From a virus (taxonomy: Duplodnaviria > Heunggongvirae > Uroviricota > Caudoviricetes): DNA of 64,000 nt. Below the pieces are notes generated by a model, which was given only the letters and a program-made list of their open reading frames with translations, did not search any database and was not told where the DNA came from. The translations under genes and the position numbers were made by a program. This document shows positions 1 through 64,000 of the stretch, one piece after another (positions within the stretch are counted from its first letter, which is position 1; every line of letters starts with the position of its first letter). The stretch lies in the IMG/VR virus record IMGVR_UViG_2537561978_000005; one strand, written 5' to 3'.

Positions 1-385
1 ACCCCATCGCCTCGCGAAGGACCTGCAAATAGAAAAACGGGAAGAATCCAGGGTGGTTGTCAACGATTTGGTCATAGTTATTGATTGCATGACCAGACCC
101 AATGTCAAAATTACCTGCGTAATGAGAAAAACTTGTACCATCCTGCCGTGAAAGCAGATCGCGCCCTGTATCCACTTTTCGCCCGTCGTCCCATCCACGG
201 ATAAACTCACCGCGTAAATCGGGAAGACGGAGGGTCGGGTAGACTCTGGCCAGAACAGGATATTGTTCTTTTGTAAAGGTGCGCCCGTCGCACTTTAACC
301 AGCCTGCTGGCGGTGTGGCAGTGGGCCACGGAACAGGTACACCAACGGGCAGCGCCGAGCCTTCCCCCAAACCAACGTTTATCTC
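1..385 (-). CDS. Tail-fibre variable C-terminal segment (alternative copy inside invertible segment); partial, continues past window start
   Basis: Minus-strand frame open from 385 down to 1 with no stop; translation ...GLGEGSALPVGVPVPWPTATPPAGWLKCDGRTFTKEQYPVLARVYPTLRLPDLRGEFIRGWDDGRKVDTGRDLLSRQDG... carries tail-collar motifs; frame begins inside the crossover site; absent from ORF track because it has no in-window ATG. Confidence 0.6.
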
Positions 386-387
386 TC
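362..387. other. Candidate inversion crossover site (cix/gix/hix-like) for the adjacent invertase
   Basis: TTCCCCCAAACC-AA-CGTTTATCTCTC; left half fits the TTnnCnnAAACC half-site pattern of Gin/Hin/Cin sites; 55 bp upstream of invertase start and at the point where the tail-fibre frame opens. Confidence 0.45.
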
Positions 388-441
388 AAATCCTCCCCAC
401 ATTATCTCAGTACTTTAACCACTCAAAAGGGAGTATTTTTA

Positions 442-1014
442 ATGCTGATTGGCTACATACGTGTGTCAACAAATGACCAAAACACAGATTTGCAACGCAA
501 TGCATTAATGTGCGCAGGATGTGAACAGATTTTTGAGGACAAAATGAGCGGAACCAAGTCGGAACGACCAGGCCTGAAACGCGCTTTAAAGTGCCTTAAA
601 AGAGGGGATACATTGGTGGTCTGGAAGCTGGATCGGTTGGGTAGAAGAATGAAACACCTCATTGCTCTCACAGAAGAGTTACGCGCAAAAGGTGTCAATT
701 TTCGCAGTCTGACGGATTCAATCGATACCAGCACTCCGATGGGAAGGTTCTTTTTTCATATGATGGGTGCACTGGCAGAAATGGAGCGTGAACTGATAGT
801 TGAGCGCACGCTGGCAGGACTGGCTGCTGCGCGAGCACAAGGAAGAGTTGGAGGACGTCGCCCGAAACTGACGAAGGAGCAGCATGAGCAGATCGCAAGA
901 TTGCTCCAGAAAGGGTATGACAGAAAGCGGCTGGCAATTATCTATGATATTGGACTGTCAACGATCTACCGCTATCACCCTGTTGGGACTGTCATAACGC
1001 AACCTGAAATGTAA
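442..1014 (+). CDS. cin: Serine recombinase, DNA invertase of the Cin/Gin/Hin/Pin family
   Basis: N-terminus MLIGYIRVSTNDQNTDLQ with catalytic Ser, VVWKLDRLGRR, DSIDTSTPMGRFFFHMMGALAEMERE and C-terminal HTH are near-canonical invertase motifs; RBS AAGGGAG 8 nt before ATG 442. Confidence 0.9.
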   Translation: MLIGYIRVSTNDQNTDLQRNALMCAGCEQIFEDKMSGTKSERPGLKRALKCLKRGDTLVVWKLDRLGRRMKHLIALTEELRAKGVNFRSLTDSIDTSTPMGRFFFHMMGALAEMERELIVERTLAGLAAARAQGRVGGRRPKLTKEQHEQIARLLQKGYDRKRLAIIYDIGLSTIYRYHPVGTVITQPEM

Positions 1015-1230
1015 TTCTTTTTCAAATAATGAAACGCCGCGTGGATGCCATTTATCGCACAAGATAGAGTGCATTTATCGCGCGGCGCATCATCATTTGT
1101 TGATATGCGAATGTATCCAATAAGCATATGTCTCCCTTGTATGCTAAGGATACGATCCTAGAAGATGTCCTGTAAGGAAATAACAAACTGACTAAGTTAG
1201 TGGCGCATTAGATGTTATTTCTGGAGGGGT

Positions 1231-1557
1231 ATGTTTGCAGATTATGAAAATCTGGCTGTAGTAGTCATAACATCCCTACTAAGTGGAACCGGCGTATTCC
1301 TTCTCGGAGTTAGAGACGGGCGCATTTCTGCGTCCCTGCTCAATCTTGCGAGTGAATTGTTTACTGCGGTAACAGCCGGGCTTGCGGGGTATGGGGTGGC
1401 GGTTAGCCAAGAATGGCCTGAAGGTATCATTTTCTGCGTTGTTCTGATTGCCAGTAACAACGGTAGTGAAATTTTACAGGGCTTGAAGTCCAGAGCTAGT
1501 TACGTCTTGAATCTCTTAAGCGTAATAGCGAATGGGGGAAAAGGTGGAGAGAAATAA
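1231..1557 (+). CDS. lydA: Holin-like small membrane protein (LydA-like)
   Basis: 108 aa, three hydrophobic segments plus charged C-terminus; position directly after cin and before a dar-like operon as in P1; assignment by synteny and size only. Confidence 0.5.
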   Translation: MFADYENLAVVVITSLLSGTGVFLLGVRDGRISASLLNLASELFTAVTAGLAGYGVAVSQEWPEGIIFCVVLIASNNGSEILQGLKSRASYVLNLLSVIANGGKGGEK

Positions 1558-2003
1558 TGGGTAACTTTGGAAATTATTTCATTTTTATCATGGCATTTGT
1601 TGCCATCATTGACCGTTTCATTTTTCGTCGCAAGAGTGTTGAGATTTTGAGTATTGGTGACGCTGTAGTGAAAGAATCCGCTATAGCATTTCCTGTTTCG
1701 CTACGTGTTAAGCGAAGCTGGGTCAGCAATGCTCAAATCGAATATTGGTTGCAAGACCTGAAAAATCCATCTGTGGTTATTTCAGGGAAAACGCGACCAG
1801 TTGACGCCTCAAAACGCGGTGAGAGAGAAGAGTATTTGCTCATCGATACGAAATATCTTGAGCCAACGAAGTGGGATCTGAAAGTCACATTGACTAACGG
1901 TAACTGCCGACTGAATCCGCTTTATCGCATTTTCCCTATCAATGACTGCATAGAGCGCCAGTTTACGATCGAAAAGCGTAAAGGAGACTGGGATGTCAAA
2001 TAA
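1557..2003 (+). CDS. lydB: LydB-like protein with N-terminal signal-anchor
   Basis: 148 aa; start overlaps lydA stop (TAATG); hydrophobic N-terminus; synteny-based. Confidence 0.4.
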   Translation: MGNFGNYFIFIMAFVAIIDRFIFRRKSVEILSIGDAVVKESAIAFPVSLRVKRSWVSNAQIEYWLQDLKNPSVVISGKTRPVDASKRGEREEYLLIDTKYLEPTKWDLKVTLTNGNCRLNPLYRIFPINDCIERQFTIEKRKGDWDVK

Positions 2004-2613
2004 GAATAATTATGTTCTTCTTAATTATGATGAGTTAAACGAAAAGGGGCTGGCAAAACTCGTCAAAGAAATCAGCAAAGGTGGTTACAAGATAGCGAGG
2101 GTGATCCCTGCAAGTAATGGCAGGAAGAAAGATGGGATCATGACGCGCACGTTTACCCTTATTGGTATTGATGAACAGACAATGGAAGTTCAGGTTAACG
2201 ATACCGGTGATATATCTGGGATCAAACTGAATGGTAAAACAGTACCGTTCAAGCCAGTAAAAACAATGTCGGCTTTGGGGCAATCTCTTGCGGCTTTATT
2301 TAATCGCGGAGCAACTTCTTTCCAGAAGTCATTAGCTCGAAAACTTGCTCGTGCAGCAAAAAATATTGATGACGGAAATAAGAAGCGGCAGGGAGTTAAA
2401 TCTAACGCTCAGAAATTAGCTGAAGCGAAAGAATCACGTGATGCACTCCGTGAAGATATCGCTAATGCTAACGACAAACTGTCTAAACTCCAGAGCAAGT
2501 CAGACAAAGTAATGCAAGATACGGGTAACGTTAAAGCTGCCTTGTCTCAGGAAGTAGCTAAGACACGTGCTCTTAAAGAAGAAATCGCGCGCCTGGAGGA
2601 TGAGCATGATTAA
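1993..2613 (+). CDS. Hdf-like coiled-coil protein of the dar operon
   Basis: 206 aa, Lys/Ala-rich coiled-coil C-terminus; AGGAG RBS 7 nt upstream; size and position match P1 hdf (recollection). Confidence 0.35.
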   Translation: MSNKNNYVLLNYDELNEKGLAKLVKEISKGGYKIARVIPASNGRKKDGIMTRTFTLIGIDEQTMEVQVNDTGDISGIKLNGKTVPFKPVKTMSALGQSLAALFNRGATSFQKSLARKLARAAKNIDDGNKKRQGVKSNAQKLAEAKESRDALREDIANANDKLSKLQSKSDKVMQDTGNVKAALSQEVAKTRALKEEIARLEDEHD

Positions 2614-4531
2614 CAATCCTTTACGAATTAATATTCAGTCTACTTTTGCTGATACGATCCCCGGCTATGTGCCAAGTCGCTGGTCTTCAGAAGAATTAAG
2701 CGAAGATGACCTGATTTTTGAGGCGGCGACCTTAGAAGATATTGAGCTTGCCTATATGGGCAATGAAATTCTGGTTGTGTCTGACGAAGCTATGTTTGAG
2801 TCCATAACTACAACCAGAATTCGGTTAGCTCAAACAATGCGAGCTTTCGTCCGTGCGCTGAATCGTGGCCTGAATGGTACGAATATTATGGCAGGGACTG
2901 ATGAAGCCGGGACCGATGAAAATGGACGTAATTGTATTGGTGGTGCGATTATCGGTCGTGTACGTCGGGTAGCTAATATCCCTGTTTTGACCGCGCAGAT
3001 ACCGCTTACTGACGGGCAGAGTACAAGCATAATTTTCCACTCTCCAACAGCTGACGGGGCAAAAATAAAGAGTAACGACGAGCTTGTTGCATTTCAGTTT
3101 TTACTTAATAAGCGTAACGTAACTCACGTTGTCGCCCCGATTGGTGGGAGAGATGTTTCTTTAAGCCAGGTATGCCAGGCGCTATCTAATTTGATTGAGC
3201 GTAACAGCGAAAAATTTAAGAAAGCAAAAGAGCGCCAGGACAAAATGAAGGCAGATATTGAGAGTTATCTCAATGAAGCAGATAAACTGGCAGAAGAACG
3301 GTCAATAATGATTGATCAGGTGGACGTTGCGCAACGTGGGCTGACTGAAAAGCGTGCTGCTCTTACGGAGATGCAAAAAAAACTTGATGCCCAGAAAGCC
3401 ATCAACGAGGAATTACAAGAAAAACGCGATAAATTGTTGTCTGCTAAAGGTGAAAAAACGAAGGAACGAGCGTTTAGTGACCAGCTGCGACATGTAAAAC
3501 ATAATCTTGCCATTGACGGAAAAACAGTGCTGGATAATGGCGCTGAAGTTAATTATATCACGTCCGGCAGTGACAATTTCGTTACGATAGTAGCACCTGA
3601 AGGTAAATTCAGTATTGATGCCAGTGCTGTCAAAGGAGGCAGTTTGGCAGATGCTGCAACCAAATTACTTAAAGCCTACCGAGAGCATAACGCAGATAAA
3701 TATAAAGTTGATGTGTTACCAGGCCAGCAGGAAGACCCCGAACCACCACAGACAGACCCCGAGACGAACCCAGTATCACAACCAGAGAGCCAGGATGTAG
3801 GTAAATACCACTATGCACTTCAATCTCGCCCGGCTGGTGTTGGTGCTGTGCCGGATGGAAATAAAGCCGTGCTTGATCGTCCTGACCAGGCTGATCAGTA
3901 TTACGAATATGCTCGTCACGGTATCATTACGTATGACCGTAAACTGACAGATGAAGAAGTCAGCCAGTACGAGTTGCTCTATCTTCCTGATGAAGATGAG
4001 CTGAAAGATTTTGCAGGCCAATTGGTTGTGTCCAGCATGTCGAAACATATTGATGGCTATGTAGACCTGTTTGGCAGTGACCTGAAAACATTCAAGGCGC
4101 AAGTGAAAATTCTTTTCCGCAAAGCGTTTCCAAACGTGGCGTATCCACTTGGTGATGGGGAGAACCTTTTCATTATGGACGTGTATAACGCCCTTCAAAA
4201 TCATTCAAGCGAAGTAAAAACAGAGCATGTGGTTGAGCCGGAATCACAACCACAACCAGCACCAGAACAGGAGCCGGAGCCAGAAGAAGCTGGTGAATCA
4301 GCAAGTGAAGCTGATCAGGAGGCAGATAAAGCACTGGAGTACCTGAAATCCGTGCCGGAGCAGTTTACATCCCGCGATCTGACGGTCATCAGTGCTGAAC
4401 TTGATCATGTGCAGGAAGCAGCAAACGCTCTAATCAGCGCAGGTCGATACGACGAGAACGAAGCCACTGTTGGTGCAGCAGTTGACTACCTGATCAACAT
4501 TCTGGCTGAAATTCAGCAGGGAGGTGCTTAA
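2606..4531 (+). CDS. darA: DarA-like capsid-internal antirestriction protein
   Basis: 641 aa with acidic Pro/Glu-rich linkers; GGAGG 6 nt before ATG 2606 (track start 2567 is an upstream in-frame extension); size and operon position match P1 DarA. Confidence 0.5.
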   Translation: MINNPLRINIQSTFADTIPGYVPSRWSSEELSEDDLIFEAATLEDIELAYMGNEILVVSDEAMFESITTTRIRLAQTMRAFVRALNRGLNGTNIMAGTDEAGTDENGRNCIGGAIIGRVRRVANIPVLTAQIPLTDGQSTSIIFHSPTADGAKIKSNDELVAFQFLLNKRNVTHVVAPIGGRDVSLSQVCQALSNLIERNSEKFKKAKERQDKMKADIESYLNEADKLAEERSIMIDQVDVAQRGLTEKRAALTEMQKKLDAQKAINEELQEKRDKLLSAKGEKTKERAFSDQLRHVKHNLAIDGKTVLDNGAEVNYITSGSDNFVTIVAPEGKFSIDASAVKGGSLADAATKLLKAYREHNADKYKVDVLPGQQEDPEPPQTDPETNPVSQPESQDVGKYHYALQSRPAGVGAVPDGNKAVLDRPDQADQYYEYARHGIITYDRKLTDEEVSQYELLYLPDEDELKDFAGQLVVSSMSKHIDGYVDLFGSDLKTFKAQVKILFRKAFPNVAYPLGDGENLFIMDVYNALQNHSSEVKTEHVVEPESQPQPAPEQEPEPEEAGESASEADQEADKALEYLKSVPEQFTSRDLTVISAELDHVQEAANALISAGRYDENEATVGAAVDYLINILAEIQQGGA

Positions 4532-4899
4532 TGACCATCTCTGTTTTAGACCGCCTGAAATTAGGTAAAGAGCTATCAGATCTAATGCAGGCGCAGAAAA
4601 CGGCGCCAGTATTGCAACGCGTCACCATTGGTAAGCAGATTGTTGATGTGATGCTGAAATTGGGCTTGGGGACTGCCGCGCAACCGGCAGCGGAACCGCA
4701 ACAACAGACTGATCCTGTTGTAGATGAAGTTCCTAAGATAGTGACTGACTTCCTGGGCGGTGTGTTCACAAAGTCCACACAAATGGAATTTATTGATGCG
4801 CTGCGTGGGATCTCAAACTATGTTGGCGAGTTCCTTACGTTGGAACAGGCAAAAGAGCAGACCATAAGCTGGGTGAAAGCCAACGGTTATGCAGGGTAA
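4531..4899 (+). CDS. DdrA-like small protein
   Basis: 122 aa, start overlaps darA stop (TAATG); synteny. Confidence 0.35.
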   Translation: MTISVLDRLKLGKELSDLMQAQKTAPVLQRVTIGKQIVDVMLKLGLGTAAQPAAEPQQQTDPVVDEVPKIVTDFLGGVFTKSTQMEFIDALRGISNYVGEFLTLEQAKEQTISWVKANGYAG

Positions 4900-4904
4900 T
4901 CAAA

Positions 4905-4930
4905 GGGGCTGAAATGCCCCTTTCACTTTC
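4905..4930 (+). terminator. Rho-independent terminator-like hairpin
   Basis: GGGGC-tgaaat-GCCCC followed by TTTCACTTT. Confidence 0.45.
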
Positions 4931-4992
4931 CTGTAAGTCCATAAATCACACACTTTTTACACTTCCTGCTTTCTATGTAAGGGGAGTGTATT

Positions 4993-6378
4993 TTGAACAA
5001 ATCAGTTACTTCTGCGCTTTCCGAGGCCGCAGATATTAACAGCGTCATTGCTCTGGTTTCTTCATTAGAGAGGAAAGAAACACGCCTGGGGCGAAGTAGC
5101 TACGTAGTCACCAGCAAAGGTGCAGAGGTAAAGACGGCTTTTAAGGTCGTTGATGCCAGCAGTCTGATCATTTCGAACAACCTTGACGGTATGATTAACC
5201 CGGCCTTCCCGGAAGAACTCCAACCACGAGATCGTACCCGGCTATCCAGCAAACTCCAGGTTAACCGTATTGCCTCCAATTTACGCCCGGCACAATTAAC
5301 GGATTCCGGTATGAGCAGCCACGGAGCGCCGATAGTTGGTCCGGACAACGTTGTTGAATCCGGCAACGGAAGGAGTATGGGTATCTGGCGTGCCTATGAG
5401 CAAGGACAGGCGGATGAGTATCGCCAGTACCTGATCGACCATGCGAAAGAGTTTGGTCTGAATCCTGACGAAATTTCGCAAATGTCTATGCCCGTACTAG
5501 TGCGAGAAAGACTCACAGATGTAGACCGCGCTCAATTTGCCCGCGATTCAAACATTAGCGATCTGCAAGAGATGGCAGCAAGTGAAAAAGCGTATGCGGA
5601 TGCGCAATTTCTCACTGAGAGCGTCATGGCGCTATTTAATCCTTCAGATGATGGAAATCTGCTGGCGCGGTCCAATGATGCGTTTATTCGTGCGTTTTTG
5701 CGCGAAATTGGCGATACAGCGACGGCAGGCTTGCTTACTGCCGATGGGCGTCCCACGAAACAGCTTATCGATCGCATCCAGAATGCAATTTTTGCCAAAG
5801 CGTACAAGGATGAAAGGCTTGTTCGGCTAGTGTCGGAAGAGCCAGATCCGGAAATGCGTAATATCCTGACCGCATTAAATACGGCAGCCAGCGATTTTGC
5901 GCAAATGCAGTCGCTGTCTGGCGACGCTCACCATGACGCAGTAACAGGCTTAGTGGACGGTATAGAGCAGGTTAATGGCCTGGATAAACAGGCTATTGCA
6001 GCGCTACAGGAAGCAATTAACCTTGTTCGTGAAGCAAAAGATAACGGTCAGGCAGTAGAAGAGGTGATCGCACAGCGTGGATTGTTTGGAGATAGCACTC
6101 CGGAAGCAGAAGCGCTTGCTCTGTTTATTGTTGCCAACAACCGAAGCGCTAAGCGAATGGGGGCCGCTTTCAAGAAACTGGCGCAAAAAATTAACGATGA
6201 ACTTATTCACCAACAACAAGCGTTAGGCGATATGTTCGGCGGCGGAGATGTCGATCTGCGTAGCATTTTATCTGCCGTTTCTGATGAAATTGAGGGTGAA
6301 TTTGGCGAAGGGAAAGGTCTGAACTTTGCTATGTTTGAAAATTCTACAGTTCTAAATAATTGCAGTATGGAAAACTAA
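4993..6378 (+). CDS. DdrB-like protein, first of two ORFs covering the ddrB position
   Basis: 461 aa, TTG start with AAGGGGA RBS; followed after a 64-nt gap by a second ORF; together they occupy about 3.1 kb. Confidence 0.4.
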   Translation: MNKSVTSALSEAADINSVIALVSSLERKETRLGRSSYVVTSKGAEVKTAFKVVDASSLIISNNLDGMINPAFPEELQPRDRTRLSSKLQVNRIASNLRPAQLTDSGMSSHGAPIVGPDNVVESGNGRSMGIWRAYEQGQADEYRQYLIDHAKEFGLNPDEISQMSMPVLVRERLTDVDRAQFARDSNISDLQEMAASEKAYADAQFLTESVMALFNPSDDGNLLARSNDAFIRAFLREIGDTATAGLLTADGRPTKQLIDRIQNAIFAKAYKDERLVRLVSEEPDPEMRNILTALNTAASDFAQMQSLSGDAHHDAVTGLVDGIEQVNGLDKQAIAALQEAINLVREAKDNGQAVEEVIAQRGLFGDSTPEAEALALFIVANNRSAKRMGAAFKKLAQKINDELIHQQQALGDMFGGGDVDLRSILSAVSDEIEGEFGEGKGLNFAMFENSTVLNNCSMEN

Positions 6379-6442
6379 GCCAACCGCTGAAATCACATAC
6401 TGATTATGCTGCCGCAAAACTGGAAACAATTTGCGGTGATTC

Positions 6443-8125
6443 ATGGCAACGAAAGACAAAAACAAAGGCTTTCTGTCAGCATTGAAGAAAGCCTTCAACG
6501 GTGGTGATGTTACGCCCGCCGATCCGGTCGTTTTTACGAGCGGGCATAGTGTCGTTGCTCGTTCCGGCCTGTCTGCTTTACGTCCAGGTATACTGGGGAG
6601 CAACAGCGATGGCATGACGAGTGCAGCAGATTCAATTTCTTTATCCGCTGAACTGCCCGGCGAGCGCCTGCAAAAGTACAACATCCTGGAAACGATGGCT
6701 AAAAGCCCGACTATCTCGACGGCTTTAAACATTCACATTGCACATGCGCTTGCGCCTTCAAAAAAAACCGGACAAGCATTCATCCTTTCGCCAAAGGATG
6801 GTTCCGATGCTGAGGCAGTAAGTAGATGTGAAGAGTTAACCGCTGATTTGGGGGCGATGATTAATGACGGACTTCCTTCATGGGCCATGATTATGGCTAT
6901 CTTTGGGGTGTCTTATGTCCGACCTTATGCTGAACAGGGCAGGGGGATAACAGGCATTGAGTCCAGTTATTACACTCTGCCACACTTCGTCCAGGAGTTT
7001 TATCGTGGTAGCCAGCTGGTAGGTTTCAGTGGTGATTACATTCTGGATACGCATAGTTTGCGCAGAGTAATAACCGAACCGTGGAATCTGGTTTCCATGA
7101 AAAATCCCTATTGGACGCCACAGCATAAAGTTATTCCGGTTAGCTACGGCACAAAAGGGTACTCACTGTTAAGTGATCAGGCTGATAAGCCGTTAATGGA
7201 GACGCAGAATTACGGAACTTCATTCCTGGAATACAGCTATGAACCTTACCTTAATTTATGTGCTTCGCTCGCCGCGCTGAAATCAACGCGAAATAATGCA
7301 GCCAAAATTGACCGCCTGATTGCTCTTACGACGAACACACTGGACCCGGTTAATGCGGCGAACTATACGCGTGGCGTCAGCCAGGCATTGAAGCGTCATA
7401 GTGACCTGGTGGCGCAAAGGTCGATTAATGCCAACGCTATTCCGACTGTGCTTAACCATCTGATACCTGTTATGGGAGACGGGAAGAACGGCATCACCAT
7501 TGATACGCAATCCATACCCGCAGATATCAGTGGTATCGAAGACGTTATGTTTCACCTCCGGCAGCTTGCTGCAAGCCTCGGCATTGACGCAACAATGCTT
7601 GGCTGGGCTGATCAGATGAGCGGAGGGCTTGGAGAAGGCGGCTGGCAGCAAACTGCTATCCAGGCTGCATTGCGTGCGAACTGGATCAGACAGGCCGCCC
7701 AGCGAACTATTTATCGGCTTCTGGACATTCACCTCGCTTATAAATACGGCAAGGTTTACACCGAAACAAACCGCCCTTATGACGTGCAATTCAACTCAAT
7801 GAACACTGCTATCCAGGAAGAGGAAAACCGAGAACTGGATGCACGCGCCAACTTTGTTGCTGTCATCTCCCAAATTATGGACCAGATCCAGAACAACCCG
7901 AAACTGGCTGGTAGCGACGCGTTTATGCGTTATCTGTTCACTGAGCAGTTGCACATCGACGATGACACTCTCAACACCATGATCAAAGAGTTTAAGGCGA
8001 ATGAATCAGAGCAAAACAACGAGCATGGTATGTACGAATCCGCGCCGTTGTCGTCCGGTGACGATCCGGAAAACTGGACGCCAGAACAGTTAATAAACTT
8101 TGCAAAATTTGTGATGAGCAATTAA
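6443..8125 (+). CDS. DdrB-like protein, second ORF
   Basis: 560 aa; ATG 6443 preceded by weak GGTGA; separated from the upstream ORF by a stop and a CCGCAAA...TTTGCGG stem-loop. Confidence 0.4.
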   Translation: MATKDKNKGFLSALKKAFNGGDVTPADPVVFTSGHSVVARSGLSALRPGILGSNSDGMTSAADSISLSAELPGERLQKYNILETMAKSPTISTALNIHIAHALAPSKKTGQAFILSPKDGSDAEAVSRCEELTADLGAMINDGLPSWAMIMAIFGVSYVRPYAEQGRGITGIESSYYTLPHFVQEFYRGSQLVGFSGDYILDTHSLRRVITEPWNLVSMKNPYWTPQHKVIPVSYGTKGYSLLSDQADKPLMETQNYGTSFLEYSYEPYLNLCASLAALKSTRNNAAKIDRLIALTTNTLDPVNAANYTRGVSQALKRHSDLVAQRSINANAIPTVLNHLIPVMGDGKNGITIDTQSIPADISGIEDVMFHLRQLAASLGIDATMLGWADQMSGGLGEGGWQQTAIQAALRANWIRQAAQRTIYRLLDIHLAYKYGKVYTETNRPYDVQFNSMNTAIQEEENRELDARANFVAVISQIMDQIQNNPKLAGSDAFMRYLFTEQLHIDDDTLNTMIKEFKANESEQNNEHGMYESAPLSSGDDPENWTPEQLINFAKFVMSN

Positions 8126-8138
8126 CCGGAGGGAAATA

Positions 8139-9137
8139 ATGCAATCACTGAATACTGTTACGGATCGCTTCTCCCTGGTAGAGAAAATCCGCAAACACAC
8201 ACCGCAGAACAACCGAAATTACGTCATTCAGTCGGTACGAGACACATTCAACTCGCCAGAAACAAAAGAGCGTATCGCGCTGGGTGAGATGTATGGTTAT
8301 TACGGTCATGGTCGCCGGGCGATGCACTATAACAAAACGAAAAGCCTGAACTTGCCGGAAGTCTCTGTTGTGATGGTAGATGGGAAGCCTGTTGTATTGG
8401 AGAACGTGCCGTCAAACAGGACTATCGACATTTCGATTGACGACAACGGCATTGTTACTCATACGCAGGAAATACTGGATACAGACACCGGGCGTATTGT
8501 TCAGGGCATGATTAATTCTGGTGCTGGTGGTTGGTCGTGGGCTACATCTGGTCCAGATTCATCGGTATCCCTGGTAAAGTCTTTCCACGGCTTTGATTAC
8601 GTAACTGTGCCTAACTATATCAGCCTCGACAAGAAAAGCCTGATGCTTGAATCAGCAGAAGAGCGCGATGCGGCTATTCATGCAGCACTTATCGAACAAG
8701 GTTTTACCGATAACGCTGCTACGGATCTGGTTCACCACTTTTCAGCAATGAAAAATCAGCAAGCCATGCTCGAATCTGCACATCGTGAAGCCCTGGAATC
8801 AGAATTGATGCTCCTTGAAGTGGAAAACATACAGCTTCGAGATAAGCTGCGCGCTCAAACAGCGATGATGGAAAGCCAGGGGGAAAATGCAAAGCAATAC
8901 CGCCGGATTTTGCGTGAAGCTATCCAGGAAATGCCTGTTTTTATCAGCGCAGAACAGCGCCGGGCGCTCTGCCGTATGCAGTCTGAAGATGATGCCCGCA
9001 TAGTGGCTGCGATGCTTGAATCTCTTGGGGCAAATGCTACTTATGGCTTACCGGTATCAGGCAAGAAAGAACCAGAGTTATCACCGAAGGAGAACAAAAA
9101 CACTACCCCGTTACTCTTCGTTTCCAGAAGGGGGTAA
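8139..9137 (+). CDS. Hypothetical protein with coiled-coil C-terminal half
   Basis: 332 aa ORF, strong RBS CCGGAGGG before ATG. Confidence 0.6.
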   Translation: MQSLNTVTDRFSLVEKIRKHTPQNNRNYVIQSVRDTFNSPETKERIALGEMYGYYGHGRRAMHYNKTKSLNLPEVSVVMVDGKPVVLENVPSNRTIDISIDDNGIVTHTQEILDTDTGRIVQGMINSGAGGWSWATSGPDSSVSLVKSFHGFDYVTVPNYISLDKKSLMLESAEERDAAIHAALIEQGFTDNAATDLVHHFSAMKNQQAMLESAHREALESELMLLEVENIQLRDKLRAQTAMMESQGENAKQYRRILREAIQEMPVFISAEQRRALCRMQSEDDARIVAAMLESLGANATYGLPVSGKKEPELSPKENKNTTPLLFVSRRG

Positions 9138-9151
9138 TCGCCTTGTTAAGT

Positions 9152-9168
9152 TAAATTTCTAACATAGT
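9152..9168 (-). promoter_or_regulatory. Operator-like motif (TGTTAGAAA family)
   Basis: TTTCTAACA at 9156-9164, between terminator-flanked genes and upstream of the 9338 gene. Confidence 0.4.
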
Positions 9169-9253
9169 GTATTTATATACACTGTTGATCCTGGTGGATG
9201 GGATCGAGTAGGATCGCGGTCACTGCTCCGGTAGCGACTGCCAAAAAAGCAAA

Positions 9254-9276
9254 AGCCGCTTCTCAGCGGCTTTTTG
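9254..9276 (+). terminator. Rho-independent terminator
   Basis: AGCCGCT-tctc-AGCGGCT followed by TTTT. Confidence 0.6.
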
Positions 9277-9337
9277 GGTGTATAAATCCACTGCCATAGA
9301 TTTATACGGTAGATAGATTTTTTCACGGAACTATCTG

Positions 9338-10300
9338 GTGAGTATTTTAAATTCAGTTTCAGTAACTTTCAACACTTCTGAGTATAAAAACAACACTGAA
9401 TACCACAAAAAAATCAAAGGTCATCAGTTGAGTTTTTTTGCTCGTCATAGCGGTCTTCTTTCCCCTTCACATAGCGCCATTATTGCCGAGTTCGCCAACC
9501 TGGCAGGGTCTACCGATGAATACATGATCCGTCGCTCATATGCTGATATGTCCGAGATTACAGGACGCAGTATTTCTACTGTGCGCCGGGCATTTGCTGA
9601 AGCGACGAAGTGCGGAATGCTTGTTAAGCAACATCAGGTAGCGAATAACAATGCCCAGGTGTGTAACGTATATCGGTTTACGACACAATTTCTCCACTTC
9701 ATTCATGTAGCAATGGAGATAGGGGGTAAGCAGGGCATCAAATTTGCCAACGCCACAAAACTGGTTAAGCAGTTGATTTCAAAGGTTCGTTATTTTTTTG
9801 AAACTGGGAACCCCCTGTTCAAATTGAACAAGTCCCCCCATGTTCAAAATGAACAGCCAATAGAAAATAAGAGTCACTCTATAGCCAAAAGAAGAGAAAG
9901 ATCATGCGCGGTTCAGCCAAAGGCTTCACCTGCAGATAGTTCTCAAACGGATAACGGGGTACTGGATAAAAAACCAGTAATCAGGGAAGAACATACCAAC
10001 CACTGCCTGGCGGCGGCAAAAGCGAGAGCTGCAAAGCGTCGTTCAGACGAGGGGCACGCAAAACGGCAGGCTCTGTATCGTACCGCTGAAAATCTGGCAA
10101 AAAAATTTGCATGGATACGTAGTGCCGCTACCGCAGTGAATAAGCCTAAACAATCCAGTGCCCTAGATTTCTCAATGGATTATTCTGGCTCCCAGGGGTG
10201 TGCAACCATTGGTGAAGCCTTTGACCTGATGAAACAGCGTGGCTATCGGTCTGAATTTGACCGTGAGGATTGGTCAATCCCTGCGGGATTTAGGGGATGA
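9338..10300 (+). CDS. Hypothetical DNA-binding protein (HTH-like segment ITGRSISTVRRAFAEA); possible replication or kil-type function
   Basis: 320 aa ORF, GTG start, basic C-terminal region; operator-like motif about 180 bp upstream. Confidence 0.5.
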   Translation: MSILNSVSVTFNTSEYKNNTEYHKKIKGHQLSFFARHSGLLSPSHSAIIAEFANLAGSTDEYMIRRSYADMSEITGRSISTVRRAFAEATKCGMLVKQHQVANNNAQVCNVYRFTTQFLHFIHVAMEIGGKQGIKFANATKLVKQLISKVRYFFETGNPLFKLNKSPHVQNEQPIENKSHSIAKRRERSCAVQPKASPADSSQTDNGVLDKKPVIREEHTNHCLAAAKARAAKRRSDEGHAKRQALYRTAENLAKKFAWIRSAATAVNKPKQSSALDFSMDYSGSQGCATIGEAFDLMKQRGYRSEFDREDWSIPAGFRG

Positions 10301-10350
10301 CCTGTGTGTCTACAAAACATCCCAATGATCGGAAAATGCTCGGCCGATTA

Positions 10351-10367
10351 TTTATGTTAGAAAATTA
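10351..10367 (+). promoter_or_regulatory. Operator-like motif
   Basis: TGTTAGAAA at 10355-10363. Confidence 0.4.
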
Positions 10368-10369
10368 AT

Positions 10370-10397
10370 TTGCTGTTTCTAAAACGGAATGTATGAT
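10370..10397 (+). promoter_or_regulatory. Candidate sigma70 promoter overlapped by operator
   Basis: TTGCTG (10370-10375), 16-nt spacer, TATGAT (10392-10397). Confidence 0.3.
10372..10388 (-). promoter_or_regulatory. Operator-like motif (variant TTTCTAAAA), inverted partner of the previous one
   Basis: TTTCTAAAA at 10376-10384, lies in the spacer of a candidate promoter. Confidence 0.3.
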
Positions 10398-10438
10398 CTG
10401 CATCATCGACTGAAGTCATCCATTGCTGAAATTTTTAG

Positions 10439-10467
10439 TTGATCTTCCATGTTTTCAGGCTTATATT
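10439..10467 (+). promoter_or_regulatory. Candidate sigma70 promoter for the immI-like module
   Basis: TTGATC (10439-10444), 17-nt spacer, TATATT (10462-10467). Confidence 0.35.
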
Positions 10468-10599
10468 CATGCCGTCGTAGCAAATTCTGCGACCGGGTTT
10501 GACAGCCTGAATGTTAGTGCGGACAACCGCAGATTTCCGATATTGCGGTATTTTTGTGTCCGTAAACCGCGTTACGCCCGAATTATGGTGGGGCGTGAT

Positions 10600-10690
10600 G
10601 GGGAGGCTTCGGCCTGCTGGTTTCACTAACGCCAGTCTGTCAACCCTGTCACGTCCTGCCACCTGTTTGACAGCGGGTGGCAGGTTGTTA
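10600..10690 (+). ncRNA. Candidate c4-like antisense regulatory RNA
   Basis: Nested inverted repeats (CCTGCCACC 10655-10663 with GGTGGCAGG 10676-10684; CTGTCAA with TTGACAG); TCACTAAC at 10623-10630 is complementary to GTTAGTGA at 10696-10703 covering the SD of the downstream icd-like gene. Confidence 0.3.
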
Positions 10691-10713
10691 AACCTGTTAG
10701 TGAGGCCGTAACT

Positions 10714-10938
10714 ATGGTTAATGCCAATCCTTGCTCACGTCCAGAATTCATCTGGCGTTTCCACTCCCTGCAAAAACGCTGCGATCACTTCGCAATTGCC
10801 GCAACCGAAAAAGAAGCCCGTTCTCTGATCCCTGATCAGCATGGTGTTCTTACTGGTCGTTTCTCTACTTCCCCACAACCAAACACTAATCCCTGGTATC
10901 GCAATATTACCAATCCCGGCATTGCGGAGGCTCACTGA
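10714..10938 (+). CDS. Icd-like small protein (first gene of immI-like operon)
   Basis: 74 aa; paralogue of 49462..49677 (shared EFIWRF, AATE.EARS); SD GTGAGG 8 nt upstream. Confidence 0.5.
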   Translation: MVNANPCSRPEFIWRFHSLQKRCDHFAIAATEKEARSLIPDQHGVLTGRFSTSPQPNTNPWYRNITNPGIAEAH

Positions 10939-11645
10939 TGGGTATCTGCATTCTCGAAAAACTATCAATGACCAGCATTGAGATTGCGGAGCTGGTGGGA
11001 AGCCAACACTCTGACGTTAAACGTAGTATTGAGCGTATGGTTGCTCGAAGCATTATCCGAAAACCGCCAATGGCTGTTTTCGAAAAAATCAATAACTTAG
11101 GATTGCGTCGTGGCGTTGAGGCTTACGTCTTCGAAGGCGAGCAAGGCAAACGAGACAGCATCATTGTCGTCGCGCAGCTCTCTCCCGAATTCACCGCCCG
11201 GCTGGTGGACCGCTGGCGCGAACTGGAAGAACAAGTACGCCAGCCGTTGACCGAAATAGAGATGATCGCTGCAATGGCTGCGAATGCAGTTCAGCAGCAA
11301 AAGCTGATTCATGCTGTTGAGTCAAAGGTTAGCCAGGTCGCTGAAACCGTCGAGCAAATAAAGAAAGGCAATATTCCGGAAGGCTACATTGGCTACCGCC
11401 AGTTGGCGGCGAAATGCGGCCTGACTGAAGCCAAATGCCGAAACCTTGTCAACGCTTACCGGATTCCCACCGATACACATGAGTTTTTGACTCCAGAGGG
11501 GGTATTGTCGCGTCGTTCCATCGTGGCCTTATCTCCCTTCATGAATGCTTTTAACCGGATGATGTCGGAGGCTGAACACCGAGGAAAACGCTGGTATCAC
11601 CCCAAAATGGGGCAATTCCAGGTGATCGGTTGGGGAGGTGAGTGA
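10938..11645 (+). CDS. Rha-family antirepressor (Ant-like), N-terminal 235 aa ending at a premature stop
   Basis: MTSIEIAELVGSQHSDVKRSIERM is the phage pRha N-terminal motif; start overlaps icd stop (TGATG); paralogue 49677..50618 is 313 aa and continuous. Confidence 0.6.
   Translation: MGICILEKLSMTSIEIAELVGSQHSDVKRSIERMVARSIIRKPPMAVFEKINNLGLRRGVEAYVFEGEQGKRDSIIVVAQLSPEFTARLVDRWRELEEQVRQPLTEIEMIAAMAANAVQQQKLIHAVESKVSQVAETVEQIKKGNIPEGYIGYRQLAAKCGLTEAKCRNLVNAYRIPTDTHEFLTPEGVLSRRSIVALSPFMNAFNRMMSEAEHRGKRWYHPKMGQFQVIGWGGE
11133..11237. repeat. About 105-bp patch about 95% identical to 49873..49977
   Basis: Direct nucleotide comparison of the two ant paralogues. Confidence 0.8.
11341..11496. repeat. 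About 156-bp patch about 95% identical to 50101..50256
   Basis: Direct nucleotide comparison; flanking sequence is much more diverged. Confidence 0.8.
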
Positions 11646-11841
11646 TGGACATCATGCAGGCGGTAAAAAAATCAGGGAAGGACAGGCTGAAGTGTGCCGC
11701 CGTAAAGCATGGAGTGTTGGTGTATGGGCCTGGCCTGATAATTACTCTACTACCGGATGGTTTTGTATTAATGGACTCCAGATCCGGGAAGTTGATTTAT
11801 CGACGGCTGATATAGTCGGTAATGATTGGATCGTGACTTGA
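11638..11841 (+). CDS. Ant C-terminal fragment in +1 frame (homologous to C-terminus of 49677..50618)
   Basis: EVCRRKAWSVGVWAWPDN and VDLSTADIVGNDWIVT align with IVCRRASWPEGVWVWPEG and IDLAPEDVVATDWIVS of the intact paralogue; GTG start overlaps upstream stop. Confidence 0.5.
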   Translation: MSDGHHAGGKKIREGQAEVCRRKAWSVGVWAWPDNYSTTGWFCINGLQIREVDLSTADIVGNDWIVT

Positions 11842-11850
11842 AGCGTGATG

Positions 11851-11875
11851 CCCCGGCCTGGCCGGGGCTTTTTTC
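11851..11875 (+). terminator. Rho-independent terminator between convergent genes
   Basis: CCCCGGC-ctg-GCCGGGG followed by CTTTTTT. Confidence 0.6.
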
Positions 11876-12359
11876 ATGCCTCATTAGTTGAGGTTGCTGC
11901 GTCTCCGACTGGTAACAGGGCGGTATTGCGTGGTTCGCCAGCAGGCCAGCGATAGCCAGACACTCTTGATGTTGGGAATGCGCGAATATTAACCGCATCC
12001 CCCTGGTTCCCACCCAGGACAAGCAGATCGCCATTGGCGCGGCGTCCGACAACGAAGCCTACGTGCCCACCGCCTACGCGGGTAAATACAACGATACATC
12101 CGTATGCCGGTGTATCTAATTTCTCGCCCCAATCCAGATAGGATTTTGCCGACTCAAATCTTGTTGAGCGAATGCCTACACGTTCCAGCATTGCACCGAC
12201 AAATGCTGCGCACCACGGCGTTTCATCGTCTTTAATTCCGCCGCGCTTGATGTCGCGCCAGAACTGAACGATTTCAGGGTTGTGTTTAGCGCCTTTTATT
12301 TCAGTCAAGCCAATGTGCTTACGGGCTTCAATTAGCCAGCGAGGTTCAATGTTTGCCAT
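11874..12359 (-). CDS. Papain-like (CHAP/NlpC-P60-type) putative cell-wall hydrolase
   Basis: 161 aa with conserved Cys (ETPWCAAFV) and His (GGHVGFVVG) spaced as in CHAP amidases; RBS GGGAGA. Confidence 0.5.
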   Translation of the reverse strand: MANIEPRWLIEARKHIGLTEIKGAKHNPEIVQFWRDIKRGGIKDDETPWCAAFVGAMLERVGIRSTRFESAKSYLDWGEKLDTPAYGCIVVFTRVGGGHVGFVVGRRANGDLLVLGGNQGDAVNIRAFPTSRVSGYRWPAGEPRNTALLPVGDAATSTNEA

Positions 12360-12510
12360 ATTTTTCTCCCGGTCATGGGTTAATAAGTAGGCAAACTATG
12401 GGGAGTATGTGATTTTGACGGTAGTATCGTCCCCCTGAAAATAACATTCTCCATACCCTCTCAACCGTACCGCATAGCGGAATTTTTTACGGTTTAGAGG
12501 GGGAAATCCT

Positions 12511-15500
12511 TTGGACAAACTACTTCATTCAATCAGTGAAGCCTCCAGCTTAGGCGAACTGATTGAAATTGTTAGTCGGTTGCATAAATTACGTGCTGTT
12601 GCGACCTTTGGCGTCAGGAAAGCCGATGGCGTCAGTATTCAGAAAACACGCCGGGCAGCAAACAATGCCGCAGTAAATCTTCTTAATTCCCTTCCGCCCG
12701 GCTTCGATGGGGCGAAATTAACTGACGAACAACGTCAGATTCTTGCTGGGTATACCGGTGAAGGCGGCCTGACAGATGGTGAGGGCAGCCAATACGAATA
12801 CTACACGCCACAGTTTATGGCTGAAGGTATATGGGAGCTGTTTGCTGACTACGGTATTGATGGCGGTCACGTACTGGAACCATCAGCTGGCACGGGTATT
12901 TTCCAGGAGACAAAACGGCAGGGAATGATAATGACCAGCGCCGAGCTGTCTCCGATCTCCGGTCGAATCAACCAGCTGTTGCACCCGGAAGACGATGTGA
13001 ACATTGGGGCGTTTGAGGCTCTGGCGGCGAAAGACGCAATGTATGACCACGCTGTTGGTAACGTACCGTTTGGCGAAGGCCGTTCCGGCGTTGCAGGGCT
13101 TGATCCGGCATATGCAAACGAGAAGAACGTTGGCAATTACTTTGTGCTGCGCACGATCGACAAGGTTAAACCTGGTGGGCTTATCGTATTGGTGGTGCCG
13201 AATGGCATGACTGATGGTACGAAATACAAAAAATTGCGCGATAAAGTCAGCCGTAAAGCGGAATTTTTGGGCGCGCATCGTATGCCTTCCGGTACGTTCA
13301 GTGAATCAGGTACAGATACCGTGGTGGACGTATGGGTATTGCGTAAACACCCGGAAGCCTTCCTGGAGATGATCCCCGATACGGATGATTCGACGCTCAA
13401 ATCGGCAAACGTCCTTTGGGTTACCTTCCTCAAAGGGAAATGGTTTACAACCGAAGGGAAGCGATTTGTTTACGGCGACATGGAACGTACCAGCTTCCGC
13501 AATACCCTAGTGGTGAAAAAAGACGGTCGTGTATCCAATGAGTCGATGAAAACCGCGCTATCTCGTCGCTTTGATAGTCGCATCAATTGGGATTTGCTCG
13601 GCGTAACTACTCAGGCATGGCAGGGCGCGAAAGTGGGCGATAAACGCCTTGTAGGCGGTATCTGGCATGAGTTTGATGGTCTGAAATGGGTTCAGGACAC
13701 GACAACCAAATCCTCCGCGCTTGATGTAAGTCGATATGGTGTTTCGACGTTTGGCGATCTGCAGATCGCGTTCCAGTCAACAAACGGGATTCTGGCTTTG
13801 TCATGGGACCAGATATCGGCGATCGCGTCCGACTATCCATCGGTTGTCAGTGATGAAGTGGCAGCAATGATTCGCTTTGCTGGCAAGCAGCGAGAAAAAG
13901 ACAGGGAGCGCGTTATGCGCGGTGCACTGATAGGTCAGTTGATCAACAAGGCACTTGATTTGCGTAACCTGGGGGTGAACGTTGATGACAAACTGGCAGA
14001 TGCATCCCGCTTGGCGGCAGCAGAAGTTGCGAAGTATGGACCACCGCACGCGATTAAGCTGAATGGGCTTGCTGAAGCTGGCGCTAAAAACTGGATGACG
14101 TTCACTGGCAATGTGAAACAGGATGGTTCCACTTCTGACCTTCTGGCAGGGCGACTTGATGTAACGGATGGTGCTGCCGGTATTGACTTTACGCGTCCTG
14201 AACAAGTGATAGCACATCTTTTTAGTGATGTAGCCCTTAATCCTATAACGCTGGGCGACTTTCGTGAGGCGTTTGCTGGTGAACTGCCAGAGGACGACGA
14301 CGCGGTCCTTGAATACCTGGCGAAATTTGATGATATCGCTATTGATGGGTATGGCTGTCTGCTGCCGATGGACCGCGCCACCAGCGGCGATGTTGCAACC
14401 AAAACAGCACTGCTGGTGGGCTGGCGTGATGCGTCAACAGGTGAGCAGAAAGCGAACTTTGAGCGTCAGTTGGCGAAAATCGAAGAGAAACGCATTTTCA
14501 CGCCACTAAATAAAGTCACCGTTAATCTGAATGCCCGCTGGCTGGATCGCCGCTTGATAAAAGAGTTCCTGGCAGAGCAGGGCTATGACGAGTTTAAGTA
14601 CACTGAACCTGATCTGAAGGTCGTCGATGGCATTCTGGTATCTCCGGACGATTACGAAGGTAAGGACGGGGTATTTACCGGCTATCAGCTACGAACCGTA
14701 AACGGCAAAAACGGGAATGAGTTCAAGAAGGCCAACAATAAAGACGGCTTCCTGAACCAGTTAGAAAACTACCTGAACGGTGTTAAACCGCGTGGGCAGA
14801 ACGCTAACGAGTACCTGGATAAAATTGCTCAACTGGAAGTTAGCTTTAACGACTGGTTACGCACCCACCCGCAGGCGGATCAGATAGCCCGTGACTATAA
14901 CGACGCATTCAATGGTTTCATTCCGTTCACACATTCTGACGCACCGCTTGGCCTGGAAGGGATTAGTGGAAAGCGCATTCCTCTGACTTATCAGAATGAA
15001 GAAGTTCGGCGCTTGTCAGAAGATGGGCGTGGCATCATGGGATTTGGTACCGGGCTGGGTAAAACCACGACCGCGCTTGCGCTTGAGGCGTATAACTTCG
15101 AAACAGGTCGCACTAAACGCACGTGTATTGTTGTTCCGAAGGCGGTTTATCAGAACTGGTATCACGAGGCACAGAGTTTCTACAGTGCTGATGCCTTCGC
15201 CAATATGATGTTTATCGGTTTGGATGAAGTTCGTGATGACAGCGGAAATATTCTGACCGCGCCGGTGCTTGATGAAAATGGCGAACCACGCCTCGACAGT
15301 AACGGGCAGCCTCTTACCAGAAATGTTGTGAAAGAGTCCTCCAGCGCCGTTATCGTTCAGCGTATGAACATGATCCCGTCGTCAAATTGGCGAACGGTCA
15401 TCATGACAAAAGAACAATTCGCGTCTATCCCGCTACGAGAAAAAACCATCGAGGAGAACTCACAGCAAGCTGTCTTTAATGCTGTGGAAATGGGGCGTCT

Positions 15501-18500
15501 TGACCTGGCGTCCGGTAAACACCGTGATGCGCAGAAGAAGAACAAGATTAAGGATCAGGCCGCGAATACCGGTACAACGAAGAAGCAGAATATCCCTTAC
15601 TTTGAGGATATGAACTTCGATAGCGTGATTGCCGACGAGGGGCATAACTACCGCAACTCCTTTAATGCCGGGCGTGAAGCGGGACAACTGGCATATTTGC
15701 CTAACCCGGCAGTATCCAAGATGGCCCGCGACATGGCTGTAAAAGCTGCGTACATGATGAAACGCAACAACGGGCGTGGTGTAGTCATGCTGACGGCAAC
15801 ACCGCTGGTGAACAGTCCGATTGATGCCTTCAACATGCTGTCTACTGTCATTCCGCAGGAAGAGTGGATGCGTATGGGCATCATTACGCCTGATGATTTC
15901 GTTCGTGTGTTTGGCAAAACAGCCACAGTTCAGGTCCAGAAAATTTCCGGGGAAGTGGAAGAGAAGCAGGGGCTGGTGGGCTTCCAGAACCTTGACGGCC
16001 TGCGTGGTATTTTCCATCGTTGGACCACTCTGAAGACTGCTGCAGATGTCGGAGCGACGGTTAAAATTCCCGACATCATCGAGAACACCTTGCAGATCCC
16101 GATGACAGGGGAGCAGGAGACTGCTTATGAAGAGCTTCGTAAGCGTGCTCAGGAGTTAAGTCGCAATGATGAGCTGACAGTCGATGAAAACGGGCATATC
16201 ACTAACGACAAACCGGATGATTTCATCTTCTCCATCATCCGTGACATGGATAAGGTTGCTATAGACCCGGATCTGTATGCCAGTGCGATTACATTCCAGT
16301 TCCCCGTTGAGCTTGCAGACCAGGTAAAAGCTATTGCTGATGCCTTGCCAAAAGTAGCTGGCGGTAAAGTGGCAGATGATGTTGATGAGGCCGAGGAAGA
16401 CGGCGCTGGCGGGCTGGTCAGTACGCGTACCAGCAAGGTAGTGAAGACCGCTTTTAGTGAACATCCGACGCATGTTGAAATACGTGCCAGCATTGAACTG
16501 GAAGCTGAAATACTGAAGGCCATTGCGGCTGCCGGCATTGATATGCAGCAGGTGTCGCACCCCATCCCGCCGAAGTATGCCGCGCTGATCGAAAATCTTC
16601 GTGAAGGTCTGAAGAACGGTAAGCAGATCGTCTTTATTGATGAAAAAGCCCAGCACCAGAAGCTGCGCCGTATTATCGCCAGTGCACTGCAAATGCCGGA
16701 GCAGGAGATTGGCATTATCAATGCGACGACAGTTAGCCAGGCTGGTGGCATCAAGCTGAAGAAGGTGAATAAGCCGACCGAACCTACTCCAAACAAAAAC
16801 GGTGAATACAAAGAAGGGGCATGGGAAACCTACTACAGCAAACTTGCCCAATATGAGGATTATCTCTCCGCTAAAAATGATGCTGGCCTTGAGGGCATGG
16901 AAGGTATTGCCGCCGACTATAACGAAGGTCGCACGCGCATCATAATCTGTAACAAGAAGGCTGAAGTAGGTATTAACCTGCACATCGGGACAACCGATAT
17001 CCACCACCTGACACTACCCTGGACACCAGCCAGTATCGACCAACGAAATGGGCGCGGTGCGCGCGTAGGTTCACCGCAAGAAAAGGTCAATGTTCACTAC
17101 TATTGTGGCAAAGGCACATTCGACGACTTCCGTCTGGATACGCTGAAACGTAAGAAAGACTGGATCAAGATGGTGATGACATCCGACATGTCAGAGATCG
17201 CCAATGGTGATGCGGATGATGCTGATGAACGCGCCATTATGCTGGCGGCAAACCCGGAAGAACGCCGCGCAATCATGGCTCGCCAGGCGCAAGAGCGTGA
17301 AGAACGTCTGAAACTGAAAGCACAGCGCGAGGCCAACAATGCTCTCGATATCTACCTGAAAGCGGCAAACGCCGCCGGAAAAGATATCGGCATGATGGAG
17401 ACAGAACTGAAAAGCGCGATGGAACAGATAGAGTATTACCAGCGCAATCTTGACGACCTGATAAAAGCGGGTACGAACAGGAATGGGCAAAAATACGCGC
17501 TTGAGCAGTTGAGTAGCTACAGAAAACGTGCGCGGGTGCTGCGGTTTGCGATCACCAGGGCAAAAGACGCGGATACCATAATGAAACGCTCTCGTGGTGA
17601 TGTGGAGCGCGCTATTAAGTCTGGTGTGCTGGATATCAGTATCGATGTTATTCAGAACCCACAGGAATATATGCGCACTGACAAGAATATCCTGTTGCAT
17701 AAAGGTAGTTATTACCGTGCAGTCATTGATGATCGCGAAACAACAGCGATTGTCCGGGTGGAAAAAATTGACGGTGAAAAAGCACAATACCTCTGCCGTA
17801 TCGCCTGGCTGGATAGAGCAAGTCGTTACGCTCGAGCACCGGGGTCAATCGTTACATTGCCGTTTGACTCTGTGATTGAAGCGGTAACTTTTGAAGAGGG
17901 GGTAGCTGAATCGCGCGCAACGGCTGCGCGTGGTGTTCAGTGCCACCAGCTATCAACAATACTTACTCGCGATCAGTTCTATGATGCTATTCGCAATGGG
18001 GTAATGAATGTTATTGCTGGTAAACCTGGTAATGCATGGGGCGGTGGGTCAGCTATTAAATACTGGGCATATCGCACAGATGATGGTCAGATCGCGCTGT
18101 CATCGGCCTATGATGGCGTGATAGGCCAAAAAATCGGGCGAGCATCGGATATAGCACCTGAGCGATGGATATATCCTGATGGCAACGACGAGGCGCTGAA
18201 GCGTGAAGTGGCAAAAATACAAGCCAGTGATAACCCGCTGAATATCGTGGACGGCGAGGGATTCCTCCAGGCATTGTATGGGTATGATTACACCCAGGGA
18301 ATGCAGGCATGGGGCGCACAGGCAACGATGGATGATGTTGCCCATGAGTTCGAAAACTGGATGGCTGGGCGTGGTCTGTCAGGTCGTTCGCTTAATAAAG
18401 TCACTTCTGAAGATATTCTTAGCTTGTTCCGCAAACCGTCCGGAGAAGGTCTGGAATCATTCTGGAGGACCGTGCTGGCATACCGTTTATTCCAGGGCAG

Positions 18501-19347
18501 GATGAAAGCCTTTAGCAATATCGATGATATTGAACGGATGTTTAATCAGGTCAAGATCGCGAAAATTAAGGCGAAGATCGAAAAAACACGTTCTGCGCTG
18601 GTGGCCTGGCGCGATGCATTGTTTGAGCAATATAAATCACTCAGTGATGCAGATGGATGGGCGGCATTGGAACAGCTGGCGAATAATGGGGTAGATGGAG
18701 CGAAACTCGCCATTGTTCAGGCTGATAACCCCCTGGAATCACCGGCAGCACAGTGGATTAAGGTGGGGGCTGTCATCAATGCATTTGATGAAAAACACAT
18801 TAGTAAGGACGATTTTGCTGATGCTGTTTCTGTTAATCGCCTGGTAGAAATGGCTACCCGCCGCGCCCGTGAGTTGAAAGACGGCGACTATGTGAATGAG
18901 TTGCCGGATACGCTCAAATCGGCAACGTGGCAGGACTATGTATCGCTGAAAAACGGCGGGGCCACTGAATCAGAGATCGCGGAAAGGCTTGAGCAGGCTG
19001 AAAGCAAAAGAGAAGAGCAGGCGGCAGTGGCTGAAGCCAGAGCTGATGAAGCGGCGAATGATGACTATATCATTGTGGTTAATGATAAGCCGATTCGCGC
19101 TAAGGCGCGTGTTCGCGGGCGCTGGTGGAGCGTCAGCGAGGACGTTGGCGCGGTTTATCTCATTGCCGACCAACCAGGTTCCTCGACAATACGGAACGCC
19201 AAAGACGCGATTAAGAAGATTGGCGGACGTTTCTGGAATTTTGAAGCAAACCCGGTTGCTGATGTGAACTTTGACCGTCCTGCATGGATGGTATCTACGC
19301 GTTACTCGGTAGATGAACTGCGTAAAATAATCGCCGATGCGGCCTAA
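12511..19347 (+). CDS. darB: DarB-like giant methyltransferase-helicase fusion protein
   Basis: 2278 aa; N-terminal SAM-MTase motifs (VLEPSAGTGIF, GNVPFG); helicase motifs GFGTGLGKTT (Walker A), VIADEGHNY (DEGH), LTATPLVNSPID; TTG start with AGAGGGGG RBS. Confidence 0.55.
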   Translation: MDKLLHSISEASSLGELIEIVSRLHKLRAVATFGVRKADGVSIQKTRRAANNAAVNLLNSLPPGFDGAKLTDEQRQILAGYTGEGGLTDGEGSQYEYYTPQFMAEGIWELFADYGIDGGHVLEPSAGTGIFQETKRQGMIMTSAELSPISGRINQLLHPEDDVNIGAFEALAAKDAMYDHAVGNVPFGEGRSGVAGLDPAYANEKNVGNYFVLRTIDKVKPGGLIVLVVPNGMTDGTKYKKLRDKVSRKAEFLGAHRMPSGTFSESGTDTVVDVWVLRKHPEAFLEMIPDTDDSTLKSANVLWVTFLKGKWFTTEGKRFVYGDMERTSFRNTLVVKKDGRVSNESMKTALSRRFDSRINWDLLGVTTQAWQGAKVGDKRLVGGIWHEFDGLKWVQDTTTKSSALDVSRYGVSTFGDLQIAFQSTNGILALSWDQISAIASDYPSVVSDEVAAMIRFAGKQREKDRERVMRGALIGQLINKALDLRNLGVNVDDKLADASRLAAAEVAKYGPPHAIKLNGLAEAGAKNWMTFTGNVKQDGSTSDLLAGRLDVTDGAAGIDFTRPEQVIAHLFSDVALNPITLGDFREAFAGELPEDDDAVLEYLAKFDDIAIDGYGCLLPMDRATSGDVATKTALLVGWRDASTGEQKANFERQLAKIEEKRIFTPLNKVTVNLNARWLDRRLIKEFLAEQGYDEFKYTEPDLKVVDGILVSPDDYEGKDGVFTGYQLRTVNGKNGNEFKKANNKDGFLNQLENYLNGVKPRGQNANEYLDKIAQLEVSFNDWLRTHPQADQIARDYNDAFNGFIPFTHSDAPLGLEGISGKRIPLTYQNEEVRRLSEDGRGIMGFGTGLGKTTTALALEAYNFETGRTKRTCIVVPKAVYQNWYHEAQSFYSADAFANMMFIGLDEVRDDSGNILTAPVLDENGEPRLDSNGQPLTRNVVKESSSAVIVQRMNMIPSSNWRTVIMTKEQFASIPLREKTIEENSQQAVFNAVEMGRLDLASGKHRDAQKKNKIKDQAANTGTTKKQNIPYFEDMNFDSVIADEGHNYRNSFNAGREAGQLAYLPNPAVSKMARDMAVKAAYMMKRNNGRGVVMLTATPLVNSPIDAFNMLSTVIPQEEWMRMGIITPDDFVRVFGKTATVQVQKISGEVEEKQGLVGFQNLDGLRGIFHRWTTLKTAADVGATVKIPDIIENTLQIPMTGEQETAYEELRKRAQELSRNDELTVDENGHITNDKPDDFIFSIIRDMDKVAIDPDLYASAITFQFPVELADQVKAIADALPKVAGGKVADDVDEAEEDGAGGLVSTRTSKVVKTAFSEHPTHVEIRASIELEAEILKAIAAAGIDMQQVSHPIPPKYAALIENLREGLKNGKQIVFIDEKAQHQKLRRIIASALQMPEQEIGIINATTVSQAGGIKLKKVNKPTEPTPNKNGEYKEGAWETYYSKLAQYEDYLSAKNDAGLEGMEGIAADYNEGRTRIIICNKKAEVGINLHIGTTDIHHLTLPWTPASIDQRNGRGARVGSPQEKVNVHYYCGKGTFDDFRLDTLKRKKDWIKMVMTSDMSEIANGDADDADERAIMLAANPEERRAIMARQAQEREERLKLKAQREANNALDIYLKAANAAGKDIGMMETELKSAMEQIEYYQRNLDDLIKAGTNRNGQKYALEQLSSYRKRARVLRFAITRAKDADTIMKRSRGDVERAIKSGVLDISIDVIQNPQEYMRTDKNILLHKGSYYRAVIDDRETTAIVRVEKIDGEKAQYLCRIAWLDRASRYARAPGSIVTLPFDSVIEAVTFEEGVAESRATAARGVQCHQLSTILTRDQFYDAIRNGVMNVIAGKPGNAWGGGSAIKYWAYRTDDGQIALSSAYDGVIGQKIGRASDIAPERWIYPDGNDEALKREVAKIQASDNPLNIVDGEGFLQALYGYDYTQGMQAWGAQATMDDVAHEFENWMAGRGLSGRSLNKVTSEDILSLFRKPSGEGLESFWRTVLAYRLFQGRMKAFSNIDDIERMFNQVKIAKIKAKIEKTRSALVAWRDALFEQYKSLSDADGWAALEQLANNGVDGAKLAIVQADNPLESPAAQWIKVGAVINAFDEKHISKDDFADAVSVNRLVEMATRRARELKDGDYVNELPDTLKSATWQDYVSLKNGGATESEIAERLEQAESKREEQAAVAEARADEAANDDYIIVVNDKPIRAKARVRGRWWSVSEDVGAVYLIADQPGSSTIRNAKDAIKKIGGRFWNFEANPVADVNFDRPAWMVSTRYSVDELRKIIADAA

Positions 19348-19383
19348 CAGATAAGGAGCGGCCCCAACTGGGGCCGAATTTGA

Positions 19384-19818
19384 ATGACGACATTAATTGA
19401 CACTGTAAAACCGACGGAATCCTACCTTGAGGACATTTTGCCGCAGGCGCTCAATGGCAGGAGTGAAGAGGCGTTTCTGGATGCATATCTGAATGGCATG
19501 GTGGAAAGGCTGAAACGAGATCCACAGCTTTATCACCTTTATGGGCCGTGGTGGCCTGCGCTTAAAACGTTATTGCTGGAGCGCGGCGACATATCATTTG
19601 GACAAGTTGTAGATAGTGATGTGGCAGAGATCTACAAAATGAGTCGCCCGGCGCTTACGGTTTTGGCTGGGCATCTGTATTCGAGCGATCGCCTGGAAAA
19701 TGACGCGGTATACAATCCTGTTCATGCTCTGGAAGTCGCACCTTATGCCGATGATACAGAGCCATACGTGTACACAAGTTACGACGAGTCTATAGAGAAA
19801 TATCGAATTATGGGGTAG
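19384..19818 (+). CDS. Hypothetical protein
   Basis: 144 aa ORF after the darB hairpin. Confidence 0.5.
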   Translation: MTTLIDTVKPTESYLEDILPQALNGRSEEAFLDAYLNGMVERLKRDPQLYHLYGPWWPALKTLLLERGDISFGQVVDSDVAEIYKMSRPALTVLAGHLYSSDRLENDAVYNPVHALEVAPYADDTEPYVYTSYDESIEKYRIMG

Positions 19819-19820
19819 CC

Positions 19821-20081
19821 ATGCGAAAGAATCGTAGGTTTACGGTCGAAGACCTAAAGGAATATTCCATATCGAAGGGGTATATCCTTGAGTTCCACCG
19901 ATACAAGAAGGTTTTTACGCTGCGAAAAGCAGAAAACCCTGCGAACTGGAGCTGGATATACTTTCCTCACACCGATGATAAGTTGGTAGAACTTGTTGAT
20001 GATTTAACCTATGAAGGTTGGTTGATCGCAATCGACAAGACAATCAAAGAATTATCCGAACAGGATAAAATAACCCTTTAA
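19821..20081 (+). CDS. Hypothetical protein
   Basis: 86 aa ORF, coupled 3 nt after upstream stop. Confidence 0.45.
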   Translation: MRKNRRFTVEDLKEYSISKGYILEFHRYKKVFTLRKAENPANWSWIYFPHTDDKLVELVDDLTYEGWLIAIDKTIKELSEQDKITL

Positions 20082-20251
20082 AAATAACAGGTTGGGTAAA
20101 TGCCATGCGATTTACCCTCCTTGTTGATTAAGGTCACTCTTTACTCTAAAAGCAAATCCGACCTGTTGCATATAGACCATCCTTGAGTAGTATCTCTCTT
20201 GTTTTACAAATCTAACGTTGTTGTTATTATTTCGCATATTTACTATCAATG

Positions 20252-20268
20252 GGTGTGTTAGAAAAATA
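20252..20268 (+). promoter_or_regulatory. Operator-like motif
   Basis: TGTTAGAAA at 20256-20264; lies inside the 5' extension of track ORF 20218, arguing that extension is not coding. Confidence 0.35.
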
Positions 20269-20403
20269 GCGCGAAAGAGAAGGCGTCGTAGTGAATATTC
20301 TGAAACATCCCCACATGCCGCAGCTCTTAGAGAACTGGAGAAAAACCCAGATCTAATCAAAAGGAACCATGAGCATTACGAGCAGGTTCGCGTCCTGGAC
20401 TGG

Positions 20404-20712
20404 ATGTATCGCAATATGCGTTATGTGTATGAGCATACTCACGCCACTCCAAACGGTGGCCTGCGAGGCATAAGGACGGCAATAAAAATGGTGGCAGAGG
20501 GCCAAAAGAAGGGATATCCCGATCTTTCTATAGACCTTGCTTGTGGGGGATACCACGGAATGCGCATTGAGATGAAACATGGGAGAAATCGCCTGACTCC
20601 CGAACAACTCGTCTGGATGACTCGCCTCACAGAAGCCGGTTACTACTGCTTTGAGGCGCGCAGTGCCGCTGAAGCCATAAAAGCTATCACGGAGTATGTT
20701 TGTCTTGATTAA
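20404..20712 (+). CDS. VRR-NUC domain nuclease
   Basis: GYPDLSIDLACGGYHGMRIEMKHGRNRLTPEQLVWMTRLTEAGYYCFEA matches the VRR-NUC signature; start taken at first in-frame ATG after the operator motif. Confidence 0.55.
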   Translation: MYRNMRYVYEHTHATPNGGLRGIRTAIKMVAEGQKKGYPDLSIDLACGGYHGMRIEMKHGRNRLTPEQLVWMTRLTEAGYYCFEARSAAEAIKAITEYVCLD

Positions 20713-20726
20713 ACGGAGAAATCGTT

Positions 20727-20927
20727 TTGCGGTTACTTAACGTGGCAGAACTTATCCCTGCAGGAACTAATGCTATCGCTCGTCGTCGCTCATGGCAGCA
20801 GGCTCTATGTATTGAGATCTCGAAACGTATCAATGGAAGTTTTGAAGCTCGCAATATTGTTACTGGCGATAAGGTTCACATAACCCCGGAAAGTGCAAGC
20901 GCTGATGATTGGGAGTTTGTACATTGA
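20727..20927 (+). CDS. Hypothetical small protein
   Basis: 66 aa, TTG start 8 nt after GGAG. Confidence 0.35.
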   Translation: MRLLNVAELIPAGTNAIARRRSWQQALCIEISKRINGSFEARNIVTGDKVHITPESASADDWEFVH

Positions 20928-21223
20928 GCAAAAAATATTATGTGAGTCTGGCGTTCGCTGACGATGCGGGGAGGACGCGGAGTATCACGTTGAGCACACC
21001 GGTTAAGGCTGTGACAGCGCCGTTAATCCGTGAAGCTCTCAGAGAGCTGGAATTGGGGGAAAACTCGGCACTGTTGTCGGTTAGTTGGTTCGGGAAAATG
21101 TCAGAGAAACAATACGTGGATGGAGTTACCCCAATAACAGTAATGAGGCTACTTTCATTGCTGCAATGGGCCATCGTACCTGTATTTATCGCGTATCTTA
21201 TTTATCAGGCTGCAACACAGTAA
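20909..21223 (+). CDS. Hypothetical protein with C-terminal transmembrane helix
   Basis: 104 aa, C-terminal LLSLLQWAIVPVFIAYLIY; followed by terminator. Confidence 0.4.
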   Translation: MGVCTLSKKYYVSLAFADDAGRTRSITLSTPVKAVTAPLIREALRELELGENSALLSVSWFGKMSEKQYVDGVTPITVMRLLSLLQWAIVPVFIAYLIYQAATQ

Positions 21224-21234
21224 TTGCATAAAAA

Positions 21235-21256
21235 CCCGCCAATTAGCGGGTTTTTT
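21235..21256 (+). terminator. Rho-independent terminator
   Basis: CCCGC-caatta-GCGGG followed by TTTTTT. Confidence 0.65.
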
Positions 21257-21294
21257 GTTTATTGCATCTTTCGATACTGTCATCAAACTAATAA

Positions 21295-21311
21295 AATATG
21301 TTAGAAAAATA
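21295..21311 (+). promoter_or_regulatory. Operator-like motif
   Basis: TGTTAGAAA at 21299-21307, 30 bp upstream of ATG 21337. Confidence 0.4.
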
Positions 21312-21336
21312 ATTTAACAAAGTAACGGGAATAGCA

Positions 21337-22545
21337 ATGAGTCAACACACTGATACTTCTAATCTGGAAATTATCTCGACAGCAATTGAAACGCTGCGCA
21401 CACAAATCGCTCTTATACAGAAACGGAATCCGGGTGATGACCTGTCAAAGCGACTGCACGAGAGTGTCATTGCCACTACAGATAACCTGGTGGCGGAAAT
21501 CAACAAGCTGCTTGATGATGGGGCAGTTGATTACAATAAGCTGGTGGATCAGTTTGAGGAATACCAACAAGCAGTTAATGATGGCTTGATCCGTTTTTCA
21601 CAAGTCACAGGCGTATCAGCGACAGTTGAAAGCCTGGGTGATGCAGTTAATCAATTTGCCGCGAATATGCGTAATGAGATCGGCAATCTGGAAGCGCGTC
21701 TTGAACAGGCAAATACACTGCGTAAATCTGCCGAAGCCGATTTGAACCGTTACAAAAAAGACTATCCGCCAAGCCTGACAAAGCGGCTGGATGTTGCGGA
21801 GAAGGATAACCGCACGCTGAAAAGAGAGCGCCGGGAACTAAAAGAGCGTTTAACCAAGCTCAATCAGCAATGCATTGATTATCAAGGCGAAGGCGTCACA
21901 CTGCGTAAAAAGTTGGCTACAGCGCAGAGCATTATCGAAACATTAAAGCGAGAGTGCTCACAGCTTGGTCACGATCTGAACCGTGCTTGTGGCATGGGAC
22001 AAAGACCAGAGACATTTCCACTTATGTATGATGGAAGGGATGCCATTGCCTACATCCATGAGTATCCGCACGGCCTGGTTGCGGAAACTGGGCAGCGTGG
22101 CGAAGCACTGCTGACGGCTAATTACCATCAACAAATCAGAACCAATCGCCTGTTAACGATGGATGTGATCCCATCGGTATGGGGAACGCCGCTTTACTAT
22201 CGCCTGCCGGGCTTCGAAAAGGACTGGAATACCGACATAGACGAATGTCTCGCAGATAAAATTATGGCGTATCTGGAGACGGATTTTCCGCGCTTATATC
22301 GCCGGATTATGGACTCTAAGGATGCGCCAATCGATGAATTAAAAATGCGTCCGGAGACGCTGGAGGCAATCAAGCAGACGGAGTTTGATACTGTATTCAG
22401 TGTGGCCTGCATTCCAAGCTGTTTCCATGAAAGCATCCCGTTCATGCAAGGAGATCGTCGTCAGGAAATCATTGACGCTTGCCGGGTATGGGCGAACGAA
22501 TGGGATAAGAAGAATGGGGGTGTAGAAGATCTTTATGGGAAATAA
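21337..22545 (+). CDS. Hypothetical protein with N-terminal coiled coil
   Basis: 402 aa ORF, RBS ACGGGA. Confidence 0.6.
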   Translation: MSQHTDTSNLEIISTAIETLRTQIALIQKRNPGDDLSKRLHESVIATTDNLVAEINKLLDDGAVDYNKLVDQFEEYQQAVNDGLIRFSQVTGVSATVESLGDAVNQFAANMRNEIGNLEARLEQANTLRKSAEADLNRYKKDYPPSLTKRLDVAEKDNRTLKRERRELKERLTKLNQQCIDYQGEGVTLRKKLATAQSIIETLKRECSQLGHDLNRACGMGQRPETFPLMYDGRDAIAYIHEYPHGLVAETGQRGEALLTANYHQQIRTNRLLTMDVIPSVWGTPLYYRLPGFEKDWNTDIDECLADKIMAYLETDFPRLYRRIMDSKDAPIDELKMRPETLEAIKQTEFDTVFSVACIPSCFHESIPFMQGDRRQEIIDACRVWANEWDKKNGGVEDLYGK

Positions 22546-22560
22546 TGTGTTAGAAATCTA
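22544..22560 (+). promoter_or_regulatory. Operator-like motif
   Basis: TGTTAGAAA at 22548-22556. Confidence 0.35.
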
Positions 22561-22700
22561 AAATCACAATTCGAATGTATTGATTGTGAAGATAACTTAA
22601 CATAGAATTTTCCTTGCTGGTGGGCGGTACCCACGTTTCGCTTGCTGGGCTTGATAGTCACTTATTGGTTATTGTTCGCCCACCAGCATTTAACAAATTA

Positions 22701-22717
22701 AAGTGTTAGAAATGTAT
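22701..22717 (+). promoter_or_regulatory. Operator-like motif
   Basis: TGTTAGAAA at 22705-22713. Confidence 0.35.
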
Positions 22718-23295
22718 AGTAATGCAAGAGCACGCTTTGGCACCGTGCAGGCCAAAGTTCAGCAGGTTTAGTGCGGAAAGTGGTTTCAGAGAGAGCACTT
22801 TGCGGAGTAAACGACAATACATGTTGAGCCACGGAAGGTCTTTTTAAGGTGTTCATTGATGATGGTCCGGCAGAGAGTAACGGTACATGCTGCATCTAAT
22901 CATCAATGCACATCTTCAACATTAAGGAGGCATAGGGATTTTTGTGGCGGTTACCTTTTGCCCTGAGTCTCCTTAATGTTGCGGTAATGCACCTATGCGG
23001 ATGTGGCCTTGCATTGTGTCTTGAAAGAATGGGGTAAGGCCGGGGATATCCCCAGGGGGAGGCACCCCCGCTGCAACGAACAGCCACAGACGGCAGTCGA
23101 GTGATGGAAACGTGTAAAGACTTTAAACCTCGTTACGGCTGGCGTGGCAAACGCGACAACCGAGACAGAGCGGTGACGGGCGGAGAGAGTGCCGCATCAA
23201 GAAAGAAGCCGACTTGTGATCCCTTTCAGCGGGCATTTGAAAGTGAATCCAGCTCAGGCAGTCGGCTTCTTTCTTGTGTGAGATGTAGCGTATTT

Positions 23296-23319
23296 GCCCA
23301 TCTTCGGGTGGGCTTTTTT
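23296..23319 (+). terminator. Rho-independent terminator in non-coding region
   Basis: GCCCA-tcttcggg-TGGGC followed by TTTTTT. Confidence 0.5.
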
Positions 23320-23780
23320 AGGGTTTTCGTCATGGTTAGCGACTTTGCGGCGGTTTAGAAACTGACCATTAAAGTAAATGCAAACGATGATCTGATGATG
23401 GTAGCGGCCTAAGAAGCCAGACGCCACGGGGTATGAGTCGTCCCCCGTCAAAAAAATCGACCGCAGAGTGTCCCCGTCTGTGTATTAGGGAACGGGGAGG
23501 CATAACAGGCAAGGGCGCTGGTGTGATTAACCAGATGAATGAGAAGGGTCAGGTCTTTCTGGTCAGCGCCCTTACCTGTTGCGTCCTTCCCGCGTAACAG
23601 CCATTGCTTAATGGCATCCTGGGAGAACTTCTTGTAACGGGTATATCCCGTCATGCTGAAGGCGCTAATCACGCTGGAAGCCAGGGTTGTGCATCCCCTG
23701 TTACCGAATTGCAGCCAGGGCGCGGTGCGCCGAAAAGCATACGGAGGTGGAAGCCCTCGCCGGAGACGTACCCGGCAAGT

Positions 23781-23855
23781 GATGGTGTAGCTCAGCGGTA
23801 GAGCAGTTGGCTGTTAACCAACTGGTCGGTGGTTCGAATCCACCCACCATCGCCA
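23781..23855 (+). tRNA. tRNA-Asn (anticodon GTT)
   Basis: Cloverleaf folds by hand: acceptor GATGGTG/CACCATC, D stem GCTC/GAGC, anticodon loop CTGTTAA, T arm GGTGG-TTCGAAT-CCACC, 3' CCA encoded. Confidence 0.85.
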
Positions 23856-23860
23856 ATTTA

Positions 23861-23947
23861 GGGGAGTTAGTCCGTAGGGGTAGCGGGGTAGACTGTAAAT
23901 CTACTGTCATTGCGACTCGGGTGGTTCGACTCCATCACTCCCCACCA
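23861..23947 (+). tRNA. Type II tRNA-like, probable tRNA-Tyr (anticodon GTA)
   Basis: Acceptor GGGGAGT/ACTCCCC, anticodon arm GTAGA-CTGTAAA-TCTAC, long variable arm, T arm GGTGG-TTCGACT-CCATC, CCA; D arm did not fold cleanly by hand. Confidence 0.5.
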
Positions 23948-23951
23948 AATT

Positions 23952-24027
23952 GCCGGTTTAGCTCAGTTGGTAGAGCAGTCGCTTTGTAAGCGAATGGTCA
24001 GCGGTTCGATCCCGTTAACCGGCACCA
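23952..24027 (+). tRNA. tRNA-Thr (anticodon TGT)
   Basis: Acceptor GCCGGTT/AACCGGC, D arm GCTC-AGTTGGTA-GAGC, anticodon loop TTTGTAA, T loop TTCGATC, CCA. Confidence 0.8.
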
Positions 24028-24481
24028 ACACAACAGGTAAGAGCATTTGTAGAGTTCGACTCTCTACCGTGGGCTTTTTCCCGCGATGCGAGCCATAAAT
24101 GCTCTTACCGTTGTGATGAAGTGCAGCTCTTTGAAGCAACCAGAAGATAAGCATCTGGCTTCACAACATAAACCGCAGGAACGACCAATAAACGGTAGTC
24201 CGTATGGAGAACACCCCGTTGAGGAAGAGGTCTGGCCGGAACCGTAACCGGCACTACAACGTTGAGAACACTGGCGTAACGGGGTCATATCCCAATCTAC
24301 GAATAAATGTTGCGTTGCAGCGTGACAACCAGTGTTCTCAACATTGTGGTGAATGCGCAGGCTGATGCGCGAAAGACATTGCAGCTATTGCGGAAAAGAG
24401 CTGTTCGGCGGGGCAATTAAACGCCCGTGAGAGTCTGAAATAACCGCAAGCCGGAGATCAGCACCGGTCGCCACAATAACG

Positions 24482-24568
24482 GGAGAGTAGGGAGCATGGT
24501 GCTCAAGCGGTCTTGAAAACCGTCCCATTGCGCAAGCGATGATGGTTCGATTCCATTACTCTCCGCCA
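24482..24568 (+). tRNA. Type II tRNA-like, probable tRNA-Ser (anticodon TGA)
   Basis: Acceptor GGAGAGT/ACTCTCC, anticodon arm CGGT-CTTGAAA-ACCG, long variable arm, T arm GATGG-TTCGATT-CCATT, discriminator G, CCA. Confidence 0.5.
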
Positions 24569-24859
24569 GTGCAACATTAAGGGTATTTGGCTAATTAAGC
24601 GAATGCCGGAAGCAGAACCGGATCACCAAATGCGTACAGGCGTCATCGCCGCCCAGTCAGCCAAATGCTCTTACCATTGCGGTGAATGCGGCTAAGCGCA
24701 CGCGGAACAGTTAAAACAGTAAAGGTGGTCTTTTTACTGGCGTAACGAGAATCCATAAGTGATCCGGCGTTAATTGTTAACTGGTTAACGTCACCGGGAG
24801 GCGCCCGGCACCGCAACCTAACAGCAATGGCGTTTTGTCTTAAAAGGTGGCTGCAAGTG

Positions 24860-24988
24860 ATGGATTTTTGGGCGTTTGCCGATAAAAACCCGGAGTGGAC
24901 ATTATTGTTTCTGCTGGTGGTTGCATACGGGGTAGAGCAAGCGGCAAAAGCCTTACGCGGTTCTGGCAAAAAGCGTAAGCGTAATTAA
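24860..24988 (+). CDS. Small hydrophobic peptide (42 aa), hypothetical
   Basis: ATG 24860 preceded by AAGGTGG at 9 nt; MDFWAFADKNPEWTLLFLLVVAYGVEQAAKALRGSGKKRKRN; below the ORF-track size cutoff. Confidence 0.3.
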   Translation: MDFWAFADKNPEWTLLFLLVVAYGVEQAAKALRGSGKKRKRN

Positions 24989-24997
24989 CAGTAATCT

Positions 24998-25073
24998 GGC
25001 CCTTTAGCTCAGTGGTTAGAGCGGGCGACTCATAATCGCACGGTCACCGGTTCAAGTCCGGTAGGGGCCACCA
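24998..25073 (+). tRNA. tRNA-Ile2-type (anticodon CAT, lysidine-type; formally also readable as Met)
   Basis: GGCCCTTTAGCTCAGTGGTTAGAGCGGGCGACTCATAATCGC...GGTTCAAGTCCGGTAGGGGCCACCA closely resembles E. coli ileX from memory. Confidence 0.8.
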
Positions 25074-25525
25074 CATTTGGTTGTAACACGGCGTATGGCA
25101 CATGCGTCGTTAGCGGTCTGGTGTAGCTGTTAGGTACCTTTTACTAACACTGCATGGGCACACCAGGTAGCCGGAATGTGCAAGCCCCGTTCATAGCGTC
25201 GGACTGCGGATTCACCATCCTGGCGATTCGGTGTGACAGCCGGAAGAGCACGGCGCACAACAGGAAAAGGCGTTTAATTAGCGTGAGCGCCGTTTCCGTT
25301 GTGGTAATTGCGGCTATGCGCTCGTGACGAAGCCATTTTCATTCACTACGTTCTGATAAGTGACGTCGCCAGGAGTGGCTAACCTGGCAGGTGGAGGCAC
25401 CACCGCCACAACTCCTTTCAATTCATCATATAGCCGCTCAGGCTGTACCCCTTAATTAATACGAAGTTACGACATCACTACCGGTACTTCCGGGGGATAG
25501 TCGCGCGTGTAAAAAAGGAAACGTT

Positions 25526-26101
25526 ATGTTAATGGCGAACGATAACGCATATACAGAAGAAGATCTCATTTTGAGTGACTTCATAGGGAAGCGTGAACGC
25601 TGGACCCAAAAGCGAGAGGAAATTTACGCCTCATTAGTTCGCAAAGGCGTCAATATCGAAACCGCACAGAGCGGCGATATGACAGTGGTAAGCGTTGGAT
25701 TGCACGGTGTAAGCGTGTCAGCAATCAATCATGAGCCATACGTTGCGTTATCCGAGTCAATGGTAAGGTTAGTTAAGTTCCTGAAATACACAGAAGCGAA
25801 TAATGTAATCATTGGCAAAAAGAATATCCCTTTTTCCTCGGCTTTTTACTGGATGATGAAAGGGCTTGATGCCCGGCGGACATCATGGCCCAAAGGGAGC
25901 TATATATCGATGTTCCGTGGCAGTATTGGCAGCAAAGAAAAGCTCTTCGAATTCTTGCCGGAAGAGGCATTCGATATTGTGGAAGGGTGCGATGTGATGG
26001 TGATGCCTCGCCTGGTAATGATGAATGGGGATTTACAGGCGCAGACAGACTGGTTTGCAACTGGTGTGGATATTATCGCGACTGACTGGGAGGCTTTCTG
26101 A
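25526..26101 (+). CDS. Hypothetical protein with DUF2829-like C-terminal region
   Basis: 191 aa; C-terminal TDWFATGVDIIATDWEAF and W..KG..RR.SW resemble the DUF2829 pattern seen more clearly in 33748..34188. Confidence 0.35.
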   Translation: MLMANDNAYTEEDLILSDFIGKRERWTQKREEIYASLVRKGVNIETAQSGDMTVVSVGLHGVSVSAINHEPYVALSESMVRLVKFLKYTEANNVIIGKKNIPFSSAFYWMMKGLDARRTSWPKGSYISMFRGSIGSKEKLFEFLPEEAFDIVEGCDVMVMPRLVMMNGDLQAQTDWFATGVDIIATDWEAF

Positions 26102-26493
26102 TGTACGGGACTACCAAATTAAGCACTCAACAGGCCACCAATATGGAGTGGTCTATCGCTAACTGTAAGATCGAGTCATGCAATGCCACGCGTACTGATG
26201 TGGGCCATAAAAGCACTATAACAGGCTATCTAGTAATGACCACCAGGGGGATAAGGGTTAGATTTCGCTGGAAAGCAGAGCAAGTAACCCCATTCAGAGA
26301 GCCATCAATGCCGCTGCAGGTTGAGCAGGATTATCTATGTTTACCAGAAATAGATGGAGGAATGCTGGTGGAGTCTGATGGTAGTAAGGCTGATTTTGAA
26401 GCCAATTTGAAGCTGGCACAGGCCGTAATCAATAGTTATCGCGGACAGTGGATCGCAAAAGTGAAACATGTTGTTCGTTTGTCTCGCTGGTAG
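26101..26493 (+). CDS. Hypothetical protein
   Basis: 130 aa, start overlaps upstream stop (TGATG). Confidence 0.5.
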   Translation: MYGTTKLSTQQATNMEWSIANCKIESCNATRTDVGHKSTITGYLVMTTRGIRVRFRWKAEQVTPFREPSMPLQVEQDYLCLPEIDGGMLVESDGSKADFEANLKLAQAVINSYRGQWIAKVKHVVRLSRW

Positions 26494-26510
26494 CATTAGA
26501 TATTTAGTAT

Positions 26511-26527
26511 TAATTTTCTAATACATT
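26511..26527 (-). promoter_or_regulatory. Operator-like motif (variant TTTCTAATA)
   Basis: 26515-26523, about 80 bp upstream of the 26602 gene. Confidence 0.3.
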
Positions 26528-26601
26528 CATCTTTTTACCAGTCTATACAGTTTTAACATTCTCATTATCATCCCCTCGGTCATTTCCTGCCCGGGGGATT
26601 A

Positions 26602-26994
26602 ATGGAACAAATCAGCAGCGCAGAAATTGCGGATATCATGATCAGGGCTGACTGCTATCTGACAGTCACTGAAATTACCACTCTCGCCAAAGAAAAATAC
26701 CCTCATCTCCATGTTTCACGAGTAAGTGTAACTAACATCATTCGTCATTTTGTTCGTTCAAGCAGGGCAATCTGTGAGCTTGATGATCGTGTTTACCCAC
26801 GAAAATACTGGTTGCATGGCCTGAACGGATATCAGTTCAAGGTGCGTGGGCGAACCCCTGAATATGGCAGTTTACTGGTTAAAAACTGTAGCAGGAAATC
26901 AGTCGAACAGGCGCGAAAAGAGCAACGAGAGCTGGTGGACATGGCGAATAAGCTGTGGAATGCCGCCGTTAAAAAGCGTGGTGTTGCTTTATGA
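26602..26994 (+). CDS. Hypothetical DNA-binding protein immediately upstream of pacA (position of a late-gene activator such as Lpa)
   Basis: 130 aa, RBS GGGGGA; synteny only. Confidence 0.3.
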   Translation: MEQISSAEIADIMIRADCYLTVTEITTLAKEKYPHLHVSRVSVTNIIRHFVRSSRAICELDDRVYPRKYWLHGLNGYQFKVRGRTPEYGSLLVKNCSRKSVEQARKEQRELVDMANKLWNAAVKKRGVAL

Positions 26995-28355
26995 GTCTGG
27001 TTAATTGGGAGGAGCACCGCGCCCGCTTTATAGCGTTGCGTGAAGAAAAAGGGATCACTGTAAAGGAATACTGTGAGGAGCATGGCCTTAGCTTCAATAC
27101 AGCCAGAAAGCATCTCAATATGAAAAAAAATGAGGTGCGGTCGCAGGTAAAGACAACAAAAAAAAGCACCAAATCACCTGAAAAAAAACGGGCGGGAAGA
27201 GCAACAAAAAAGCTGGAAGAGGGTGCAGAAAAAACAAAATTTACAGAAATTGACAATTCGCAGGGCGCAGGTTCTTTCCGAAGTATGCCGAGAAAGAAAA
27301 CTTCGGATCATGAAAATAATTCAAATAATAACAATGAGATAAAAGAATCTGTCAGGAGATCATTGCGCGAAAAAATGGCGAAAATGATCCCCGAAGAAGA
27401 TAAAAACGCCCCAAAAATTGAGGGATCTTCTGCAATGATCCCTGACGGTGCTGTGCAGCGTGCCACATTGCCAACTACGAATGTGGCTCGCGATATGATG
27501 AAGAACGGCGCAGAAGAACACCTGCGGTTAGCAATTCAAATGGCGCAAGAGCGCGCACTTCAGTATCAAAGCATTGTTGATCAGGAGGCCGAACGTCTAC
27601 AGGCGGAAATAGACGCCTTGGGCGATAAAGAGCCAGAAGGAATGCACCCTGGGCAGCGCCTTCTCGGTCTAATCAGTGACGCGGCCTACTACATGAATGA
27701 TTTTATCAGTAGGTTGGCAGCTATATATCAGTCCGAACAAAAGCTGCGACAGGGGGATGAAAAGCTTCGTCAGAGCGCTCGCCAGCAAGCATTCAAAGAG
27801 GCTGAGGCCAGAGAAAAACTCGAATTAGCACGCCTACAGGCCGAACAGCGTGGCAAAGAGATTGAATATCGCATTGGCGCTGACGCACGCGCAGCCAGAG
27901 TTATCGCCGCCGCTATACGTATGCGTGAGCGCGAGGAACTGGATGATATCGGTGTTGCTGAATACATCGAGCGCCAGGGTGTCAGCGTCCCGGCTATCCT
28001 CGCGGCGCGCGCGGCGAAAGCTATCACTCTTCTCGAACCACCTGTTTCTGACGTCAATGATGTTGATGATGAACAGCTGGACAAAGAGGCAAGGGAGTTT
28101 GCAACGCTTCAGGCTAACCATCCGCAATGGCTGGCAGAGCGCCGGGCGGATGTGGCAACCATTGTTGAAGAATTGGGGTGCGGAGATTACGACCGCAATG
28201 GCGAGCGTAAAGCTGGAGAATTCGAGGCCAACGACGAAGAGCTGGATATTGACCCTTCGGCAACGGCTGAAATTTACGGTGATTATGATGCATCTGATGC
28301 AGGGTATGACGCCGGAGATGATGATATCGCGATAGAACCGCCGGAGGATGATTAA
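26991..28355 (+). CDS. pacA: Terminase small subunit (PacA-like)
   Basis: 454 aa, N-terminal HTH-like region, Lys-rich linker, acidic C-terminus; overlaps the terminase large subunit start; GATC cluster in its 5' third. Confidence 0.6.
   Translation: MSLVNWEEHRARFIALREEKGITVKEYCEEHGLSFNTARKHLNMKKNEVRSQVKTTKKSTKSPEKKRAGRATKKLEEGAEKTKFTEIDNSQGAGSFRSMPRKKTSDHENNSNNNNEIKESVRRSLREKMAKMIPEEDKNAPKIEGSSAMIPDGAVQRATLPTTNVARDMMKNGAEEHLRLAIQMAQERALQYQSIVDQEAERLQAEIDALGDKEPEGMHPGQRLLGLISDAAYYMNDFISRLAAIYQSEQKLRQGDEKLRQSARQQAFKEAEAREKLELARLQAEQRGKEIEYRIGADARAARVIAAAIRMREREELDDIGVAEYIERQGVSVPAILAARAAKAITLLEPPVSDVNDVDDEQLDKEAREFATLQANHPQWLAERRADVATIVEELGCGDYDRNGERKAGEFEANDEELDIDPSATAEIYGDYDASDAGYDAGDDDIAIEPPEDD
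27300..27585. other. Candidate pac site region: cluster of GATC-containing hexamers
   Basis: GATC at 27306, 27386, 27424, 27437 and 27579 (TGATCC/TGATCA forms), 5 in about 280 bp against about 1 expected. Confidence 0.35.
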
Positions 28356-29863
28356 TGGCTGGCGGGCGCAAGATTAAATGCGTCACCAGCGATCCACGCT
28401 GGCGCGATATGGTAATCAAATACCGCTACAACTTTACCCAGGCTGTAGTCGATATTTTTGGGATGTTCCCCTCCCACCAGCAGCAGCAGATCATTCAGTC
28501 AGTGCAGGAAACGGGGAGTAGGACGACCGTCACGTCCGGACACGGAACGGGGAAGTCGTCCCTTACCGCGATGTTGCTGTTGATTTTTATGATCCTGTTC
28601 CCCGATGCCCGTGTCATCATTGTTGCTAACAAGATAGGCCAGGTAAAAACAGGCGTATTCAAATACGTTAAACAGTATTGGGCGAATGCAGTTAAGCGTC
28701 ATGGGTGGTTGCAGACCTATTTTGTCCTCTCTGACACCATGTTTTATGAGCGCTCCCGTAAGGGGATTTGGGAAGTTCTCTGCAAAGGTTATCGACTCGG
28801 CAACGAAGAAGCGCTGGCGGGGGAACACGCGGCACATTTGCTTCTAATTCTGGATGAAGCATCTGGTATATCTGATAAGGCGATCGGCGTAATGACCGGT
28901 GCTCTTACTGAAGAAGATAACCGGATGTTGATGCTATCCCAGCCAACAAGGCCAAGTGGTTATTTCTACGATTCGCACCATTCTCGAGCAAAAACCCCAG
29001 ACAACCCGAAAGGGATCTGGACAGCAATTGTTCTTAACTCGGAAGAATCACCGTTCGTCACACCACAATTCATCAAGGAGAAGCTTCTGGAATATGGTGG
29101 GCGCGATTCTATTGAGTACATGGTCAAGGTGCTTGGTCAGTTCCCACGAGAAATTAACGGCTATTTGCTTGGTCGTGATGAATGCGATCGCTCTGCTCGC
29201 CGCAAGGTGTTGTTGGAGAAAAACTGGGGATGGGTGGCAACGGCTGACGTTGGTAATGGGCGAGATAAGTCGGTCCTCAACATCTGCAAGGTATCAGGTC
29301 ACAGGGATAAGCGGCGCGTTGTTAACTTTAAGGTAATGGAGATGCCTGGCACTATGGACCCATTGGCCTTTGCTGACTTCATATATAACGAATGTACGCC
29401 GGAAAAATACCCGAATATAACAATCGCGGTTGATGCTGATGGTTTTGGTTCTGATACGTGTGCGCAGTTGGTGCGTCGTGGTGCGAACCCGGTACGTATT
29501 CGGTGGGGAAAACCCATGTTTGCGAACAAAGACAGGGAGCGATTTGTTAATCAGCGTGCCTACGCAAATATTATGGCGCGAGATGCCATAAAGTCAGGGC
29601 GTATGCGGATAGACAGTGACCCTAAAACGGCAGAGCAAGCGTCAAAAATCCCCTTTTTACTGAATGAAGAAGGGAAAATGGCGATGATGCGCAAAGAGCA
29701 CATGCGGCAAAAGCTAAACATCAAATCGCCTGACCGATGGGATACCTACTGCTTCACTATGCTGGTGGACTATGTGCCTGCTAATGAAGATATTGGTGCC
29801 GAAATGGCAACTTTCCGAGATCAGGTTCTGGCGGATATCGAAATGCCGGATCTGGATATATAA
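28355..29863 (+). CDS. pacB: Terminase large subunit (PacB-like)
   Basis: Walker A SGHGTGKSS, Walker B LLLILDEASGI, start overlaps pacA stop (TAATG), GGAGG RBS. Confidence 0.75.
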   Translation: MAGGRKIKCVTSDPRWRDMVIKYRYNFTQAVVDIFGMFPSHQQQQIIQSVQETGSRTTVTSGHGTGKSSLTAMLLLIFMILFPDARVIIVANKIGQVKTGVFKYVKQYWANAVKRHGWLQTYFVLSDTMFYERSRKGIWEVLCKGYRLGNEEALAGEHAAHLLLILDEASGISDKAIGVMTGALTEEDNRMLMLSQPTRPSGYFYDSHHSRAKTPDNPKGIWTAIVLNSEESPFVTPQFIKEKLLEYGGRDSIEYMVKVLGQFPREINGYLLGRDECDRSARRKVLLEKNWGWVATADVGNGRDKSVLNICKVSGHRDKRRVVNFKVMEMPGTMDPLAFADFIYNECTPEKYPNITIAVDADGFGSDTCAQLVRRGANPVRIRWGKPMFANKDRERFVNQRAYANIMARDAIKSGRMRIDSDPKTAEQASKIPFLLNEEGKMAMMRKEHMRQKLNIKSPDRWDTYCFTMLVDYVPANEDIGAEMATFRDQVLADIEMPDLDI

Positions 29864-29864
29864 A

Positions 29865-29881
29865 GCCCCGCGATGCGGGGC
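29865..29881 (-). terminator. Hairpin between convergent genes, T-rich on the minus side
   Basis: GCCCCGC-gat-GCGGGGC; on the minus strand followed by TTTATAT. Confidence 0.45.
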
Positions 29882-29890
29882 CGGTTGTGA

Positions 29891-30928
29891 TTACCAGAGC
29901 TTCGCGGCGTACTGCGTTTGGGGGAATGTGTATCCGTAACGTTCTTCGATTGCTTTGCCGTATTTTTTACGAGCTTCATTCAGTTTTATGCCGGTCAGGT
30001 CGTCTCCAGAGGCCATCATTACGTCTAACAATTCCAGATCCATTTTATCCAGCCTTGCCATTGCTTCACGTGATGTACGTATCTTACGCTCAATGATATG
30101 GCGAATAGCCGGATCGGCATCCTCCAGCATCTTAGCGGATTTCTGCTTAAGGCTTTCATTGCGAATATCGATGTTCCTTAAGATGTACGACTTCGCAACG
30201 TAGCTTGGCTGGTGTTTTTCCAGGTCACGAACACGATATAAGTTAAAATCGCCGAGAAGGCTGCAAGGTACCGATTCGACGCCAGAATAAATTGTAATGC
30301 TCCGGCGCTCACCAACATTATTGACAACGGGGATCGTTGTCTTCGGTAGTCTTGCGAAAACCAATGCGCCATGTGCGCCAACTCTAAAGCGAGAAAGGGC
30401 ATTGCTGCCTTCGATGTTTGTTGTCAGCACAACATCTGTATATGCCTCTTTACGCGCCCGGTAGATCTCGCCTTCAGGCTCAGCTTCAAAGAAGCGCTGT
30501 TCTTCTTCAAGAGCACCTACGATTTGAGAAAAAACCCTATTTTTCAGGCTTTTCTTTATGATTTTGTCGTATTTTTTGAGCAATTGTTCACGTGTAAATG
30601 TACGTGTTGTTGTAGCGCTTTGCACAACAACATGCGTGCTTTGATTGGTGTCCTCAATGATGAATGGGATCGGAGAATATACAGACTCAACAATGTTCGA
30701 CGCTTTGCCGTCGGCATCGCGGCACATGTCAACGAAGGCTTTCCATTCAGCAAGACATTTTTCAGCTTCTTCTAATATGTTTTGGTCATGCGTTAATGCA
30801 ACATGGCGGAATTCCTCGCCAGCATAACTGGTATCATGGAAAACAGAGTTTGCGACCACCAGCTCTTTCCACCGTTCAGCGGTTTGCAGGAACCGTTTGT
30901 ACTCTTTCTCGATCGACTTCTTACTCAT
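29891..30928 (-). CDS. Hypothetical protein; candidate master repressor by position and by operator at its own start
   Basis: 345 aa; sits between pacB and lox-cre where P1 carries c1; operator-like motif 20 bp upstream of its ATG; no sequence-level match asserted. Confidence 0.5.
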   Translation of the reverse strand: MSKKSIEKEYKRFLQTAERWKELVVANSVFHDTSYAGEEFRHVALTHDQNILEEAEKCLAEWKAFVDMCRDADGKASNIVESVYSPIPFIIEDTNQSTHVVVQSATTTRTFTREQLLKKYDKIIKKSLKNRVFSQIVGALEEEQRFFEAEPEGEIYRARKEAYTDVVLTTNIEGSNALSRFRVGAHGALVFARLPKTTIPVVNNVGERRSITIYSGVESVPCSLLGDFNLYRVRDLEKHQPSYVAKSYILRNIDIRNESLKQKSAKMLEDADPAIRHIIERKIRTSREAMARLDKMDLELLDVMMASGDDLTGIKLNEARKKYGKAIEERYGYTFPQTQYAAKLW

Positions 30929-30943
30929 TATTCCTACTCGATT

Positions 30944-30960
30944 TAGTTTTCTAACATAAA
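30944..30960 (-). promoter_or_regulatory. Operator-like motif
   Basis: TTTCTAACA at 30948-30956, reads ATGTTAGAAAAC on the strand of the downstream gene. Confidence 0.4.
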
Positions 30961-31137
30961 ATTACTATGACAAATTTATGTCGAATAACAGAGTGAGTAA
31001 AGGATCGAACTGTGATTTTTTGTCATCAAATTTAGAAAACCAACTGTATAAACCACGCTTCGCAAATTAAAGACCATGAAGGCAACGTGTTACTGGTCAG
31101 AATCAATCTGTGATGGATTAAAAAAAATCGCCATTTT

Positions 31138-31171
31138 ATAACTTTAAATAATTGGCATTATTTAAAGTTAG
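31138..31171. other. lox-like recombination site (13-bp inverted arms, 8-bp spacer)
   Basis: ATAACTTTAAATA-ATTGGCAT-TATTTAAAGTTAG; arms match each other 12/13 and match loxP arms (ATAACTTCGTATA) at 10/13; 150 bp upstream of the Cre homologue. Confidence 0.7.
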
Positions 31172-31322
31172 GCTATAATTATGGGTAGATGATCAGTATT
31201 GACATCACTGAAAATACGCGCCTCGAATCAAAGGCTTGAATCTTGAAAATTAACTTATAGCTACCCTGTCATTTTTATATTTTTCGCGTAGCGTTATCTG
31301 TATATAGAGGTTAAATAGTTTC

Positions 31323-32351
31323 ATGAGTGAATTAATTATCTCTGGCAGCTCCGGTGGTTTTCTGCGCAACATTGGCAAAGAGTACCAGGAGGCCGCAGAA
31401 AACTTTATGCGGTTCATGAATGACCAGGGGGCTTATGCGCCGAATACTCTGCGCGACCTCCGGTTGGTGTTTCATTCATGGGCGCGCTGGTGTCACGCTC
31501 GCCAGCTTGCCTGGTTTCCGATCTCACCAGAAATGGCCCGCGAGTATTTTCTTCAGCTGCATGATGCCGATCTGGCTTCGACCACCATTGATAAGCACTA
31601 CGCCATGCTGAATATGCTGCTTTCGCATTGTGGCCTTCCGCCACTTTCGGATGATAAAAGTGTTTCTCTGGCTATGCGGCGCATCCGGCGCGAAGCGGCA
31701 ACTGAAAAAGGCGAACGAACAGGCCAGGCTATACCGCTTCGGTGGGACGATCTGAAACTGCTCGACGTCCTGTTGTCCAGGTCAGAACGGCTGGTGGACC
31801 TGCGCAACCGGGCTTTTCTCTTTGTTGCATACAATACGCTGATGCGTATGTCGGAAATCTCGCGTATTCGTGTAGGAGATCTGGATCAAACAGGTGACAC
31901 TGTCACGCTACATATTTCACACACGAAGACAATAACGACCGCCGCCGGGCTTGATAAGGTGCTTTCCCGTCGCACTACCGCTGTGCTGAATGACTGGCTG
32001 GATGTTTCCGGGCTTCGCGAACATCCTGACGCAGTGCTGTTCCCGCCGATACACCGTAGCAATAAGGCCAGGATCACGACAACGCCCCTTACTGCACCTG
32101 CAATGGAGAAAATATTCAGCGACGCCTGGGTGTTGCTGAATAAAAGAGATGCTACGCCAAACAAAGGAAGATACCGGACGTGGACCGGGCATAGTGCACG
32201 CGTCGGGGCCGCTATTGATATGGCTGAAAAGCAGGTGTCTATGGTGGAGATCATGCAGGAAGGAACCTGGAAGAAACCGGAAACACTTATGCGGTATCTT
32301 CGCCGTGGCGGCGTGTCTGTGGGGGCTAATAGCCGCCTGATGGATTCGTAA
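31323..32351 (+). CDS. cre: Tyrosine recombinase, divergent Cre homologue
   Basis: 342 aa; alignable along its length with Cre from memory (WFP, VSLAMRRIRRE, RNRAFLFVAYNTLMRMSEISRIRVGDL, WTGHSARVGAAIDMA, C-terminal catalytic Tyr in RYLRR region); roughly 45% identity. Confidence 0.75.
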   Translation: MSELIISGSSGGFLRNIGKEYQEAAENFMRFMNDQGAYAPNTLRDLRLVFHSWARWCHARQLAWFPISPEMAREYFLQLHDADLASTTIDKHYAMLNMLLSHCGLPPLSDDKSVSLAMRRIRREAATEKGERTGQAIPLRWDDLKLLDVLLSRSERLVDLRNRAFLFVAYNTLMRMSEISRIRVGDLDQTGDTVTLHISHTKTITTAAGLDKVLSRRTTAVLNDWLDVSGLREHPDAVLFPPIHRSNKARITTTPLTAPAMEKIFSDAWVLLNKRDATPNKGRYRTWTGHSARVGAAIDMAEKQVSMVEIMQEGTWKKPETLMRYLRRGGVSVGANSRLMDS

Positions 32352-32353
32352 AT

Positions 32354-32370
32354 TAAATTTCTAACACATC
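32354..32370 (-). promoter_or_regulatory. Operator-like motif
   Basis: TTTCTAACA at 32358-32366 just after the cre stop. Confidence 0.35.
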
Positions 32371-32424
32371 TTTTTAGATTAACGCCTTTGCTGTAAAGTA
32401 CCCTCGCCTATTTAGGAGGGTGCT

Positions 32425-32769
32425 TTGCAGAGTCAAATCACGGAATCAAGACGCTTCAAGGTGGATGGTTACACCGTAACCTTCGCCGCTGGTGTTAAGA
32501 ACAGTCATGCTGTCGTTGTGTTCGGCATCATGACCGGGCTTGAGGCCGTCCCTGTGTTTACCCTCGAAAAAAACTGGCGAAATCTGGAGGAAGCAGAAAG
32601 CTACGTCCGGAAAGTAACCATCATTGCCGCCGAAAAACTCCTGGCCCACTATCAGGAAAATTATCGCACTATGGTCGAGAAGATTAATCTCGCTTTCACT
32701 CGCCCCACTACCGGCTTTATTGCACCGGATACTAATGCCGGTCGATATCCTGCAAGGGGGTGTCGGTGA
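32425..32769 (+). CDS. Hypothetical protein
   Basis: 114 aa, TTG start after AGGAGGG. Confidence 0.45.
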   Translation: MQSQITESRRFKVDGYTVTFAAGVKNSHAVVVFGIMTGLEAVPVFTLEKNWRNLEEAESYVRKVTIIAAEKLLAHYQENYRTMVEKINLAFTRPTTGFIAPDTNAGRYPARGCR

Positions 32770-33242
32770 AAACTTATTACCCATCTCTGAATTGTTACCC
32801 GTCTTCCTATCCAGAATTATCCGGGAAGCTGTTAGCTCTATTAGCTAAAGCACCTACGGAATGGTTTAAGCCAGTCGTTATCAATCCACACTTCCTGGGT
32901 TACGGATCTGTTCGCACTCGTAACGAACTCAAAAACCTACTGGCGCATGGATTCATTCGACACCGTGCCGGGAAAGGCTATCAGTTAGCGATTGCGCCAG
33001 AAGAGGCCGTGCGGCTATTCGCATATCGTGACAGCCAGACAAAAACTCGGGTAATAGCTCAAATACTTCATAACGGCAGCACCTATGCCCGCCAGTTTGG
33101 CGGCGACACGTCGCAGTTCTTGCGGGCGGTGCGATCGCTGGATGAGCAAGGAGTTATTGAAAGTTCCTGTCTTCCTGTTCCTACCGTTCCACATATCAAA
33201 CGTCGGGTTTACACCTTCACGCAGAGAGCTAAAAAACAATGA
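32766..33242 (+). CDS. Hypothetical protein
   Basis: About 158 aa; GTG 32766 chosen over track start 32760 for SD spacing. Confidence 0.45.
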   Translation: MKTYYPSLNCYPSSYPELSGKLLALLAKAPTEWFKPVVINPHFLGYGSVRTRNELKNLLAHGFIRHRAGKGYQLAIAPEEAVRLFAYRDSQTKTRVIAQILHNGSTYARQFGGDTSQFLRAVRSLDEQGVIESSCLPVPTVPHIKRRVYTFTQRAKKQ

Positions 33243-33733
33243 TTTACGTAAAAGTGAAACGCCTACATCCGGCAGCAAAACTTCCAGCTTATGCCACCTC
33301 CGGATCGGCGGCGATGGATTTTGAGGCTGTTGAAATAAAACCATGCGTCGATAGCAATGGTGCAATTTCCTCAAGCTGGTGGGTGTATACCGGACTGGCT
33401 ATGGAGATCCCGCCCGGCTGGTGTCTGAAACTCTATCCGCGATCAGGATTGGGCTGCAAAAAACATACTCGCCTGGCTAACTGCGTAGGAATTATCGACT
33501 CCGATTATCGCGGCGAAATCATGGCAAAACTGATTACTGATCCCGGCGGGGAAGGCGTTTGTCTCAAGCCTGGAATGGCTGTCATGCAAGGAATTTTTGA
33601 GCGTGTTGAACAAGTCTCACTAGTCGAGGTTGAGGAACTCAACGAAACGGAGCGTGGTGCTGGTGGCTTTGGTAGCACATCGGAAGGCCACTTTGAAATT
33701 AAGCGTTCACCGCTTCAGTACGAAAAGTTATAA
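33239..33733 (+). CDS. dut: dUTP diphosphatase (dUTPase)
   Basis: Motifs AAMDFEA, RSGLG, IDSDYRGE, RGAGGFGSTS in canonical order. Confidence 0.8.
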   Translation: MIYVKVKRLHPAAKLPAYATSGSAAMDFEAVEIKPCVDSNGAISSSWWVYTGLAMEIPPGWCLKLYPRSGLGCKKHTRLANCVGIIDSDYRGEIMAKLITDPGGEGVCLKPGMAVMQGIFERVEQVSLVEVEELNETERGAGGFGSTSEGHFEIKRSPLQYEKL

Positions 33734-33747
33734 GCAGAGAAAAGACT

Positions 33748-34188
33748 ATGAATAACATGGCAACGAAAGAGCTTTTTAAGTTCCGTCCCAAATACAAAGC
33801 TCACAAAAAAAATGGAACCACGGTCATCATTACGGATGACAACGGCGTGATGATTAATCTTACCGGGAGCGTAACTATTTCTGCTGGTGGCATCACCACC
33901 CAGCAAGAAGAAATCGACCTTGAAGCAGCCGACTTTTCAGACGCGCTGATGTGGCTGAAGGAAGGCAAGAAAGTTGCTCGACGCGGGTGGAACGGCGAAA
34001 ACCAATTCTGCTGGCTGGTTCCTGAAGGACAGTACCCGGCACGAATGGAAGCCATTAAGGGATATTTCCCCGGCGACCTCGTTCCGTATGGTGCTTATTT
34101 CGCCTTAAAAAATGCACAAGGTGTAGTTGTTCCGTGGGTGCCTTCAGTTGGCGACCTGCTGGCCTGTGACTGGTTTGTTGTGGAGTGA
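33748..34188 (+). CDS. DUF2829-family protein (Tad2-like candidate signal-sponge fold)
   Basis: ALMWLKEGKKVARRGWNGENQF ... GDLLACDWFVVE matches the DUF2829 pattern as I recall it. Confidence 0.45.
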   Translation: MNNMATKELFKFRPKYKAHKKNGTTVIITDDNGVMINLTGSVTISAGGITTQQEEIDLEAADFSDALMWLKEGKKVARRGWNGENQFCWLVPEGQYPARMEAIKGYFPGDLVPYGAYFALKNAQGVVVPWVPSVGDLLACDWFVVE

Positions 34189-34194
34189 TTTGAC

Positions 34195-34962
34195 ATGGAA
34201 AGCACTAAAACAATTCAATACCGCTTGCGTAATGGCCTGCTGGTGGCTGTTAACGCCGACATGTCACTGCCGTTTGACACGATTGAACGCACTATCATGA
34301 CGTATCTCGGCTTTAATGAAGAGCTGAATGAAGAGCATGGCGTAGCTATATGGAGTGATGCAGACAGCGGCGTTCGTCGTTACATCACCGCCAGGGGCAA
34401 AGACTACTCTCTGGAAGAACTGTTTGCCCTTGCGCAGTCTTTCGAATGTGTAGCATTAGACCTGTTTAATGATCCTGCTATAGCGCAACGACTTATACGC
34501 GAGCTTGGGCTATCCGTTACACCAATTATATTTAAAAATGGCAGCCTGACTGGCACATGGCGCGTAGAACGCATCTCAAACTACCTTCCATATAACCGAC
34601 AGTTAAATGGAGTAATCTCCGGCGTTAACCAGCCCGTAGCGTGTGAAAATGTAAACCTAGTTGTCGCTGTTTTGGCAACCGCATGTCGTGTTATCGGTTT
34701 GGCTAAACAGGCATTTATTCATTTCCCAAATGGTGCAGAAGGTAGCGCAGAGATTATCGCGTGTGATTTCGAATTTACCTGGATGCTACGCGAATATCTG
34801 GACCAAACAGTATTCCGTGCCGAAGAACTGGATATGTATATCACGTCAACGATTCCAGACGATGTGCGAGCTGAAGCAATCGCTACAGCCAGGGCGAAAT
34901 GCCGTGCGGCGATTGCAGAACAGGCCAAAGAAGAAGTTAAGGAAGTGGCAGATGGCGACTAA
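34195..34962 (+). CDS. Hypothetical protein
   Basis: 255 aa, RBS GGAGTGA. Confidence 0.55.
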   Translation: MESTKTIQYRLRNGLLVAVNADMSLPFDTIERTIMTYLGFNEELNEEHGVAIWSDADSGVRRYITARGKDYSLEELFALAQSFECVALDLFNDPAIAQRLIRELGLSVTPIIFKNGSLTGTWRVERISNYLPYNRQLNGVISGVNQPVACENVNLVVAVLATACRVIGLAKQAFIHFPNGAEGSAEIIACDFEFTWMLREYLDQTVFRAEELDMYITSTIPDDVRAEAIATARAKCRAAIAEQAKEEVKEVADGD

Positions 34963-36046
34963 GAGCAATATTTATAAAGATCCGCGCTGGCTGTCGCTGG
35001 TGGAGAAATATAAAGACAATTGGGTACTGGCAGCAAAAGAATTGTTTGATATTGATTTAAGCCACCAGCAACAACAAATTGTTGAAGCTATACAGCCCAA
35101 TAATGCAAAAGCTACTGTCACCACTCCGTATGGGATCGGACGACCGCAAGTGCTTGCTGTTATTAGTACCCTTTATACGATTATGTATCCTGATTCCCGG
35201 ACAGTAATTGTTTATCCAAAATCAAATGTTTGCAAAAGAGGAATTGTTGCATATGTGTGGCAATGTTGGGAGGCATTGCTGAAAAAACAACCTTTTATCA
35301 TTGAGTATTTTAAGGTCGGTGATAGCGGTCTGATGTTCAATGAATTTTGGGGAATGTGCTTTTGTAACTTCCGCCTTAACTATGAAGATAGCATTGCAGG
35401 TCACTACGCCGACCATCTTTTATTCATTATTGTGGATTCCGCACATATCAGCGATCGGGCATACAGCATTGTGTGGGCAAGCATGACTAGTGGTGATTCA
35501 CGCATATTGCTCACTTCAATTCCGTCACCAGAGGAAATAGGCTTTTTTTATGATTCACATCATGGACGTGCTTTAGCTGAAGATAATCCGAGTGGTGTAT
35601 ATAAAGCCATTAAGCTGAGTGCGGAGGATTCACCATTTATTACCCAAGAATATCTTGATCATTTTGCCGAAAGGTATGGCGGGCGAAATAGTGATGACTA
35701 TCGTCGTATGATTCTTGGTGAGTTCCCTGGTATTAGGGAGGCTGTTCTTGAATCAGATATGCCGAAGACAATGCGCTTTTCGATGCCTGATGGTAGTGAA
35801 TGGACAATACCATTACGAGTGATAGCCCGGCATCATGCGCAGCACCACGCCAAAAAACATGGCGTCACGACATTAGAATGGTTGAAATCGCACACCATTC
35901 CACTCTTCACTGCAGATCACAATGCTATCGTTGAGTGGGCAAAAACAATTCCGTGGGAGAATGTCGCTGAATACGCCCACATGCTAAAACCGCCGAAAGA
36001 CAGGCAAGAAATTAGCTGGCTGACAGCAGAAAAAATCATTGAGTGA
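34952..36046 (+). CDS. Terminase-large-subunit paralogue with degenerate ATPase motifs
   Basis: Aligns with PacB N-terminal half (DPRW, HQQQQI, FYDSHH, DNP.G, SPF, EYGGR, LG.FP) but Walker A SGHGTGKS is TPYGIGRP and Walker B LDEAS is VDSAH; track start 34661 is an upstream extension, ATG 34952 follows GGAAGTGG. Confidence 0.55.
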   Translation: MATKSNIYKDPRWLSLVEKYKDNWVLAAKELFDIDLSHQQQQIVEAIQPNNAKATVTTPYGIGRPQVLAVISTLYTIMYPDSRTVIVYPKSNVCKRGIVAYVWQCWEALLKKQPFIIEYFKVGDSGLMFNEFWGMCFCNFRLNYEDSIAGHYADHLLFIIVDSAHISDRAYSIVWASMTSGDSRILLTSIPSPEEIGFFYDSHHGRALAEDNPSGVYKAIKLSAEDSPFITQEYLDHFAERYGGRNSDDYRRMILGEFPGIREAVLESDMPKTMRFSMPDGSEWTIPLRVIARHHAQHHAKKHGVTTLEWLKSHTIPLFTADHNAIVEWAKTIPWENVAEYAHMLKPPKDRQEISWLTAEKIIE

Positions 36047-36050
36047 TAGT

Positions 36051-36080
36051 AAGAAGCCCGCCTGGTTGAGCGGGCTTCTT
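36051..36080 (+). terminator. Rho-independent terminator between convergent genes
   Basis: GAAGCCCGC-ctggttga-GCGGGCTTC followed by TTTT. Confidence 0.6.
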
Positions 36081-36081
36081 T

Positions 36082-36462
36082 TCAAATATTGGAACCATAT
36101 AGTTCACGTAGTTTTTTCGCTACTGAAGATACGGGGATTTCACCAGTTGCAGCCCCCACTGCAAGCTCCACCAGCACGGGATCATCATATACCTGTATAC
36201 CGTTACGGCGTAGAAATAGCAGCGCACTGTTTAGCGCGGTACGCTTATTGGCATCATTGAATATATGCCCTCTCGCCGTAGCCACCAGGTAGGTGGCGGA
36301 GACTTCGAAAAGGTCGGTGATCTCTTCGTAGGCAACTCTGGCCTGAACTCTCCCGATAATGGCCTCTGCCCTACCCGGATCTGACATTCCCGGCAGGCCG
36401 CCGTAGCGGCTTATATTCGCATCATGAAGCGCAATAAGTTCTTCCGGTGATATATGCCTCAT
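36082..36462 (-). CDS. doc: Doc toxin (Fic/Doc family)
   Basis: 126 aa, Fic motif HIFNDANKR; essentially the P1 Doc sequence as I recall it. Confidence 0.9.
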
Positions 36463-36683
36463 TATCGGTTAACCAGTTCCTTGTTGGTGGAGTCCAGGGT
36501 GTCAAACAGGGATGCAAATTCGGCATCCAGCGCCGCTTTTTTGTAGGCTTCAAAAGTAGCCTTGCTGACAATTACTGCTGGCTCACGGCCTCTGCGGGTG
36601 ATTTCAACCTCTTCCCCGGCTTCAACATTGTTGAGCACTTCAGAAAGGTTGCCGCGCGCGGTACGGAAGTTAATGGATTGCAT
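36462..36683 (-). CDS. phd: Phd antitoxin
   Basis: [73 protein letters not shown], 73 aa; stop overlaps doc start. Confidence 0.9.
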
Positions 36684-36791
36684 AAACACCTCGTGTGCTC
36701 GTTATGTGTACGCAATTATAGGTTTTAATGATGCTGAATACCACTTCTTGGTGCCTTAAATCCTCGAGATGCAGTCTTGCAATTGCTGGGA

Positions 36792-37214
36792 TTAAGCAGA
36801 ATAAGTGGTTGGAATTCTGAGCAGTAATCCAATCTTGGCTATGTGCTCATATGGCAGCTCTCCGGTTTTACCATCATGTATCGAGGCTATCAGATTCAAT
36901 TCTTGCGCCGCTTTACGAATTTCAGTTTCTGATGGAACAAGGCGAAAACCGATGTGTAACATTTTGATATAGAAAGGTAATAGTTCGTACTTCACCCGTA
37001 ACTGTGCTGCCGCATCTTTCAAATCATGGATGATTTCTTGTTTTAAGTCAGAGCGGGGATTCGATAGCTTTGCTTGGTTAGACAATAACAGATGCGATAT
37101 TTCCCCCAACTGTTCCTTGAATGAAATGTAAGACTCAACCCCCTTGATGATGAGTCGACCTAGGACAAAAACGCTTACTCCAGTGACAACAGTGACAAAA
37201 GCAGACGAACTCAT
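36792..37214 (-). CDS. Hypothetical membrane-anchored protein between humD and phd
   Basis: 140 aa, N-terminal TM helix VTVVTGVSVFVLGRLII. Confidence 0.5.
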   Translation of the reverse strand: MSSSAFVTVVTGVSVFVLGRLIIKGVESYISFKEQLGEISHLLLSNQAKLSNPRSDLKQEIIHDLKDAAAQLRVKYELLPFYIKMLHIGFRLVPSETEIRKAAQELNLIASIHDGKTGELPYEHIAKIGLLLRIPTTYSA

Positions 37215-37348
37215 TCGCGTACCTAAAAAGAGAATTATAACCTCATCTTATCTTCAAGTGAGTAACCGCGTCTAATGGGAGGAATCATTTAAATGGCCAG
37301 GGCGATATAGATCCAGTCATGCCTCTCTATGGTTTCTCTGAAAACAAA

Positions 37349-37738
37349 TCATATAGCAGGACTATCATCAAATTCACCGCCCCTGGCGTCATTGATAATG
37401 TGGGTGATCACACCAAAAACAGCATTACTACCCGTGTAACCATCGTCATCTACTGGTAACGCCTCTTTCTTCCCGGTGCTTAAATCCTCCAGGTGCTGGC
37501 GCGGATACTTCCGGTATCTTTTTACGCGATATTCTCCCTCCATAGCGCACACAAGCAGCGAACCATCAACTGGAGTAAGCGAAGAATCAACCACCAGCAA
37601 AGCACCCTGCAATATTCCCTCACGGTGATGGCTGTCTGCCGCCCGCATGAAGTATGTCGCTGATGGATGCCTGATTAGTTGCTGATCAAGAGAAATTCGG
37701 CTTTCAACATAGTCCGCCGCAGGAGAAGGGAAGCCCAT
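37349..37738 (-). CDS. humD: UmuD'-like protein (HumD-like), pre-processed form
   Basis: MGFPSPAADYVE start corresponds to the post-cleavage N-terminus of UmuD'; LexA box 20 bp upstream. Confidence 0.7.
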   Translation of the reverse strand: MGFPSPAADYVESRISLDQQLIRHPSATYFMRAADSHHREGILQGALLVVDSSLTPVDGSLLVCAMEGEYRVKRYRKYPRQHLEDLSTGKKEALPVDDDGYTGSNAVFGVITHIINDARGGEFDDSPAI

Positions 37739-37757
37739 AGCGTTTTCACCTCAATAA

Positions 37758-37777
37758 TACTGTTCATTTATACAGTA
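37758..37777. promoter_or_regulatory. LexA (SOS) box
   Basis: TACTGTTCATTTATACAGTA fits the CTGT-N8-ACAG consensus. Confidence 0.7.
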
Positions 37778-37985
37778 TACATTAAAGAGACACATTTGGT
37801 GCAAACGCGTTACGTACATCAACCACCGCAGATGATTTTGTGCGCTTTGCTACTATTCATCACCAACGAATCAGCGTAACCTCGTTGCCCGGATTAGAGA
37901 AATGCAAAACGATAATAAAGGCTAAATCGAGGTAGAAAACACATTGTTTAAGGCCACTAATTGTGACCTCAAAGGGGAGAGATGC

Positions 37986-38510
37986 TTATTGGCTATGGCT
38001 AAAAATCAAATGAGACACTTCATGTGGTTGTAGCTCGTCAAGATCCGGGGCCACAAAACCTTTTCCGAAAGACTTCACAAGTGATTCACCAGCCGCATCA
38101 TTGTCACCTATTACGCGAAAGTCATACGGCAGCATCGCAAGTTGACGGCGTAATCCTGCGGAGAAAGTTGAACCTAACAGCGCCCACGAATTGCCGCCCG
38201 CGTTGTGTACAGCTGCGCTCTTAAAAATAGACTCAGTTATCCATATTGGGCCATCTTTTAAAGGAAGATAGGTTCCCCAAAGTAACTGTCTGCCGTGTGA
38301 TCGCGTGAAATACCGGGCCATCTTCGGATTGCTATGCTGCTTAGGTGCACCTGGTCTATATGTCTGATACCCAGCCAACATCCCATCAAACCTGTAGAGA
38401 GGGAATGTAACTACTCCTTCGCTTTCATCGATCCACTGTCTATATGGGTGTATATCATGGCGGTAGTTGCGAGTTAGCAAATGAGCTTCCAGCTTTCCAA
38501 ATTTTGTCAT
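37986..38510 (-). CDS. Hypothetical protein
   Basis: Track ORF 37986..38537; start set to ATG overlapping upstream stop (ATGA). Confidence 0.5.
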   Translation of the reverse strand: MTKFGKLEAHLLTRNYRHDIHPYRQWIDESEGVVTFPLYRFDGMLAGYQTYRPGAPKQHSNPKMARYFTRSHGRQLLWGTYLPLKDGPIWITESIFKSAAVHNAGGNSWALLGSTFSAGLRRQLAMLPYDFRVIGDNDAAGESLVKSFGKGFVAPDLDELQPHEVSHLIFSHSQ

Positions 38511-38812
38511 ATTCCGTTCTTCCTGCATACTGGGCATGTGTTCTCTGTGAAATATGGGAAACTATTATCCAGCTCATCTACCCACTGTTTATGGTCGAAG
38601 CAGAAAAATATCTCCCACGGCATTCCATATTCTTCCATCCATAGGCGGATCTGCATTTCTATTGGAATCGGCGGTATTGCAGACACCATATCAACAGGAT
38701 AACAGTTCAGACGACGTTCCAGTTCTTCTACTCTCTTCTGGAGATGAAATATCCGATCCAGATGCACACGCCGCTCCCGTGCCATTTTAAAATAAAGCTC
38801 GCCGGTCATCAT
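38507..38812 (-). CDS. Small Cys-rich protein, paralogue of 38812..39096
   Basis: Shared C-terminal PWE.F.C.DH..W.DELD.SFPYF....CP.CR motif. Confidence 0.5.
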   Translation of the reverse strand: MMTGELYFKMARERRVHLDRIFHLQKRVEELERRLNCYPVDMVSAIPPIPIEMQIRLWMEEYGMPWEIFFCFDHKQWVDELDNSFPYFTENTCPVCRKNGI

Positions 38813-39096
38813 TAACGCCTACATTCAGGGCAAGAGTTCCCTTCTGCAAAATAGGGGAAACTGCTATCAAGCTCATCACACCATCTGCGATGGTCGTAGC
38901 ACCAAAACGCCTCCCACGGTGCACGGAAATACTTCATCCACCAGGACACTCGATCAGGTATATCTGCTGGTGGCAGTTCTTCTGGCAATAATTTGCCTGA
39001 TAATTCCCTTTCCGCCCGCGACAGCATTTTTTTGAGGCTCGCGTTCTCTTTTTCAAGCTCATCTACGCGCACCTGTAATTCAGCTTTCGTTGGCAT
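38812..39096 (-). CDS. Small Cys-rich protein, paralogue of 38507..38812
   Basis: Start MPTKAEL after SD GAGGTG; same C-terminal motif. Confidence 0.5.
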   Translation of the reverse strand: MPTKAELQVRVDELEKENASLKKMLSRAERELSGKLLPEELPPADIPDRVSWWMKYFRAPWEAFWCYDHRRWCDELDSSFPYFAEGNSCPECRR

Positions 39097-40600
39097 GGTC
39101 CACCTCATGCTTTTCAGCCACCAGCGGCAATAAAGCCCTGGCCATCTTATGAACCAATAGTGCATCAATAATGCCAAGCGTATGCCCCGGCTTAATGTTT
39201 AATGCCGCCTCAAGGCGACACCTTTCCAGGCCACTTTTCTCGGCTTGTTTATGATGATCTGGTGTAATAACGTCGCCCAAAACACGGCTAATTCTTTCTC
39301 GTAATTGCTGGGTGCCAGCACACTTGATCGCTGTATCGTGGAGACGGTTAACCAGTTCGCGATAAACATGCGGCTTAATGCGGATACGTTCACCGGTGAC
39401 GCCCTTTCCTGGCGCTGGCACCGAACTATCCGGAATATCCGGATAGTTGCCTGCCAGTCTACGCAACACAGCCTTAACGGCCTCAATACGGTCATCATCG
39501 CAACTTTCCGCCGTATCTATGCGGTCGAGCATGATGATGGCGTTATCAATATCAGGATTGCCGGTCCACTCATTACCGCGATTGGATTCGGCAGACTGGT
39601 TACCAGATGCGGGTTGATTGTCGGCCTTACCCAGCCTGTCGTCGCTGCATGAATGCCCTTCCAGCCAGGCCAATGCTTGTCGCATGAAATACGCAATATG
39701 CTTGCCGTGGTAATCGTCTTCATCGATGTGAAAAGCGATACTGCGGATATATTCAATTGCGTTTTCAATGGCCTCCGGCGTTACCGGTGCTGACATATTT
39801 TGATTTTGGAGTGCCAAGACGCGGCTGGCATCCTCTACGCCTTTAACTGCATCTGCGCAGTAGTTATAGCGATTGCATTCCACTAACTTCTGCTTGAGAT
39901 TTTCAATTGCTTGCGCGACATCAGCCTGTATTGGCGGAACGGCTGTTTGCTCTCGAACGTCATTAGTCGCTATCGGTTCTGCTGCCAACTGACTGGCATA
40001 TTTGTTAATGGTAACGATAAGCTCTTGCTCGGCCTCATCCAGACAATCACCGATACCTCGCCTGTCACCGTCAAAATCATCGAAATCGGCACGAACTCTG
40101 GCAAACTTCAGGATTGCTGACAACACCTCACTAGGAATTACCGGATAGTTGGTTGACGTTTCCGCGATTTCCCGAAAATTATTGGTTGACGAATTCTTGC
40201 TTTCCCGAAAGTTTCCGGACTGAAGCATGGCGGTGCGGCAGGCGTTCCATATTTCGGCAGCAATATCGCGCTCGCTATCGGTTAATTTGTACGTGGAAAC
40301 ATAGCCAGAGAGCATTTCTACGTTTTCCGGAGTTGCTTCTTCCGGCACTACCGGCGCTGGCGGGGCGATGCGTCCAAGCAACTTATTTACCTCTTTCGCC
40401 ATCGCGTCATATTTATCTAAATGGCGATTAGCTTCTAAGCAGACTCGGCGCATCTGATCTGAGTTAACTCGTTTAACTGGATCTGCTTCCAGCGATGCCA
40501 GCGCAATCCGTGCCAGTTCCATTTGTTCACCACGGGTAAGCCCGTTTTCAAGCGGATTTTTAATGAACAATTCAATACGTTCTTTGGTAATAGTGGTCAT
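39080..40600 (-). CDS. Hypothetical protein
   Basis: 506 aa ORF. Confidence 0.6.
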   Translation of the reverse strand: MTTITKERIELFIKNPLENGLTRGEQMELARIALASLEADPVKRVNSDQMRRVCLEANRHLDKYDAMAKEVNKLLGRIAPPAPVVPEEATPENVEMLSGYVSTYKLTDSERDIAAEIWNACRTAMLQSGNFRESKNSSTNNFREIAETSTNYPVIPSEVLSAILKFARVRADFDDFDGDRRGIGDCLDEAEQELIVTINKYASQLAAEPIATNDVREQTAVPPIQADVAQAIENLKQKLVECNRYNYCADAVKGVEDASRVLALQNQNMSAPVTPEAIENAIEYIRSIAFHIDEDDYHGKHIAYFMRQALAWLEGHSCSDDRLGKADNQPASGNQSAESNRGNEWTGNPDIDNAIIMLDRIDTAESCDDDRIEAVKAVLRRLAGNYPDIPDSSVPAPGKGVTGERIRIKPHVYRELVNRLHDTAIKCAGTQQLRERISRVLGDVITPDHHKQAEKSGLERCRLEAALNIKPGHTLGIIDALLVHKMARALLPLVAEKHEVDHANES

Positions 40601-40610
40601 GTGTTACTCC

Positions 40611-40874
40611 TTAACCCGCAGTGCTTTCAACTGATGAGGGGAACAAAATCTTTTCATCAAACCCTGCATTCATATCATGAACAGCAACACACCAATCCAT
40701 CGACGAACGATTATCAAGAGTCTCCATGATTTCATCCATGCGGCGCAGGTCATACAGGTAAATGCTTTTATCGCCAATGGTGTAAAAACCAATTTTTTTC
40801 GGTGATGGACAGCGATCAAGAACGTCCTGTAATTCGCTCAACCATGCTTGTTCTTTTTTTGTCAAAGTTGCCAT
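40611..40874 (-). CDS. Hypothetical small protein
   Basis: 87 aa ORF. Confidence 0.45.
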   Translation of the reverse strand: MATLTKKEQAWLSELQDVLDRCPSPKKIGFYTIGDKSIYLYDLRRMDEIMETLDNRSSMDWCVAVHDMNAGFDEKILFPSSVESTAG

Positions 40875-40875
40875 A

Positions 40876-41514
40876 TCACTCTCCTTTGATGCGAATGCCA
40901 GCGACGCGGATTGCAGCGATGACTTCAGAAACTTTGTATGCCATTACCGTTTGGTAATCCTCGTGAAAATCTGTTCGATGAAGCATGCTGCTACGTTCTG
41001 GGAGCGATATTTCCCGTGCTTCCAGTTCTGCAATGCGCTTCTCTGCGGATTCCAACGCCGCAACCAATTCGTCTACAGTTCCGGCAGCTTGCAGTGCGTA
41101 ATCGGTAATAGCCATCTCATGATCAATTTCAGTACCGTTCTCATTCGTTGAGGTGATAGCAAAATAATCAGAGTCGATTTCGTTATCAGCTAAGTGGCGT
41201 AGCGTATCGGCAACAAGCCGGCCGTTTTCGATTAGCAGCTTCCCTACCGTAAGCGCAATATCCTCGTTCTCCTGGTCGCGAGATTTGATGTATTGCTGGT
41301 TTCTTTCCAGTTCATCCAGTAATGCCAAAGCAACCTTTGGATTAAAGGCAGCAATAAATTCAGCGTTGTTTTTCAGAACGTGTTGCGCAATGGCCTGACC
41401 ACTTAGTCGGACCTTATAACCACGTGCGCCACGGTGTGGTTTATATGAGTCCCAGTCTCCCCACGTTGCTTTCTCTGCCGCCTCACGCAGTGCCTGGTAA
41501 TTAATTTTGCTCAC
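40876..41514 (-). CDS. Ead/Ea22-like protein
   Basis: N-terminus MSKINYQALREAAEKAT and AAFNPKVALALLDELE typical of lambdoid Ea22-like early proteins. Confidence 0.5.
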   Translation of the reverse strand: MSKINYQALREAAEKATWGDWDSYKPHRGARGYKVRLSGQAIAQHVLKNNAEFIAAFNPKVALALLDELERNQQYIKSRDQENEDIALTVGKLLIENGRLVADTLRHLADNEIDSDYFAITSTNENGTEIDHEMAITDYALQAAGTVDELVAALESAEKRIAELEAREISLPERSSMLHRTDFHEDYQTVMAYKVSEVIAAIRVAGIRIKGE

Positions 41515-42046
41515 TGACTGCCTCCTTCTTAATCAGTTTACACAGGTGCTCCACAGCCACAGAGAGTGCATCCACCGCTCGTTTATCCAGACGCGGGGCC
41601 AGAGCAAGCAGTTCATTTATTGCAATCTGAATACCATGCTCCGCCGCCAGCGCCGCGCGATTGCTCTCCAGCTCTGCAATGCGCTGTTTTGCGGTATCAA
41701 GTTCAATCGATAATTTTTCCAACTGCTCTTTATGCTTCTTGTATTCCTGATATGCGTGCCAGGACTGACCTTTGCGCACACTATCAGTAATATCAGTAAT
41801 CTGTTCTGGTGTTAGAGTGGTCAGTGGCTGTGCTGGGAAAATCAGCACTTTCCCGGAATCCCAATCAAAACCAGCGTGAATTGACTGAACCTCAACTGAG
41901 GGTGTTGAACCAATGCTGCCAGGCGAATGAACAACGATCGTTACATCCATATCGCGACGATGGCTGTGGTTGTTGGACAAAATACGATTCAACAAAATAC
42001 GATTCACCAACTCAGAAAATTTGGAGAATTTCATGCGGAGCCTCAA
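41501..42046 (-). CDS. Ea22-like paralogue (C-terminal domain type)
   Basis: Coiled-coil IAELE/NRAALAAE segment shared with neighbours. Confidence 0.4.
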   Translation of the reverse strand: MRLRMKFSKFSELVNRILLNRILSNNHSHRRDMDVTIVVHSPGSIGSTPSVEVQSIHAGFDWDSGKVLIFPAQPLTTLTPEQITDITDSVRKGQSWHAYQEYKKHKEQLEKLSIELDTAKQRIAELESNRAALAAEHGIQIAINELLALAPRLDKRAVDALSVAVEHLCKLIKKEAVSEQN

Positions 42047-42453
42047 TATGCAAAATAGACCGTTGCCACGCCGTTATAGTGATCAAACGATACGGCGTTT
42101 ACTTCATAACTGGCCGGGAGCTTCGAGCCAAGAACGTATCCGGGCCACGTTTTCCATGGAATTTCTCTATTCTCACTACCCCCATATACCGTACATCCAA
42201 GTGAACCTACAGCTTCATTAGAACGCGTGCCGCACGTTATGAATCCCAGATTTTGCTTACTGCTCTTAATGGTGATTGAGTGAACGCTGGCTGATGCATT
42301 AGCAGCACGCTGTGCCTGTTGGTTTGCGATATTCGCAGAGTTCGCAGCAGCTACAGCAGCCGTAGTCGCGGCGGTAGAGGCTACAATAGCTGCTGAAGCA
42401 TGCACTTGTTGGATATTCACCAACAATGCCGCGATAAAAATCATCTTCTTCAC
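42043..42453 (-). CDS. Secreted hypothetical protein
   Basis: 136 aa, N-terminal signal peptide MKKMIFIAALLVNIQQVHA. Confidence 0.5.
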   Translation of the reverse strand: MKKMIFIAALLVNIQQVHASAAIVASTAATTAAVAAANSANIANQQAQRAANASASVHSITIKSSKQNLGFITCGTRSNEAVGSLGCTVYGGSENREIPWKTWPGYVLGSKLPASYEVNAVSFDHYNGVATVYFAY

Positions 42454-43172
42454 TTGTCAGCTCCTTTGCGAATCTGTTCCGCCCATTCTTCAAGGGATTT
42501 CTCCGCATATTCACCAGACAGGCCATCAATCGGATGCGCTTCATTAGCCAACTCTTCTTTCGCTGACAAAATCATGCGTGTAACGTCGAAAACTTCACGC
42601 AAAGACTTATTGATAAATCCGTGATTGAACGCAGCAGCAAGACGGCTGGCGGTATAGTTAACTCCCTCGTTGCGTGCTTCCGCACGAATTTCAGCCAGAA
42701 AAGCATCGGTGGCTGGCATATTTCCTGTTGCCTTCATGGCCTCCAAAATAACCAGAACGCCATCTCGCCCAACCTCCTCAGCGATAACCTCGGTGTTGTC
42801 GCCAACAACATCGCAGAATGCCTGAACTGCCTTACGAGCCAGTTCATTCTCCGCCGCCAGCGCCGCGAGATTAGTCTCAAGCTCTGCAATTCGACACATA
42901 GCATCAATATTTGTGTCCTCCAGGCGCTTAATTTCACCAAGAAGCTCCAGTGCAACCTTTGGGTTGAACGCGGCAACATAACGAGCGTTGTTCTCTGCAT
43001 TTTTCTGTCCATCAAAGCCGGTCCATTTGATAACGTCTTCACATCGTTCATCACCGGGCGTGTGCACCGCATAAGTACCAGTATCCGTCGAAATAAATGC
43101 GACCCATTCGTCTGGTGTTGCCTTTTCTGCCGCCTCACGCAGTACCTGATAGTCAATTGTCATTCTCGCCAT
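42450..43172 (-). CDS. Ead/Ea22-like protein
   Basis: MARMTIDYQVLREAAEKAT ... AAFNPKVALELLGEIKRLE. Confidence 0.5.
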   Translation of the reverse strand: MARMTIDYQVLREAAEKATPDEWVAFISTDTGTYAVHTPGDERCEDVIKWTGFDGQKNAENNARYVAAFNPKVALELLGEIKRLEDTNIDAMCRIAELETNLAALAAENELARKAVQAFCDVVGDNTEVIAEEVGRDGVLVILEAMKATGNMPATDAFLAEIRAEARNEGVNYTASRLAAAFNHGFINKSLREVFDVTRMILSAKEELANEAHPIDGLSGEYAEKSLEEWAEQIRKGADK

Positions 43173-43804
43173 CCTTCACAGTTGTAATCACGACAGCCTT
43201 CAAAATCATATGGGCTGTACTGCCAGGTTATTTTTCCGCAATGCGGACAATTCCAACGCACCTTCCCGCTTCGCGACTTCTTTCTTCTGTTCTGCTCTTT
43301 CAACCAGTCAGGCATGACCAAACCTGCGCCCTGAACCATTGTTCTGCGGTTAAAGTTATTGATATTGAACGTCCGGCGCTTTGCTGCATCAGCAATGGAA
43401 AATGGCAACCAAACTATTCCTGGTTCGTTTTTGTTGGCGAAGCTAAAGATGGTCGCTTTACTGAAGTCATCTGTTGGCAATCCACCGTGTTGAAGCCAGT
43501 AAACATCGTTGCCGTTCCAGCTACCTTTTTTGTAGGCCACATACTCAGTGCAATCTGACTCAATCAGGCTTTCTGTAGGGATGTACTGGCAATCAACGTG
43601 CCACACAGCCATTGCATCCACACTATCGGCACAAACAGGCTGATCGATATCTCGCCCACAATTCCAGGCTTTTTGGGCTTCTTCCAGCGTGTAAATATGA
43701 GCGCGATCGATATCAGAACTGTAACCATTGCCGTTATGGCAATGGAATGAGGCGTTATTACCCACAGTTTCACGCAAGCACATCATGTAAAAGCGGTTAT
43801 TCAC
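43160..43804 (-). CDS. Hypothetical Cys-rich protein
   Basis: 214 aa; CPHCGK and CEGW motifs. Confidence 0.5.
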   Translation of the reverse strand: MNNRFYMMCLRETVGNNASFHCHNGNGYSSDIDRAHIYTLEEAQKAWNCGRDIDQPVCADSVDAMAVWHVDCQYIPTESLIESDCTEYVAYKKGSWNGNDVYWLQHGGLPTDDFSKATIFSFANKNEPGIVWLPFSIADAAKRRTFNINNFNRRTMVQGAGLVMPDWLKEQNRRKKSRSGKVRWNCPHCGKITWQYSPYDFEGCRDYNCEGWRE

Positions 43805-44090
43805 TGGTTGCCTCCGCTTCCCACGTTTTCAGACTTTCACCACAGAATGGGCAAAATGAAACTCGAATAGGCGATTTAGAAAATTCACCAGACCGCAGCA
43901 TGATCAGGTCTTGTGAATGAATTAATTCATGGTTATAGATTTTGTATTTCAGCAGACCTTTCCGCGTCGTGTATTCAGCATCCTGCTCCAGAGATTGTGC
44001 CAACGCCGCGCACGGTTCTATTTTTTTGTCATTAATCAAACAAGTGGAGATTCTGCACTTTGCAGCTCCGTCACCATTACCTTGACTCAT
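43797..44090 (-). CDS. Hypothetical small protein with zinc-ribbon-like CPFCG
   Basis: 97 aa. Confidence 0.4.
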   Translation of the reverse strand: MSQGNGDGAAKCRISTCLINDKKIEPCAALAQSLEQDAEYTTRKGLLKYKIYNHELIHSQDLIMLRSGEFSKSPIRVSFCPFCGESLKTWEAEATSE

Positions 44091-44103
44091 TGCATTGCTC
44101 CCA

Positions 44104-45099
44104 TCAGTTATTGAACGTGATCACTCCGCGCTCAATGGCGAAGTCGAAAAGCTGGTTAGCGGCTACGTAAAGGCGTATGCCATGTGCTTTTTCCCATGCC
44201 CGGACATCGTTTTCTGCGCTTCTGGCGCAGTCATCGCAAAGAGGAACAGTCCAGCGGTCGTGTTCGTTTAACGAGCGGGCGCGGTACATGAATGGGTGAT
44301 TAACCTTGCCGCCGCAGCCTACACACGGGCGAGACACCACAAACCGGAGATAAGCCGGGCTTTTTCCGAGTAAGGTTTTTGGACGGCGCATATATAGGAG
44401 GCCAGAATCTTCATCGACGGACAGATTGACGATCTGCTCTGCGGAAATATCCACCAGCTCGCGGGTACTATGCTCCCAAGTAATATCCGACTCTTTCAGA
44501 GTGCCGGTAGGGATTTCAGTTTTTGGCTGACAAAATGCAATGCGACCAGCTTCATCAGGCAGTTCGTCTTTAAGATTCCGGCGAATGGCCCAAAAGGTGA
44601 GTTCAACCATGCTCAGATCGCGATCTGGCGGAAGTTTTAACTCGCTGGCAGCCCAGTTCATAATCCAGTTGGCGCGATTCAGTGACAGTTGGTCTTCCAG
44701 CTTGCCGTATCCCTTCATCATGTATTCCGCATCATGCTTCCAGCACAGGCGAACGGCAGAACCGTTATAGAAATGGGTGGTTAGCTGGTGGCTGCAATCG
44801 CGCTTATCATGCACCTGGCAATCGTGAATGTTGGTGCTAACCCAGTGAACGAGAGAATCCTCACCACCTAACGCGTTAAATACGCGCTCACTTTGAAAAA
44901 AGGGTGCCAGTGACTGGTTGGCAACCAGTGAATAATTCAGGTCAACGACACCATCAGGGGTGTTTTCAGCCTGTTCACGCGGCAATGGGGATATAAGAAA
45001 ACGGCGTCCTGCGCCGATGTAATTGCTGGTGGGCTTATCTACAGGAAAGACAGCCACACCAGTTTCATTTACGACATATGGGGTGATTATTGCACTCAT
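44104..45099 (-). CDS. Hypothetical protein with C-terminal Cys cluster (CVGCGG...CDDCAR)
   Basis: 331 aa; first gene of the leftward block, operator motifs upstream. Confidence 0.55.
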   Translation of the reverse strand: MSAIITPYVVNETGVAVFPVDKPTSNYIGAGRRFLISPLPREQAENTPDGVVDLNYSLVANQSLAPFFQSERVFNALGGEDSLVHWVSTNIHDCQVHDKRDCSHQLTTHFYNGSAVRLCWKHDAEYMMKGYGKLEDQLSLNRANWIMNWAASELKLPPDRDLSMVELTFWAIRRNLKDELPDEAGRIAFCQPKTEIPTGTLKESDITWEHSTRELVDISAEQIVNLSVDEDSGLLYMRRPKTLLGKSPAYLRFVVSRPCVGCGGKVNHPFMYRARSLNEHDRWTVPLCDDCARSAENDVRAWEKAHGIRLYVAANQLFDFAIERGVITFNN

Positions 45100-45137
45100 A
45101 ATGCATACCGACTCTGTTTTGTTCCGATCGGTAAAAT

Positions 45138-45154
45138 AATATGTTAGAAAACTA
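45138..45154 (+). promoter_or_regulatory. Operator-like motif
   Basis: TGTTAGAAA at 45142-45150, with a second degenerate copy TGTTCTAAC at 45162-45170. Confidence 0.4.
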
Positions 45155-45327
45155 AAATCAATGTTCTAACGTGATTTTGAGTGCGTAAATGATTTGATCA
45201 GACTTTAAGCTGCCCTCCCTTCACCTGCATTAGCGTCAGATTTCCGCTAAAAACCGCGCCCGTGTCTAGTTTCTATAGCCAGAACCATCAATACGGCTAT
45301 ATAAATTCACTTCATGCAGAGCCTGGG

Positions 45328-45639
45328 TCATGCGGCAACCTTCTCACGCAGCCAGATACAAACCGGACCATCTTCAGTGTCATGAATAGAGCCAACAAAC
45401 CAGCCTTCACCCTCTGGTCGCTCCGGTTCCCAGGCGGCAATATCGGGACCAGCTGCGTCCAGATCAAAATCATCTTCATCCATACTGCGAATAGTCCACT
45501 GAAGATTATTTTCCTTCATCCAGGCGTCAAATTCCTCAGTGGAAATATATTCACGACCTGCGCAAAACTTCTCATACTCCGGATGTGTCCAGCAGCCATA
45601 TTCATCACGTTCTACCGGCATTTCTTTAATTGTGTTCAC
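45328..45639 (-). CDS. Hypothetical acidic protein
   Basis: 103 aa. Confidence 0.45.
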   Translation of the reverse strand: MNTIKEMPVERDEYGCWTHPEYEKFCAGREYISTEEFDAWMKENNLQWTIRSMDEDDFDLDAAGPDIAAWEPERPEGEGWFVGSIHDTEDGPVCIWLREKVAA

Positions 45640-45860
45640 TCTTCATCCTCCAAATCAGCAACCGCGTCCATCACATCAGAACCGCGAATAACTTCAAAAG
45701 CGCGGCAGGCCATTTGAAATACCCGTTGCTCTTGCGGGTGCGGAGACTCCCAATATTTGAAGCCTGGGCGATGCGTGTACCCCATCATGGAATAAAAATC
45801 GCCAGCAAGTTCAATCGCGGCATCAACAAGTTCGCGATTTGTCATCGTCTGTTCTGTCAT
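45636..45860 (-). CDS. Hypothetical small protein
   Basis: 74 aa, coupled to neighbours. Confidence 0.4.
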   Translation of the reverse strand: MTEQTMTNRELVDAAIELAGDFYSMMGYTHRPGFKYWESPHPQEQRVFQMACRAFEVIRGSDVMDAVADLEDEE

Positions 45861-46132
45861 TTGGTTTTCTCCTGTCTGAACATCACTATCATCAGGTCGC
45901 CTTTTGTCGCTATTCTGGCTGTTGTGCCTGGTTCAATGCGGCTAAGTTCAAATGCGTCATAGAACGCTTCTAATGCCTTCTGGCGTAGTTCCTGTTTGCG
46001 CCGTTTTTTCCACTCTTTTAGGAAAATGGAACCCAGCCATCGCCAGGTACGGGACATGATGTAAAGCCAACCAAGAAGTGCCAGACCGGTATTTAGGGCC
46101 GTATCGAGCGTTATCGTGGTGTCGATATTCAC
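45857..46132 (-). CDS. Hypothetical small membrane protein
   Basis: 91 aa, TM helix LNTGLALLGWLYIM. Confidence 0.4.
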   Translation of the reverse strand: MNIDTTITLDTALNTGLALLGWLYIMSRTWRWLGSIFLKEWKKRRKQELRQKALEAFYDAFELSRIEPGTTARIATKGDLMIVMFRQEKTK

Positions 46133-46377
46133 TGTGGTGGTTCCTGCTTTTCTGCCTTCAATACCATGCGAGAACCATCATCCAGCTCCCAATTAATTTC
46201 ACCGCCTTCTGCCATGACCAGATGCCAGACGAGTTGAGCGGCCTCGTTGGTTACATCACGACCGCGATCATTGCCAACACGACGTTTTGTTCCATCCCCT
46301 AAGTCACGCATTTTTGCCAACACGATGGTTTTTGATAGCGGTGAAAAACCAAGCTGTAGTCGTGCGGTATTACTCAC
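46129..46377 (-). CDS. Hypothetical small protein
   Basis: 82 aa. Confidence 0.4.
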   Translation of the reverse strand: MSNTARLQLGFSPLSKTIVLAKMRDLGDGTKRRVGNDRGRDVTNEAAQLVWHLVMAEGGEINWELDDGSRMVLKAEKQEPPQ

Positions 46378-46380
46378 TGT

Positions 46381-46884
46381 TTACCTTCCTTTTCTAAGCT
46401 GTTCGGCGATATCTTCGAGAACGCCATCAGAGAATGAGCGGTCAAAATCGCCTTCCCGCGCATTAGCCATAAACTCAGTAGAGGTAAGAATCATCCGGGC
46501 AATATCCGCGGCGTTCTTCGCAGTATCATCAATAAAACCAGCTTCCCAAGCAGCCAGCATCCTGTTCGCCACAAAGTAAGCGCCCTCCTTGCGTGCTTCA
46601 GTCTTCACTTCATCCAGGAAAGTGTCGGTCGCAGGAGTGGTTTTTTGTGGTGATAGGGCGAGACGAATTGTTTCGAGAGCTGGATCTATTTCCACTGTTG
46701 GCACCTTGATAAAGCCAAGCTGCACGCCATTCATAATGAACGTGCGGCGATCCTCACATATCGCATTCAGTCTCGCATTCTCCGCCGCCAGCGCAGCACA
46801 CGCTTTCTCAAGTCGGGAAATTTCCGTTACATACTCAGCGTTACGCTCTGCCAGTTGTGCTGGCGTTAAACCTTCAGACTTCAT
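46381..46884 (-). CDS. Ea22-like paralogue
   Basis: Shares ALAAENARLNA-type coiled coil and C-terminal region with 42450..43172. Confidence 0.45.
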   Translation of the reverse strand: MKSEGLTPAQLAERNAEYVTEISRLEKACAALAAENARLNAICEDRRTFIMNGVQLGFIKVPTVEIDPALETIRLALSPQKTTPATDTFLDEVKTEARKEGAYFVANRMLAAWEAGFIDDTAKNAADIARMILTSTEFMANAREGDFDRSFSDGVLEDIAEQLRKGR

Positions 46885-47191
46885 GTACTCTCCTTTCGAA
46901 ATAAACGTACTGATTAATCATGCCCAGGGGCATTTCGAGTTTTTCCGCGATCTCACGGCGGGGAACACCACACTGATGAAGCTGCCGCGCCAGTTCTATA
47001 TCGCTCTGCCGGAATTTGGCTGACGGATGAAAGTCTCCTTTCAGAATCATGCTGATCCCCAACTCCCGCGCTTTAGTCCTGACGGCATCACCGGTACGAC
47101 CGATCAGCTTCCCAATACTCTCGACCGTCATAGTTCCGGCGCACTGGCGGAGTATCATGATTTCTGCCCTTCCCCATCCCCGCCAGCTCAC
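46874..47191 (-). CDS. Hypothetical HTH-containing small protein
   Basis: 105 aa. Confidence 0.4.
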   Translation of the reverse strand: MSWRGWGRAEIMILRQCAGTMTVESIGKLIGRTGDAVRTKARELGISMILKGDFHPSAKFRQSDIELARQLHQCGVPRREIAEKLEMPLGMINQYVYFERRVHEV

Positions 47192-47799
47192 GCAGAACTC
47201 CTTCTAACCAAAAGAACGCCATCTTCAGAAACAACGTTGCAGGACTTCAGGTAATTCATTGCCTCTTTCGGTAATGGATTCTTTGGATCGGCGTTTGCCA
47301 GGGATTTCGATAACCTCATGATAAATTTGATCATTACCTTCTGGCGGAGCTTGTGCTCATGAGATAAAGACAGGTAATAGGAAATGGTATGGGCTAAACG
47401 CTCACGAAGCTGTTCTGTGCCGTGATATACAGCAGCGATATCACGCAGTGCATTGACCAGTTCCCGGTAAATATGCGGAGCAACCTGGCATTCAATGTTG
47501 GTTGGTGACTCATAAATTACAGTCAGCCCCAGCTTTTCAGCCAGCGCGTGCTCTGCGCGAGCACCAACCGATTCTTCCCATCGATTGAGCAAGTAGATCG
47601 CATCAGCAGAACGCACCATTGCCAGGCAAATATCCATGTATTCACTCTGACAAAGGCCACCAGGTAACATAGCTGGATTCAGAACGATATGCCCTTCAGC
47701 CATCAACTCGCTCGCTTTCGCATTAAACGCCGCACGGTTGTAATCTGGATAACCAGTCATCGGCCCCGCGATGTAAATTTTCAAAACACGTTTCACCAT
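47188..47799 (-). CDS. Nucleoside 2-deoxyribosyltransferase-fold protein (DUF4406-like)
   Basis: N-terminal KIYIAGPMTGYPDYNRAAF...GHIVLNPA motif; start set to MVKRVLK ATG overlapping the stop of the upstream small ORF (TGATG) rather than track start 47826. Confidence 0.35.
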   Translation of the reverse strand: MVKRVLKIYIAGPMTGYPDYNRAAFNAKASELMAEGHIVLNPAMLPGGLCQSEYMDICLAMVRSADAIYLLNRWEESVGARAEHALAEKLGLTVIYESPTNIECQVAPHIYRELVNALRDIAAVYHGTEQLRERLAHTISYYLSLSHEHKLRQKVMIKFIMRLSKSLANADPKNPLPKEAMNYLKSCNVVSEDGVLLVRRSSA

Positions 47800-47951
47800 C
47801 AAAATTTCCCCAGAATCGTGACGCAAAACATAAGCACTGCGAAAAGCTCAATACCAAGCTCAAGTAGCGCCAACGCCCCGAAAAACAACACATAGAACAG
47901 GCCAATCTCATTCACAGATGGCTGGTGGATCGCACTTAAAGCTATAAGCAT
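47799..47951 (-). CDS. Small hydrophobic peptide (50 aa), hypothetical
   Basis: GGAGGA SD then ATG; MLIALSAIHQPSVNEIGLFYVLFFGALALLELGIELFAVLMFCVTILGKF; below track cutoff. Confidence 0.35.
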   Translation of the reverse strand: MLIALSAIHQPSVNEIGLFYVLFFGALALLELGIELFAVLMFCVTILGKF

Positions 47952-47989
47952 CATGTCCTCCAAACAGTTATCAGGAATGATATTAATGT

Positions 47990-48006
47990 TTTGTGTTAGA
48001 AAATCA
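47990..48006 (+). promoter_or_regulatory. Operator-like motif in divergent promoter region
   Basis: TGTTAGAAA at 47994-48002. Confidence 0.4.
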
Positions 48007-48071
48007 ATTTTGAATATCTAACCATTTTGATCAATCATAGAAAAATCGTTGAAAAGTAAGAGACTGCCATC

Positions 48072-48650
48072 ATGCAGAAACAGAGTTATTGGGAGAAACA
48101 GAGACAAAAAGCCATGCAAAAATTGGCTGACCCGGCCTGGCGAGAGGAACAAAGGGCAAAGCGCCTTCAACAAGCTCAACGCCAGCAGCAGCGAGCGAGA
48201 GAAAAAGCCGCATCGCCTGAATATCGGCAAAAGAAAATTGAAAAAGCAAAGCAATATGAACAGCGGAGAAAAGATAAAGCTGTATCCGCTCCGTCCAAAA
48301 AAACACGCACGTCACGCGGCCTGAAAGGCAGATCACTCACAGCCGATGAACGCCGGATACAGACCGCTATCGGTGCTCTCCCCTGCATTGCCTGCCATAT
48401 TCACGGGCAACATAGCCCAGTGGTATCCCTGCACCATATCTTCGGGAGAACGGCAGAGAACGCGCATAAATATGTCCTCCCTTTGTGTAAATGGCACCAC
48501 CAGTACGCAGCGCCAGCCGAGGTCAGAGAACAATATCCCTGGCTGGTCCCTGTTCATGCTGACGGAAAAATAGGCGGAAAAGCAGATTTCATGCGGCACA
48601 ATGCCGATGAAATGACGTTGTATCAGATGGCGATTGAGTTGATAAATTAG
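48072..48650 (+). CDS. HNH-type nuclease-like protein (Ref-like)
   Basis: 192 aa, basic N-terminus then CIACHIHGQH...HHIFGRTAENAHKYVLPLCKWHH His/Cys cluster. Confidence 0.4.
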   Translation: MQKQSYWEKQRQKAMQKLADPAWREEQRAKRLQQAQRQQQRAREKAASPEYRQKKIEKAKQYEQRRKDKAVSAPSKKTRTSRGLKGRSLTADERRIQTAIGALPCIACHIHGQHSPVVSLHHIFGRTAENAHKYVLPLCKWHHQYAAPAEVREQYPWLVPVHADGKIGGKADFMRHNADEMTLYQMAIELIN

Positions 48651-48664
48651 TTTTCTAACATTTT
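48648..48664 (-). promoter_or_regulatory. Operator-like motif
   Basis: TTTCTAACA at 48652-48660. Confidence 0.4.
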
Positions 48665-48981
48665 AAGTTGAATTGAAAAACTCTCCGATGTACATTCACT
48701 ACCGATTGGCACACCGGTCAACTTTTTGAGACAAACTGTTTAGTTTTTCGTATTATTGCCTCCGCCATACCTATGGCGGTGCAATATAGGTGGCTGAAAA
48801 GCCCCCGTTGACTCACGGTGTTCCAGCCTTTATTGCGCCGCCACCAGACCGTGGAACAGTCGATGGCGGCTCCGAAAGCAAGGAGTCACAACACTATGAA
48901 CAACTACAGTCTTTTCCCATCACTCGTCTTCCACCACTCACGCGATAATCTGCATTCTTTACTCGCGCTGGAGGTGTCAAA

Positions 48982-49149
48982 ATGACGGTTCGCTACCTCA
49001 ACTTTCAAATCAAGAACATTACTGGCGGTTGCTATGACTGGTTTGTCACTCTCGGAAAAGAAGTGATCACCGGGAAGCTGGATGAAGTGAAAGCTAAAGC
49101 AATGGCCTACGCCTGCAAGCAAGCCCGGAAGAAATCCGCCAAAGCATAA
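48982..49149 (+). CDS. Small basic protein (55 aa), hypothetical
   Basis: ATG 7 nt after GGAGGTG; followed by a strong terminator; below track cutoff. Confidence 0.4.
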   Translation: MTVRYLNFQIKNITGGCYDWFVTLGKEVITGKLDEVKAKAMAYACKQARKKSAKA

Positions 49150-49253
49150 AATACTGACTGTTGCGCCCTGGCATTATCGTGGGGTATATTTCTACGGCAC
49201 CTTAGAAAAACGGGTGCCGGGATTGAGACCCCGGATAATGCAAAAGGCGACAC

Positions 49254-49276
49254 AGACGCCGAAAGCGTCTTTTTTT
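49254..49276 (+). terminator. Rho-independent terminator
   Basis: AGACGC-cgaaa-GCGTCT followed by TTTTTT. Confidence 0.65.
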
Positions 49277-49324
49277 GTGTCATGCCATCGCACAGCCATA
49301 CGTAGCGTATAGCTCCAAGATCAA

Positions 49325-49400
49325 TGGTAGTGCTGGCTGGGCTGCCGAAAGGCAGGCCGGTTCCCTTTTGCGCCGGTAGTCTCAACCCAGCCAGTGCTAC
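49325..49400 (+). ncRNA. Candidate c4-like antisense regulatory RNA (second specificity)
   Basis: Perfect 16-bp inverted repeat GGTAGTGCTGGCTGGG / CCCAGCCAGTGCTACC enclosing CTGCC-GAAA-GGCAG hairpin; CCCTTTTGC (49362-49370) is complementary to GCAAAAGG (49442-49449) at the SD of the downstream icd-like gene. Confidence 0.35.
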
Positions 49401-49461
49401 CGCCATTGAGATTGAGACCTCACGCGGTAGCTCCTTAAATTAGCAAAAGGAGGCTGCCAAT

Positions 49462-49677
49462 ATGGCTACTATCCCTACCCCAACTCATTCTGAATTTATC
49501 TGGCGTTTCTATTCCTGCCAAAAGCACCTGTATATCTGCGTCATGGCTGCTACCGAATCAGAGGCGCGCTCATACCTTCCCGAAGAACCCTGCATTTTTG
49601 CTGCTCGCTTCACTCTTGATGCGATGGAGATCCTCAATTACTGGAATCTGCCGATGAACTGCGTGGAGGTGCGCTGA
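49462..49677 (+). CDS. Icd-like small protein (second copy)
   Basis: 71 aa; AAAGGAGG RBS; paralogue of 10714..10938. Confidence 0.5.
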   Translation: MATIPTPTHSEFIWRFYSCQKHLYICVMAATESEARSYLPEEPCIFAARFTLDAMEILNYWNLPMNCVEVR

Positions 49678-50618
49678 TGAATCTGTCCATCTCTCAAAAA
49701 GCGACAATGACCAGCATTGAGATCGCGGAGCTGGTAGGAAGTCGCCCAGATAGTGTGAAGAGAACTATCGAAACACTGGCTAAAAAGAGTGTGATCCAAT
49801 TTCCACAATCTGTGGAAATTGAAAATAAACAATCAGTTGGCCCTCGTCGATTTTCCAAGGCTTACATCTTTGAAGGCGAACAAGGAAAACGAGACAGCAT
49901 CATTGTCGTCGCGCAGCTCTCTCCGGAATTCACCGCCCGGCTGGTGGACCGCTGGCGCGAACTGGAGAATGCCCGGGTACAGTTAAAATCAAAAGCCGAA
50001 ATCCTGGCTGAAATGGCGCAAATGCATCTTGAGCATGAACGCCGGATCAACGCCGTAAATGCCCAGGTAGCCGAGGTATCAGCACAAGTATCGATGGTCG
50101 CTGAAACCGTCGAGCAAATAAAGAAAGGCAATATTCCGGAAGGCTACATTGGCTACCGCCAGTTGGCGGCGAAATGTGGCCTGACTGAAGCCAAATGTCG
50201 CAACCTGGTTAACGCTTACCGGATTCCCACCGATACGCATGAGTTTTTAACTCCAGATGGTTTGCTTGCGCGACGCTCCATTGTGGCCCTGGCCCCCTTC
50301 CGGAAAGCCTTTAAGCAGGTGATGTCAGAGGCAGAACCACGCAATAAACGCTGGTATCATCCAAAGATGGGGATGTTTCAGGCAATCCACCATCCTGTGC
50401 CTGAAAGTCCAAAGGCAAACCTGTCGTTGCATACCGCCAGAGAGAGGATTAAAACAGGCTATGCAATCGTATGCCGTCGAGCATCCTGGCCTGAAGGTGT
50501 ATGGGTGTGGCCCGAAGGTGGATCACGAAAGCACTGGCGCACTATCCGGGATGGGAAAATCCATGCGATTGATTTAGCTCCAGAGGATGTTGTTGCTACG
50601 GACTGGATTGTTAGTTAA
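49677..50618 (+). CDS. Rha-family antirepressor (Ant-like), intact
   Basis: 313 aa; MTSIEIAELVGSRPDSVKRTIETL pRha motif; start overlaps icd stop. Confidence 0.65.
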   Translation: MNLSISQKATMTSIEIAELVGSRPDSVKRTIETLAKKSVIQFPQSVEIENKQSVGPRRFSKAYIFEGEQGKRDSIIVVAQLSPEFTARLVDRWRELENARVQLKSKAEILAEMAQMHLEHERRINAVNAQVAEVSAQVSMVAETVEQIKKGNIPEGYIGYRQLAAKCGLTEAKCRNLVNAYRIPTDTHEFLTPDGLLARRSIVALAPFRKAFKQVMSEAEPRNKRWYHPKMGMFQAIHHPVPESPKANLSLHTARERIKTGYAIVCRRASWPEGVWVWPEGGSRKHWRTIRDGKIHAIDLAPEDVVATDWIVS

Positions 50619-50626
50619 TTACTGTT

Positions 50627-50648
50627 GCCCCGGCCTGTCCGGGGCTTT
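50627..50648 (+). terminator. Terminator-like hairpin
   Basis: GCCCCGG-cctgt-CCGGGGC followed by TTT. Confidence 0.45.
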
Positions 50649-50677
50649 AACTACTAAATAACCGGATTCTCCGCACG

Positions 50678-50965
50678 ATGAAGAAAATAGATTTCACTTA
50701 CTCTGCTGCCACAATCCAGCGACGTTTCAGTCTCATAAGGGAAGTGGAACTATCAAAAAACTGCTATCAAATTCTACTGGATGAAGAGTTTTCACTGATG
50801 GTTATAGCAGAAAAATTGGCTATGCCGAATGACCGACACAAGGTCATAGCCAGCCTCGATCTGGTGACAAACAGATACTGGGAGACAGAGGAACTACATG
50901 AAGCGGGAGTAATTCGTGGCCTGATGGAGAATTCCGTTCCCCGTCGTTATAGTGTGATGAGCTAA
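50678..50965 (+). CDS. Hypothetical protein
   Basis: 95 aa ORF, weak RBS. Confidence 0.4.
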   Translation: MKKIDFTYSAATIQRRFSLIREVELSKNCYQILLDEEFSLMVIAEKLAMPNDRHKVIASLDLVTNRYWETEELHEAGVIRGLMENSVPRRYSVMS

Positions 50966-51111
50966 AACTCACCTGCACACCGTCAGGCCCAACGCAAATA
51001 AATGAAACATCCCGCTCTTGGTGTTTCAGTGAAATAGCTCATTTTTAGCTTGGAAGCAACTTGATTATGAGCTAAGCCTGACATACACTTCAGCGAGAAA
51101 ATGATCAAGTT

Positions 51112-51153
51112 AAAGACACAAAAGCTCTGTTTTAACAGAGCTTTTGTGTCTTT
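51112..51153. repeat. Perfect 18-bp-arm palindrome (hairpin) at cargo boundary
   Basis: AAAGACACAAAAGCTCTG-ttttaa-CAGAGCTTTTGTGTCTTT. Confidence 0.8.
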
Positions 51154-51289
51154 AAAACATAGATATCATGCCATATATAGTGCCAAAATTAGTTTTAGAC
51201 ACTATATATATTATAAAGGTAAAAACCGCTTCTACTTTTAACATCCACAGAAAAAGAAAGCGGTTATAGATAAGGGAAAAGGAGGGGTT

Positions 51290-51595
51290 ATGCTCTATGC
51301 GGTTCCTCAGCAAGCTTCTGATTCTTTGAAGTTAATCAAGACTGTACTTCAGCTTATAGCATCTCAACAAGAAGTGTCACAGCAGTTAAAGTTACGGGTT
51401 TATGAGGTGATCAGAGAAGCCTCAAACTTAAGTGTAGATAAAGGTGATCAATTACAGATTCCTTCTCACAGAGAGTCCATCTCGCTCGCGGTAGAGATAC
51501 GCCACACTAAGGCGCTCGCCCAGGTGCTAACCAAAGTAACTAGCGAAGATATGTTAGAACCCGTAATGGCCCGGAATGTATTAGAGTACATTTAA
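51290..51595 (+). CDS. Hypothetical small protein, first gene of AT-rich operon
   Basis: 101 aa, strong RBS AAGGAGGGG; stop overlaps next start (TAATG). Confidence 0.6.
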   Translation: MLYAVPQQASDSLKLIKTVLQLIASQQEVSQQLKLRVYEVIREASNLSVDKGDQLQIPSHRESISLAVEIRHTKALAQVLTKVTSEDMLEPVMARNVLEYI

Positions 51596-52668
51596 TGCTT
51601 GCATTTACACAACTTACATTAGTTCGAAATAAGCTAAGGGAGATATCAGAATCTCCCTATTTTTCTAAAGACATGCATGAATATCTTGCTGTTCTACAAG
51701 AAGCGGTAGATAAGCTCTATGAAAACCATGTGAATGTTGCTGATAAAATAATTGCGGATTGTACTTTTTTTATCACCGATGCAGTTAATTTTTTCACTGG
51801 CAGTACTACAAAGAAAATTCCCTACGAGATTGTTTATTGCTTAAATGATGCCTGTAAAAAATGGATAAGTGAAAAAACACTTATAACCACAGCCCTATCT
51901 CCAGATATGCATGGGTTTTATTTTAAGTCTGTAAACAAGAATTTGTATTCTTTATTTGATGAAGTTTTAAATGTCAAATTCGAGGTCGAATTAATTCAGA
52001 TTTCATTACCTGAAATGTACAGAAGACGACCATTATGCTCTATACCTTTATATCACGAATTGGGACATTTCGTTGATATTAGCAAAGGTATTTCTGAGCT
52101 TGCCTGTCTTAACTATCGTTCCAAGGACAAAGGCACACTTCCAGGACCAGAATGGAGTAATCTACCTGATGTTATTTGGATAAATCATTGCAGAGAATAT
52201 TTTGCAGATCTATTTAGTGCCCAATTTATTGGAAAAAGTGGGGTAGATTTCTTATACAAATTAGCTGGCTCTCATCCTGCAAGCTATACTCACCCATCCA
52301 CAGAAGATAGAGTTAAAATTGTAAGCGACTTTTTGAACAAAGTGGAAAATCCAGTTGTTGGCATGTTCAATGCTGTGATATCAGCCTTACATAAGGGTGG
52401 GCAGATTATTTCTCCTTGTTTGACATTGCCGACACCTTTGCTTGATGTGAAATCAGCTTTTGATAATGTGCGTCCTTTTGTTATTCGCGACCACAATGAA
52501 ATGCATGCTTTTATTAACAGCAGCTGGCAGTACTTATGCTCTGAATGGGAAAAACCTACGGGTATATGGTCTGGGTTGTCAAAAGAAGCCATAGAAAAAA
52601 CTATAAATGATTTGGTTGAAAAATCGATTCGAAACGTAATGATTCTTGAAAAATGGAGTGCACAATGA
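51595..52668 (+). CDS. ImmA/IrrE-like (M78-type) HExxH zinc-metallopeptidase-domain protein
   Basis: 357 aa; PLYHELGHFVD followed about 40 residues later by HCREYFADLFSAQF, matching the HExxH...E..FA..LL arrangement of M78 peptidases; about 35% GC. Confidence 0.5.
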   Translation: MLAFTQLTLVRNKLREISESPYFSKDMHEYLAVLQEAVDKLYENHVNVADKIIADCTFFITDAVNFFTGSTTKKIPYEIVYCLNDACKKWISEKTLITTALSPDMHGFYFKSVNKNLYSLFDEVLNVKFEVELIQISLPEMYRRRPLCSIPLYHELGHFVDISKGISELACLNYRSKDKGTLPGPEWSNLPDVIWINHCREYFADLFSAQFIGKSGVDFLYKLAGSHPASYTHPSTEDRVKIVSDFLNKVENPVVGMFNAVISALHKGGQIISPCLTLPTPLLDVKSAFDNVRPFVIRDHNEMHAFINSSWQYLCSEWEKPTGIWSGLSKEAIEKTINDLVEKSIRNVMILEKWSAQ

Positions 52669-53282
52669 ATCTCCTAAGCAAAGCTGAATTGCTGCAATAT
52701 TATGAATCAGAAGAACCTGAGTCGTTGTTCATTGAACCTCTTCTAAATAAAAACCAAATTGGAAACTTCACCATAGACCTTAGACTTGGTTACGATTTTT
52801 TAGTGTCTATTATGACAAGGAAGCCGTCAATAGAGTTAATTCCCTCAAAAAACAATGATACTCATCAACCAATCAGAACATTTTTCCAGGAAACAAGGAG
52901 AGATCTTGGGGATAGGTTCATTGTTTACCCGAATCAAGTGGTACTGGCAACAACATTAGAATATGTTTGTTTGCCACCAGATTGCTACGCTGATGTATTG
53001 TCCAGAAGCAGCTATACAAGGCTTGGTCTTTCATTAAATACCATGATACAACCAGGGTACAGAGGCTGTATATCTTTAGAGTTATTTAATCATGGGAATA
53101 GCCCTGTAGAACTTATTGTTGGATCTCGCATATGTCAAATTCGTATATTCAAGAATGAAACTGTCGGTGAATACATAAGTCATGAGTCTCACAGGAAATA
53201 TTTCGGAAATGTGAGGCCAACCGTCTCAGCAGCAGAAAGTGATAATGAATTAAATATGCTGGAAAAGATCCGACAAAAATGA
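52653..53282 (+). CDS. dCTP deaminase-family (dUTPase superfamily) enzyme
   Basis: 209 aa; IDLRLGYDF, LATTLEYVCLP, SRSSYTRLGLSLNT, GYRGCISLELFNHGNSPVEL, RICQIRIF align with E. coli Dcd core blocks from memory; 16-nt overlap with upstream gene. Confidence 0.55.
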   Translation: MECTMNLLSKAELLQYYESEEPESLFIEPLLNKNQIGNFTIDLRLGYDFLVSIMTRKPSIELIPSKNNDTHQPIRTFFQETRRDLGDRFIVYPNQVVLATTLEYVCLPPDCYADVLSRSSYTRLGLSLNTMIQPGYRGCISLELFNHGNSPVELIVGSRICQIRIFKNETVGEYISHESHRKYFGNVRPTVSAAESDNELNMLEKIRQK

Positions 53283-53370
53283 AGACTTTAATGCTTTATA
53301 TTATAAAAACATACAGCGACAACGCAGCCACCAAGATGTGTTGTCGCCATGTTCAAAGTGCTAACACAGT

Positions 53371-53763
53371 TTAAAAATCACCTGCGCGCTGTTTTTCAAG
53401 CACAGATTTAACATTTGGCACTTTCCCTTTAAAAGAATGGAAAGTGCCACATTTTTCTGTTTTAACTTCGCGCAGAGCTTCGCCATCGGCGTTCTGCCAT
53501 TGATGGGATAATGTCATATCACCGCGAGAAGGAACATCCAGCGAGTACAGCGTGTAAGTTCCCCCCATCTCCGCATACTCCTGGAACACATAGCTCATTA
53601 CGTCAGATTCAGTTTTTCGGTGTACGTTATCAACCTTATTCCCATTCAGAAATATGGCATCTGGATAGATTTTTATATCAAACCGACCGCACTTAACTTG
53701 TAAATTTCCGGCGCTCGCGATCAAAGGGAAAGACGCCAGTAAAGCAATTGTCAATCTTTTCAA
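53371..53763 (-). CDS. Secreted hypothetical protein
   Basis: 130 aa, signal peptide MKRLTIALLASFPLIASA, TTG start after GGAGG. Confidence 0.5.
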   Translation of the reverse strand: MKRLTIALLASFPLIASAGNLQVKCGRFDIKIYPDAIFLNGNKVDNVHRKTESDVMSYVFQEYAEMGGTYTLYSLDVPSRGDMTLSHQWQNADGEALREVKTEKCGTFHSFKGKVPNVKSVLEKQRAGDF

Positions 53764-53783
53764 TTCTGCCTCCGCTGCGTAAC

Positions 53784-54407
53784 TTATTGCCCGTATTTTT
53801 TACACCATTGCTCTGCCATTTGTTTGGCTAAAGGCCCGGCTACTGCACTGTATTCTGCTGTTTTACTTTGCACACATGAAGCAGATGGTTTTTTATTTCG
53901 CTGCTCGGTTAGTTTGCGCTCATAAGCCATCATGCTATCGAACCCGGCAATATCACTTTGGCGAAGCATTCCCTTTTTAACCAAAAATTGCTGCCCCTCG
54001 GGCACCAACGCAAGCATAAAAAGTGGTTGCAATAACTCACCTAATCCTTGCTGGCGATACACTTCGAATTGCTGCCATCCCTGACTTAATCTGGAAAGAG
54101 TATCTTTGGTTGAATAACCTGTTTTTGTTATAGCTTTGTCCGTCAGATATGCTGTATATGCAAAAACGCAAAAGTCAGTTTTACCAATAAACTGAGTTCC
54201 AACAGGCCGTAATGGAATGCCCTCCCTCTTGCAAAAGTCCATAATGGCCGCTTGTGAATGATCCCCACCAGCATTATTCATAACCTGCTGCCCTGCCCTG
54301 AATTGTGCAGGTAACGCAGTTGCATTGGCAGTATTAGCAGATACGCATCCCAACATAGCCGCGAGCGCGGCCCCTAAAACCCTTAACTTCACTACACCAT
54401 CCTTCAT
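53784..54407 (-). CDS. Putative lipoprotein
   Basis: 207 aa, lipobox LGC after hydrophobic h-region (VLGAALAAMLGCVS). Confidence 0.55.
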   Translation of the reverse strand: MKDGVVKLRVLGAALAAMLGCVSANTANATALPAQFRAGQQVMNNAGGDHSQAAIMDFCKREGIPLRPVGTQFIGKTDFCVFAYTAYLTDKAITKTGYSTKDTLSRLSQGWQQFEVYRQQGLGELLQPLFMLALVPEGQQFLVKKGMLRQSDIAGFDSMMAYERKLTEQRNKKPSASCVQSKTAEYSAVAGPLAKQMAEQWCKKYGQ

Positions 54408-54623
54408 GTAAACAAAATGAAGTTTTATGTTATAAAAACAATTAACTACATCAACATGATTTAGGCCAAATTTCGGTCAAAAAATAAAATCCACAAAAAG
54501 TGGTTGACACTATTTTGGAAATCACAAACTGCACATAATCCATCGCGCTAACGGCTCCCGTTGAAGGTTCTTTTGACGATTAACTTTCAGCCGAAGCGCG
54601 GTAGGGAGTCATAACGCCAAAGC

Positions 54624-54649
54624 AGGCCGCCATGTGCGGCCTTTTTTTG
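54624..54649 (+). terminator. Rho-independent terminator immediately upstream of a gene start
   Basis: AGGCCGC-catgt-GCGGCCT followed by TTTTTTT; ends 27 nt before ATG 54676. Confidence 0.6.
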
Positions 54650-54675
54650 TATCCGTCATCCGTGGAGGAAGGAAA

Positions 54676-55329
54676 ATGGAAAAGATCGCAATATTCAGCC
54701 TGACCACCAGCAAGCCTCAAATGCTCACTGCAATACTGAAAGACGGTGCTCTCATTATTAACGAAGTAAAACCCCTTCCCGCGTCAGCATTGGAGCAAAA
54801 GCAAAAAATTCCTCCAGCTATAGCAGCCCTGCGGAAAAGCAAATTTAAGGTTCTAGTAGACGAAATTACGCCAACGATCTCCGCTGGCACCGGAGCAAGC
54901 CAGGTGACTCTCAAGACCCGTCATGCCGATGGTAGAGCAGCAATCATCGTTGGGATGGAAAGATACAGAGAGTTAAAACTCCAGAAACTATTATCCCTGC
55001 CGCAAAATAACAAAGGTGCTTTCGAAATCCCCGACTCTATCGTTGATACCGAATACAACGGTAACGGAGAAGAAGTCTACAGGGTGAACTGGCAGGATAT
55101 CAGGCCGGAGCATATTTTGATGATCCTGTGTTGCTACGCGACCGTATACCACAACGTTGCCAGTGCAGATTATGTAGAGCAGATGACCGGTACAGTCGAG
55201 AAAGAGCAAAAAACAGGCATACTCGCTTCGTTCCTGTCCATTATTGGGCATGAAAAAGTTAAAGCAGGCACCTCCCAGCCAAAGTCACTGGCTGGGAAAG
55301 AAGTTGATGAAGATACCGTGATACTTTGA
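54676..55329 (+). CDS. Hypothetical protein
   Basis: 217 aa from ATG after GGAGGAAGG (track start 54634 would span the terminator). Confidence 0.55.
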   Translation: MEKIAIFSLTTSKPQMLTAILKDGALIINEVKPLPASALEQKQKIPPAIAALRKSKFKVLVDEITPTISAGTGASQVTLKTRHADGRAAIIVGMERYRELKLQKLLSLPQNNKGAFEIPDSIVDTEYNGNGEEVYRVNWQDIRPEHILMILCCYATVYHNVASADYVEQMTGTVEKEQKTGILASFLSIIGHEKVKAGTSQPKSLAGKEVDEDTVIL

Positions 55330-55657
55330 TCACATTAGTAGCTTTGTTAACTCCCTCAATACCAGGTAGAAGAGTAACAAAAATATTGACGCGAGTATTT
55401 GAGTGGTCAATGAAGCGTTCATAAACAGATCAATTAGCATTAATAATTCGAATATAACATCCATGTCATTCACTCCGTTTAATTTTTAATCTAATGCCAG
55501 CAAATGAAGCTGGCCCCCGCACAAAGATTAATGAAAGTCACTTGTCACCAGTGAGGGGATTTATGAACCACATCCCCCTGAACTGGTGGCCTGTCTGTTT
55601 CTCACATTTCACACCCTGCATACAGTTTCCCCCAGGTTATGACTGAGAGGCTTTGTT

Positions 55658-55987
55658 ATGGGCTATAGCAGACTCGACGACAGGTACATTGAAGACGATA
55701 TTTTTCGTGCGCTGTTTCACCAGGAAATGATTAAGCGGGTATCGGAGTATCACTCTGATAATTTCCAGTACACGATAAAGATTGATGAAGTATATCGTTC
55801 AGACCTTGCAGCCTACCGGGCGTATGGCAATGCAGATTTGCGCTGGGTATTCCGGGTGCTGGTGGGCCATGAGTCAGAAATGGAAGAAATGCCCGCCGGG
55901 ACCACGTTAACTCTTCCTGATGTGGCATGGCTGAGGAACAAGATCCGTGATTACGCGAGCGCGGAACCGGAGATAGAAAATGCCTGA
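55658..55987 (+). CDS. Hypothetical protein
   Basis: 109 aa, RBS GAGAGG; overlaps next gene by 8 nt. Confidence 0.5.
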   Translation: MGYSRLDDRYIEDDIFRALFHQEMIKRVSEYHSDNFQYTIKIDEVYRSDLAAYRAYGNADLRWVFRVLVGHESEMEEMPAGTTLTLPDVAWLRNKIRDYASAEPEIENA

Positions 55988-57173
55988 TTTCCTGAAAAAC
56001 CAGGACGGGCGCTATATCACTGACGGCCTGTCCTCTAAGGACTTCACGCGTTTATTCGACCTTATCAGGAAAGAACAAACCCGTAAGCGCCGACAAGCTC
56101 ACCGGACGCTGACGCCAGGTAGACTGAGGAACAAATCCGCCGAAGATATTCTCAAGTTAGGGAAGAAAAAAGGCGGCACGTTCTTCACGCGAGACGACCT
56201 GAAAGGTTTCGAAAAGCTACGGAGTAAAACACGCGAAAAATATGACAGCAAGACGGCTGGCATCACATACGCCCAGCTGGTGGCATCCAGCCAGGCAATC
56301 GATATTAAGCGTGCAAATAACGCCGTGGATGACGGATCTGGTATCAAAAGAGCTACACCCGTATCTCTTCGCCACAACGTGATTAATATCCGCGTAGAAG
56401 CATCGGATATATCCGTCCACCAGCACCATATCGTCCGGATACGCTTTGAAGAATGGGATCAGATGGTTGATGACATCGCAGAAGACGATAAATCAGCTCT
56501 GAAAATCACTAAATCACTGTGCGCCGGGCGAGTGTCTTTCGATTGTGACTGTGGTCGTCATCAATACTGGTATCGTTACATCGCTACTGCGGGTAACTTT
56601 GCCCTGGCCCCGCCAAAAGAATACGCCTATCCAAAAGTTCGTAACCCTAAGCTACAAGGCGTCGCCTGTAAACACGTGATCCACTCAATGACGCGGTTAC
56701 AGTCCGCAAGTTGGCAAATGAGTATTGCTCGTGCACTACAAAAGGCTGCAACGCAAATTGCATTTGGTGACGATCGCCGACGTACAACCAAACACTTCTC
56801 AAAAGAAGACGAGAAGGAGTTTAATCGCAATCGTAGCAGTAAAACGAACGTTGAAGCCGCCAAACGCGAATGGAGACTCTATCAGAAGCGCCAGGCAGCT
56901 TTAAGTACAAAACTGGCAAAGGACAACGGCAAGATCGACAAACTACGTGACCAATTGACCAAGGCCAGAAAGTTGTCAGATGCACAGAAAAAACGGGCGG
57001 CAGCAAAAGAAGCGGCCTTGCAACGTGAGAAACAGAAAAACAAGGAGCTTCAGCAACGCCTTGCCGATCAGTTCGCACTGAAGAAGCAGGCGTTCATTGA
57101 TGCGCTTGTCATGGCTGGAACACCACCAGCACAAGCTGAAAAAATGTTCATGGAGTATGTAAAAAAAGCATAA
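55980..57173 (+). CDS. SWIM-type zinc-finger protein with basic coiled-coil C-terminus
   Basis: FDCDCGRHQYWY...LQGVACKHVIHS fits CxCxnCxH; 397 aa. Confidence 0.5.
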   Translation: MPDFLKNQDGRYITDGLSSKDFTRLFDLIRKEQTRKRRQAHRTLTPGRLRNKSAEDILKLGKKKGGTFFTRDDLKGFEKLRSKTREKYDSKTAGITYAQLVASSQAIDIKRANNAVDDGSGIKRATPVSLRHNVINIRVEASDISVHQHHIVRIRFEEWDQMVDDIAEDDKSALKITKSLCAGRVSFDCDCGRHQYWYRYIATAGNFALAPPKEYAYPKVRNPKLQGVACKHVIHSMTRLQSASWQMSIARALQKAATQIAFGDDRRRTTKHFSKEDEKEFNRNRSSKTNVEAAKREWRLYQKRQAALSTKLAKDNGKIDKLRDQLTKARKLSDAQKKRAAAKEAALQREKQKNKELQQRLADQFALKKQAFIDALVMAGTPPAQAEKMFMEYVKKA

Positions 57174-57183
57174 ACCACACATA

Positions 57184-57201
57184 GCCTAGCTGCCTAGGCT
57201 A
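57184..57201. terminator. Hairpin between convergent genes
   Basis: AGCCTAG-ctgc-CTAGGCT. Confidence 0.4.
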
Positions 57202-57206
57202 GGCTT

Positions 57207-57935
57207 TCATCTTTTTGAAAAATCAATTTCCGTTTTATCAAATAAATTTGAAATATCAGCAACCAATTTATTAAAATCATGATCGCCATTATAAAGCGAA
57301 GTCTTCTTTATTGCCATTACAAAATCATATAACTTTTCTGGGGAGTCAATACCAACCCCTCTACTTTTAAAAAGCTCAATGATAACTCCAACATCATCAT
57401 ATAATAATTTTATTGCCGCCATAATCTCTTTTTGCTGCCTAAGCAATCTCTCAAGTTCATTTTTATTTTCATCCATAATTCTTTTGTTGAATTGTGTATC
57501 ATTAATACTTTTTATTATTTCAGTCTCTTTTATTTGCAACGCCTTTCTTTTATTTTGATCCATGTCGGCATCCAAATACCTTATCTCTGTATATATTTTA
57601 CTTGTTAGCTTTGATACGCAAAGAGTGACAATCGGAGCTGCAATTGATGCAATAATTCCAAAAATAAATGGCAAGCAAAAATGATAAAACCAAGGAGACA
57701 AAACGCCTTCATAAACTAGAGGAATCTTACCTCCAACAAATGTTACAGATAAAGTATATAGGATATCATCCTTTGACTTCATCAATATTAGTATATCTTT
57801 CCAATTAATAATTAGAAAAGAAATGAATATATATGCAAACACTTTATTAAAAAGCTTGTCTTTTATGGCATCTCCAAAAGATACTTTGATTAGATCATTT
57901 TCAGTCAATTTTTCTGTTGATGAATCTGTATTCAT
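57207..57935 (-). CDS. AT-rich membrane protein, candidate abortive-infection-type effector
   Basis: 242 aa, about 29% GC; two TM helices then Lys/Glu-rich coiled coil. Confidence 0.55.
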   Translation of the reverse strand: MNTDSSTEKLTENDLIKVSFGDAIKDKLFNKVFAYIFISFLIINWKDILILMKSKDDILYTLSVTFVGGKIPLVYEGVLSPWFYHFCLPFIFGIIASIAAPIVTLCVSKLTSKIYTEIRYLDADMDQNKRKALQIKETEIIKSINDTQFNKRIMDENKNELERLLRQQKEIMAAIKLLYDDVGVIIELFKSRGVGIDSPEKLYDFVMAIKKTSLYNGDHDFNKLVADISNLFDKTEIDFSKR

Positions 57936-58076
57936 ATAAACTACCGTGATTTCTAATATCTATTTTATGAAAATTCATTTCCGGTTCGTTATCGAACATC
58001 GGTTCGACCGCACGCAGTGCGGCCTCATAATCTTGTTCTGTACGGATAGATTTAATGTTCATTAATTACAAAGGAA

Positions 58077-58102
58077 AGCCCACTTGCTAAGTGGGCTTTT
58101 TG
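58077..58102 (+). terminator. Terminator-like hairpin
   Basis: AGCCCAC-ttgctaa-GTGGGCT followed by TTTTT. Confidence 0.45.
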
Positions 58103-58118
58103 TATGTGTTTTACTATA

Positions 58119-58457
58119 TCAGGCTGCTTTTTTATTCAGGTTCCGCTGAGAAATAAATTTTTCAGCAGTATTGATACGACTTAACTCTTCCTGAACGCGC
58201 ATATCATTTTCGACTTCCCACAGGTCTACTGCGGTCTGAAGATTAATCCAAAAATCTACAGAAGTATCGAATGCTTTTGCCAGGCGATATGCCATATCCA
58301 TCGTTAGCTTACGATTATTATTAACAAGAGCACTTACGGTGTTACGATGAACATGAAGTATTTCTGCTAACTCGTTGATCTTCAGCTCTAACGGCTCCAG
58401 GTATTCGTACAGCAGGATATCACCTACGGTCGTCGGTTTTCTGGTTGCCTGTTTCAT
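58119..58457 (-). CDS. higA: HigA-type antitoxin (XRE-family HTH)
   Basis: 112 aa; HTH LAEILHVHRNTVSALVNN; downstream of the toxin as in higBA. Confidence 0.7.
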   Translation of the reverse strand: MKQATRKPTTVGDILLYEYLEPLELKINELAEILHVHRNTVSALVNNNRKLTMDMAYRLAKAFDTSVDFWINLQTAVDLWEVENDMRVQEELSRINTAEKFISQRNLNKKAA

Positions 58458-58527
58458 TTTTTGCCCTTACTAGCGTGCGTATTAAGTGGACTCTGGTCAG
58501 AACCCGGTCCGTAACCGGGTATCTGTT

Positions 58528-58830
58528 TTAGTATTTGTGAGGGTCGAGATACAAGTCCTCGGCCTTTCCGTTAACCCACCTAAAAATTAACCTATATTGC
58601 TTATTCACCCTTACTGATGAATAGCCATTTAGCTTCCCTGACAGTTCCTCATACCGATTACCTGGTGGTGATCTTAAATCCTTACAGGTAGTTGCGGCAT
58701 TGATAATGTCCAACTTCCGTGACAATGTCATATGAATATCAGGAGGTATCTTTCTATGTGGTGTTGAAAATTCAAAAAAATCATCAAGCCACGCATCCCT
58801 GAAATCCTTTATGTTAATTTTTTTGGTCAT
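58528..58830 (-). CDS. higB: HigB-type toxin (RelE/ParE superfamily)
   Basis: 100 aa; C-terminal GYSSVRVNKQYRLIFRWVNGKAEDLYLDPHKY resembles the HigB core. Confidence 0.65.
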   Translation of the reverse strand: MTKKINIKDFRDAWLDDFFEFSTPHRKIPPDIHMTLSRKLDIINAATTCKDLRSPPGNRYEELSGKLNGYSSVRVNKQYRLIFRWVNGKAEDLYLDPHKY

Positions 58831-58992
58831 TAGTCATTTGATCCTCCGTGATGATTACCGAATGCCATAACTATAGCGCACCGTTGCACTGTGCGCAAGT
58901 GCATTTTATGAATTCCCCCTCCTTCATCCAAAATCACAATCTCCAGAAAATCTTCCTTTCGATACCTGACAGATCGACCTTTGAGGATGCTT

Positions 58993-59784
58993 ATGGGCCG
59001 TTTTGACGAATGGTTTGCTGACGATGCAAACCTGGCAAGTAAGGAGTCAGAACATGACAGCACGCAGAGAGAAACGCCAGCGCCGATTGAAGCGAATGCA
59101 GGAGGCGCGCCGGAACATGGCAATACCGGTTCGGATTCATTCAGCATTCTGGAAGAGCAACCCGCCGCCAAAGCTGATAGCCATGATAATTTTGCTGATA
59201 GCAACGGTGGCCTTACTCCGGATGCTGGCGAATCAGATATAGCCATACTTCCATCTTCCCTGGCTGGCAGAGAACCGACTCCACAGTTAAAAGCACGCTA
59301 TAACGGGCATAAAGCCTTTAACGACCAAATCCGCGCAGACTGGATGCTGATTATTGAATCCAGCCCAGACGCGTTTCAGGCTCTCTTATATCGACCAGAT
59401 GTTGGCACATATGGGGTAGTCAGCGACGAAACAGGAGAAGAGTCATTCACCGAACTGGATAACAACCAACGCGAACTGACTTACCAGGAACCTGAAATCG
59501 TTTATGTGCTGGATAACCCTGACGGGCGTGACTCTTTCCATGCGATTGACGCAGACGGTGAGCAGGATGGCTTAACCGATGATGTTCTGATTCTGCGTAT
59601 TGCAGCAAATAACGTCCCCGTCGGCTCAATTCTTGAATGGAATGAAGAGATGGTAAACGGCGTAGCGCGCCGCTGGTGGTACGTGCACCGTATTTTTAGC
59701 TACGGCACACAGCATGTTGGTTCGCTTTACTACTGCATACCTGCCAGGAATTTTGATACGACTCAAAACGGAGTGATCGAATGA
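58993..59784 (+). CDS. Hypothetical protein (acidic N-terminal half), possible virion component
   Basis: ATG 58993 after SD GAGGA (track start 58981 is TTG); coupled to next gene. Confidence 0.5.
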   Translation: MGRFDEWFADDANLASKESEHDSTQRETPAPIEANAGGAPEHGNTGSDSFSILEEQPAAKADSHDNFADSNGGLTPDAGESDIAILPSSLAGREPTPQLKARYNGHKAFNDQIRADWMLIIESSPDAFQALLYRPDVGTYGVVSDETGEESFTELDNNQRELTYQEPEIVYVLDNPDGRDSFHAIDADGEQDGLTDDVLILRIAANNVPVGSILEWNEEMVNGVARRWWYVHRIFSYGTQHVGSLYYCIPARNFDTTQNGVIE

Positions 59785-60548
59785 CTTCAAATAAAACCCT
59801 CCTGGCGCGAACAGGTGAATGGCAAACCTCACGCACAGGAAAATTCCAGACCACGGGCTTTGAAAACGTGGATAACGCGTTTGCGACGCTAATCAGCAAC
59901 ATTTTTTCTGATATCTTACTGGTGGCCCCCGCGCCGGAAGAAAAACGCTTTGCGTCATTCCTGAATCGTCCACCAGCAGAGCGTGTCTATGTGGCCCGTT
60001 TCGACAATGCGATCGAGTTTCTTAAAGCAGTTCGTCGCGCAAATGCCGGGCAAGGGAGAAAACCTGAAAACCAGAACATTAACCGGGATGCTCTCCCCCT
60101 GGTCAATATCTCACGCAATATGGATATCAATTATATCAACGATGATCAGCAGATTGACCGCAAAAAAGTAGCCAGTTTTTGCGAACCGGATACCGGAATG
60201 CCTTTAGCAGAACTGGAATACACCCAGGCCATTCTGACGTATGACGTTACGTTAATGGCAACTGATAAAGCGACCATGAGTCTGATGTGTAATTCGCTGG
60301 GCGCACGGCTTCGCCTGATGACAGGTACACAATTTGAAGCAACCACTCACCTTGTTCGTGTCCCGGTCCCGCTGATTTGCTCGATACAGGATGCCAAAGA
60401 AGTCGGCTTTACGGATGTTTCAGCACCAATTGGAGAAGAGCGTATTTATGCCACACAAGCGCCGATAAGTGTGATTGCAGACGTGATCACAGCATGGGAG
60501 TTGGACGCAAAACGTATTATTACCGAAACCTCGATATCTATGGGGTGA
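59781..60548 (+). CDS. Hypothetical protein, possible virion component
   Basis: 255 aa, ATGA overlap with upstream gene. Confidence 0.5.
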   Translation: MTSNKTLLARTGEWQTSRTGKFQTTGFENVDNAFATLISNIFSDILLVAPAPEEKRFASFLNRPPAERVYVARFDNAIEFLKAVRRANAGQGRKPENQNINRDALPLVNISRNMDINYINDDQQIDRKKVASFCEPDTGMPLAELEYTQAILTYDVTLMATDKATMSLMCNSLGARLRLMTGTQFEATTHLVRVPVPLICSIQDAKEVGFTDVSAPIGEERIYATQAPISVIADVITAWELDAKRIITETSISMG

Positions 60549-60551
60549 TAA

Positions 60552-61532
60552 GTGGCCCAGGAGTTACAACAATATTTTCTACAGTCAGTGCTCATTAACG
60601 ATAACAAAGTGCCACGAGACTGGATTTTTACCGCAGTATATGTAGAAAAAACCAGCCTCAAAGCCCCTTTGCTAAAACTGGAAATTCATGACGCTACCGG
60701 CACCGTAATTGATGACTGGAAAGCCAAATACGGTGCATCGCTGGTGGCTGAAATGGGCGATCCAAACGGTAATGCCGGCACTTTTAAAACAGATTTCTTT
60801 GTTACGTCTGCAATGCTGGCTGGTGATGTTGTTACCGTTATTGCTGTCAGTGAAGACGTGCGCAGGTTTAAGATCCCCTCCCCGCGCACAAATTTACATA
60901 CCAACAAAACACCAGACGCTATATTCAAGGCATATTCCGGCAAGCTTAAAATTACCAGCAGCGTGCTAAAACGCGCAGTTACATATCATCTGAATGCCGG
61001 TGACAAACCGTCAAAAATGCTTTCGGAGATAGCGCGAGACAAAGGTGCATTATGTTGGGTATGCCGGGGGGAATTTAACTTTTACACCCTGGCTGATCTG
61101 ATGAAGCAAACGCCATCATTTACCTACGAGGGGAATAACCCTAAAGCAGAATACACTTTGTCCAAAATGCGCCTACTCCAACAGGAACATGCGACAACAG
61201 CAAAGAATCAATATCGTTTTGTTGGGTATTCCATGACCGATGGCTACGTCGAATATGGCGATAGCTCACTCCCAGTGCGTTATATATCCGACTCTGATAT
61301 GGAAACTCTTCGTAATATGCAGCTGTCTCTCGTCCCCAAAATGGATATAGAAGTCGCAGGCAATCCTGATATAAAACCGGGGATGGTGATAGAGATTATC
61401 GTATACCGCTATGACCAGGAAAACCGCATTGATGAATCAATGCCCCGTAAGCTGATAGTAAAAAATGTTGCGCACTTTGAAGACCGCGTAGGCTACACAA
61501 CACGAATGATATTGGGAGTGCCGAACAAATGA
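60552..61532 (+). CDS. Hypothetical protein, possible baseplate component
   Basis: 326 aa, GTG start after GGGGTGA; coupled to next gene. Confidence 0.5.
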   Translation: MAQELQQYFLQSVLINDNKVPRDWIFTAVYVEKTSLKAPLLKLEIHDATGTVIDDWKAKYGASLVAEMGDPNGNAGTFKTDFFVTSAMLAGDVVTVIAVSEDVRRFKIPSPRTNLHTNKTPDAIFKAYSGKLKITSSVLKRAVTYHLNAGDKPSKMLSEIARDKGALCWVCRGEFNFYTLADLMKQTPSFTYEGNNPKAEYTLSKMRLLQQEHATTAKNQYRFVGYSMTDGYVEYGDSSLPVRYISDSDMETLRNMQLSLVPKMDIEVAGNPDIKPGMVIEIIVYRYDQENRIDESMPRKLIVKNVAHFEDRVGYTTRMILGVPNK

Positions 61533-62182
61533 AGCGTAGAGCGCAAATTGTTGGAACTGTGCACCCGGCAGGGCTTATGCGTGCTCAAGTCCGTGTTTTA
61601 CCTGACTGGAATGGCGTTCCTGATGACGATCTACCCTGGGCGGAATACCTGTTACCCATCGGAAACGCTTTTGTACCCACAGTCAAAGGTGACCTGGTCT
61701 GGGTAGAGTTTCCTTATTTAGATGTTAACGGTCGAATAGACACCAGACGCCCAATGATAGTTGGTGCCGCTCAGGATGCACCGGGAGGAATTCCAAACGT
61801 TGCACCAGAAGCATCTGGCAAAGGCAACGGCTGGACGCCGCCGGAAGTAGATGGAGCACCTCCCCGCCCCCAAATCTCAGCAACGAAAGACTTCGTTATT
61901 CACCGCAACAATATTCTTGAAGTACGAACTGCTGGTGGCGGCTATGAAATTGCCAATACGGCAGCAGGCTCAAGGATTGGCATGAATGAGTCCGGGCAGA
62001 TATATATCATTGGTCCGGCTGATGTAATCGTGAATGCAGGAGGGAGTGTTAACGTCAAATCAACCAACAACATCAATGTTAAAGGGGAAAATATTGCTGT
62101 CACCGCTAACGGAGACATAGCTTTCAAGGCAGGAGGAACCTTTCAGGCCACTGCTGGCAACTTCGATTTCAAGAAAGGATAG
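61529..62182 (+). CDS. Baseplate spike-like protein with Gly-rich beta-helix repeats
   Basis: 217 aa; repeated NAGGSVNVKSTNNINVKGENIAVTANGDIAFKAGGTFQATAGNFDFK resembles gpV/Mu gp45-type spike repeats. Confidence 0.4.
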   Translation: MKRRAQIVGTVHPAGLMRAQVRVLPDWNGVPDDDLPWAEYLLPIGNAFVPTVKGDLVWVEFPYLDVNGRIDTRRPMIVGAAQDAPGGIPNVAPEASGKGNGWTPPEVDGAPPRPQISATKDFVIHRNNILEVRTAGGGYEIANTAAGSRIGMNESGQIYIIGPADVIVNAGGSVNVKSTNNINVKGENIAVTANGDIAFKAGGTFQATAGNFDFKKG

Positions 62183-62193
62183 AAAATGCACCC

Positions 62194-62210
62194 ATTTGTG
62201 TTAGATAATT
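62194..62210 (+). promoter_or_regulatory. Operator-like motif (variant TGTTAGATA), left arm of palindrome
   Basis: Part of CATTTGTGTTAGA (62193-62205) inverted with TCTAACACAAATG (62222-62234). Confidence 0.4.
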
Positions 62211-62215
62211 AATAT

Positions 62216-62232
62216 GTATTTTCTAACACAAA
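62216..62232 (-). promoter_or_regulatory. Operator-like motif, right arm of palindrome
   Basis: TTTCTAACA at 62220-62228, 14 bp upstream of the rdgC-like ATG. Confidence 0.4.
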
Positions 62233-62241
62233 TGGTGAGAC

Positions 62242-63147
62242 ATGAGATCAGTCGCTTTCAAAAATATCTTCATCTATCGTCTTTCACGCGAAGTTAGCTG
62301 GGATACTGCAGAAGTAAATGCAGCCCTTAGCAAGTTTGTGTTTACCCCATGCGGTTCTCAGGATATGGCTAAAGCTGGTTGGACCTCCGTTCTTGGTGAC
62401 AACCTCACCCATGAATACCAGGGTTTTCTTCTGATACAGCATAAACGAGAGGAAAAAATCCTACCTTCTCAAGTGCTCAAAGAAGAGTTACAGAAAAAAA
62501 TCCTGACACTTGAAGAAGAGCAAGACAGAAAGCTGAAGAAGACCGAAAAAGATTCGCTGAAGGATGAAGTGCTTCACTCTCTTCTTCCTCGTGCTTTCAC
62601 GAGAAAATCACTCGCCAAAATCCTGATCGACCGCAGCAACCATCTGGTATTCGTTGAGGCAAGCAGCGCCAAAAAGGCAGAGGACCAGCTGGCTTTATTG
62701 CGAAAATCGCTCGGCAGCCTGCCTGTCATTCCATTCACACCACGCGAACCGCTGGAAATTACAATGACCGAGTGGTTTAAAAACGGCTTCCCTGCCGGAT
62801 TTACAGCAGGTGAAGACGCCACATTAAAGGGTCTGCTCGATAATGGTGGTGCCGTTCGCTGCAACAAAGTTGATCTACAGTCCGACGAGATTATGTCTCA
62901 CATTGAGGCGGGGAAAGTAGCTACGACCGTTGCAATTAACTGGATGGACCGCGCGTCGTTCAGAGTCAACGATGATATGAGTATCAAAGCCCTGACATTC
63001 TGTGATGATCTCTATGACCAGAACGACGATATCGACCGGGAGGATGTAGCACAACGATTTGATGCTGATTTCGTGCTCTTTACGGGCGAATTATCTGCAC
63101 TGTTTAACGCGCTGGTGGAGGCCATTGGCGGTGAAGCAGAACGTTAA
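62242..63147 (+). CDS. rdgC: Recombination-associated protein RdgC
   Basis: 301 aa, alignable end to end with E. coli RdgC from memory ([84 protein letters not shown]). Confidence 0.85.
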
Positions 63148-64000
63148 CCTTAGATATGGTTCAGTTTGCAGTGGAATTGAAGCAGCGAGCATTGCCTGGG
63201 AACCGTTGGGTATGCGTCCGGCGTGGTTTGCTGAAATCGAGCCTTTTCCATCTGCCGTTCTTGCGCACCGCTGGCCCCATGTCGCCAACCTTGGCGATAT
63301 GACAAAACTTGCCAAAAAAGTCCTGGCTGGGGAAATCGAATCCCCTGATGTGCTCGTCGGGGGAACACCTTGTCAGGCATTCAGTATCGCTGGATTACGT
63401 GGTGGGCTTGATGATGAGCGTGGCGCGCTAACTTTAAAGTATGTGGAGCTTGCAAATGCAATTGACGACAAACGGGCTGAGTCATTTCTCAAACCAGCCG
63501 TTATCGTCTGGGAAAATGTCCCAGGAGTCTTGTCATCGGCAGATAACGCCTTCGGATGTTTCCTTGCCGGATTGGCTGGAGAAGATGCGCCATTCGAACC
63601 AGGTGCTCGACCTGAATCACGAAAAAGTAACGCGTTCTGGCGGTGGGATGTCAAAACCAGTTGCCATGCTCCAAAGTGGCCGCAGTGTGGTTGTATTTAT
63701 GGACCGCAGCGAAAAGTGGCCTGGAGAATCCTTGATGCCCAATACTTCGGAGTGGCACAACGACGCCGACGCGTGTTTGTTGTCGCAAGTGCTCGAACAG
63801 ACCTCGATCCCGCAACGATACTTTTTGAGTTCGAAGGCGTGCGCCGGGATATTGCGCCGAGCCGAAAAAAGAAGGAAATCGCTTCCGCCATTATTGCAAA
63901 TGGCGCTGCAATCAGTGGCGAAAGCCTAAATCCATGCCTACACGCTGACATTCCACCCGGTATGAAATCGACGAAAGCCGTAAACGCTTTCAGGATGGCA
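63131..64000 (+). CDS. DNA (cytosine-5) methyltransferase, Dcm-type; partial, continues past window end
   Basis: Motif [13 protein letters not shown], catalytic [24 protein letters not shown]; GTG start after GGAGG; absent from ORF track because no in-window stop. Confidence 0.8.

Follow-up and report, generated by a model that had tools for sequence, protein, structure and literature searches.

Three accessory-gene slots, one holding a candidate anti-phage cassette, in the conserved backbone of a D6-like phage-plasmid

The window analysed here, a 64-kb stretch of DNA, is a D6-like (P1-related) phage-plasmid, and the genes that lie between its ant gene and its structural gene 7 raise the question of whether they form one unbroken cargo island that was acquired and evolves as a whole, the reading of an earlier note on this DNA, or whether core and cargo are interleaved. 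We approached the question by comparing the region with its relatives, using tblastn to map 19 window genes on 47 related loci, a redundant sample in which many IMG/VR and PLSDB elements are nearly identical, and counts per architecture are therefore not frequencies.

Conserved backbone and variable slots

The backbone order ant-pmgF-[A]-mat-[B]-26-25-[C]-7-24-6 holds across the 47 loci, and between 50.9 and 58.9 kb of the window three mutually independent slots for accessory genes, A, B and C, interrupt it (Table 1). The slots measure 1335-3727 bp (A), 0-1667 bp (B) and 20-2899 bp (C), and among close relatives they are filled, emptied or swapped through recombination at recurrent breakpoints: each of the three sub-intervals is replaced, emptied or filled where the flanking genes of the relatives are 96-100% identical. 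The cargo seen across the slots is of the kind expected for accessory or defence genes: toxin-antitoxin (TA) modules, genes for exported proteins, a simB-like gene and an IS element, besides a candidate defence cassette. In the window, slot A contains this 2.4-kb cassette and two exported proteins, and slot C contains orf73, a decayed orphan antitoxin gene and higBA. Slot B, here empty, is 331 bp long in 25 or more loci and 0-68 bp in distant relatives; in its filled state it reaches 1667 bp and contains an IS element or a TA pair, either a second higBA or one of Gp49/HTH type. The cassette of slot A, which encodes a Dcd-family deaminase, is paired with three distinct states of slot C (in the window, in L002 and in L006/L029). 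Since the states of the slots recombine independently of one another, no single island is present, and the layout is therefore one of multiple small hotspots set in a conserved backbone.

Table 1 Features of the window between the pmgF-like gene and gene 7
Feature	Position	Strand	Remarks
pmgF-like gene	50678..50965	+	Conserved left flank; last ~60 bp already in variable zone
21-bp direct repeat, left copy	50963..50983	+	TAAAACTCACCTGCACACCGT; 17/21 positions match right copy
Inserted 2.4-kb cassette	50984..53371	+	Slot A; structured leader and genes A, B, C
IR1, perfect palindrome	51110..51155	.	22-bp arms; cassette leader; overlaps promoter-like site 51152-51181
IR2, second conserved inverted repeat	51173..51209	.	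ATATATAGTG / CACTATATAT
Gene A	51290..51595	+	101-aa helical protein; fold not recognised
Gene B	51595..52668	+	357-aa soluble Zn-metallopeptidase, M48-like fold
Gene C	52653..53282	+	209-aa Dcd-family dCTP deaminase; start overlaps end of B by 16 nt
130-aa exported protein	53371..53763	-	Slot A cargo; signal peptide, no lipobox
21-bp direct repeat, right copy	53372..53392	+	Doubles as 3' end of 130-aa gene
207-aa probable lipoprotein	53784..54407	-	Slot A cargo; PROSITE-type lipobox LGAALAAMLGC, Cys21
Terminator-like hairpin 5' of mat	54624..54642	+	7 pairs, 6 G-C, then T-run
mat (maturation control) homologue	54676..55329	+	Core; divides slot A from slot B
Slot B, empty state	55330..55657	.	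~331 bp between mapped gene ends
Gene 26, baseplate wedge subunit	55658..55987	+	Core; PHROG 1269, 2.3e-36; D6 and P1 annotation
Gene 25, tail protein	55980..57173	+	Core; PHROG 1722, 4e-197; 57% identity to P1 gp25
Bidirectional terminator-like hairpin	57182..57205	.	Slot C left border
orf73	57207..57935	-	Slot C cargo; 242-aa two-TM membrane protein, GC 0.29
D6 orf72 remnant	57974..58069	-	HTH antitoxin-type gene; left by 294-bp deletion
Bidirectional terminator-like hairpin	58073..58101	.	Between TA modules; recurrent breakpoint
higA antitoxin	58119..58457	-	TIGR02607, 7.9e-30, above cut-off
higB toxin	58528..58830	-	RelE/ParE superfamily; upstream of higA
Inverted repeat TGCACT-N7-AGTGCA	58885..58903	.	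higBA promoter region; possibly a HigA operator
Gene 7, tail protein	58981..59784	+	Conserved right flank

Between the slots the picture is one of constancy. The pmgF-like gene (D6 orf81, annotated as 'similar to P1 pmgF') is 80-100% identical in most loci, and mat (D6 orf78, 'similar to P1 mat') shows 98-100% identity in close relatives and is still present at 31%. Genes mat, 26 and 25 are homologues of P1 core genes, with 96-100% identity in close relatives, and every relative, down to 56% identity, has this mid-region of ~2.5 kb with its gene order unchanged. In P1 the genes 26-25-7-24-6-5 form a contiguous operon, with gene 7 starting 3 bp past the end of gene 25, and it is this late operon that slot C splits. 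One could ask whether the whole region is core, its genes and their order being shared by the relatives, which is true for mat, 26, 25 and mostly for pmgF; but even among elements with gene 25 96-100% identical the slots vary in gene content and in length, A by as much as 2.4 kb, B by 1.7 kb and C by 2.9 kb, so that this reading, already refuted for the three slots, is hardly credible.

Composition and orientation are where the proposal of a single island found its support. The pmgF-like gene, the three-gene operon of the cassette, mat, 26 and 25 lie on the plus strand, and the two exported-protein genes, orf73, higA and higB on the minus strand, so the mixed orientation is real. So is the drop in GC, with 0.358 for the HExxH gene (B), 0.375 for the Dcd gene (C), 0.292 for orf73 and 0.386 for higB, against 0.44-0.50 for the conserved genes; the two deepest troughs of the entire 64 kb (51.0-52.9 kb and 56.8-57.9 kb) both fall in the region. 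Variable and conserved genes do not overlap at all in GC3 (Mann-Whitney U=80/80, p=2e-4), and the slot cargo is compositionally foreign, with low GC and low GC3. Although the low-GC genes of this part all lie within 50.9-58.9 kb, they do not form one block: the middle of the region, 54.7-57.2 kb, consists of conserved genes whose GC is normal. The conservation, normal GC and P1 core homology of mat, 26 and 25, together with the independent assortment of slot states among relatives, contradict the single island, which we consider very improbable.

The earlier note had been partly right in seeing a variable hotspot of accessory and defence-type genes between conserved flanks in a phage-plasmid, but the variation is confined to three small slots, and mat, 26 and 25, which stay constant, had been wrongly counted as cargo. 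Its limits shift as well: in the 3' region of pmgF, homology to D6 stops at 50903 and homology to cassette-less relatives at 50954, which puts the left edge of variation at ~50.9-50.97 kb rather than at 50.65 kb, and the right edge is at ~58.93 kb. Most of its gene inventory stands (HExxH protein, Dcd-like protein, AT-rich membrane protein, HigA). The supposed SWIM-finger protein at 55980-57173 is the homologue of the P1 gp25 tail protein, core and not cargo, in which a CxC...CxH motif is present but gives no Pfam SWIM match; the 'terminator-led gene' does follow a terminator-like hairpin but is mat, again core; and only the 207-aa member of the 'lipoprotein pair' has a lipobox, the 130-aa protein having a plain signal peptide.

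Accessory-gene ('moron' or cargo) hotspots have been described generally for P1-like phage-plasmids (PMC10879196, PMC7969092). The slots resemble them in their conserved flanks, variable interior and cargo of deviant composition, in the gathering of TA modules, defence-type genes and an IS element, and in recombination as the route of exchange. They differ in being three small hotspots, divided by essential morphogenesis genes, and in that one of these hotspots breaks a late structural operon whose P1 counterpart is uninterrupted. We found no description of the D6-lineage slots in the literature covered, which did not extend to the D6 genome paper of Gilcrease & Casjens 2018.

Exported proteins and toxin-antitoxin turnover

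The 130-aa gene of slot A is present in some relatives, others carrying D6 orf80 and the simB-like gene instead. What the 207-aa protein shares with the D6 simB-like protein is confined to its first 19 aa; homology to D6 resumes at 54350, within the signal-peptide codons of the 207-aa gene, and the protein has no tblastn match in phage records. In slot C, whose breakpoints cluster at 57163-57168 on the left and 58923-58931 on the right, the N-terminal ~115 aa of the orf73 protein (two hydrophobic helices) are near-invariant and the C-terminal ~125 aa hypervariable, with alleles 36-99% identical overall; homologues were found on E. coli contigs only, the longest being of D6-like plasmid size (~90 kb). 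The exported pair and orf73 most plausibly act in superinfection exclusion or abortive infection, a reading based purely on their signal peptides, membrane topology and allele diversity.

Next to orf73, the orf72 remnant lies at a deletion junction in which window positions 57973/57974 join positions 9476/9770 of the D6 locus. Intact orf72 is an HTH_3 gene (PF01381) and is partnered with a HigB_toxin gene in other relatives. HigBA type II TA modules are known from D6 and related plasmids (PMC6799933), and the higB-higA pair of the window, toxin gene first, is the D6 pair (99-100% identity), the pair itself showing no differences. Its HigB gave only a weak YoeB match in the NCBIfam scan, and identical proteins are named RelE/ParE family toxin in RefSeq. 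The pair presumably serves plasmid maintenance and/or defence. What is novel is its context, in that slot C has passed through a succession of TA modules, each replacing another, a turnover that left behind an orphan antitoxin gene, truncated in the window.

The slot A cassette

The 21-bp repeat is found in two copies in all four cassette-bearing loci and in one copy in the cassette-less loci that were checked (L003 and L010), where the cassette is missing exactly between the repeat copies. The cassette occurs in 12 plasmid records, against 119 with the backbone, or ~10% of D6-like plasmids, and in E. coli in 8 of 5426 complete genomes, every time on a plasmid. The leader folds with z = -6.45. 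IR1 is conserved in Dickeya, and Proteus has a different palindrome, with 24-bp arms, in the same place and with compensatory changes; all 10 pairs of IR2 are kept in most of five divergent sequences, one pair being changed on both sides.

Gene C matches PF22769 at 1.3e-30, the PHROG 1663 'dCTP deaminase' family, and TIGR02274 with 113 bits (cut-off 92.8), an equivalog-level dCTP deaminase score. Its residues R118, S119, R123 and E143 align with R110, S111, R115 and E138 of E. coli Dcd; the catalytic residues are conserved and intact. The gene B protein has an invariant HExxH...E. Protein A has no match in Pfam, NCBIfam or PADLOC and no recognisable HTH; its AF2 model is of low confidence (pLDDT 55), and its near-neutral charge argues neither for nor against DNA binding. 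In all 11 loci that we sampled from other, mostly distant, bacteria (Dickeya, Proteus, Aeromonas, Rhizobium, Bradyrhizobium, Methylophilus, Geobacter and metagenomes) the A-B-C triad is retained, with an A homologue of 101-108 aa directly upstream of B. A single natural B-C fusion protein, seen on two metagenomic contigs only, could be an assembly frameshift.

Most of these loci are bacterial chromosomal islands without phage genes. Known defence genes adjoin the triad in 7 of the 11, a set sampled by hand without a formal background rate, and integrases adjoin several; the neighbours comprise RosmerTA (RmrA, 4.6e-105), type I R-M, E1-E2, QatABCD, Bub, HEPN_AbiV with an S subunit, and type IIG R-M. 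The cassette matches no PADLOC model, we found no paper describing the triad, and from its sequence and surroundings we infer that it looks like an undescribed anti-phage system.

One could also speculate that the triad is an auxiliary nucleotide-metabolism module that raises the dUTP/dTTP supply for the phage-plasmid's own replication. Many phages do encode Dcd, commonly for their own dTTP supply, the cassette is carried on a phage genome, and gene C scores as a dCTP deaminase in both NCBIfam and PHROG. E. coli, however, already has a housekeeping dcd gene, the linkage to a metallopeptidase and a small protein is strict (11/11), the islands place the triad beside R-M, Qat, Rosmer, Bub or AbiV, and only about a tenth of D6-like plasmids carry it, all of which makes a metabolic role quite unlikely. 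An addiction module without any anti-phage role, with Dcd as toxin, A as labile antitoxin and the peptidase as degrader of A, is unlikely too: it would suit a plasmid region that gathers TA modules, the toxicity of unrestrained nucleotide depletion (PMC12265719) and a compact, overlapping operon with a palindromic leader, like those of autoregulated TA loci, but the chromosomal copies lie in defence-type neighbourhoods and not on plasmids. It is moreover compatible with defence, many TA modules being themselves abortive-infection systems.

Relation to known defences and a possible mechanism

Defence by dCTP deamination has precedent in the nucleotide-depletion systems of Tal et al. (10.1101/2021.04.26.441389) and AvcD (10.1101/2021.03.31.437871), which the cassette resembles in predicted chemistry (dCTP to dUTP), in a potentially toxic effector that must stay silent until infection, and in its defence-island neighbourhoods. 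In the known system, however, one 576-aa protein joins a zinc-dependent cytosine-deaminase domain to an N-terminal kinase-like domain, whereas the cassette enzyme lacks a kinase domain, has an unrelated trimeric Dcd/dUTPase-like fold (PF22769) and never occurs without a metallopeptidase and a small protein. For accessory proteins that restrain a toxic nucleotide-depleting effector, Clover is the precedent (CloA dGTPase and CloB regulator; PMC12265719); by analogy, an operon partner may control effector toxicity here as well, although the Clover effector is an HD dGTPase and its regulator a nucleotidyltransferase that makes signal nucleotides. That the cassette partner is a peptidase would imply proteolytic rather than nucleotide-signal control.

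Immunity switched by a metallopeptidase is likewise not without parallel, the Lit peptidase being one case. Others are CapP/CapH on CBASS (10.1101/2022.04.27.489752) and the ImmA/IrrE-type M78 peptidases; as in CapP/CapH-type systems, an HExxH peptidase gene adjoins a putative immune effector, and a signal of infection or damage could plausibly become activation through cleavage of a small partner. The gene B protein is, however, M48-like by fold and not M78, it does not match the PADLOC-DB capP model, which did match a Dickeya neighbour, and the cassette differs further in that protein A is without a recognisable HTH and the three genes are co-directional in one operon.

Taken together, we give a probability of roughly 0.7 to the reading in which a conserved backbone carries three independent slots, with a candidate anti-phage cassette in slot A. 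The cassette would then be a system of the abortive-infection type, its basal expression set by the two leader palindromes, in which peptidase B may act as the switch when infection is sensed, removing an inhibitory partner (protein A in the simplest case) or processing the deaminase, whereupon dCTP would be depleted or the cell flooded with dUTP.

Core genes and variable slots between ant and gene 7

By megablast, the 48.0-61.5 kb region matches Escherichia phage D6 (98.8% identity over 74% of the query) and 466 plasmid records, 20 of them at ≥80% coverage; D6 has been placed in the P1g2 subgroup of P1-like phage-plasmids (PMC10879196). Gene names in the interval were taken from the D6 annotation and from PHROG matches (see table). 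Just upstream of icd/ant, Rfam recognises a C4 antisense RNA and isrK, which fits a P1-type immI region. A second C4-like copy lies about 500 bp further upstream and is sub-threshold, at 40 bits against a gathering score of 45. Within the 50650-58900 interval itself, Rfam and tRNA scans gave no match.

Features of the region, with positions in the window
Feature	Position	Strand	Source or remark
isrK	48769-48848		Rfam, 59 bits
C4 antisense RNA	49197-49407		Rfam, 76 bits
ant	49677-50618		D6 annotation / PHROG
pmgF-like	50678-50965		D6 annotation / PHROG
direct repeat, left copy	50963-50983		imperfect 21-bp repeat, 17/21 identical
cassette	~50984-53371		insert in slot A
IR1	51110-51155		perfect palindrome, 22-bp arms, cassette leader
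IR2	51173-51209		inverted repeat, cassette leader
third inverted repeat	51224-51262		AACCGCTTC...GAAAGCGGTT
direct repeat, right copy	53372-53392		imperfect 21-bp repeat, 17/21 identical
mat	54676-55329		D6 annotation / PHROG
47-aa ORF	55330-55473	-	strongly hydrophobic, slot B
baseplate gene 26	55658-55987		D6 annotation / PHROG
tail gene 25	55980-57173		D6 annotation / PHROG
D6 orf73	57207-57935	-	D6 annotation / PHROG
higA	58119-58457	-	D6 annotation / PHROG
higB	58528-58830	-	D6 annotation / PHROG
TGCACT-N7-AGTGCA	within 58868-58903		inverted repeat between higB and gene 7
tail gene 7	from 58981		D6 annotation / PHROG

We compared 47 loci anchored on gene 25 (38 from IMG/VR, 3 from genomes and 6 from annotated plasmids or phages), mapping 19 window proteins onto every locus fetched. 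The order ref-icd-ant-pmgF-mat-26-25-7-24-6 is kept across the loci, with ant/pmgF as the left flank and 7-24-6 as the right flank in nearly all 47, and the tail and baseplate part is still present where gene 25 identity falls to 56%. The earlier note had read the interval as a variable cargo island and asked whether its flanks are conserved. They are, but a single uninterrupted block is contradicted by mat, 26 and 25 in the middle (54676-57173). These genes have P1 homologues, never change their order and share 96-100% identity among close relatives, so that 2.5 kb of core sequence had been wrongly counted as cargo. The idea of a hotspot holds for three sub-intervals, as judged from slot variation, independent assortment and recurrent breakpoints: slot A, from pmgF to mat (1335-3727 bp); slot B, from mat to 26 (0-1667 bp); and slot C, from 25 to 7 (20-2899 bp). 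We counted seven, six and 13 architectures for them, respectively, among loci most of which are 96-100% identical in gene 25. Slot states assort independently: a three-gene cassette of slot A is found with three slot C states, and so is the exported-protein gene pair of that slot when it stands without the cassette.

The earlier note had also pointed to mixed gene orientation, which the gene map bears out, and to a drop of GC in several genes, which is likewise seen both in 700-bp windows and per gene. Over the whole window GC averages 0.473 (sd 0.040) and falls below 0.40 in three stretches only, two of them at 51.0-52.9 kb and 56.8-57.9 kb, with the minimum of 0.294 at 57.2 kb. The third, at 30500-31400 (GC 0.38-0.39), comes just after a terminase-like gene and lies across a minus-strand gene for a 345-aa protein (29891-30928) and the gap between this and a gene for a Cre-like recombinase (31323-32351). 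Conserved genes have a GC of 0.44-0.50 and a GC3 of 0.46-0.57, against 0.29-0.45 and 0.24-0.44 for variable genes, and the GC3 values of cargo and core do not overlap at all (U = 80/80, p = 2e-4). Since mat, 26 and 25 are normal in composition, low GC is a property of particular genes rather than of the whole interval.

Slots B and C and the split late operon

Slot B is mostly empty (331 bp), as it is in the window; elsewhere it is occupied by a second higBA pair, by a Gp49(RelE-like)/HTH pair or by an IS element. The IS was seen between mat and 26 in one relative (L022, about 8195-9468), with two ORFs of which one encodes a 301-aa transposase-like protein, so that slot B accepts transposable elements too. 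Even the "empty" state contains a 47-aa ORF directly after mat, which may encode a small membrane peptide; relatives keep its C-terminal half (LLLFYLVLRELTKLLM; family F15), and the D6 annotation has an ORF, orf77, at this place.

In P1, genes 26-25-7-24-6-5 follow one another without interruption in a single operon headed by the late promoter LP26, and gene 7 starts 3 bp past gene 25; in an Enterobacter relative 20 bp separate the two genes. Slot C thus marks a site of insertion in an ancestral late operon. When P1 LP26 was compared with the window, no convincing match to a P1-type late promoter was found upstream of 26 or 7. The slot contains combinations of alleles of orf73 (a membrane protein gene), an HTH antitoxin-type gene (D6 orf72), other small genes, and either a HigB_toxin gene or a RelE/ParE-HigA pair. 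Breakpoints fall at ~57166, 57973/4, 58069 and ~58925, with bidirectional terminator-like hairpins adjoining. In the window, orf72 is truncated by a deletion of 294 bp at 57973/57974 as compared with D6; its partner in other relatives, the HigB_toxin gene, has given way to the RelE/ParE-HigA pair. Because orf72 is paired with the HigB toxin in those relatives, we regard it as a decaying orphan antitoxin gene; toxin-antitoxin (TA) modules have been serially replaced in slot C, leaving such orphans behind.

The higBA pair of D6-like plasmids has been noted previously (PMC6799933). In the window higB lies upstream of higA; HigA matches TIGR02607 (102.5 bits, cut-off 47.7), a profile scan of HigB gave only a sub-threshold YoeB match, and RefSeq labels an identical protein as a RelE/ParE family toxin. 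The inverted repeat TGCACT-N7-AGTGCA ahead of the pair may well be a HigA operator. A possible third copy of the repeat that flanks the slot A cassette (16/21 identical, 58868-58888, minus strand) was treated as a chance match, given that about 0.17 are expected per 64 kb by a binomial estimate and that it overlaps the higBA promoter palindrome.

Every homologue of orf73 that was found lies on an E. coli contig, the longest contig having the size of a D6-like plasmid, and scans of PADLOC, Pfam and NCBIfam gave no match. The N-terminal half, embedded in the membrane, hardly varies and the C-terminal half is hypervariable, a pattern that would be expected of a sensor or effector under diversifying pressure. 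The family, restricted to one lineage, is a second candidate for a role in exclusion or abortive infection.

Variable accessory regions with TA and defence genes are already known from phage-plasmids (PMC10879196, PMC7969092), and the three-slot anatomy and the splitting of the late operon are conceptually ordinary; we found neither described for the D6 lineage in accessible papers. They provide a base-pair-level map of cargo uptake sites, one of them inside the late tail operon, in a phage-plasmid lineage widespread in E. coli, Salmonella and Shigella.

A three-gene cassette in slot A

Slot A occurs with two leftward exported-protein genes encoding 130 and 207 aa (the exported pair; 12 loci), with D6 orf80, a small membrane protein gene, and a simB-like gene (10 loci), or with mixtures of exported-protein and orf80/simB-like genes. 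In the window and three other loci (L002, L006 and L029), the exported pair is accompanied by a rightward cassette of three genes, A, B and C. The stretch swapped relative to D6 begins at 50903, where pmgF is near its 3' end, and stops at 54350, where the 207-aa gene encodes its signal peptide. A lipobox is present in the longer exported protein, and the shorter one has a signal peptide only; neither matched an entry of PADLOC, Pfam or NCBIfam. An envelope-level exclusion role for the pair is a reasonable guess and no more, based on its filling the place of the simB-like gene in D6. The 207-aa protein shares only its first 19 residues with the product of that alternative first gene and has no tblastn match in phage records, and we therefore draw no tie to P1 Sim. 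An equation of slot A with the sim locus was dropped, since the P1 annotation does not place sim beside gene 26.

In the cassette, the ends of neighbouring genes overlap. An imperfect direct repeat flanks it on both sides, and relatives with the exported pair and no cassette have one copy, the 3' end of the 130-aa gene; two copies with the cassette and one without it are the footprint of a discrete insertion. The cassette is carried by 12 PLSDB plasmids, as against 119 with mat-26-25, and by 8 of 5426 complete E. coli genomes, always on plasmids. In its leader, the inverted repeats IR1, which overlaps a promoter-like site, and IR2 are kept through compensatory changes in Dickeya and Proteus. 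We ruled them out as intrinsic terminators, T-runs preceding the stems on both strands. Just ahead of the ribosome-binding site of gene A there is a third inverted repeat, which, unlike IR1 and IR2, is not conserved in Dickeya or Proteus.

Protein A (101 aa) is without a family match in PADLOC, Pfam and NCBIfam, and its AF2 model is unreliable (pLDDT 55). Protein B (357 aa), a soluble and putatively M48-like Zn-peptidase, has an HExxH motif, H154-E155-x-x-H158, which together with E201, presumably the third zinc ligand, is invariant in 25 homologues. B itself matches neither PF01435 nor any other Pfam family at E ≤ 0.01, nor any entry of PADLOC or NCBIfam, and a sequence search against the PDB returned noise only; among homologues with precomputed Pfam assignments, PF01435 is found in P0066 only and PF07737 in P0047, P0053 and P0102. 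The B family is small, with 215 clusters at E ≤ 1e-30 among 1.84 billion representatives. Protein C (209 aa) belongs to the Dcd family (PF22769, 1.3e-30; TIGR02274, 113.3 bits, cut-off 92.8). The residues aligned with R110, S111, R115 and E138 of E. coli Dcd are conserved, E143, S119 and R123 matching E138, S111 and R115, the catalytic Glu (E138) and nucleotide-binding residues (S111 and R115) of that enzyme (1XS1/1XS4).

The A-B-C triad as a candidate defence system

In all 11 sampled loci from other genomes (Dickeya, Proteus, Aeromonas, Methylophilus, Rhizobium, Bradyrhizobium, Geobacter and four metagenomic contigs), which include a divergent branch with 400-aa B proteins, B comes after a gene of about 100 codons and before a DCD gene. 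Judging from these sequences, the small protein, the Zn-peptidase and an intact Dcd form an obligate triad that moves horizontally. Recognised defence genes lie beside seven of the 11 loci, often along with an integrase or transposase; the neighbours are RosmerTA, type I R-M (twice), an E1-E2/Bil-like gene, QatABCD, a Bub-type ubiquitin-like set, HEPN_AbiV and type IIG R-M. The triad occurs in neighbourhoods of the defence type and, in the phage-plasmid slot, is inserted as a unit; it is the interesting element of the region. RosmerTA (L048 7779-9521, Dickeya) and QatABCD (L055 1265-5824, Proteus) are each complete, directly beside A-B-C and in an integrase-bounded island. On a metagenome contig, B and C are fused into a single 631-aa protein (P0232, L060 2050-3945), with a 101-aa A-like gene still upstream; the fusion may be an assembly frameshift, as it is present in two contigs only.

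We infer that the triad is a defence of the abortive-infection type, in which C, once freed from control, would turn dCTP into dUTP. B would be the switch, in the simplest case by cleaving an inhibitor, A, or alternatively by processing C, and basal transcription would be set by the leader palindromes. The logic has precedents in dCTP-deaminase defence (10.1101/2021.04.26.441389), in the accessory control of toxic dNTPases in Clover (PMC12265719) and in metallopeptidase-gated regulation of CBASS (10.1101/2022.04.27.489752). In the known dCTP-deaminase defence enzymes (Tal 2022; AvcD), one polypeptide carries a kinase-like domain at the N-terminus and a zinc-dependent cytosine-deaminase domain, whereas C consists of a DCD domain only, of the unrelated DCD/dUTPase-like fold (PF22769), and the cassette is therefore outside that family. 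Less likely readings of the triad are a pure addiction module and a phage nucleotide-supply module. With a probability of roughly 0.45, somewhat short of even odds, A-B-C is an undescribed, rare yet widely dispersed anti-phage system, depleting nucleotides by a different enzyme fold and armed by proteolysis. D6-like phage-plasmids would carry it in a slot dedicated to such exchange and so guard both the host and themselves against competing phages.

There is no PADLOC model for the triad and no Pfam family for A or B, and searches of the accessible literature found no paper on it or on any M48/Dcd system. The 2.4-kb cassette is a concrete, cloneable defence candidate without a PADLOC entry, and the triad, which is found beside validated defence systems, is retained in 11 of 11 other sampled loci over several proteobacterial classes. 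If the cassette does defend, dCTP-depleting immunity would have arisen at least twice, from unrelated folds, and the nucleotide-depletion class of defences would gain a protease-gated control logic.

Follow-up and report, generated by a model that had tools for sequence, protein, structure and literature searches.

A mobile three-gene cargo of a P1-like phage-plasmid, encoding a small acidic protein, an M48-like peptidase and a divergent Dcd-family deaminase, looks like an uncharacterised conflict system

What does a short AT-rich insert of three closely packed genes do in the P1-like phage-plasmid of E. coli that carries it? The stretch of DNA analysed here (the window) comprises 64,000 nucleotides of a Caudoviricetes genome (IMG/VR record IMGVR_UViG_2537561978_000005), and a preliminary description, made from the sequence alone, had proposed that positions 51290–53282 hold a tightly coupled cargo operon with a possible role in nucleotide-depletion defence. 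The three genes do lie close together on the forward strand, as open reading frames at 51290–51595, 51595–52668 and, in the longest form of the third, 52653–53282, and genes 1 and 2 are joined by a TAATG stop/start at 51593–51597. Together with a leader they make up an insert of 2.4 kb (approximately 50955–53368, + strand), which is delimited by alignment to a sister plasmid and by a drop in GC content. Thus, a related P1-like plasmid free of the trio (NZ_CP029365.1) aligns up to position 50954 and again from 53369, with 30 bp intervening, and the GC content over 51000–53400 is 0.32–0.41 compared with 0.46–0.52 upstream, in agreement with the AT-richness first described. The insert adjoins the immunity operon immI (icd/ant) of the phage-plasmid. 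Furthermore, the trio is not a core module of P1-like phages: the insert is missing from sister plasmids and the trio was found in just 8 of 5426 complete E. coli genomes, every copy being plasmid-borne. These observations support the view that the trio is variable cargo and not part of the conserved core of P1-like elements.

The junction between genes 2 and 3 needs some revision. The 16-nt overlap at 52653 reported earlier is true of the longest open reading frame only. The PGAP annotation starts gene 3 at the ATG at 52665, a GGAG lies 7 nt 5′ of this codon, and the alignments of gene 3 orthologues begin mostly around residue 4–5 of the longest frame, and in some cases deeper. For these reasons, the overlap is most likely 4 nt (ATGA), with a predicted start of gene 3 at 52665.

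Gene 3 (52665–53282, + strand) encodes a protein of 205 aa (209 aa from 52653) that exceeds the cut-off of TIGR02274 (113.3 bits; cut-off 92.8), matches PF22769 (E=1.3e-30, 107 bits; threshold 27) and also matches Dcd chains in the PDB (best E 1.9e-16). The Glu of its SLELFNHG motif, previously singled out as part of a dCTP deaminase core, aligns to the catalytic E138 of E. coli Dcd. With residues numbered on the 209-aa form and conservation counted over 61 orthologues, this Glu (E143) is invariant (61/61), as are R118, S120 and N146, while S119 and R123, the equivalents of Ser111 and Arg115, are each present in 59 of the 61. The profile search therefore upheld the deaminase/dUTPase fold with its catalytic set retained and, judged from its sequence, the gene 3 product belongs to the Dcd family of dCTP deaminases, with the dCTP deaminase/dUTPase fold and an intact catalytic Glu. 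It shares fold and family with the housekeeping Dcd of E. coli (PDB 1xs1) and with the Dcd-Dut enzymes of M. jannaschii and M. tuberculosis, and has in common with Dcd the triphosphate-binding RSS motif, the Arg115 and Glu138 equivalents and the C-terminal KY motif. However, its identity to these enzymes is approximately 25–30%, and it differs from Dcd in a set of additional invariant residues (R82, R83, Q95, Q162 and R188-P189) and in a conserved C-terminal extension. In addition, gene 3 is always accompanied by the genes for the protease and the small protein, on mobile DNA, and does not occur by itself as a metabolic gene. Another departure is at motif 3, where gene 3 lacks the Asp that marks the dUTPase superfamily (Asp128 in E. 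coli): Gln (Q133) replaces it in 59 of the 61 orthologues and His in the other two. The missing Asp argues against dUTPase or bifunctional activity, though not by itself against deamination, and the change to Gln, at a sugar-contacting position, could alter the specificity of the enzyme.

Gene 2 (51595–52668, + strand) encodes a 357-aa protein with the sequence HELGHF at residues 154–159 followed by E201-Y-F-A-D-L-F. These residues had been correctly noted, but the ImmA/IrrE-like M78 identity drawn from them was not confirmed, as gene 2 had no match at E<=1 to PF06114 (M78) or to the PADLOC capP and RmrA models, and M78/ImmA/IrrE/CapP membership is ruled out on that ground. Since the similarity is to M48 instead, HExxH with E..FA..F is not an M78 signature in this protein. 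Gene 2 possesses the M48 motif set of HExxH, a third-ligand Glu about 45 residues further on and a C-terminal HPxxxxR; H154, E155, H158, E201, H233, P234 and R239 are invariant among 31 homologues. Its Pfam matches are limited to the peptidase families M48 and ATLF, that to PF01435 (Peptidase_M48) scoring under the gathering threshold. By motif and profile, gene 2 is thus a soluble zinc metallopeptidase, a gluzincin with an M48-like core at approximately residues 95–250, preceded by a three-helix bundle at the N terminus and followed by a helical domain at the C terminus. A Foldseek search of the PDB with the whole chain gave no structural relatives at E<=0.001, and searching PDB sequences with a profile yielded only a chance match. 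In contrast to the M48 peptidases Ste24/ZMPSTE24, HtpX and BepA, the protein has neither membrane segments nor a TPR domain, its helical N- and C-terminal domains are unique to it, and it carries an invariant NDLVEKSIRN motif of its own.

Gene 1 (51290–51595, + strand) encodes a small, acidic, helical protein of 101 aa that belongs to no known family, has no detectable helix-turn-helix (HTH) and matched PADLOC-DB v2.0.0 at chance level only. Nearly all loci have a gene-1-like open reading frame 5′ of gene 2, and 53 of 64 such frames were united with the protein in the window by jackhmmer. It is the fastest-evolving member of the trio (64% identity to its Dickeya counterpart, against 67% for gene 2 and 82% for gene 3), and this order of rates is compatible with gene 1 as sensor or bait, gene 2 as switch and gene 3 as effector. 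We propose that gene 1 is an inhibitor, bait or adaptor. A small partner with a dedicated HExxH peptidase, the pair controlling a dangerous output, is also the logic of ImmR/ImmA, DdrO/IrrE, CapH/CapP, the antitoxin RmrA of RosmerTA and BlaI/BlaR1. The trio differs from the ImmA/IrrE/CapP-type switches in that the peptidase is not M78 and the acidic partner is without a detectable HTH, genes 1 and 2 being a putative cleavage pair.

The leader of the trio also appears to be organized for control. The perfect palindrome reported upstream of the genes is present, but its arms are 22 nt rather than 18 (51110–51131 and 51134–51155, with a 2-nt spacer), and it lies inside the insert and does not bound it. 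It consists of an A-tract, a GC-containing stem and a T-tract. The palindrome is perfect in Dickeya, Pantoea, Proteus and Shewanella loci too, by means of compensatory changes in both arms (12 of 21 pairs changed on both sides), but this long form is confined to the gammaproteobacterial clade, and elsewhere ordinary terminators or short repeats are found. Its most likely function is that of a bidirectional intrinsic terminator, which would insulate the trio from read-through of immI (icd/ant). A promoter-like site on the + strand, TTAAAA-18-TATAGT (51152–51181), is overlapped by a second inverted repeat, ATATATAGTG..CACTATATAT (51173–51188 and 51194–51209), the half-sites of which are kept in all seven aligned gammaproteobacterial leaders, Aeromonas among them, and in which a G-C to A-U change is compensated. 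The region 51152–51209 is therefore the probable promoter and operator of the trio. All Rfam matches in the leader were far under their gathering scores.

How widespread is this arrangement? The earlier proposal to search for the trio in other genomes proved informative: the module is conserved in the genomes of 65 species, which range from Proteobacteria to Bacteroidota, and gene 3 is directly 3′ of gene 2 in 62 of them with overlapping stops and starts. The same order with overlapping junctions in so many unrelated genomes is far beyond chance. Elsewhere the vehicles of the trio include integrase islands and one TniQ/Csy2 transposon. No DNA or protein match to it was found among 50,697 records of a phage collection, and only three of 2.9 million viral contigs carry it, so it is not a lytic-phage metabolic gene set. 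PHROGs contains near-identical families, at odds with the absence of matches among the phage records. A single metagenomic protein of 631 aa is a fusion of gene 2 with gene 3, and has a 101-aa open reading frame upstream. Several loci retain genes 1 and 2 but lack gene 3 or have a degraded copy of it, which would be unexpected if gene 3 were the sole output.

This distribution bears upon a metabolic explanation, whereby the trio would help to provide dUMP and dTTP for replication of the element, gene 3 making dUTP and gene 2 being a metal-dependent nucleotide pyrophosphatase and not a protease. A precedent comes from E. coli YgjP and other HExxH proteins of a related clan, for which UTP pyrophosphatase activity has been reported; PGAP labels gene 3 as dcd, and the loss of its hydrolytic Asp would call for a dUTP-removing partner. 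However, gene 2 has no match to YgjP/DUF45, and dcd and dut are already present in the hosts, as is dut in the element itself, where the open reading frame at 33239–33733 is indeed the dUTPase first described (PF00692, E=1.7e-14). Given also that the trio is extremely patchy, island-borne and missing from the phage collection, and that gene 1 would be left unaccounted for, we regard a helper role of this kind as very unlikely.

The neighbours of the trio in other genomes point in a different direction. In Dickeya it sits beside RosmerTA (RmrA, E 4.6e-105), and elsewhere its neighbours include QatD (7e-95), a PD-T4-6-like kinase (9.3e-136), type I restriction-modification (R-M), MADS, BrxL and caspase-STAND proteins; in alphaproteobacterial loci a CapP-like peptidase is encoded divergently upstream. 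True HTH-M78 proteins (RmrA and CapP-like) are therefore found next to the trio in other genomes. Housekeeping genes also make up many of the flanks, so that the neighbourhoods are mixed. The defence-type context that the preliminary description had raised receives some support from RosmerTA, Qat, type I R-M, PD-T4-6, CapP and Bub neighbours, and its failure to match the trio to any named system agrees with PADLOC-DB v2.0.0, in which no defence-system model matched gene 2 or gene 3. As no PADLOC model fits any protein of the trio, a role in defence rests on guilt by association. Could the module instead serve the phage-plasmid against host immunity, by way of nucleotide pools or the degradation of defence proteins? 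Its carrier is a temperate phage-plasmid, and it is positioned beside the icd/ant immunity operon. However, the majority of copies sit in non-phage islands on chromosomes, in some cases under CapP-type regulators typical of host immunity, and viral collections are almost free of the trio, making counter-defence extremely doubtful.

Some of the same features invite comparison with addiction modules. The trio could be a tripartite toxin-antitoxin (TA) system that stabilizes a plasmid or island without sensing phage, with gene 3 as toxin, gene 1 as labile antitoxin and gene 2 as the dedicated protease. A small acidic first gene, tight coupling, an insulated leader with an operator-like repeat and carriage on plasmids and islands near TA systems (RosmerTA in Dickeya, and HigBA, which is also encoded in the window) would all suit such a role. 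An addiction module that encodes a protease to destroy its own antitoxin would be unusual, and the trio also occurs at two stable chromosomal sites without mobility genes; on balance we consider stabilization without phage sensing decidedly unlikely. TA and abortive-infection roles can coexist.

A more specific association is that with Bub, the bacterial ubiquitin-like (Ubl) conjugation pathways. Bub genes lie a few kb or less from the trio in 22 of the 65 loci, spread over at least seven separate clades of the gene 3 tree, and in 11 of the 22 the order BubAB-BubCD-BubE-gene 1-gene 2-gene 3 is found on one strand with short gaps; the trio and Bub often share a transcription unit. The architecture at these loci is that of Type I Bub (Multi_ubiq+Prok-E2_E, Prok-JAB+ThiF and DUF6527). 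Like Type I Bub (formerly 6E/DUF6527), the trio is rare, patchy, island-borne and associated with CapP-type regulators (10.1101/2024.11.21.623953), but the two have no protein family in common. The targets and function of Bub have been stated to be unknown (10.1101/2024.11.21.623953; PMC13373217), and phage protection by Bub has, according to the groups that study it, yet to be demonstrated. The trio might act as an output of Bub pathways or be what they target, and its primary function would then lie in regulating Ubl conjugation or in being regulated by it. BubA might, for example, be attached to the product of gene 1 or gene 3, or conjugates might be processed by the M48-like protease; the phage-plasmid copy would be a stripped-down, stand-alone derivative. 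Against this, no Bub gene lies within 10 kb of the trio in about two-thirds of loci, among them all those of the enterobacterial clade and the one in this window, and no Multi_ubiq, E2, E1 (ThiF) or DUF6527 genes were found flanking the insert in the window. This Bub-free majority implies that the trio functions without Bub, and adjacency could simply mean that two defence systems share a regulator and an island. A primary role within Bub pathways is therefore unlikely. A stronger proposal would make the trio the effector so far missing from Type I Bub pathways, or their physiological target, with Ubl conjugation gating a protease-controlled dCTP deaminase. It is a speculative one to which we give a similarly low probability; if it were true, the phage-plasmid copy would be the minimal, Bub-independent form of a new class of immune effector combining dUTP poisoning of DNA synthesis with dCTP removal. 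In either case, genes joined physically to Bub in many lineages are concrete candidate partners for those who work on Bub. The trio is not listed in the Bub literature searched, including the operon tables of one paper, and we found no description of the trio, or of a link between it and Bub, in the literature searched.

Having weighed these alternatives, we tentatively favour, at a little under an even chance, a mobile and self-contained conflict module that acts in anti-phage defence or superinfection exclusion through protease-gated depletion of dCTP and flooding with dUTP. The effector would be gene 3, a divergent trimeric Dcd-type enzyme predicted to convert dCTP to dUTP. Because Gln replaces the hydrolytic motif-3 Asp of dUTPases and Dcd-Dut enzymes, gene 3 is not expected to carry the reaction on to dUMP, and without this onward hydrolysis the activated enzyme would deplete dCTP and overload the cell with dUTP, so that replication of invader DNA might be starved or the DNA uracilated. 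Genes 1 and 2 would constitute the switch, gene 1 serving as an inhibitor or bait that restrains the deaminase and that the gene 2 protease would cleave, while the terminator-like hairpin and operator-like repeat upstream would keep basal expression insulated. The analysis itself establishes the folds and families, the conservation of the catalytic residues, the tight linkage, a gene 2–gene 3 fusion, the mobility and the defence-type surroundings; substrate and product, the direction of inhibition, the trigger and the phenotype are inferred.

The nearest functional parallels are other dCTP-depleting defences. The dCTP deaminase and AvcD defence enzymes have a zinc-dependent cytidine-deaminase fold and are fused to a kinase-like domain or gated by a small RNA. 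In contrast, the dUTPase-like fold of gene 3 is unrelated and matches no PADLOC defence model, and the M48-like protease and small protein of the trio are without counterpart in those systems. What the trio shares with the dCTP deaminase of Tal et al. (10.1101/2021.04.26.441389) and with AvcD/AvcI (10.1101/2021.03.31.437871) is the predicted loss of dCTP on infection and carriage on mobile islands. If the trio does act in defence, it would bring into dCTP-depletion immunity a second enzyme family, of unrelated structure (trimeric Dcd, with a dUTPase-like fold), together with a new type of gate, an M48-like protease with a small protein. Furthermore, the Asp-to-Gln change predicts a build-up of dUTP and not of harmless dUMP, and thus poisoning of the invader's DNA by uracil, for which we found no report in the defence literature searched. 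P1-like phage-plasmids move such modules between E. coli and Salmonella. Any effect based on dUTP would be weakened by the element's own dUTPase, at least where the element is concerned.

The three genes of the trio form a real module, which we see as a widespread, uncharacterized system tied to bacterial ubiquitination-like (Bub) operons. As the preliminary description had it, the genes are coupled on the plus strand: a TAATG joins the stop codon of gene 1 (51290-51595, a 101 aa ORF) to the start of gene 2 (51595-52668, a 357 aa ORF), and gene 3 follows (52653-53282 for the longest ORF, 209 aa). The 16-nt overlap described for genes 2 and 3 holds for this longest ORF but not for the likelier start. 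Because the PGAP annotation of identical plasmids begins gene 3 at ATG 52665, orthologue alignments begin mostly at about residue 4-5 (some further in), and GGAG lies 7 nt upstream of this codon, the true start is most likely ATG 52665 and the junction a 4-nt ATGA overlap. The AT-richness of the region was also borne out (GC of 0.32-0.41 across 51000-53400 versus 0.46-0.52 upstream).

The trio region is 99-100% identical to non-mobilizable plasmids of ~90-96 kb from E. coli and Salmonella, which encode ref, icd, an ant-like gene, mat, and tail and baseplate genes, and are therefore P1-like phage-plasmids. Only 12 of the 52 matching plasmids carry the trio, the remainder sharing the right flank only, and alignment against a trio-less plasmid sets the insert limits at ~50955-53368, between the end of an immI-type operon and a convergent backbone gene. 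Among 5426 complete E. coli genomes, eight have the trio, plasmid-borne every time, as do three of 2.9 million IMG/VR contigs. Given this rarity outside these plasmids, the trio is cargo and not a core P1 function; the plasmid and genome counts thus disposed of the possibility, raised earlier, that it is a conserved core of P1-like phages. A rival reading of the trio is that of a pure addiction module.

The dCTP-deaminase-type identity proposed for gene 3 was confirmed by matches to PF22769 (E=1.3e-30) and to the NCBIfam dCTP deaminase equivalog TIGR02274 (113.3 bits, exceeding the curated cut-off of 92.8), and solved Dcd structures also match it (best E 1.9e-16). We aligned 61 orthologues from related loci with E. 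coli Dcd, using a reference sequence whose residues 17-156 are consistent with the PDB alignment. No or almost no variation is seen at R118-S119-S120 (the triphosphate motif), R123, N146 and the catalytic E143 (209-aa numbering). In the dUTPase superfamily, the motif 3 Asp makes contact with the deoxyribose and acts as general base in hydrolysis; because this residue (E. coli D128) is replaced by Gln in 59/61 orthologues and by His in 2/61, the family looks like a deaminase incapable of dUTPase action. Residues R82, R83, Q95, Q162 and R188-P189 are invariant and specific to the family, and its C-terminal extension is conserved (D197-x-[DE]-L). Recently deposited short 'dCTP deaminase' chains of 155-156 aa (PDB 8y1w, 9ln0, 9ln3) match the gene 3 core at E ~1e-9.

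The assignment of gene 2 to the M78 (ImmA/IrrE-like) peptidases did not survive, and was ruled out by the absence of any M78/ImmA match in Pfam, NCBIfam or PADLOC. The sole match of the window protein is Peptidase_M48 (E=0.01). Across 31 homologues, with identity down to 32%, H154-E-L-G-H158, E201, F203, D205, H233-P234 and R239 are invariant, as is a C-terminal core, N-x-L-x-EKS-x-RN (consensus NDLVEKSIRN). HExxH, a Glu ligand and then HP...R make up the pattern of M48 peptidases. Scanned singly, 15 of the 31 homologues match M48 (best E 2.5e-5) and nine the anthrax lethal factor peptidase family. From the residue pattern and these member matches, gene 2 encodes a soluble gluzincin whose core is M48-like and is flanked by novel helical domains; a rival reading of the trio, as a metabolic dCTP-to-dUMP pathway, would instead make it a pyrophosphatase. 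For gene 1, searches of Pfam, NCBIfam and PADLOC gave no known family. An ORF of 100-110 aa abuts gene 2 in almost all related loci, and 53 of 64 such ORFs were joined with the window protein by iterative HMM search.

The gene 2 family is small (1.84 billion proteins yielded 512 clusters at 50% identity), yet it occurs in the Alpha-, Beta-, Gamma- and Deltaproteobacteria, Nitrospirota, Leptospirales and Bacteroidota. A gene 3 orthologue directly follows gene 2 in 62/65 species genomes, one exception being a contig end. Furthermore, a metagenomic protein of 631 aa (P0235; L075 2050-3945, SRR15526474), found on two contigs and preceded directly by a 101-aa ORF, fuses genes 2 and 3, which supports a physical partnership of their products, a sequencing frameshift being possible. 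The flanks hardly ever agree between loci (373 clusters among 465 neighbouring proteins), as is typical of a self-moving module, and carriers include integrase islands and, in Shewanella, a TniQ/Csy2 CRISPR-associated transposon. Neighbours include RosmerTA in Dickeya, an RmrA-like protein in Pantoea, QatD in Proteus, PD-T4-6-type kinases, type I R-M, MADS, BrxL and a caspase-STAND protein; many islands are also flanked by housekeeping genes. A counter-defence role is a further rival reading. In four loci (L036, L068, L079, L081), genes 1 and 2 are intact and the deaminase is missing, truncated (to 69 aa in L079) or replaced, with DUF6527 and ThiF genes (L068) or a resolvase (L081) immediately downstream, reflecting either decay or effector exchange.

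The family most often found beside the trio is a ThiF E1 (21 loci), followed by Multi_ubiq and DUF6527 proteins, and domain scans give a Type I Bub architecture of Multi_ubiq+Prok-E2_E (BubAB), Prok-JAB+ThiF (BubCD) and DUF6527 (BubE). Bub genes are present in 22/65 trio loci, spread over at least seven clades of the gene 3 tree. Eleven alphaproteobacterial loci share the one-strand order BubAB-BubCD-BubE-gene 1-gene 2-gene 3, with a CapP-like peptidase and an HTH protein divergently transcribed upstream; the remaining arrangements are divergent or downstream. The Bub-defining papers describe both the targets and the biological role of Bub as unknown and state that phage protection has not been demonstrated for any Bub operon; neither a deaminase nor an M48-type peptidase appears in their texts or in the operon tables of one (10.1101/2024.11.21.623953, 10.1101/2024.11.21.623966, PMC13373217). 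A Bub-dependent role is another rival reading of the trio. Bub genes are absent from the enterobacterial trio clade, this window included, and the trio must therefore function on its own. In nine alphaproteobacterial loci (L039, L042-L044, L046, L047, L049-L051), the gene for a conserved ~205-aa protein (about 5980-6607, minus strand), with no Pfam or PADLOC match, lies between a CapH/CapP-like regulator pair and the Bub-plus-trio operon.

Judged from sequence, the trio is best explained as a protease-gated effector system, in which the gene 3 product would deaminate dCTP to dUTP, the gene 2 product would be the switch, and the gene 1 product an inhibitor, bait or substrate. This model draws on the conserved catalytic sites of both enzymes, the three-gene linkage with one gene 2-gene 3 fusion, the rate order gene 1 > gene 2 > gene 3, and mobility and defence-type contexts. 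It leaves unaccounted for both the loss of gene 3 in the four loci and the element's own ordinary dUTPase (33239-33733), whose presence was confirmed. We would group the trio with nucleotide-pool-based conflict systems.

Upstream of the trio, the perfect palindrome noted previously is present (51110-51155), with arms of 22 nt, not 18. It is limited to the gammaproteobacterial clade and travels with the trio, being near-identical in Dickeya and Pantoea, where the proteins are only 64-67% identical, and different in sequence, yet still perfect, in Proteus and Shewanella; RNAalifold found double-sided changes at 12/21 pairs. Its form (A-tract, GC-containing stem, T-tract) suggests a bidirectional intrinsic terminator insulating the module, and a symmetric operator would also fit the same covariation. 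A second repeat (51173-51209), conserved in sequence in 7/7 leaders and overlapping a -10-like TATAGT, is probably an operator. No Rfam family matches the leader. Short GTTGACA/TGTCAAC inverted repeats upstream of gene 1 in alpha-, beta- and deltaproteobacterial loci (L007, L009, L017, L026, L031) may be mere -35 boxes or a shared operator.

All three proteins have near-identical families in PHROGs (phrog_27938, phrog_24479, phrog_23419), that for the deaminase covering only the last 79 residues of gene 3, yet DNA and protein searches of 50,697 phage records found no trio. Compared with the window at 49582-50861, the trio-less sister plasmid L002 (NZ_CP029365.1) is also missing the ant-like gene (49677-50618) together with the greater part of a 95-aa ORF (50678-50965), so that these phage-plasmids vary where the immunity operon ends. 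Finally, a second patch of still higher AT content (29-30% GC) holds a minus-strand gene (57207-57935) for a 242-aa protein with hydrophobic segments, a coiled-coil-like C-terminal half and no PADLOC match; it adjoins a HigB/HigA-like toxin-antitoxin pair (58119-58457 and 58528-58830) and may be another cargo gene.

Follow-up and report, generated by a model that had tools for sequence, protein, structure and literature searches.

A conserved, structured leader RNA closed by an intrinsic terminator in front of the phage-plasmid gene mat: a probable promoter-proximal attenuator

A hairpin located immediately in front of the mat gene of a D6-like phage-plasmid appears to be the intrinsic terminator closing a conserved, structured 5' leader of that gene, and is probably (we would put the likelihood at roughly 60%) a promoter-proximal attenuator that limits or gates mat expression. 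The window in which it lies (the whole stretch of DNA analysed, 64,000 nucleotides) is assigned on sequence grounds to a D6-like phage-plasmid, a relative of phage P1. In the spacer that holds the hairpin and in its flanks, identity is 100% to E. coli plasmid NZ_CP117014 and 96% to phage D6. The two C4 antisense RNAs and several tRNAs that Rfam models detect in the window are in keeping with a relative of P1. One C4 RNA gene has an a1/b1 target element upstream (10461-10513, 10581-10666; region 10461-10666) and a complete RNA of the isrK family stands before the other (49197-49275, 49320-49407); the window thus seems to carry two immI-like antirepressor control regions. Five tRNA genes are clustered at 23781-25073 (Asn-GTT, Tyr-GTA, Thr-TGT, Ser-TGA and Met-CAT).

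The mat locus comprises the following features (positions in the window):

53371-53763 and 53784-54407, minus strand: upstream neighbour ORFs (ORF list)
54504-54509, plus strand: TTGACA, -35-like hexamer that marks where the conserved mat module begins on the left (homology edge)
54520-54530, plus strand: AATCACAAACT box, 3-4 nt upstream of the -10 (conserved in D6-type relatives)
54534-54539, plus strand: CATAAT, -10 hexamer (sequence reading)
54545-54559, plus strand: helix P1, 5' strand, GCG.UA..GGCUCCC (MFE fold, covariation)
54562-54589, plus strand: hairpin P2, UGAAGGUU/AACUUUCA (covariation)
54570-54581, plus strand: conserved loop of P2, CUUUUGACGAUU
54590-54602, plus strand: hairpin P3, GCCG-AAGCG-CGGU, containing the near-invariant GCGCGG
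54604-54617, plus strand: helix P1, 3' strand, GGGAGUC.UA.CGC (MFE fold, covariation)
54618-54623, plus strand: A-rich single-stranded linker, CAAAGC
54624-54648, plus strand: intrinsic terminator (7-bp stem, 5-nt loop, U7 tract)
54664-54672, plus strand: mat Shine-Dalgarno, GGAGGAAGG (sequence reading)
54676-55329, plus strand: mat, maturation control protein, 217 aa, with its ATG at 54676-54678

The gene at 54676 is annotated in D6 as "maturation of virion, similar to P1 gene mat", and its product shares 99.5% identity with D6 Mat and 33% with P1 Mat. Its minus-strand neighbour is annotated in D6 as "similar to P1 simB", on the strand opposite to mat, and the adjacent upstream gene is also on the opposite strand at the D6-type loci with an annotated neighbour (D6, L002, L003, L005 and L007). 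As the earlier note had pointed out, no plus-strand gene precedes the hairpin, both neighbours being on the minus strand. The spacer contains no conserved ORF. According to the P1 literature, Mat is the product of an essential morphogenesis gene and has a terminase-nuclease-like fold (PMC10695390). We find the fold of Mat to be terminase-nuclease/RuvC-like, and a role as an RNA-binding antiterminator was rejected on account of this fold and of a match to the NusG sequence that is not significant (E 0.53).

The mat stop codon overlaps the start of the next gene in many lineages, and homologues of the P1 baseplate/tail genes 26 and 25 follow (loci with this mat-26-25 arrangement are found among L093-L097, L101 and L102). 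As mat is directly joined to 26 and 25 in these many lineages, a terminator in its leader would control entry into a mat-26-25 operon there. In the window, mat and gene 26 are kept apart by an insert of 330 bp. Further downstream, a palindromic terminator-like hairpin (57182-57205), scored on both strands and probably a bidirectional terminator, lies between the gene-25 homologue (ending at 57173) and a convergent minus-strand ORF (57207-57935).

The hairpin in front of mat is formed by A54624-GGCCGC, the loop CATGT and GCGGCC-T54642, that is, seven Watson-Crick pairs of which six are G-C; seven T residues occupy 54642-54648 (the first of them pairing with A54624) and are followed by G54649. 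The earlier note's description of a strong, GC-rich 7-bp terminator with a T7 run, ending 27 nt before the ATG at 54676, holds for the coordinates as well as for the distance. In a consensus scan, the hairpin ranks first of 15 terminator-like sites in 52000-58000. A stricter scan (seven perfect pairs, at least six of them G-C, a loop of 3-8, and at least six T in the next eight positions) of both strands of the whole 64-kb window left just two, at 11850 and 54624 (with three overlapping matches), against an expectation of 0.03 per window (maximum 1) in 60 dinucleotide shuffles. The other site, the only equally strong terminator, is at 11850-11868 on the plus strand (GCCCCGGCC-T-GGCCGGGGC followed by T6). 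Of 15 lineages inspected one by one, whose Mat identities range from 27 to 100%, 14 have a terminator before mat, and its two basal pairs change between AU, GU and GC among lineages. To judge from its sequence, the hairpin is a real and strong intrinsic terminator, and the 3' end of a short RNA is predicted in the region of 54648. The 27 nt separating it from the ATG are variable and poorly conserved among relatives and contain no -10-like hexamer; there would therefore be no room for a promoter of mat's own downstream of the terminator.

Promoter-like region, RNA of ~100 nt (about 54545-54648) and terminator read as one unit. When 54545-54649 is folded from the predicted 5' end, the MFE structure (-38.1 kcal/mol) is a three-way junction followed by a 6-nt linker and the terminator. 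The earlier note had proposed either a small RNA transcribed from 54408-54620 or a regulated leader; a predicted structured RNA with a terminator is what emerges, restricted to about 54545-54648, the 5' half of the spacer being a separate module that is swapped among relatives. No leader-peptide ORF was found, as there is no ATG in 54545-54631 and the lone plus-strand ORF starts in the terminator loop, which varies in relatives. Neither the window region nor the P1 leader gave a relevant match to a known RNA family of Rfam 15, at gathering threshold or at E values up to 10, and no riboswitch aptamer family was matched in either. ARAGORN identified no tRNA or tmRNA in the spacer region, the C4 model (RF01695) had no match in the region, the isrK model (RF01394) reached 14.7 bits (gathering threshold 50) from the terminator only, and 54540-54650 contains no tandem direct repeats.

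An alternative structure (fold A, CCAUCGCGCU/AGCGCGGUAGG plus CGGCU/AGCCG) is the MFE fold when folding begins at 54540, and was rejected, its 5' strand lying largely upstream of the predicted transcription start. It pairs in 82% of cells, with lineage L005 providing the single compensatory event, and in most lineages the junction is the more stable of the two. Fold A is the MFE structure only in the D6 clade with extra 5' bases, and leaves the terminator uninvolved. As modelled, fold A is a possible minor conformer of the D6 clade.

To follow the leader among relatives, mat loci were taken from viral and genome contigs, plus contigs encoding Mat homologues 27-76% identical to the window protein, and a covariance model (R1) was built from nine D6-type leaders with the junction structure. 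R1 finds one copy in the window (54540-54649, 125.8 bits) and no further copies before other late operons of the window. It also recovers L095, L096 and L097, which are outside its training set, at E about 1e-9, and subsequently recovered the Pantoea-type lineage too. Over 17 distinct sequences, 85.6% of cells pair (32-52% in slid controls), 17 of the 33 pairs have changes on both sides, and none of 500 shuffles reaches any of five covariation measures, the alignment behind these values having been fitted to the model, a procedure somewhat favourable to the structure. Both-side changes affect 9/14 pairs in helix P1 and 5/8 pairs in hairpin P2. Clear swaps of several pairs at once can moreover be read directly in the sequences, both in P2 (AGA/UCU vs GAU/AUC in L096 and L103) and in helix P1 (GGCUCCC/GGGAGUC vs GGUUUCC/GGAGAC). 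Hardly any variation is seen in the P2 loop and the GCGCGG block even at Mat identities of 35-50% (L045, L096 and L097 in the case of the loop). A 9-mer of the P2 loop (TTTTGACGA) recurs at 59001-59009, just inside the gene-7 tail homologue (about 0.5 occurrences expected by chance).

A degenerate pattern combining the P2 loop, GCGYG and GCCGC occurs at 54 places in the viral contigs, one being a chance match in a coding region and the other 53 being leaders. The mat gene starts about 100 nt after the motif in all of these 53 with enough downstream sequence, and no free-standing, mat-less copy was seen among them. The earlier note had offered a leader and a small RNA as alternatives; a unit always directly upstream of mat fits that proposal, the two not being mutually exclusive, and the lack of mat-less copies goes against a free-standing small RNA gene. 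All loci fetched via Mat homologues carry the leader except L098 (Enterobacter soli), in which the order is terminator, promoter, mat. The leader is therefore not obligatory for mat, and, L098 having the ordinary order, that of D6 and P1 is a distinct arrangement. On the strength of its covariation and constant position, the element falls in the general class of conserved, structured cis-regulatory leader RNAs. The D6-type leader has matches in 121 plasmid records and in plasmids of 101 of 5,426 complete E. coli genomes.

The conserved module has a sharp left border. The left part of the spacer (54408-54503) is common to close relatives only and is replaced in some plasmids, and the module break in relatives falls exactly at TTGACA (54504), where homology starts in H90, H91, L007 and L009; the alignment with an Enterobacter plasmid is limited to 54522-54653. 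TTGACA is kept at D6-type and P1-type loci. The 24-nt gap between it and CATAAT is too long, so that an ordinary sigma-70 promoter does not fit. The position of the AATCACAAACT box matches the '-22 region' of the P1 late promoter LPmat (P1 GenBank annotation), where the -22 box is 4 nt before the LPmat -10, and the box is presumably an activator site. The -10 is kept as CAWAAT/CAATAC in relatives, and transcription would start at about 54545-54547.

In its sequence, the AATCACAAACT box differs from the P1 -22 box (AAGTGACTT), and clean copies of it are few. A second exact AATCACAAWCT-N4-AWAAT is found at 58932, with the gene-7 tail homologue (ATG 58994) starting 43 nt further on, and the box string with at most three mismatches has 10 matches in the window (3.0 +/- 1.65 expected). 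The promoter class is uncertain because AATCACAAWCT has two perfect copies only, several weaker matches are intragenic, and an exact P1-type AAGTGACTT is located elsewhere. That exact P1-type -22 box is at 55525-55543 on the minus strand, between mat and the gene-26 homologue; TAATCT follows 4 nt later, and the box points at a small hydrophobic ORF (55473-55330) and, in antisense orientation, into the 3' end of mat. Another candidate for the spacer, the P1-type late-promoter box AAGTNACTT, does not occur in it and shows no enrichment over the window. A regulator may bind at 54459-54481, where an 11-nt sequence is directly repeated (ATTTAGGCCAA / ATTTCGGTCAA) in the region of divergent promoters that separates the simB-like gene from the mat promoter.

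The mat region of phage P1 is the orthologous locus, and has promoter elements, three-way junction, terminator and mat as in the window. The leaders of P1 and of L068, L100, L101 and L102 (the P1-type loci comprise P1, P7-like, SJ46-like and others) have the same topology as the D6-type leaders and are unrelated to them in sequence. There is no similarity between the two types by blastn, and R1 misses the P1 leader; with homology undetected by the covariance model, only a shared topology is claimed. Reading downstream, P1-type loci have promoter elements, a long outer stem around two hairpins, then a linker and a strong terminator, with the Mat ATG following within about 15-25 nt. In the P1 annotation (AF234172), Omat, Pmat and LPmat are just upstream of the leader, and the region includes a C1 operator and, as its -22 box, AAGTGACTT, whereas the window has the AATCACAAACT box. 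About 125 nt separate the promoter elements from mat in P1, a stretch whose predicted structure is a three-way junction and an 8-bp terminator (AAGCCGCC/GGUGGCUU) with a U tract, ending about 15 nt before ATG 2827. The first hairpin loop of P1-type leaders, CYCUUUUCAAAY, is the equivalent of the P2 loop. Their outer stem covaries (GGUAC/GUACC in P1, GGUGC/GCACC in L068, GGCGC/GCGCC in L100), with an unrelated stem in L101/L102.

The P1 record annotates the leader stretch as the N-terminus of Mat and not as RNA. The deposited mat CDS (L008, AF234172) starts at 2716 and is translated through the junction and terminator of the leader (2716-2826). Three observations, namely the alignment with D6-type Mat, the 213-aa NCBI models and the stop upstream of the GTG-54634 frame in the D6-type leader, indicate that the true start of P1 mat is 2827.

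If the terminator is a promoter-proximal attenuator, an activator-type promoter (TTGACA, AATCACAAACT box, CATAAT) would start transcription at about 54545, and the nascent RNA would fold into the three-way junction formed by P1, P2 and P3. Most polymerases would then stop at the U7 terminator, releasing the ~100-nt RNA, and read-through polymerases alone would make mat mRNA, in many relatives along with genes 26 and 25. Expression of mat would probably depend on read-through of the terminator; the termination efficiency, the need for read-through and any read-through factor are what we infer from this arrangement. A plain attenuator needs no conserved junction of 80 nt, so something more would be going on. 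Since such a junction exceeds the needs of termination, we infer either the binding of a factor (affecting read-through or stability) or a role of its own for the short RNA. Most likely, the junction and P2 loop would be a recognition platform for a factor modulating read-through, or the short RNA would have its own function.

The riboswitch-like version of the leader suggested in the earlier note, with alternative terminator and antiterminator structures, was not borne out, there being no conserved competing helix and no aptamer match. When the leader was folded for antiterminator alternatives, as had been proposed, forbidding the terminator was found to cost 9-17 kcal/mol in all 17 distinct leaders, and truncated nascent transcripts of these leaders have no conserved pairing of the 5' strand of the terminator. 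Without a competing helix, regulation, if any, would not be that of a classical RNA switch and would need a factor. Occlusion of the mat Shine-Dalgarno in read-through RNA, in the manner of IsrK, follows no consistent pattern.

The ~100-nt terminated RNA could itself be the main product, a trans-acting riboregulator, possibly bound by Hfq or ProQ, with read-through into mat being secondary. Its targets would be mRNAs of the phage or the host, or else the longer isoform of itself made by read-through, as for the short IsrK RNA of Gifsy-1, and a short, leader-terminated phage RNA acting on a long isoform does provide a precedent (PMC4825925). The U7-tailed terminator, the A-rich linker and a loop (CUUUUGACGAUU, or CYCUUUUCAAAY in P1-type leaders) more conserved than termination requires are consistent with this, as is the conservation of the leader where Mat identity drops to 35-50%. 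However, no copy without mat was found among the 53 genuine ones, complements of the P2 loop are at chance level in the window (9 vs 7.8 expected), read-through transcripts show no consistent sequestration of the mat Shine-Dalgarno, and the isrK score (14.7 bits vs a gathering threshold of 50) comes from the terminator only; we regard a riboregulator as main product as a tentative possibility. We think it rather unlikely that the junction is the recognition RNA of a second, post-initiation tier of late control in P1/D6-type phage-plasmids, either as a put/nut-like element or binding site for a factor, permitting read-through into mat (in many lineages into mat-26-25), or as an RNA partner of the terminase-nuclease-like Mat. 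By analogy with the stoichiometry of type III toxin-antitoxin (TA) systems, such a partner would be made in excess over Mat by virtue of the terminator.

The hairpin could also be a plain insulator blocking stray plus-strand transcription from upstream, the structure before it being incidental or merely stabilising the RNA. Phage P1 does have a same-strand gene, ref, upstream of mat, and the terminator of L098 separates ref from the mat promoter. However, the adjacent upstream gene is on the opposite strand in the window and in D6, L002, L003, L005 and L007, the terminator is downstream, not upstream, of the conserved promoter elements, and insulation has no need for the covariation and sequence conservation of the leader, all of which makes an insulator quite improbable. 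A chance hairpin devoid of function is hardly credible at all: only 0.03 such sites are expected per window, and its conservation before mat in 14/15 lineages effectively refutes this idea.

Attenuation of mat by a promoter-proximal terminator would have parallels in other phages. In the PR'-tR' unit of lambda (6S RNA), a strong intrinsic terminator lies no more than about 100-200 nt beyond a late promoter, and the morphogenesis genes need read-through, which is provided by the Q protein engaged at the qut site of the promoter. The mat leader resembles this unit in its proposed short default RNA and in the morphogenesis genes downstream that would be reached by read-through; a conserved three-way junction, in contrast, is not part of the lambda unit. 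Late control of the P1 type relies on the activator Lpa and not on antitermination. In phage HK022, the put element consists of two stem-loops acting on the polymerase without protein factors. Like put, the mat leader is a folded nascent RNA between a phage promoter and a terminator, the two having no sequence or Rfam similarity.

Type III TA systems (ToxIN-like) have a promoter, a structured non-coding RNA, an intrinsic terminator and a nuclease-type gene, their antitoxin RNAs being tandem repeats. This gene order is like that of the mat locus, but the mat leader has no tandem repeats, and Mat is a terminase-nuclease-like morphogenesis protein and not a ToxN-type RNase (PMC10695390). Classical attenuators and riboswitch platforms likewise have an intrinsic terminator in a 5' leader just before the regulated ORF; the mat leader differs from them in having no leader peptide, no conserved antiterminator and no Rfam riboswitch match. 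At the IsrK locus of Gifsy-1, one promoter gives rise to a short terminated RNA and to a read-through mRNA, with the terminator setting their ratio (PMC4825925). IsrK and the mat leader are both phage-borne, and the mat leader would likewise combine a short terminated RNA with read-through, but they belong to different RNA families, and we see no evidence in the mat leader of an inactive long isoform or of pairing in trans as in IsrK.

The P1 literature surveyed, which covers the transcriptome (RNA-seq), Hfq and CRISPRi but neither of the P1 and D6 genome papers, makes no mention of a small RNA or a leader at mat. We thus found no description of this structured, terminator-ended 5' leader without an Rfam family, an earlier one being possible. 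P1 is a model phage, and phage-plasmids of the P1 and D6 types are widespread in Enterobacteriaceae. The present analysis corrects the P1 mat gene model, as far as the indicated start is concerned, and defines an RNA motif absent from Rfam that is directly testable by P1 genetics. If the junction did prove to be a post-initiation recognition RNA, it would represent a new class of phage riboregulator, hidden in P1 inside an over-extended CDS annotation. Late control in P1 has been described as promoter activation by Lpa, to which a terminator-ended mat leader would add a checkpoint at the level of elongation or RNA on a morphogenesis protein with a nuclease fold.
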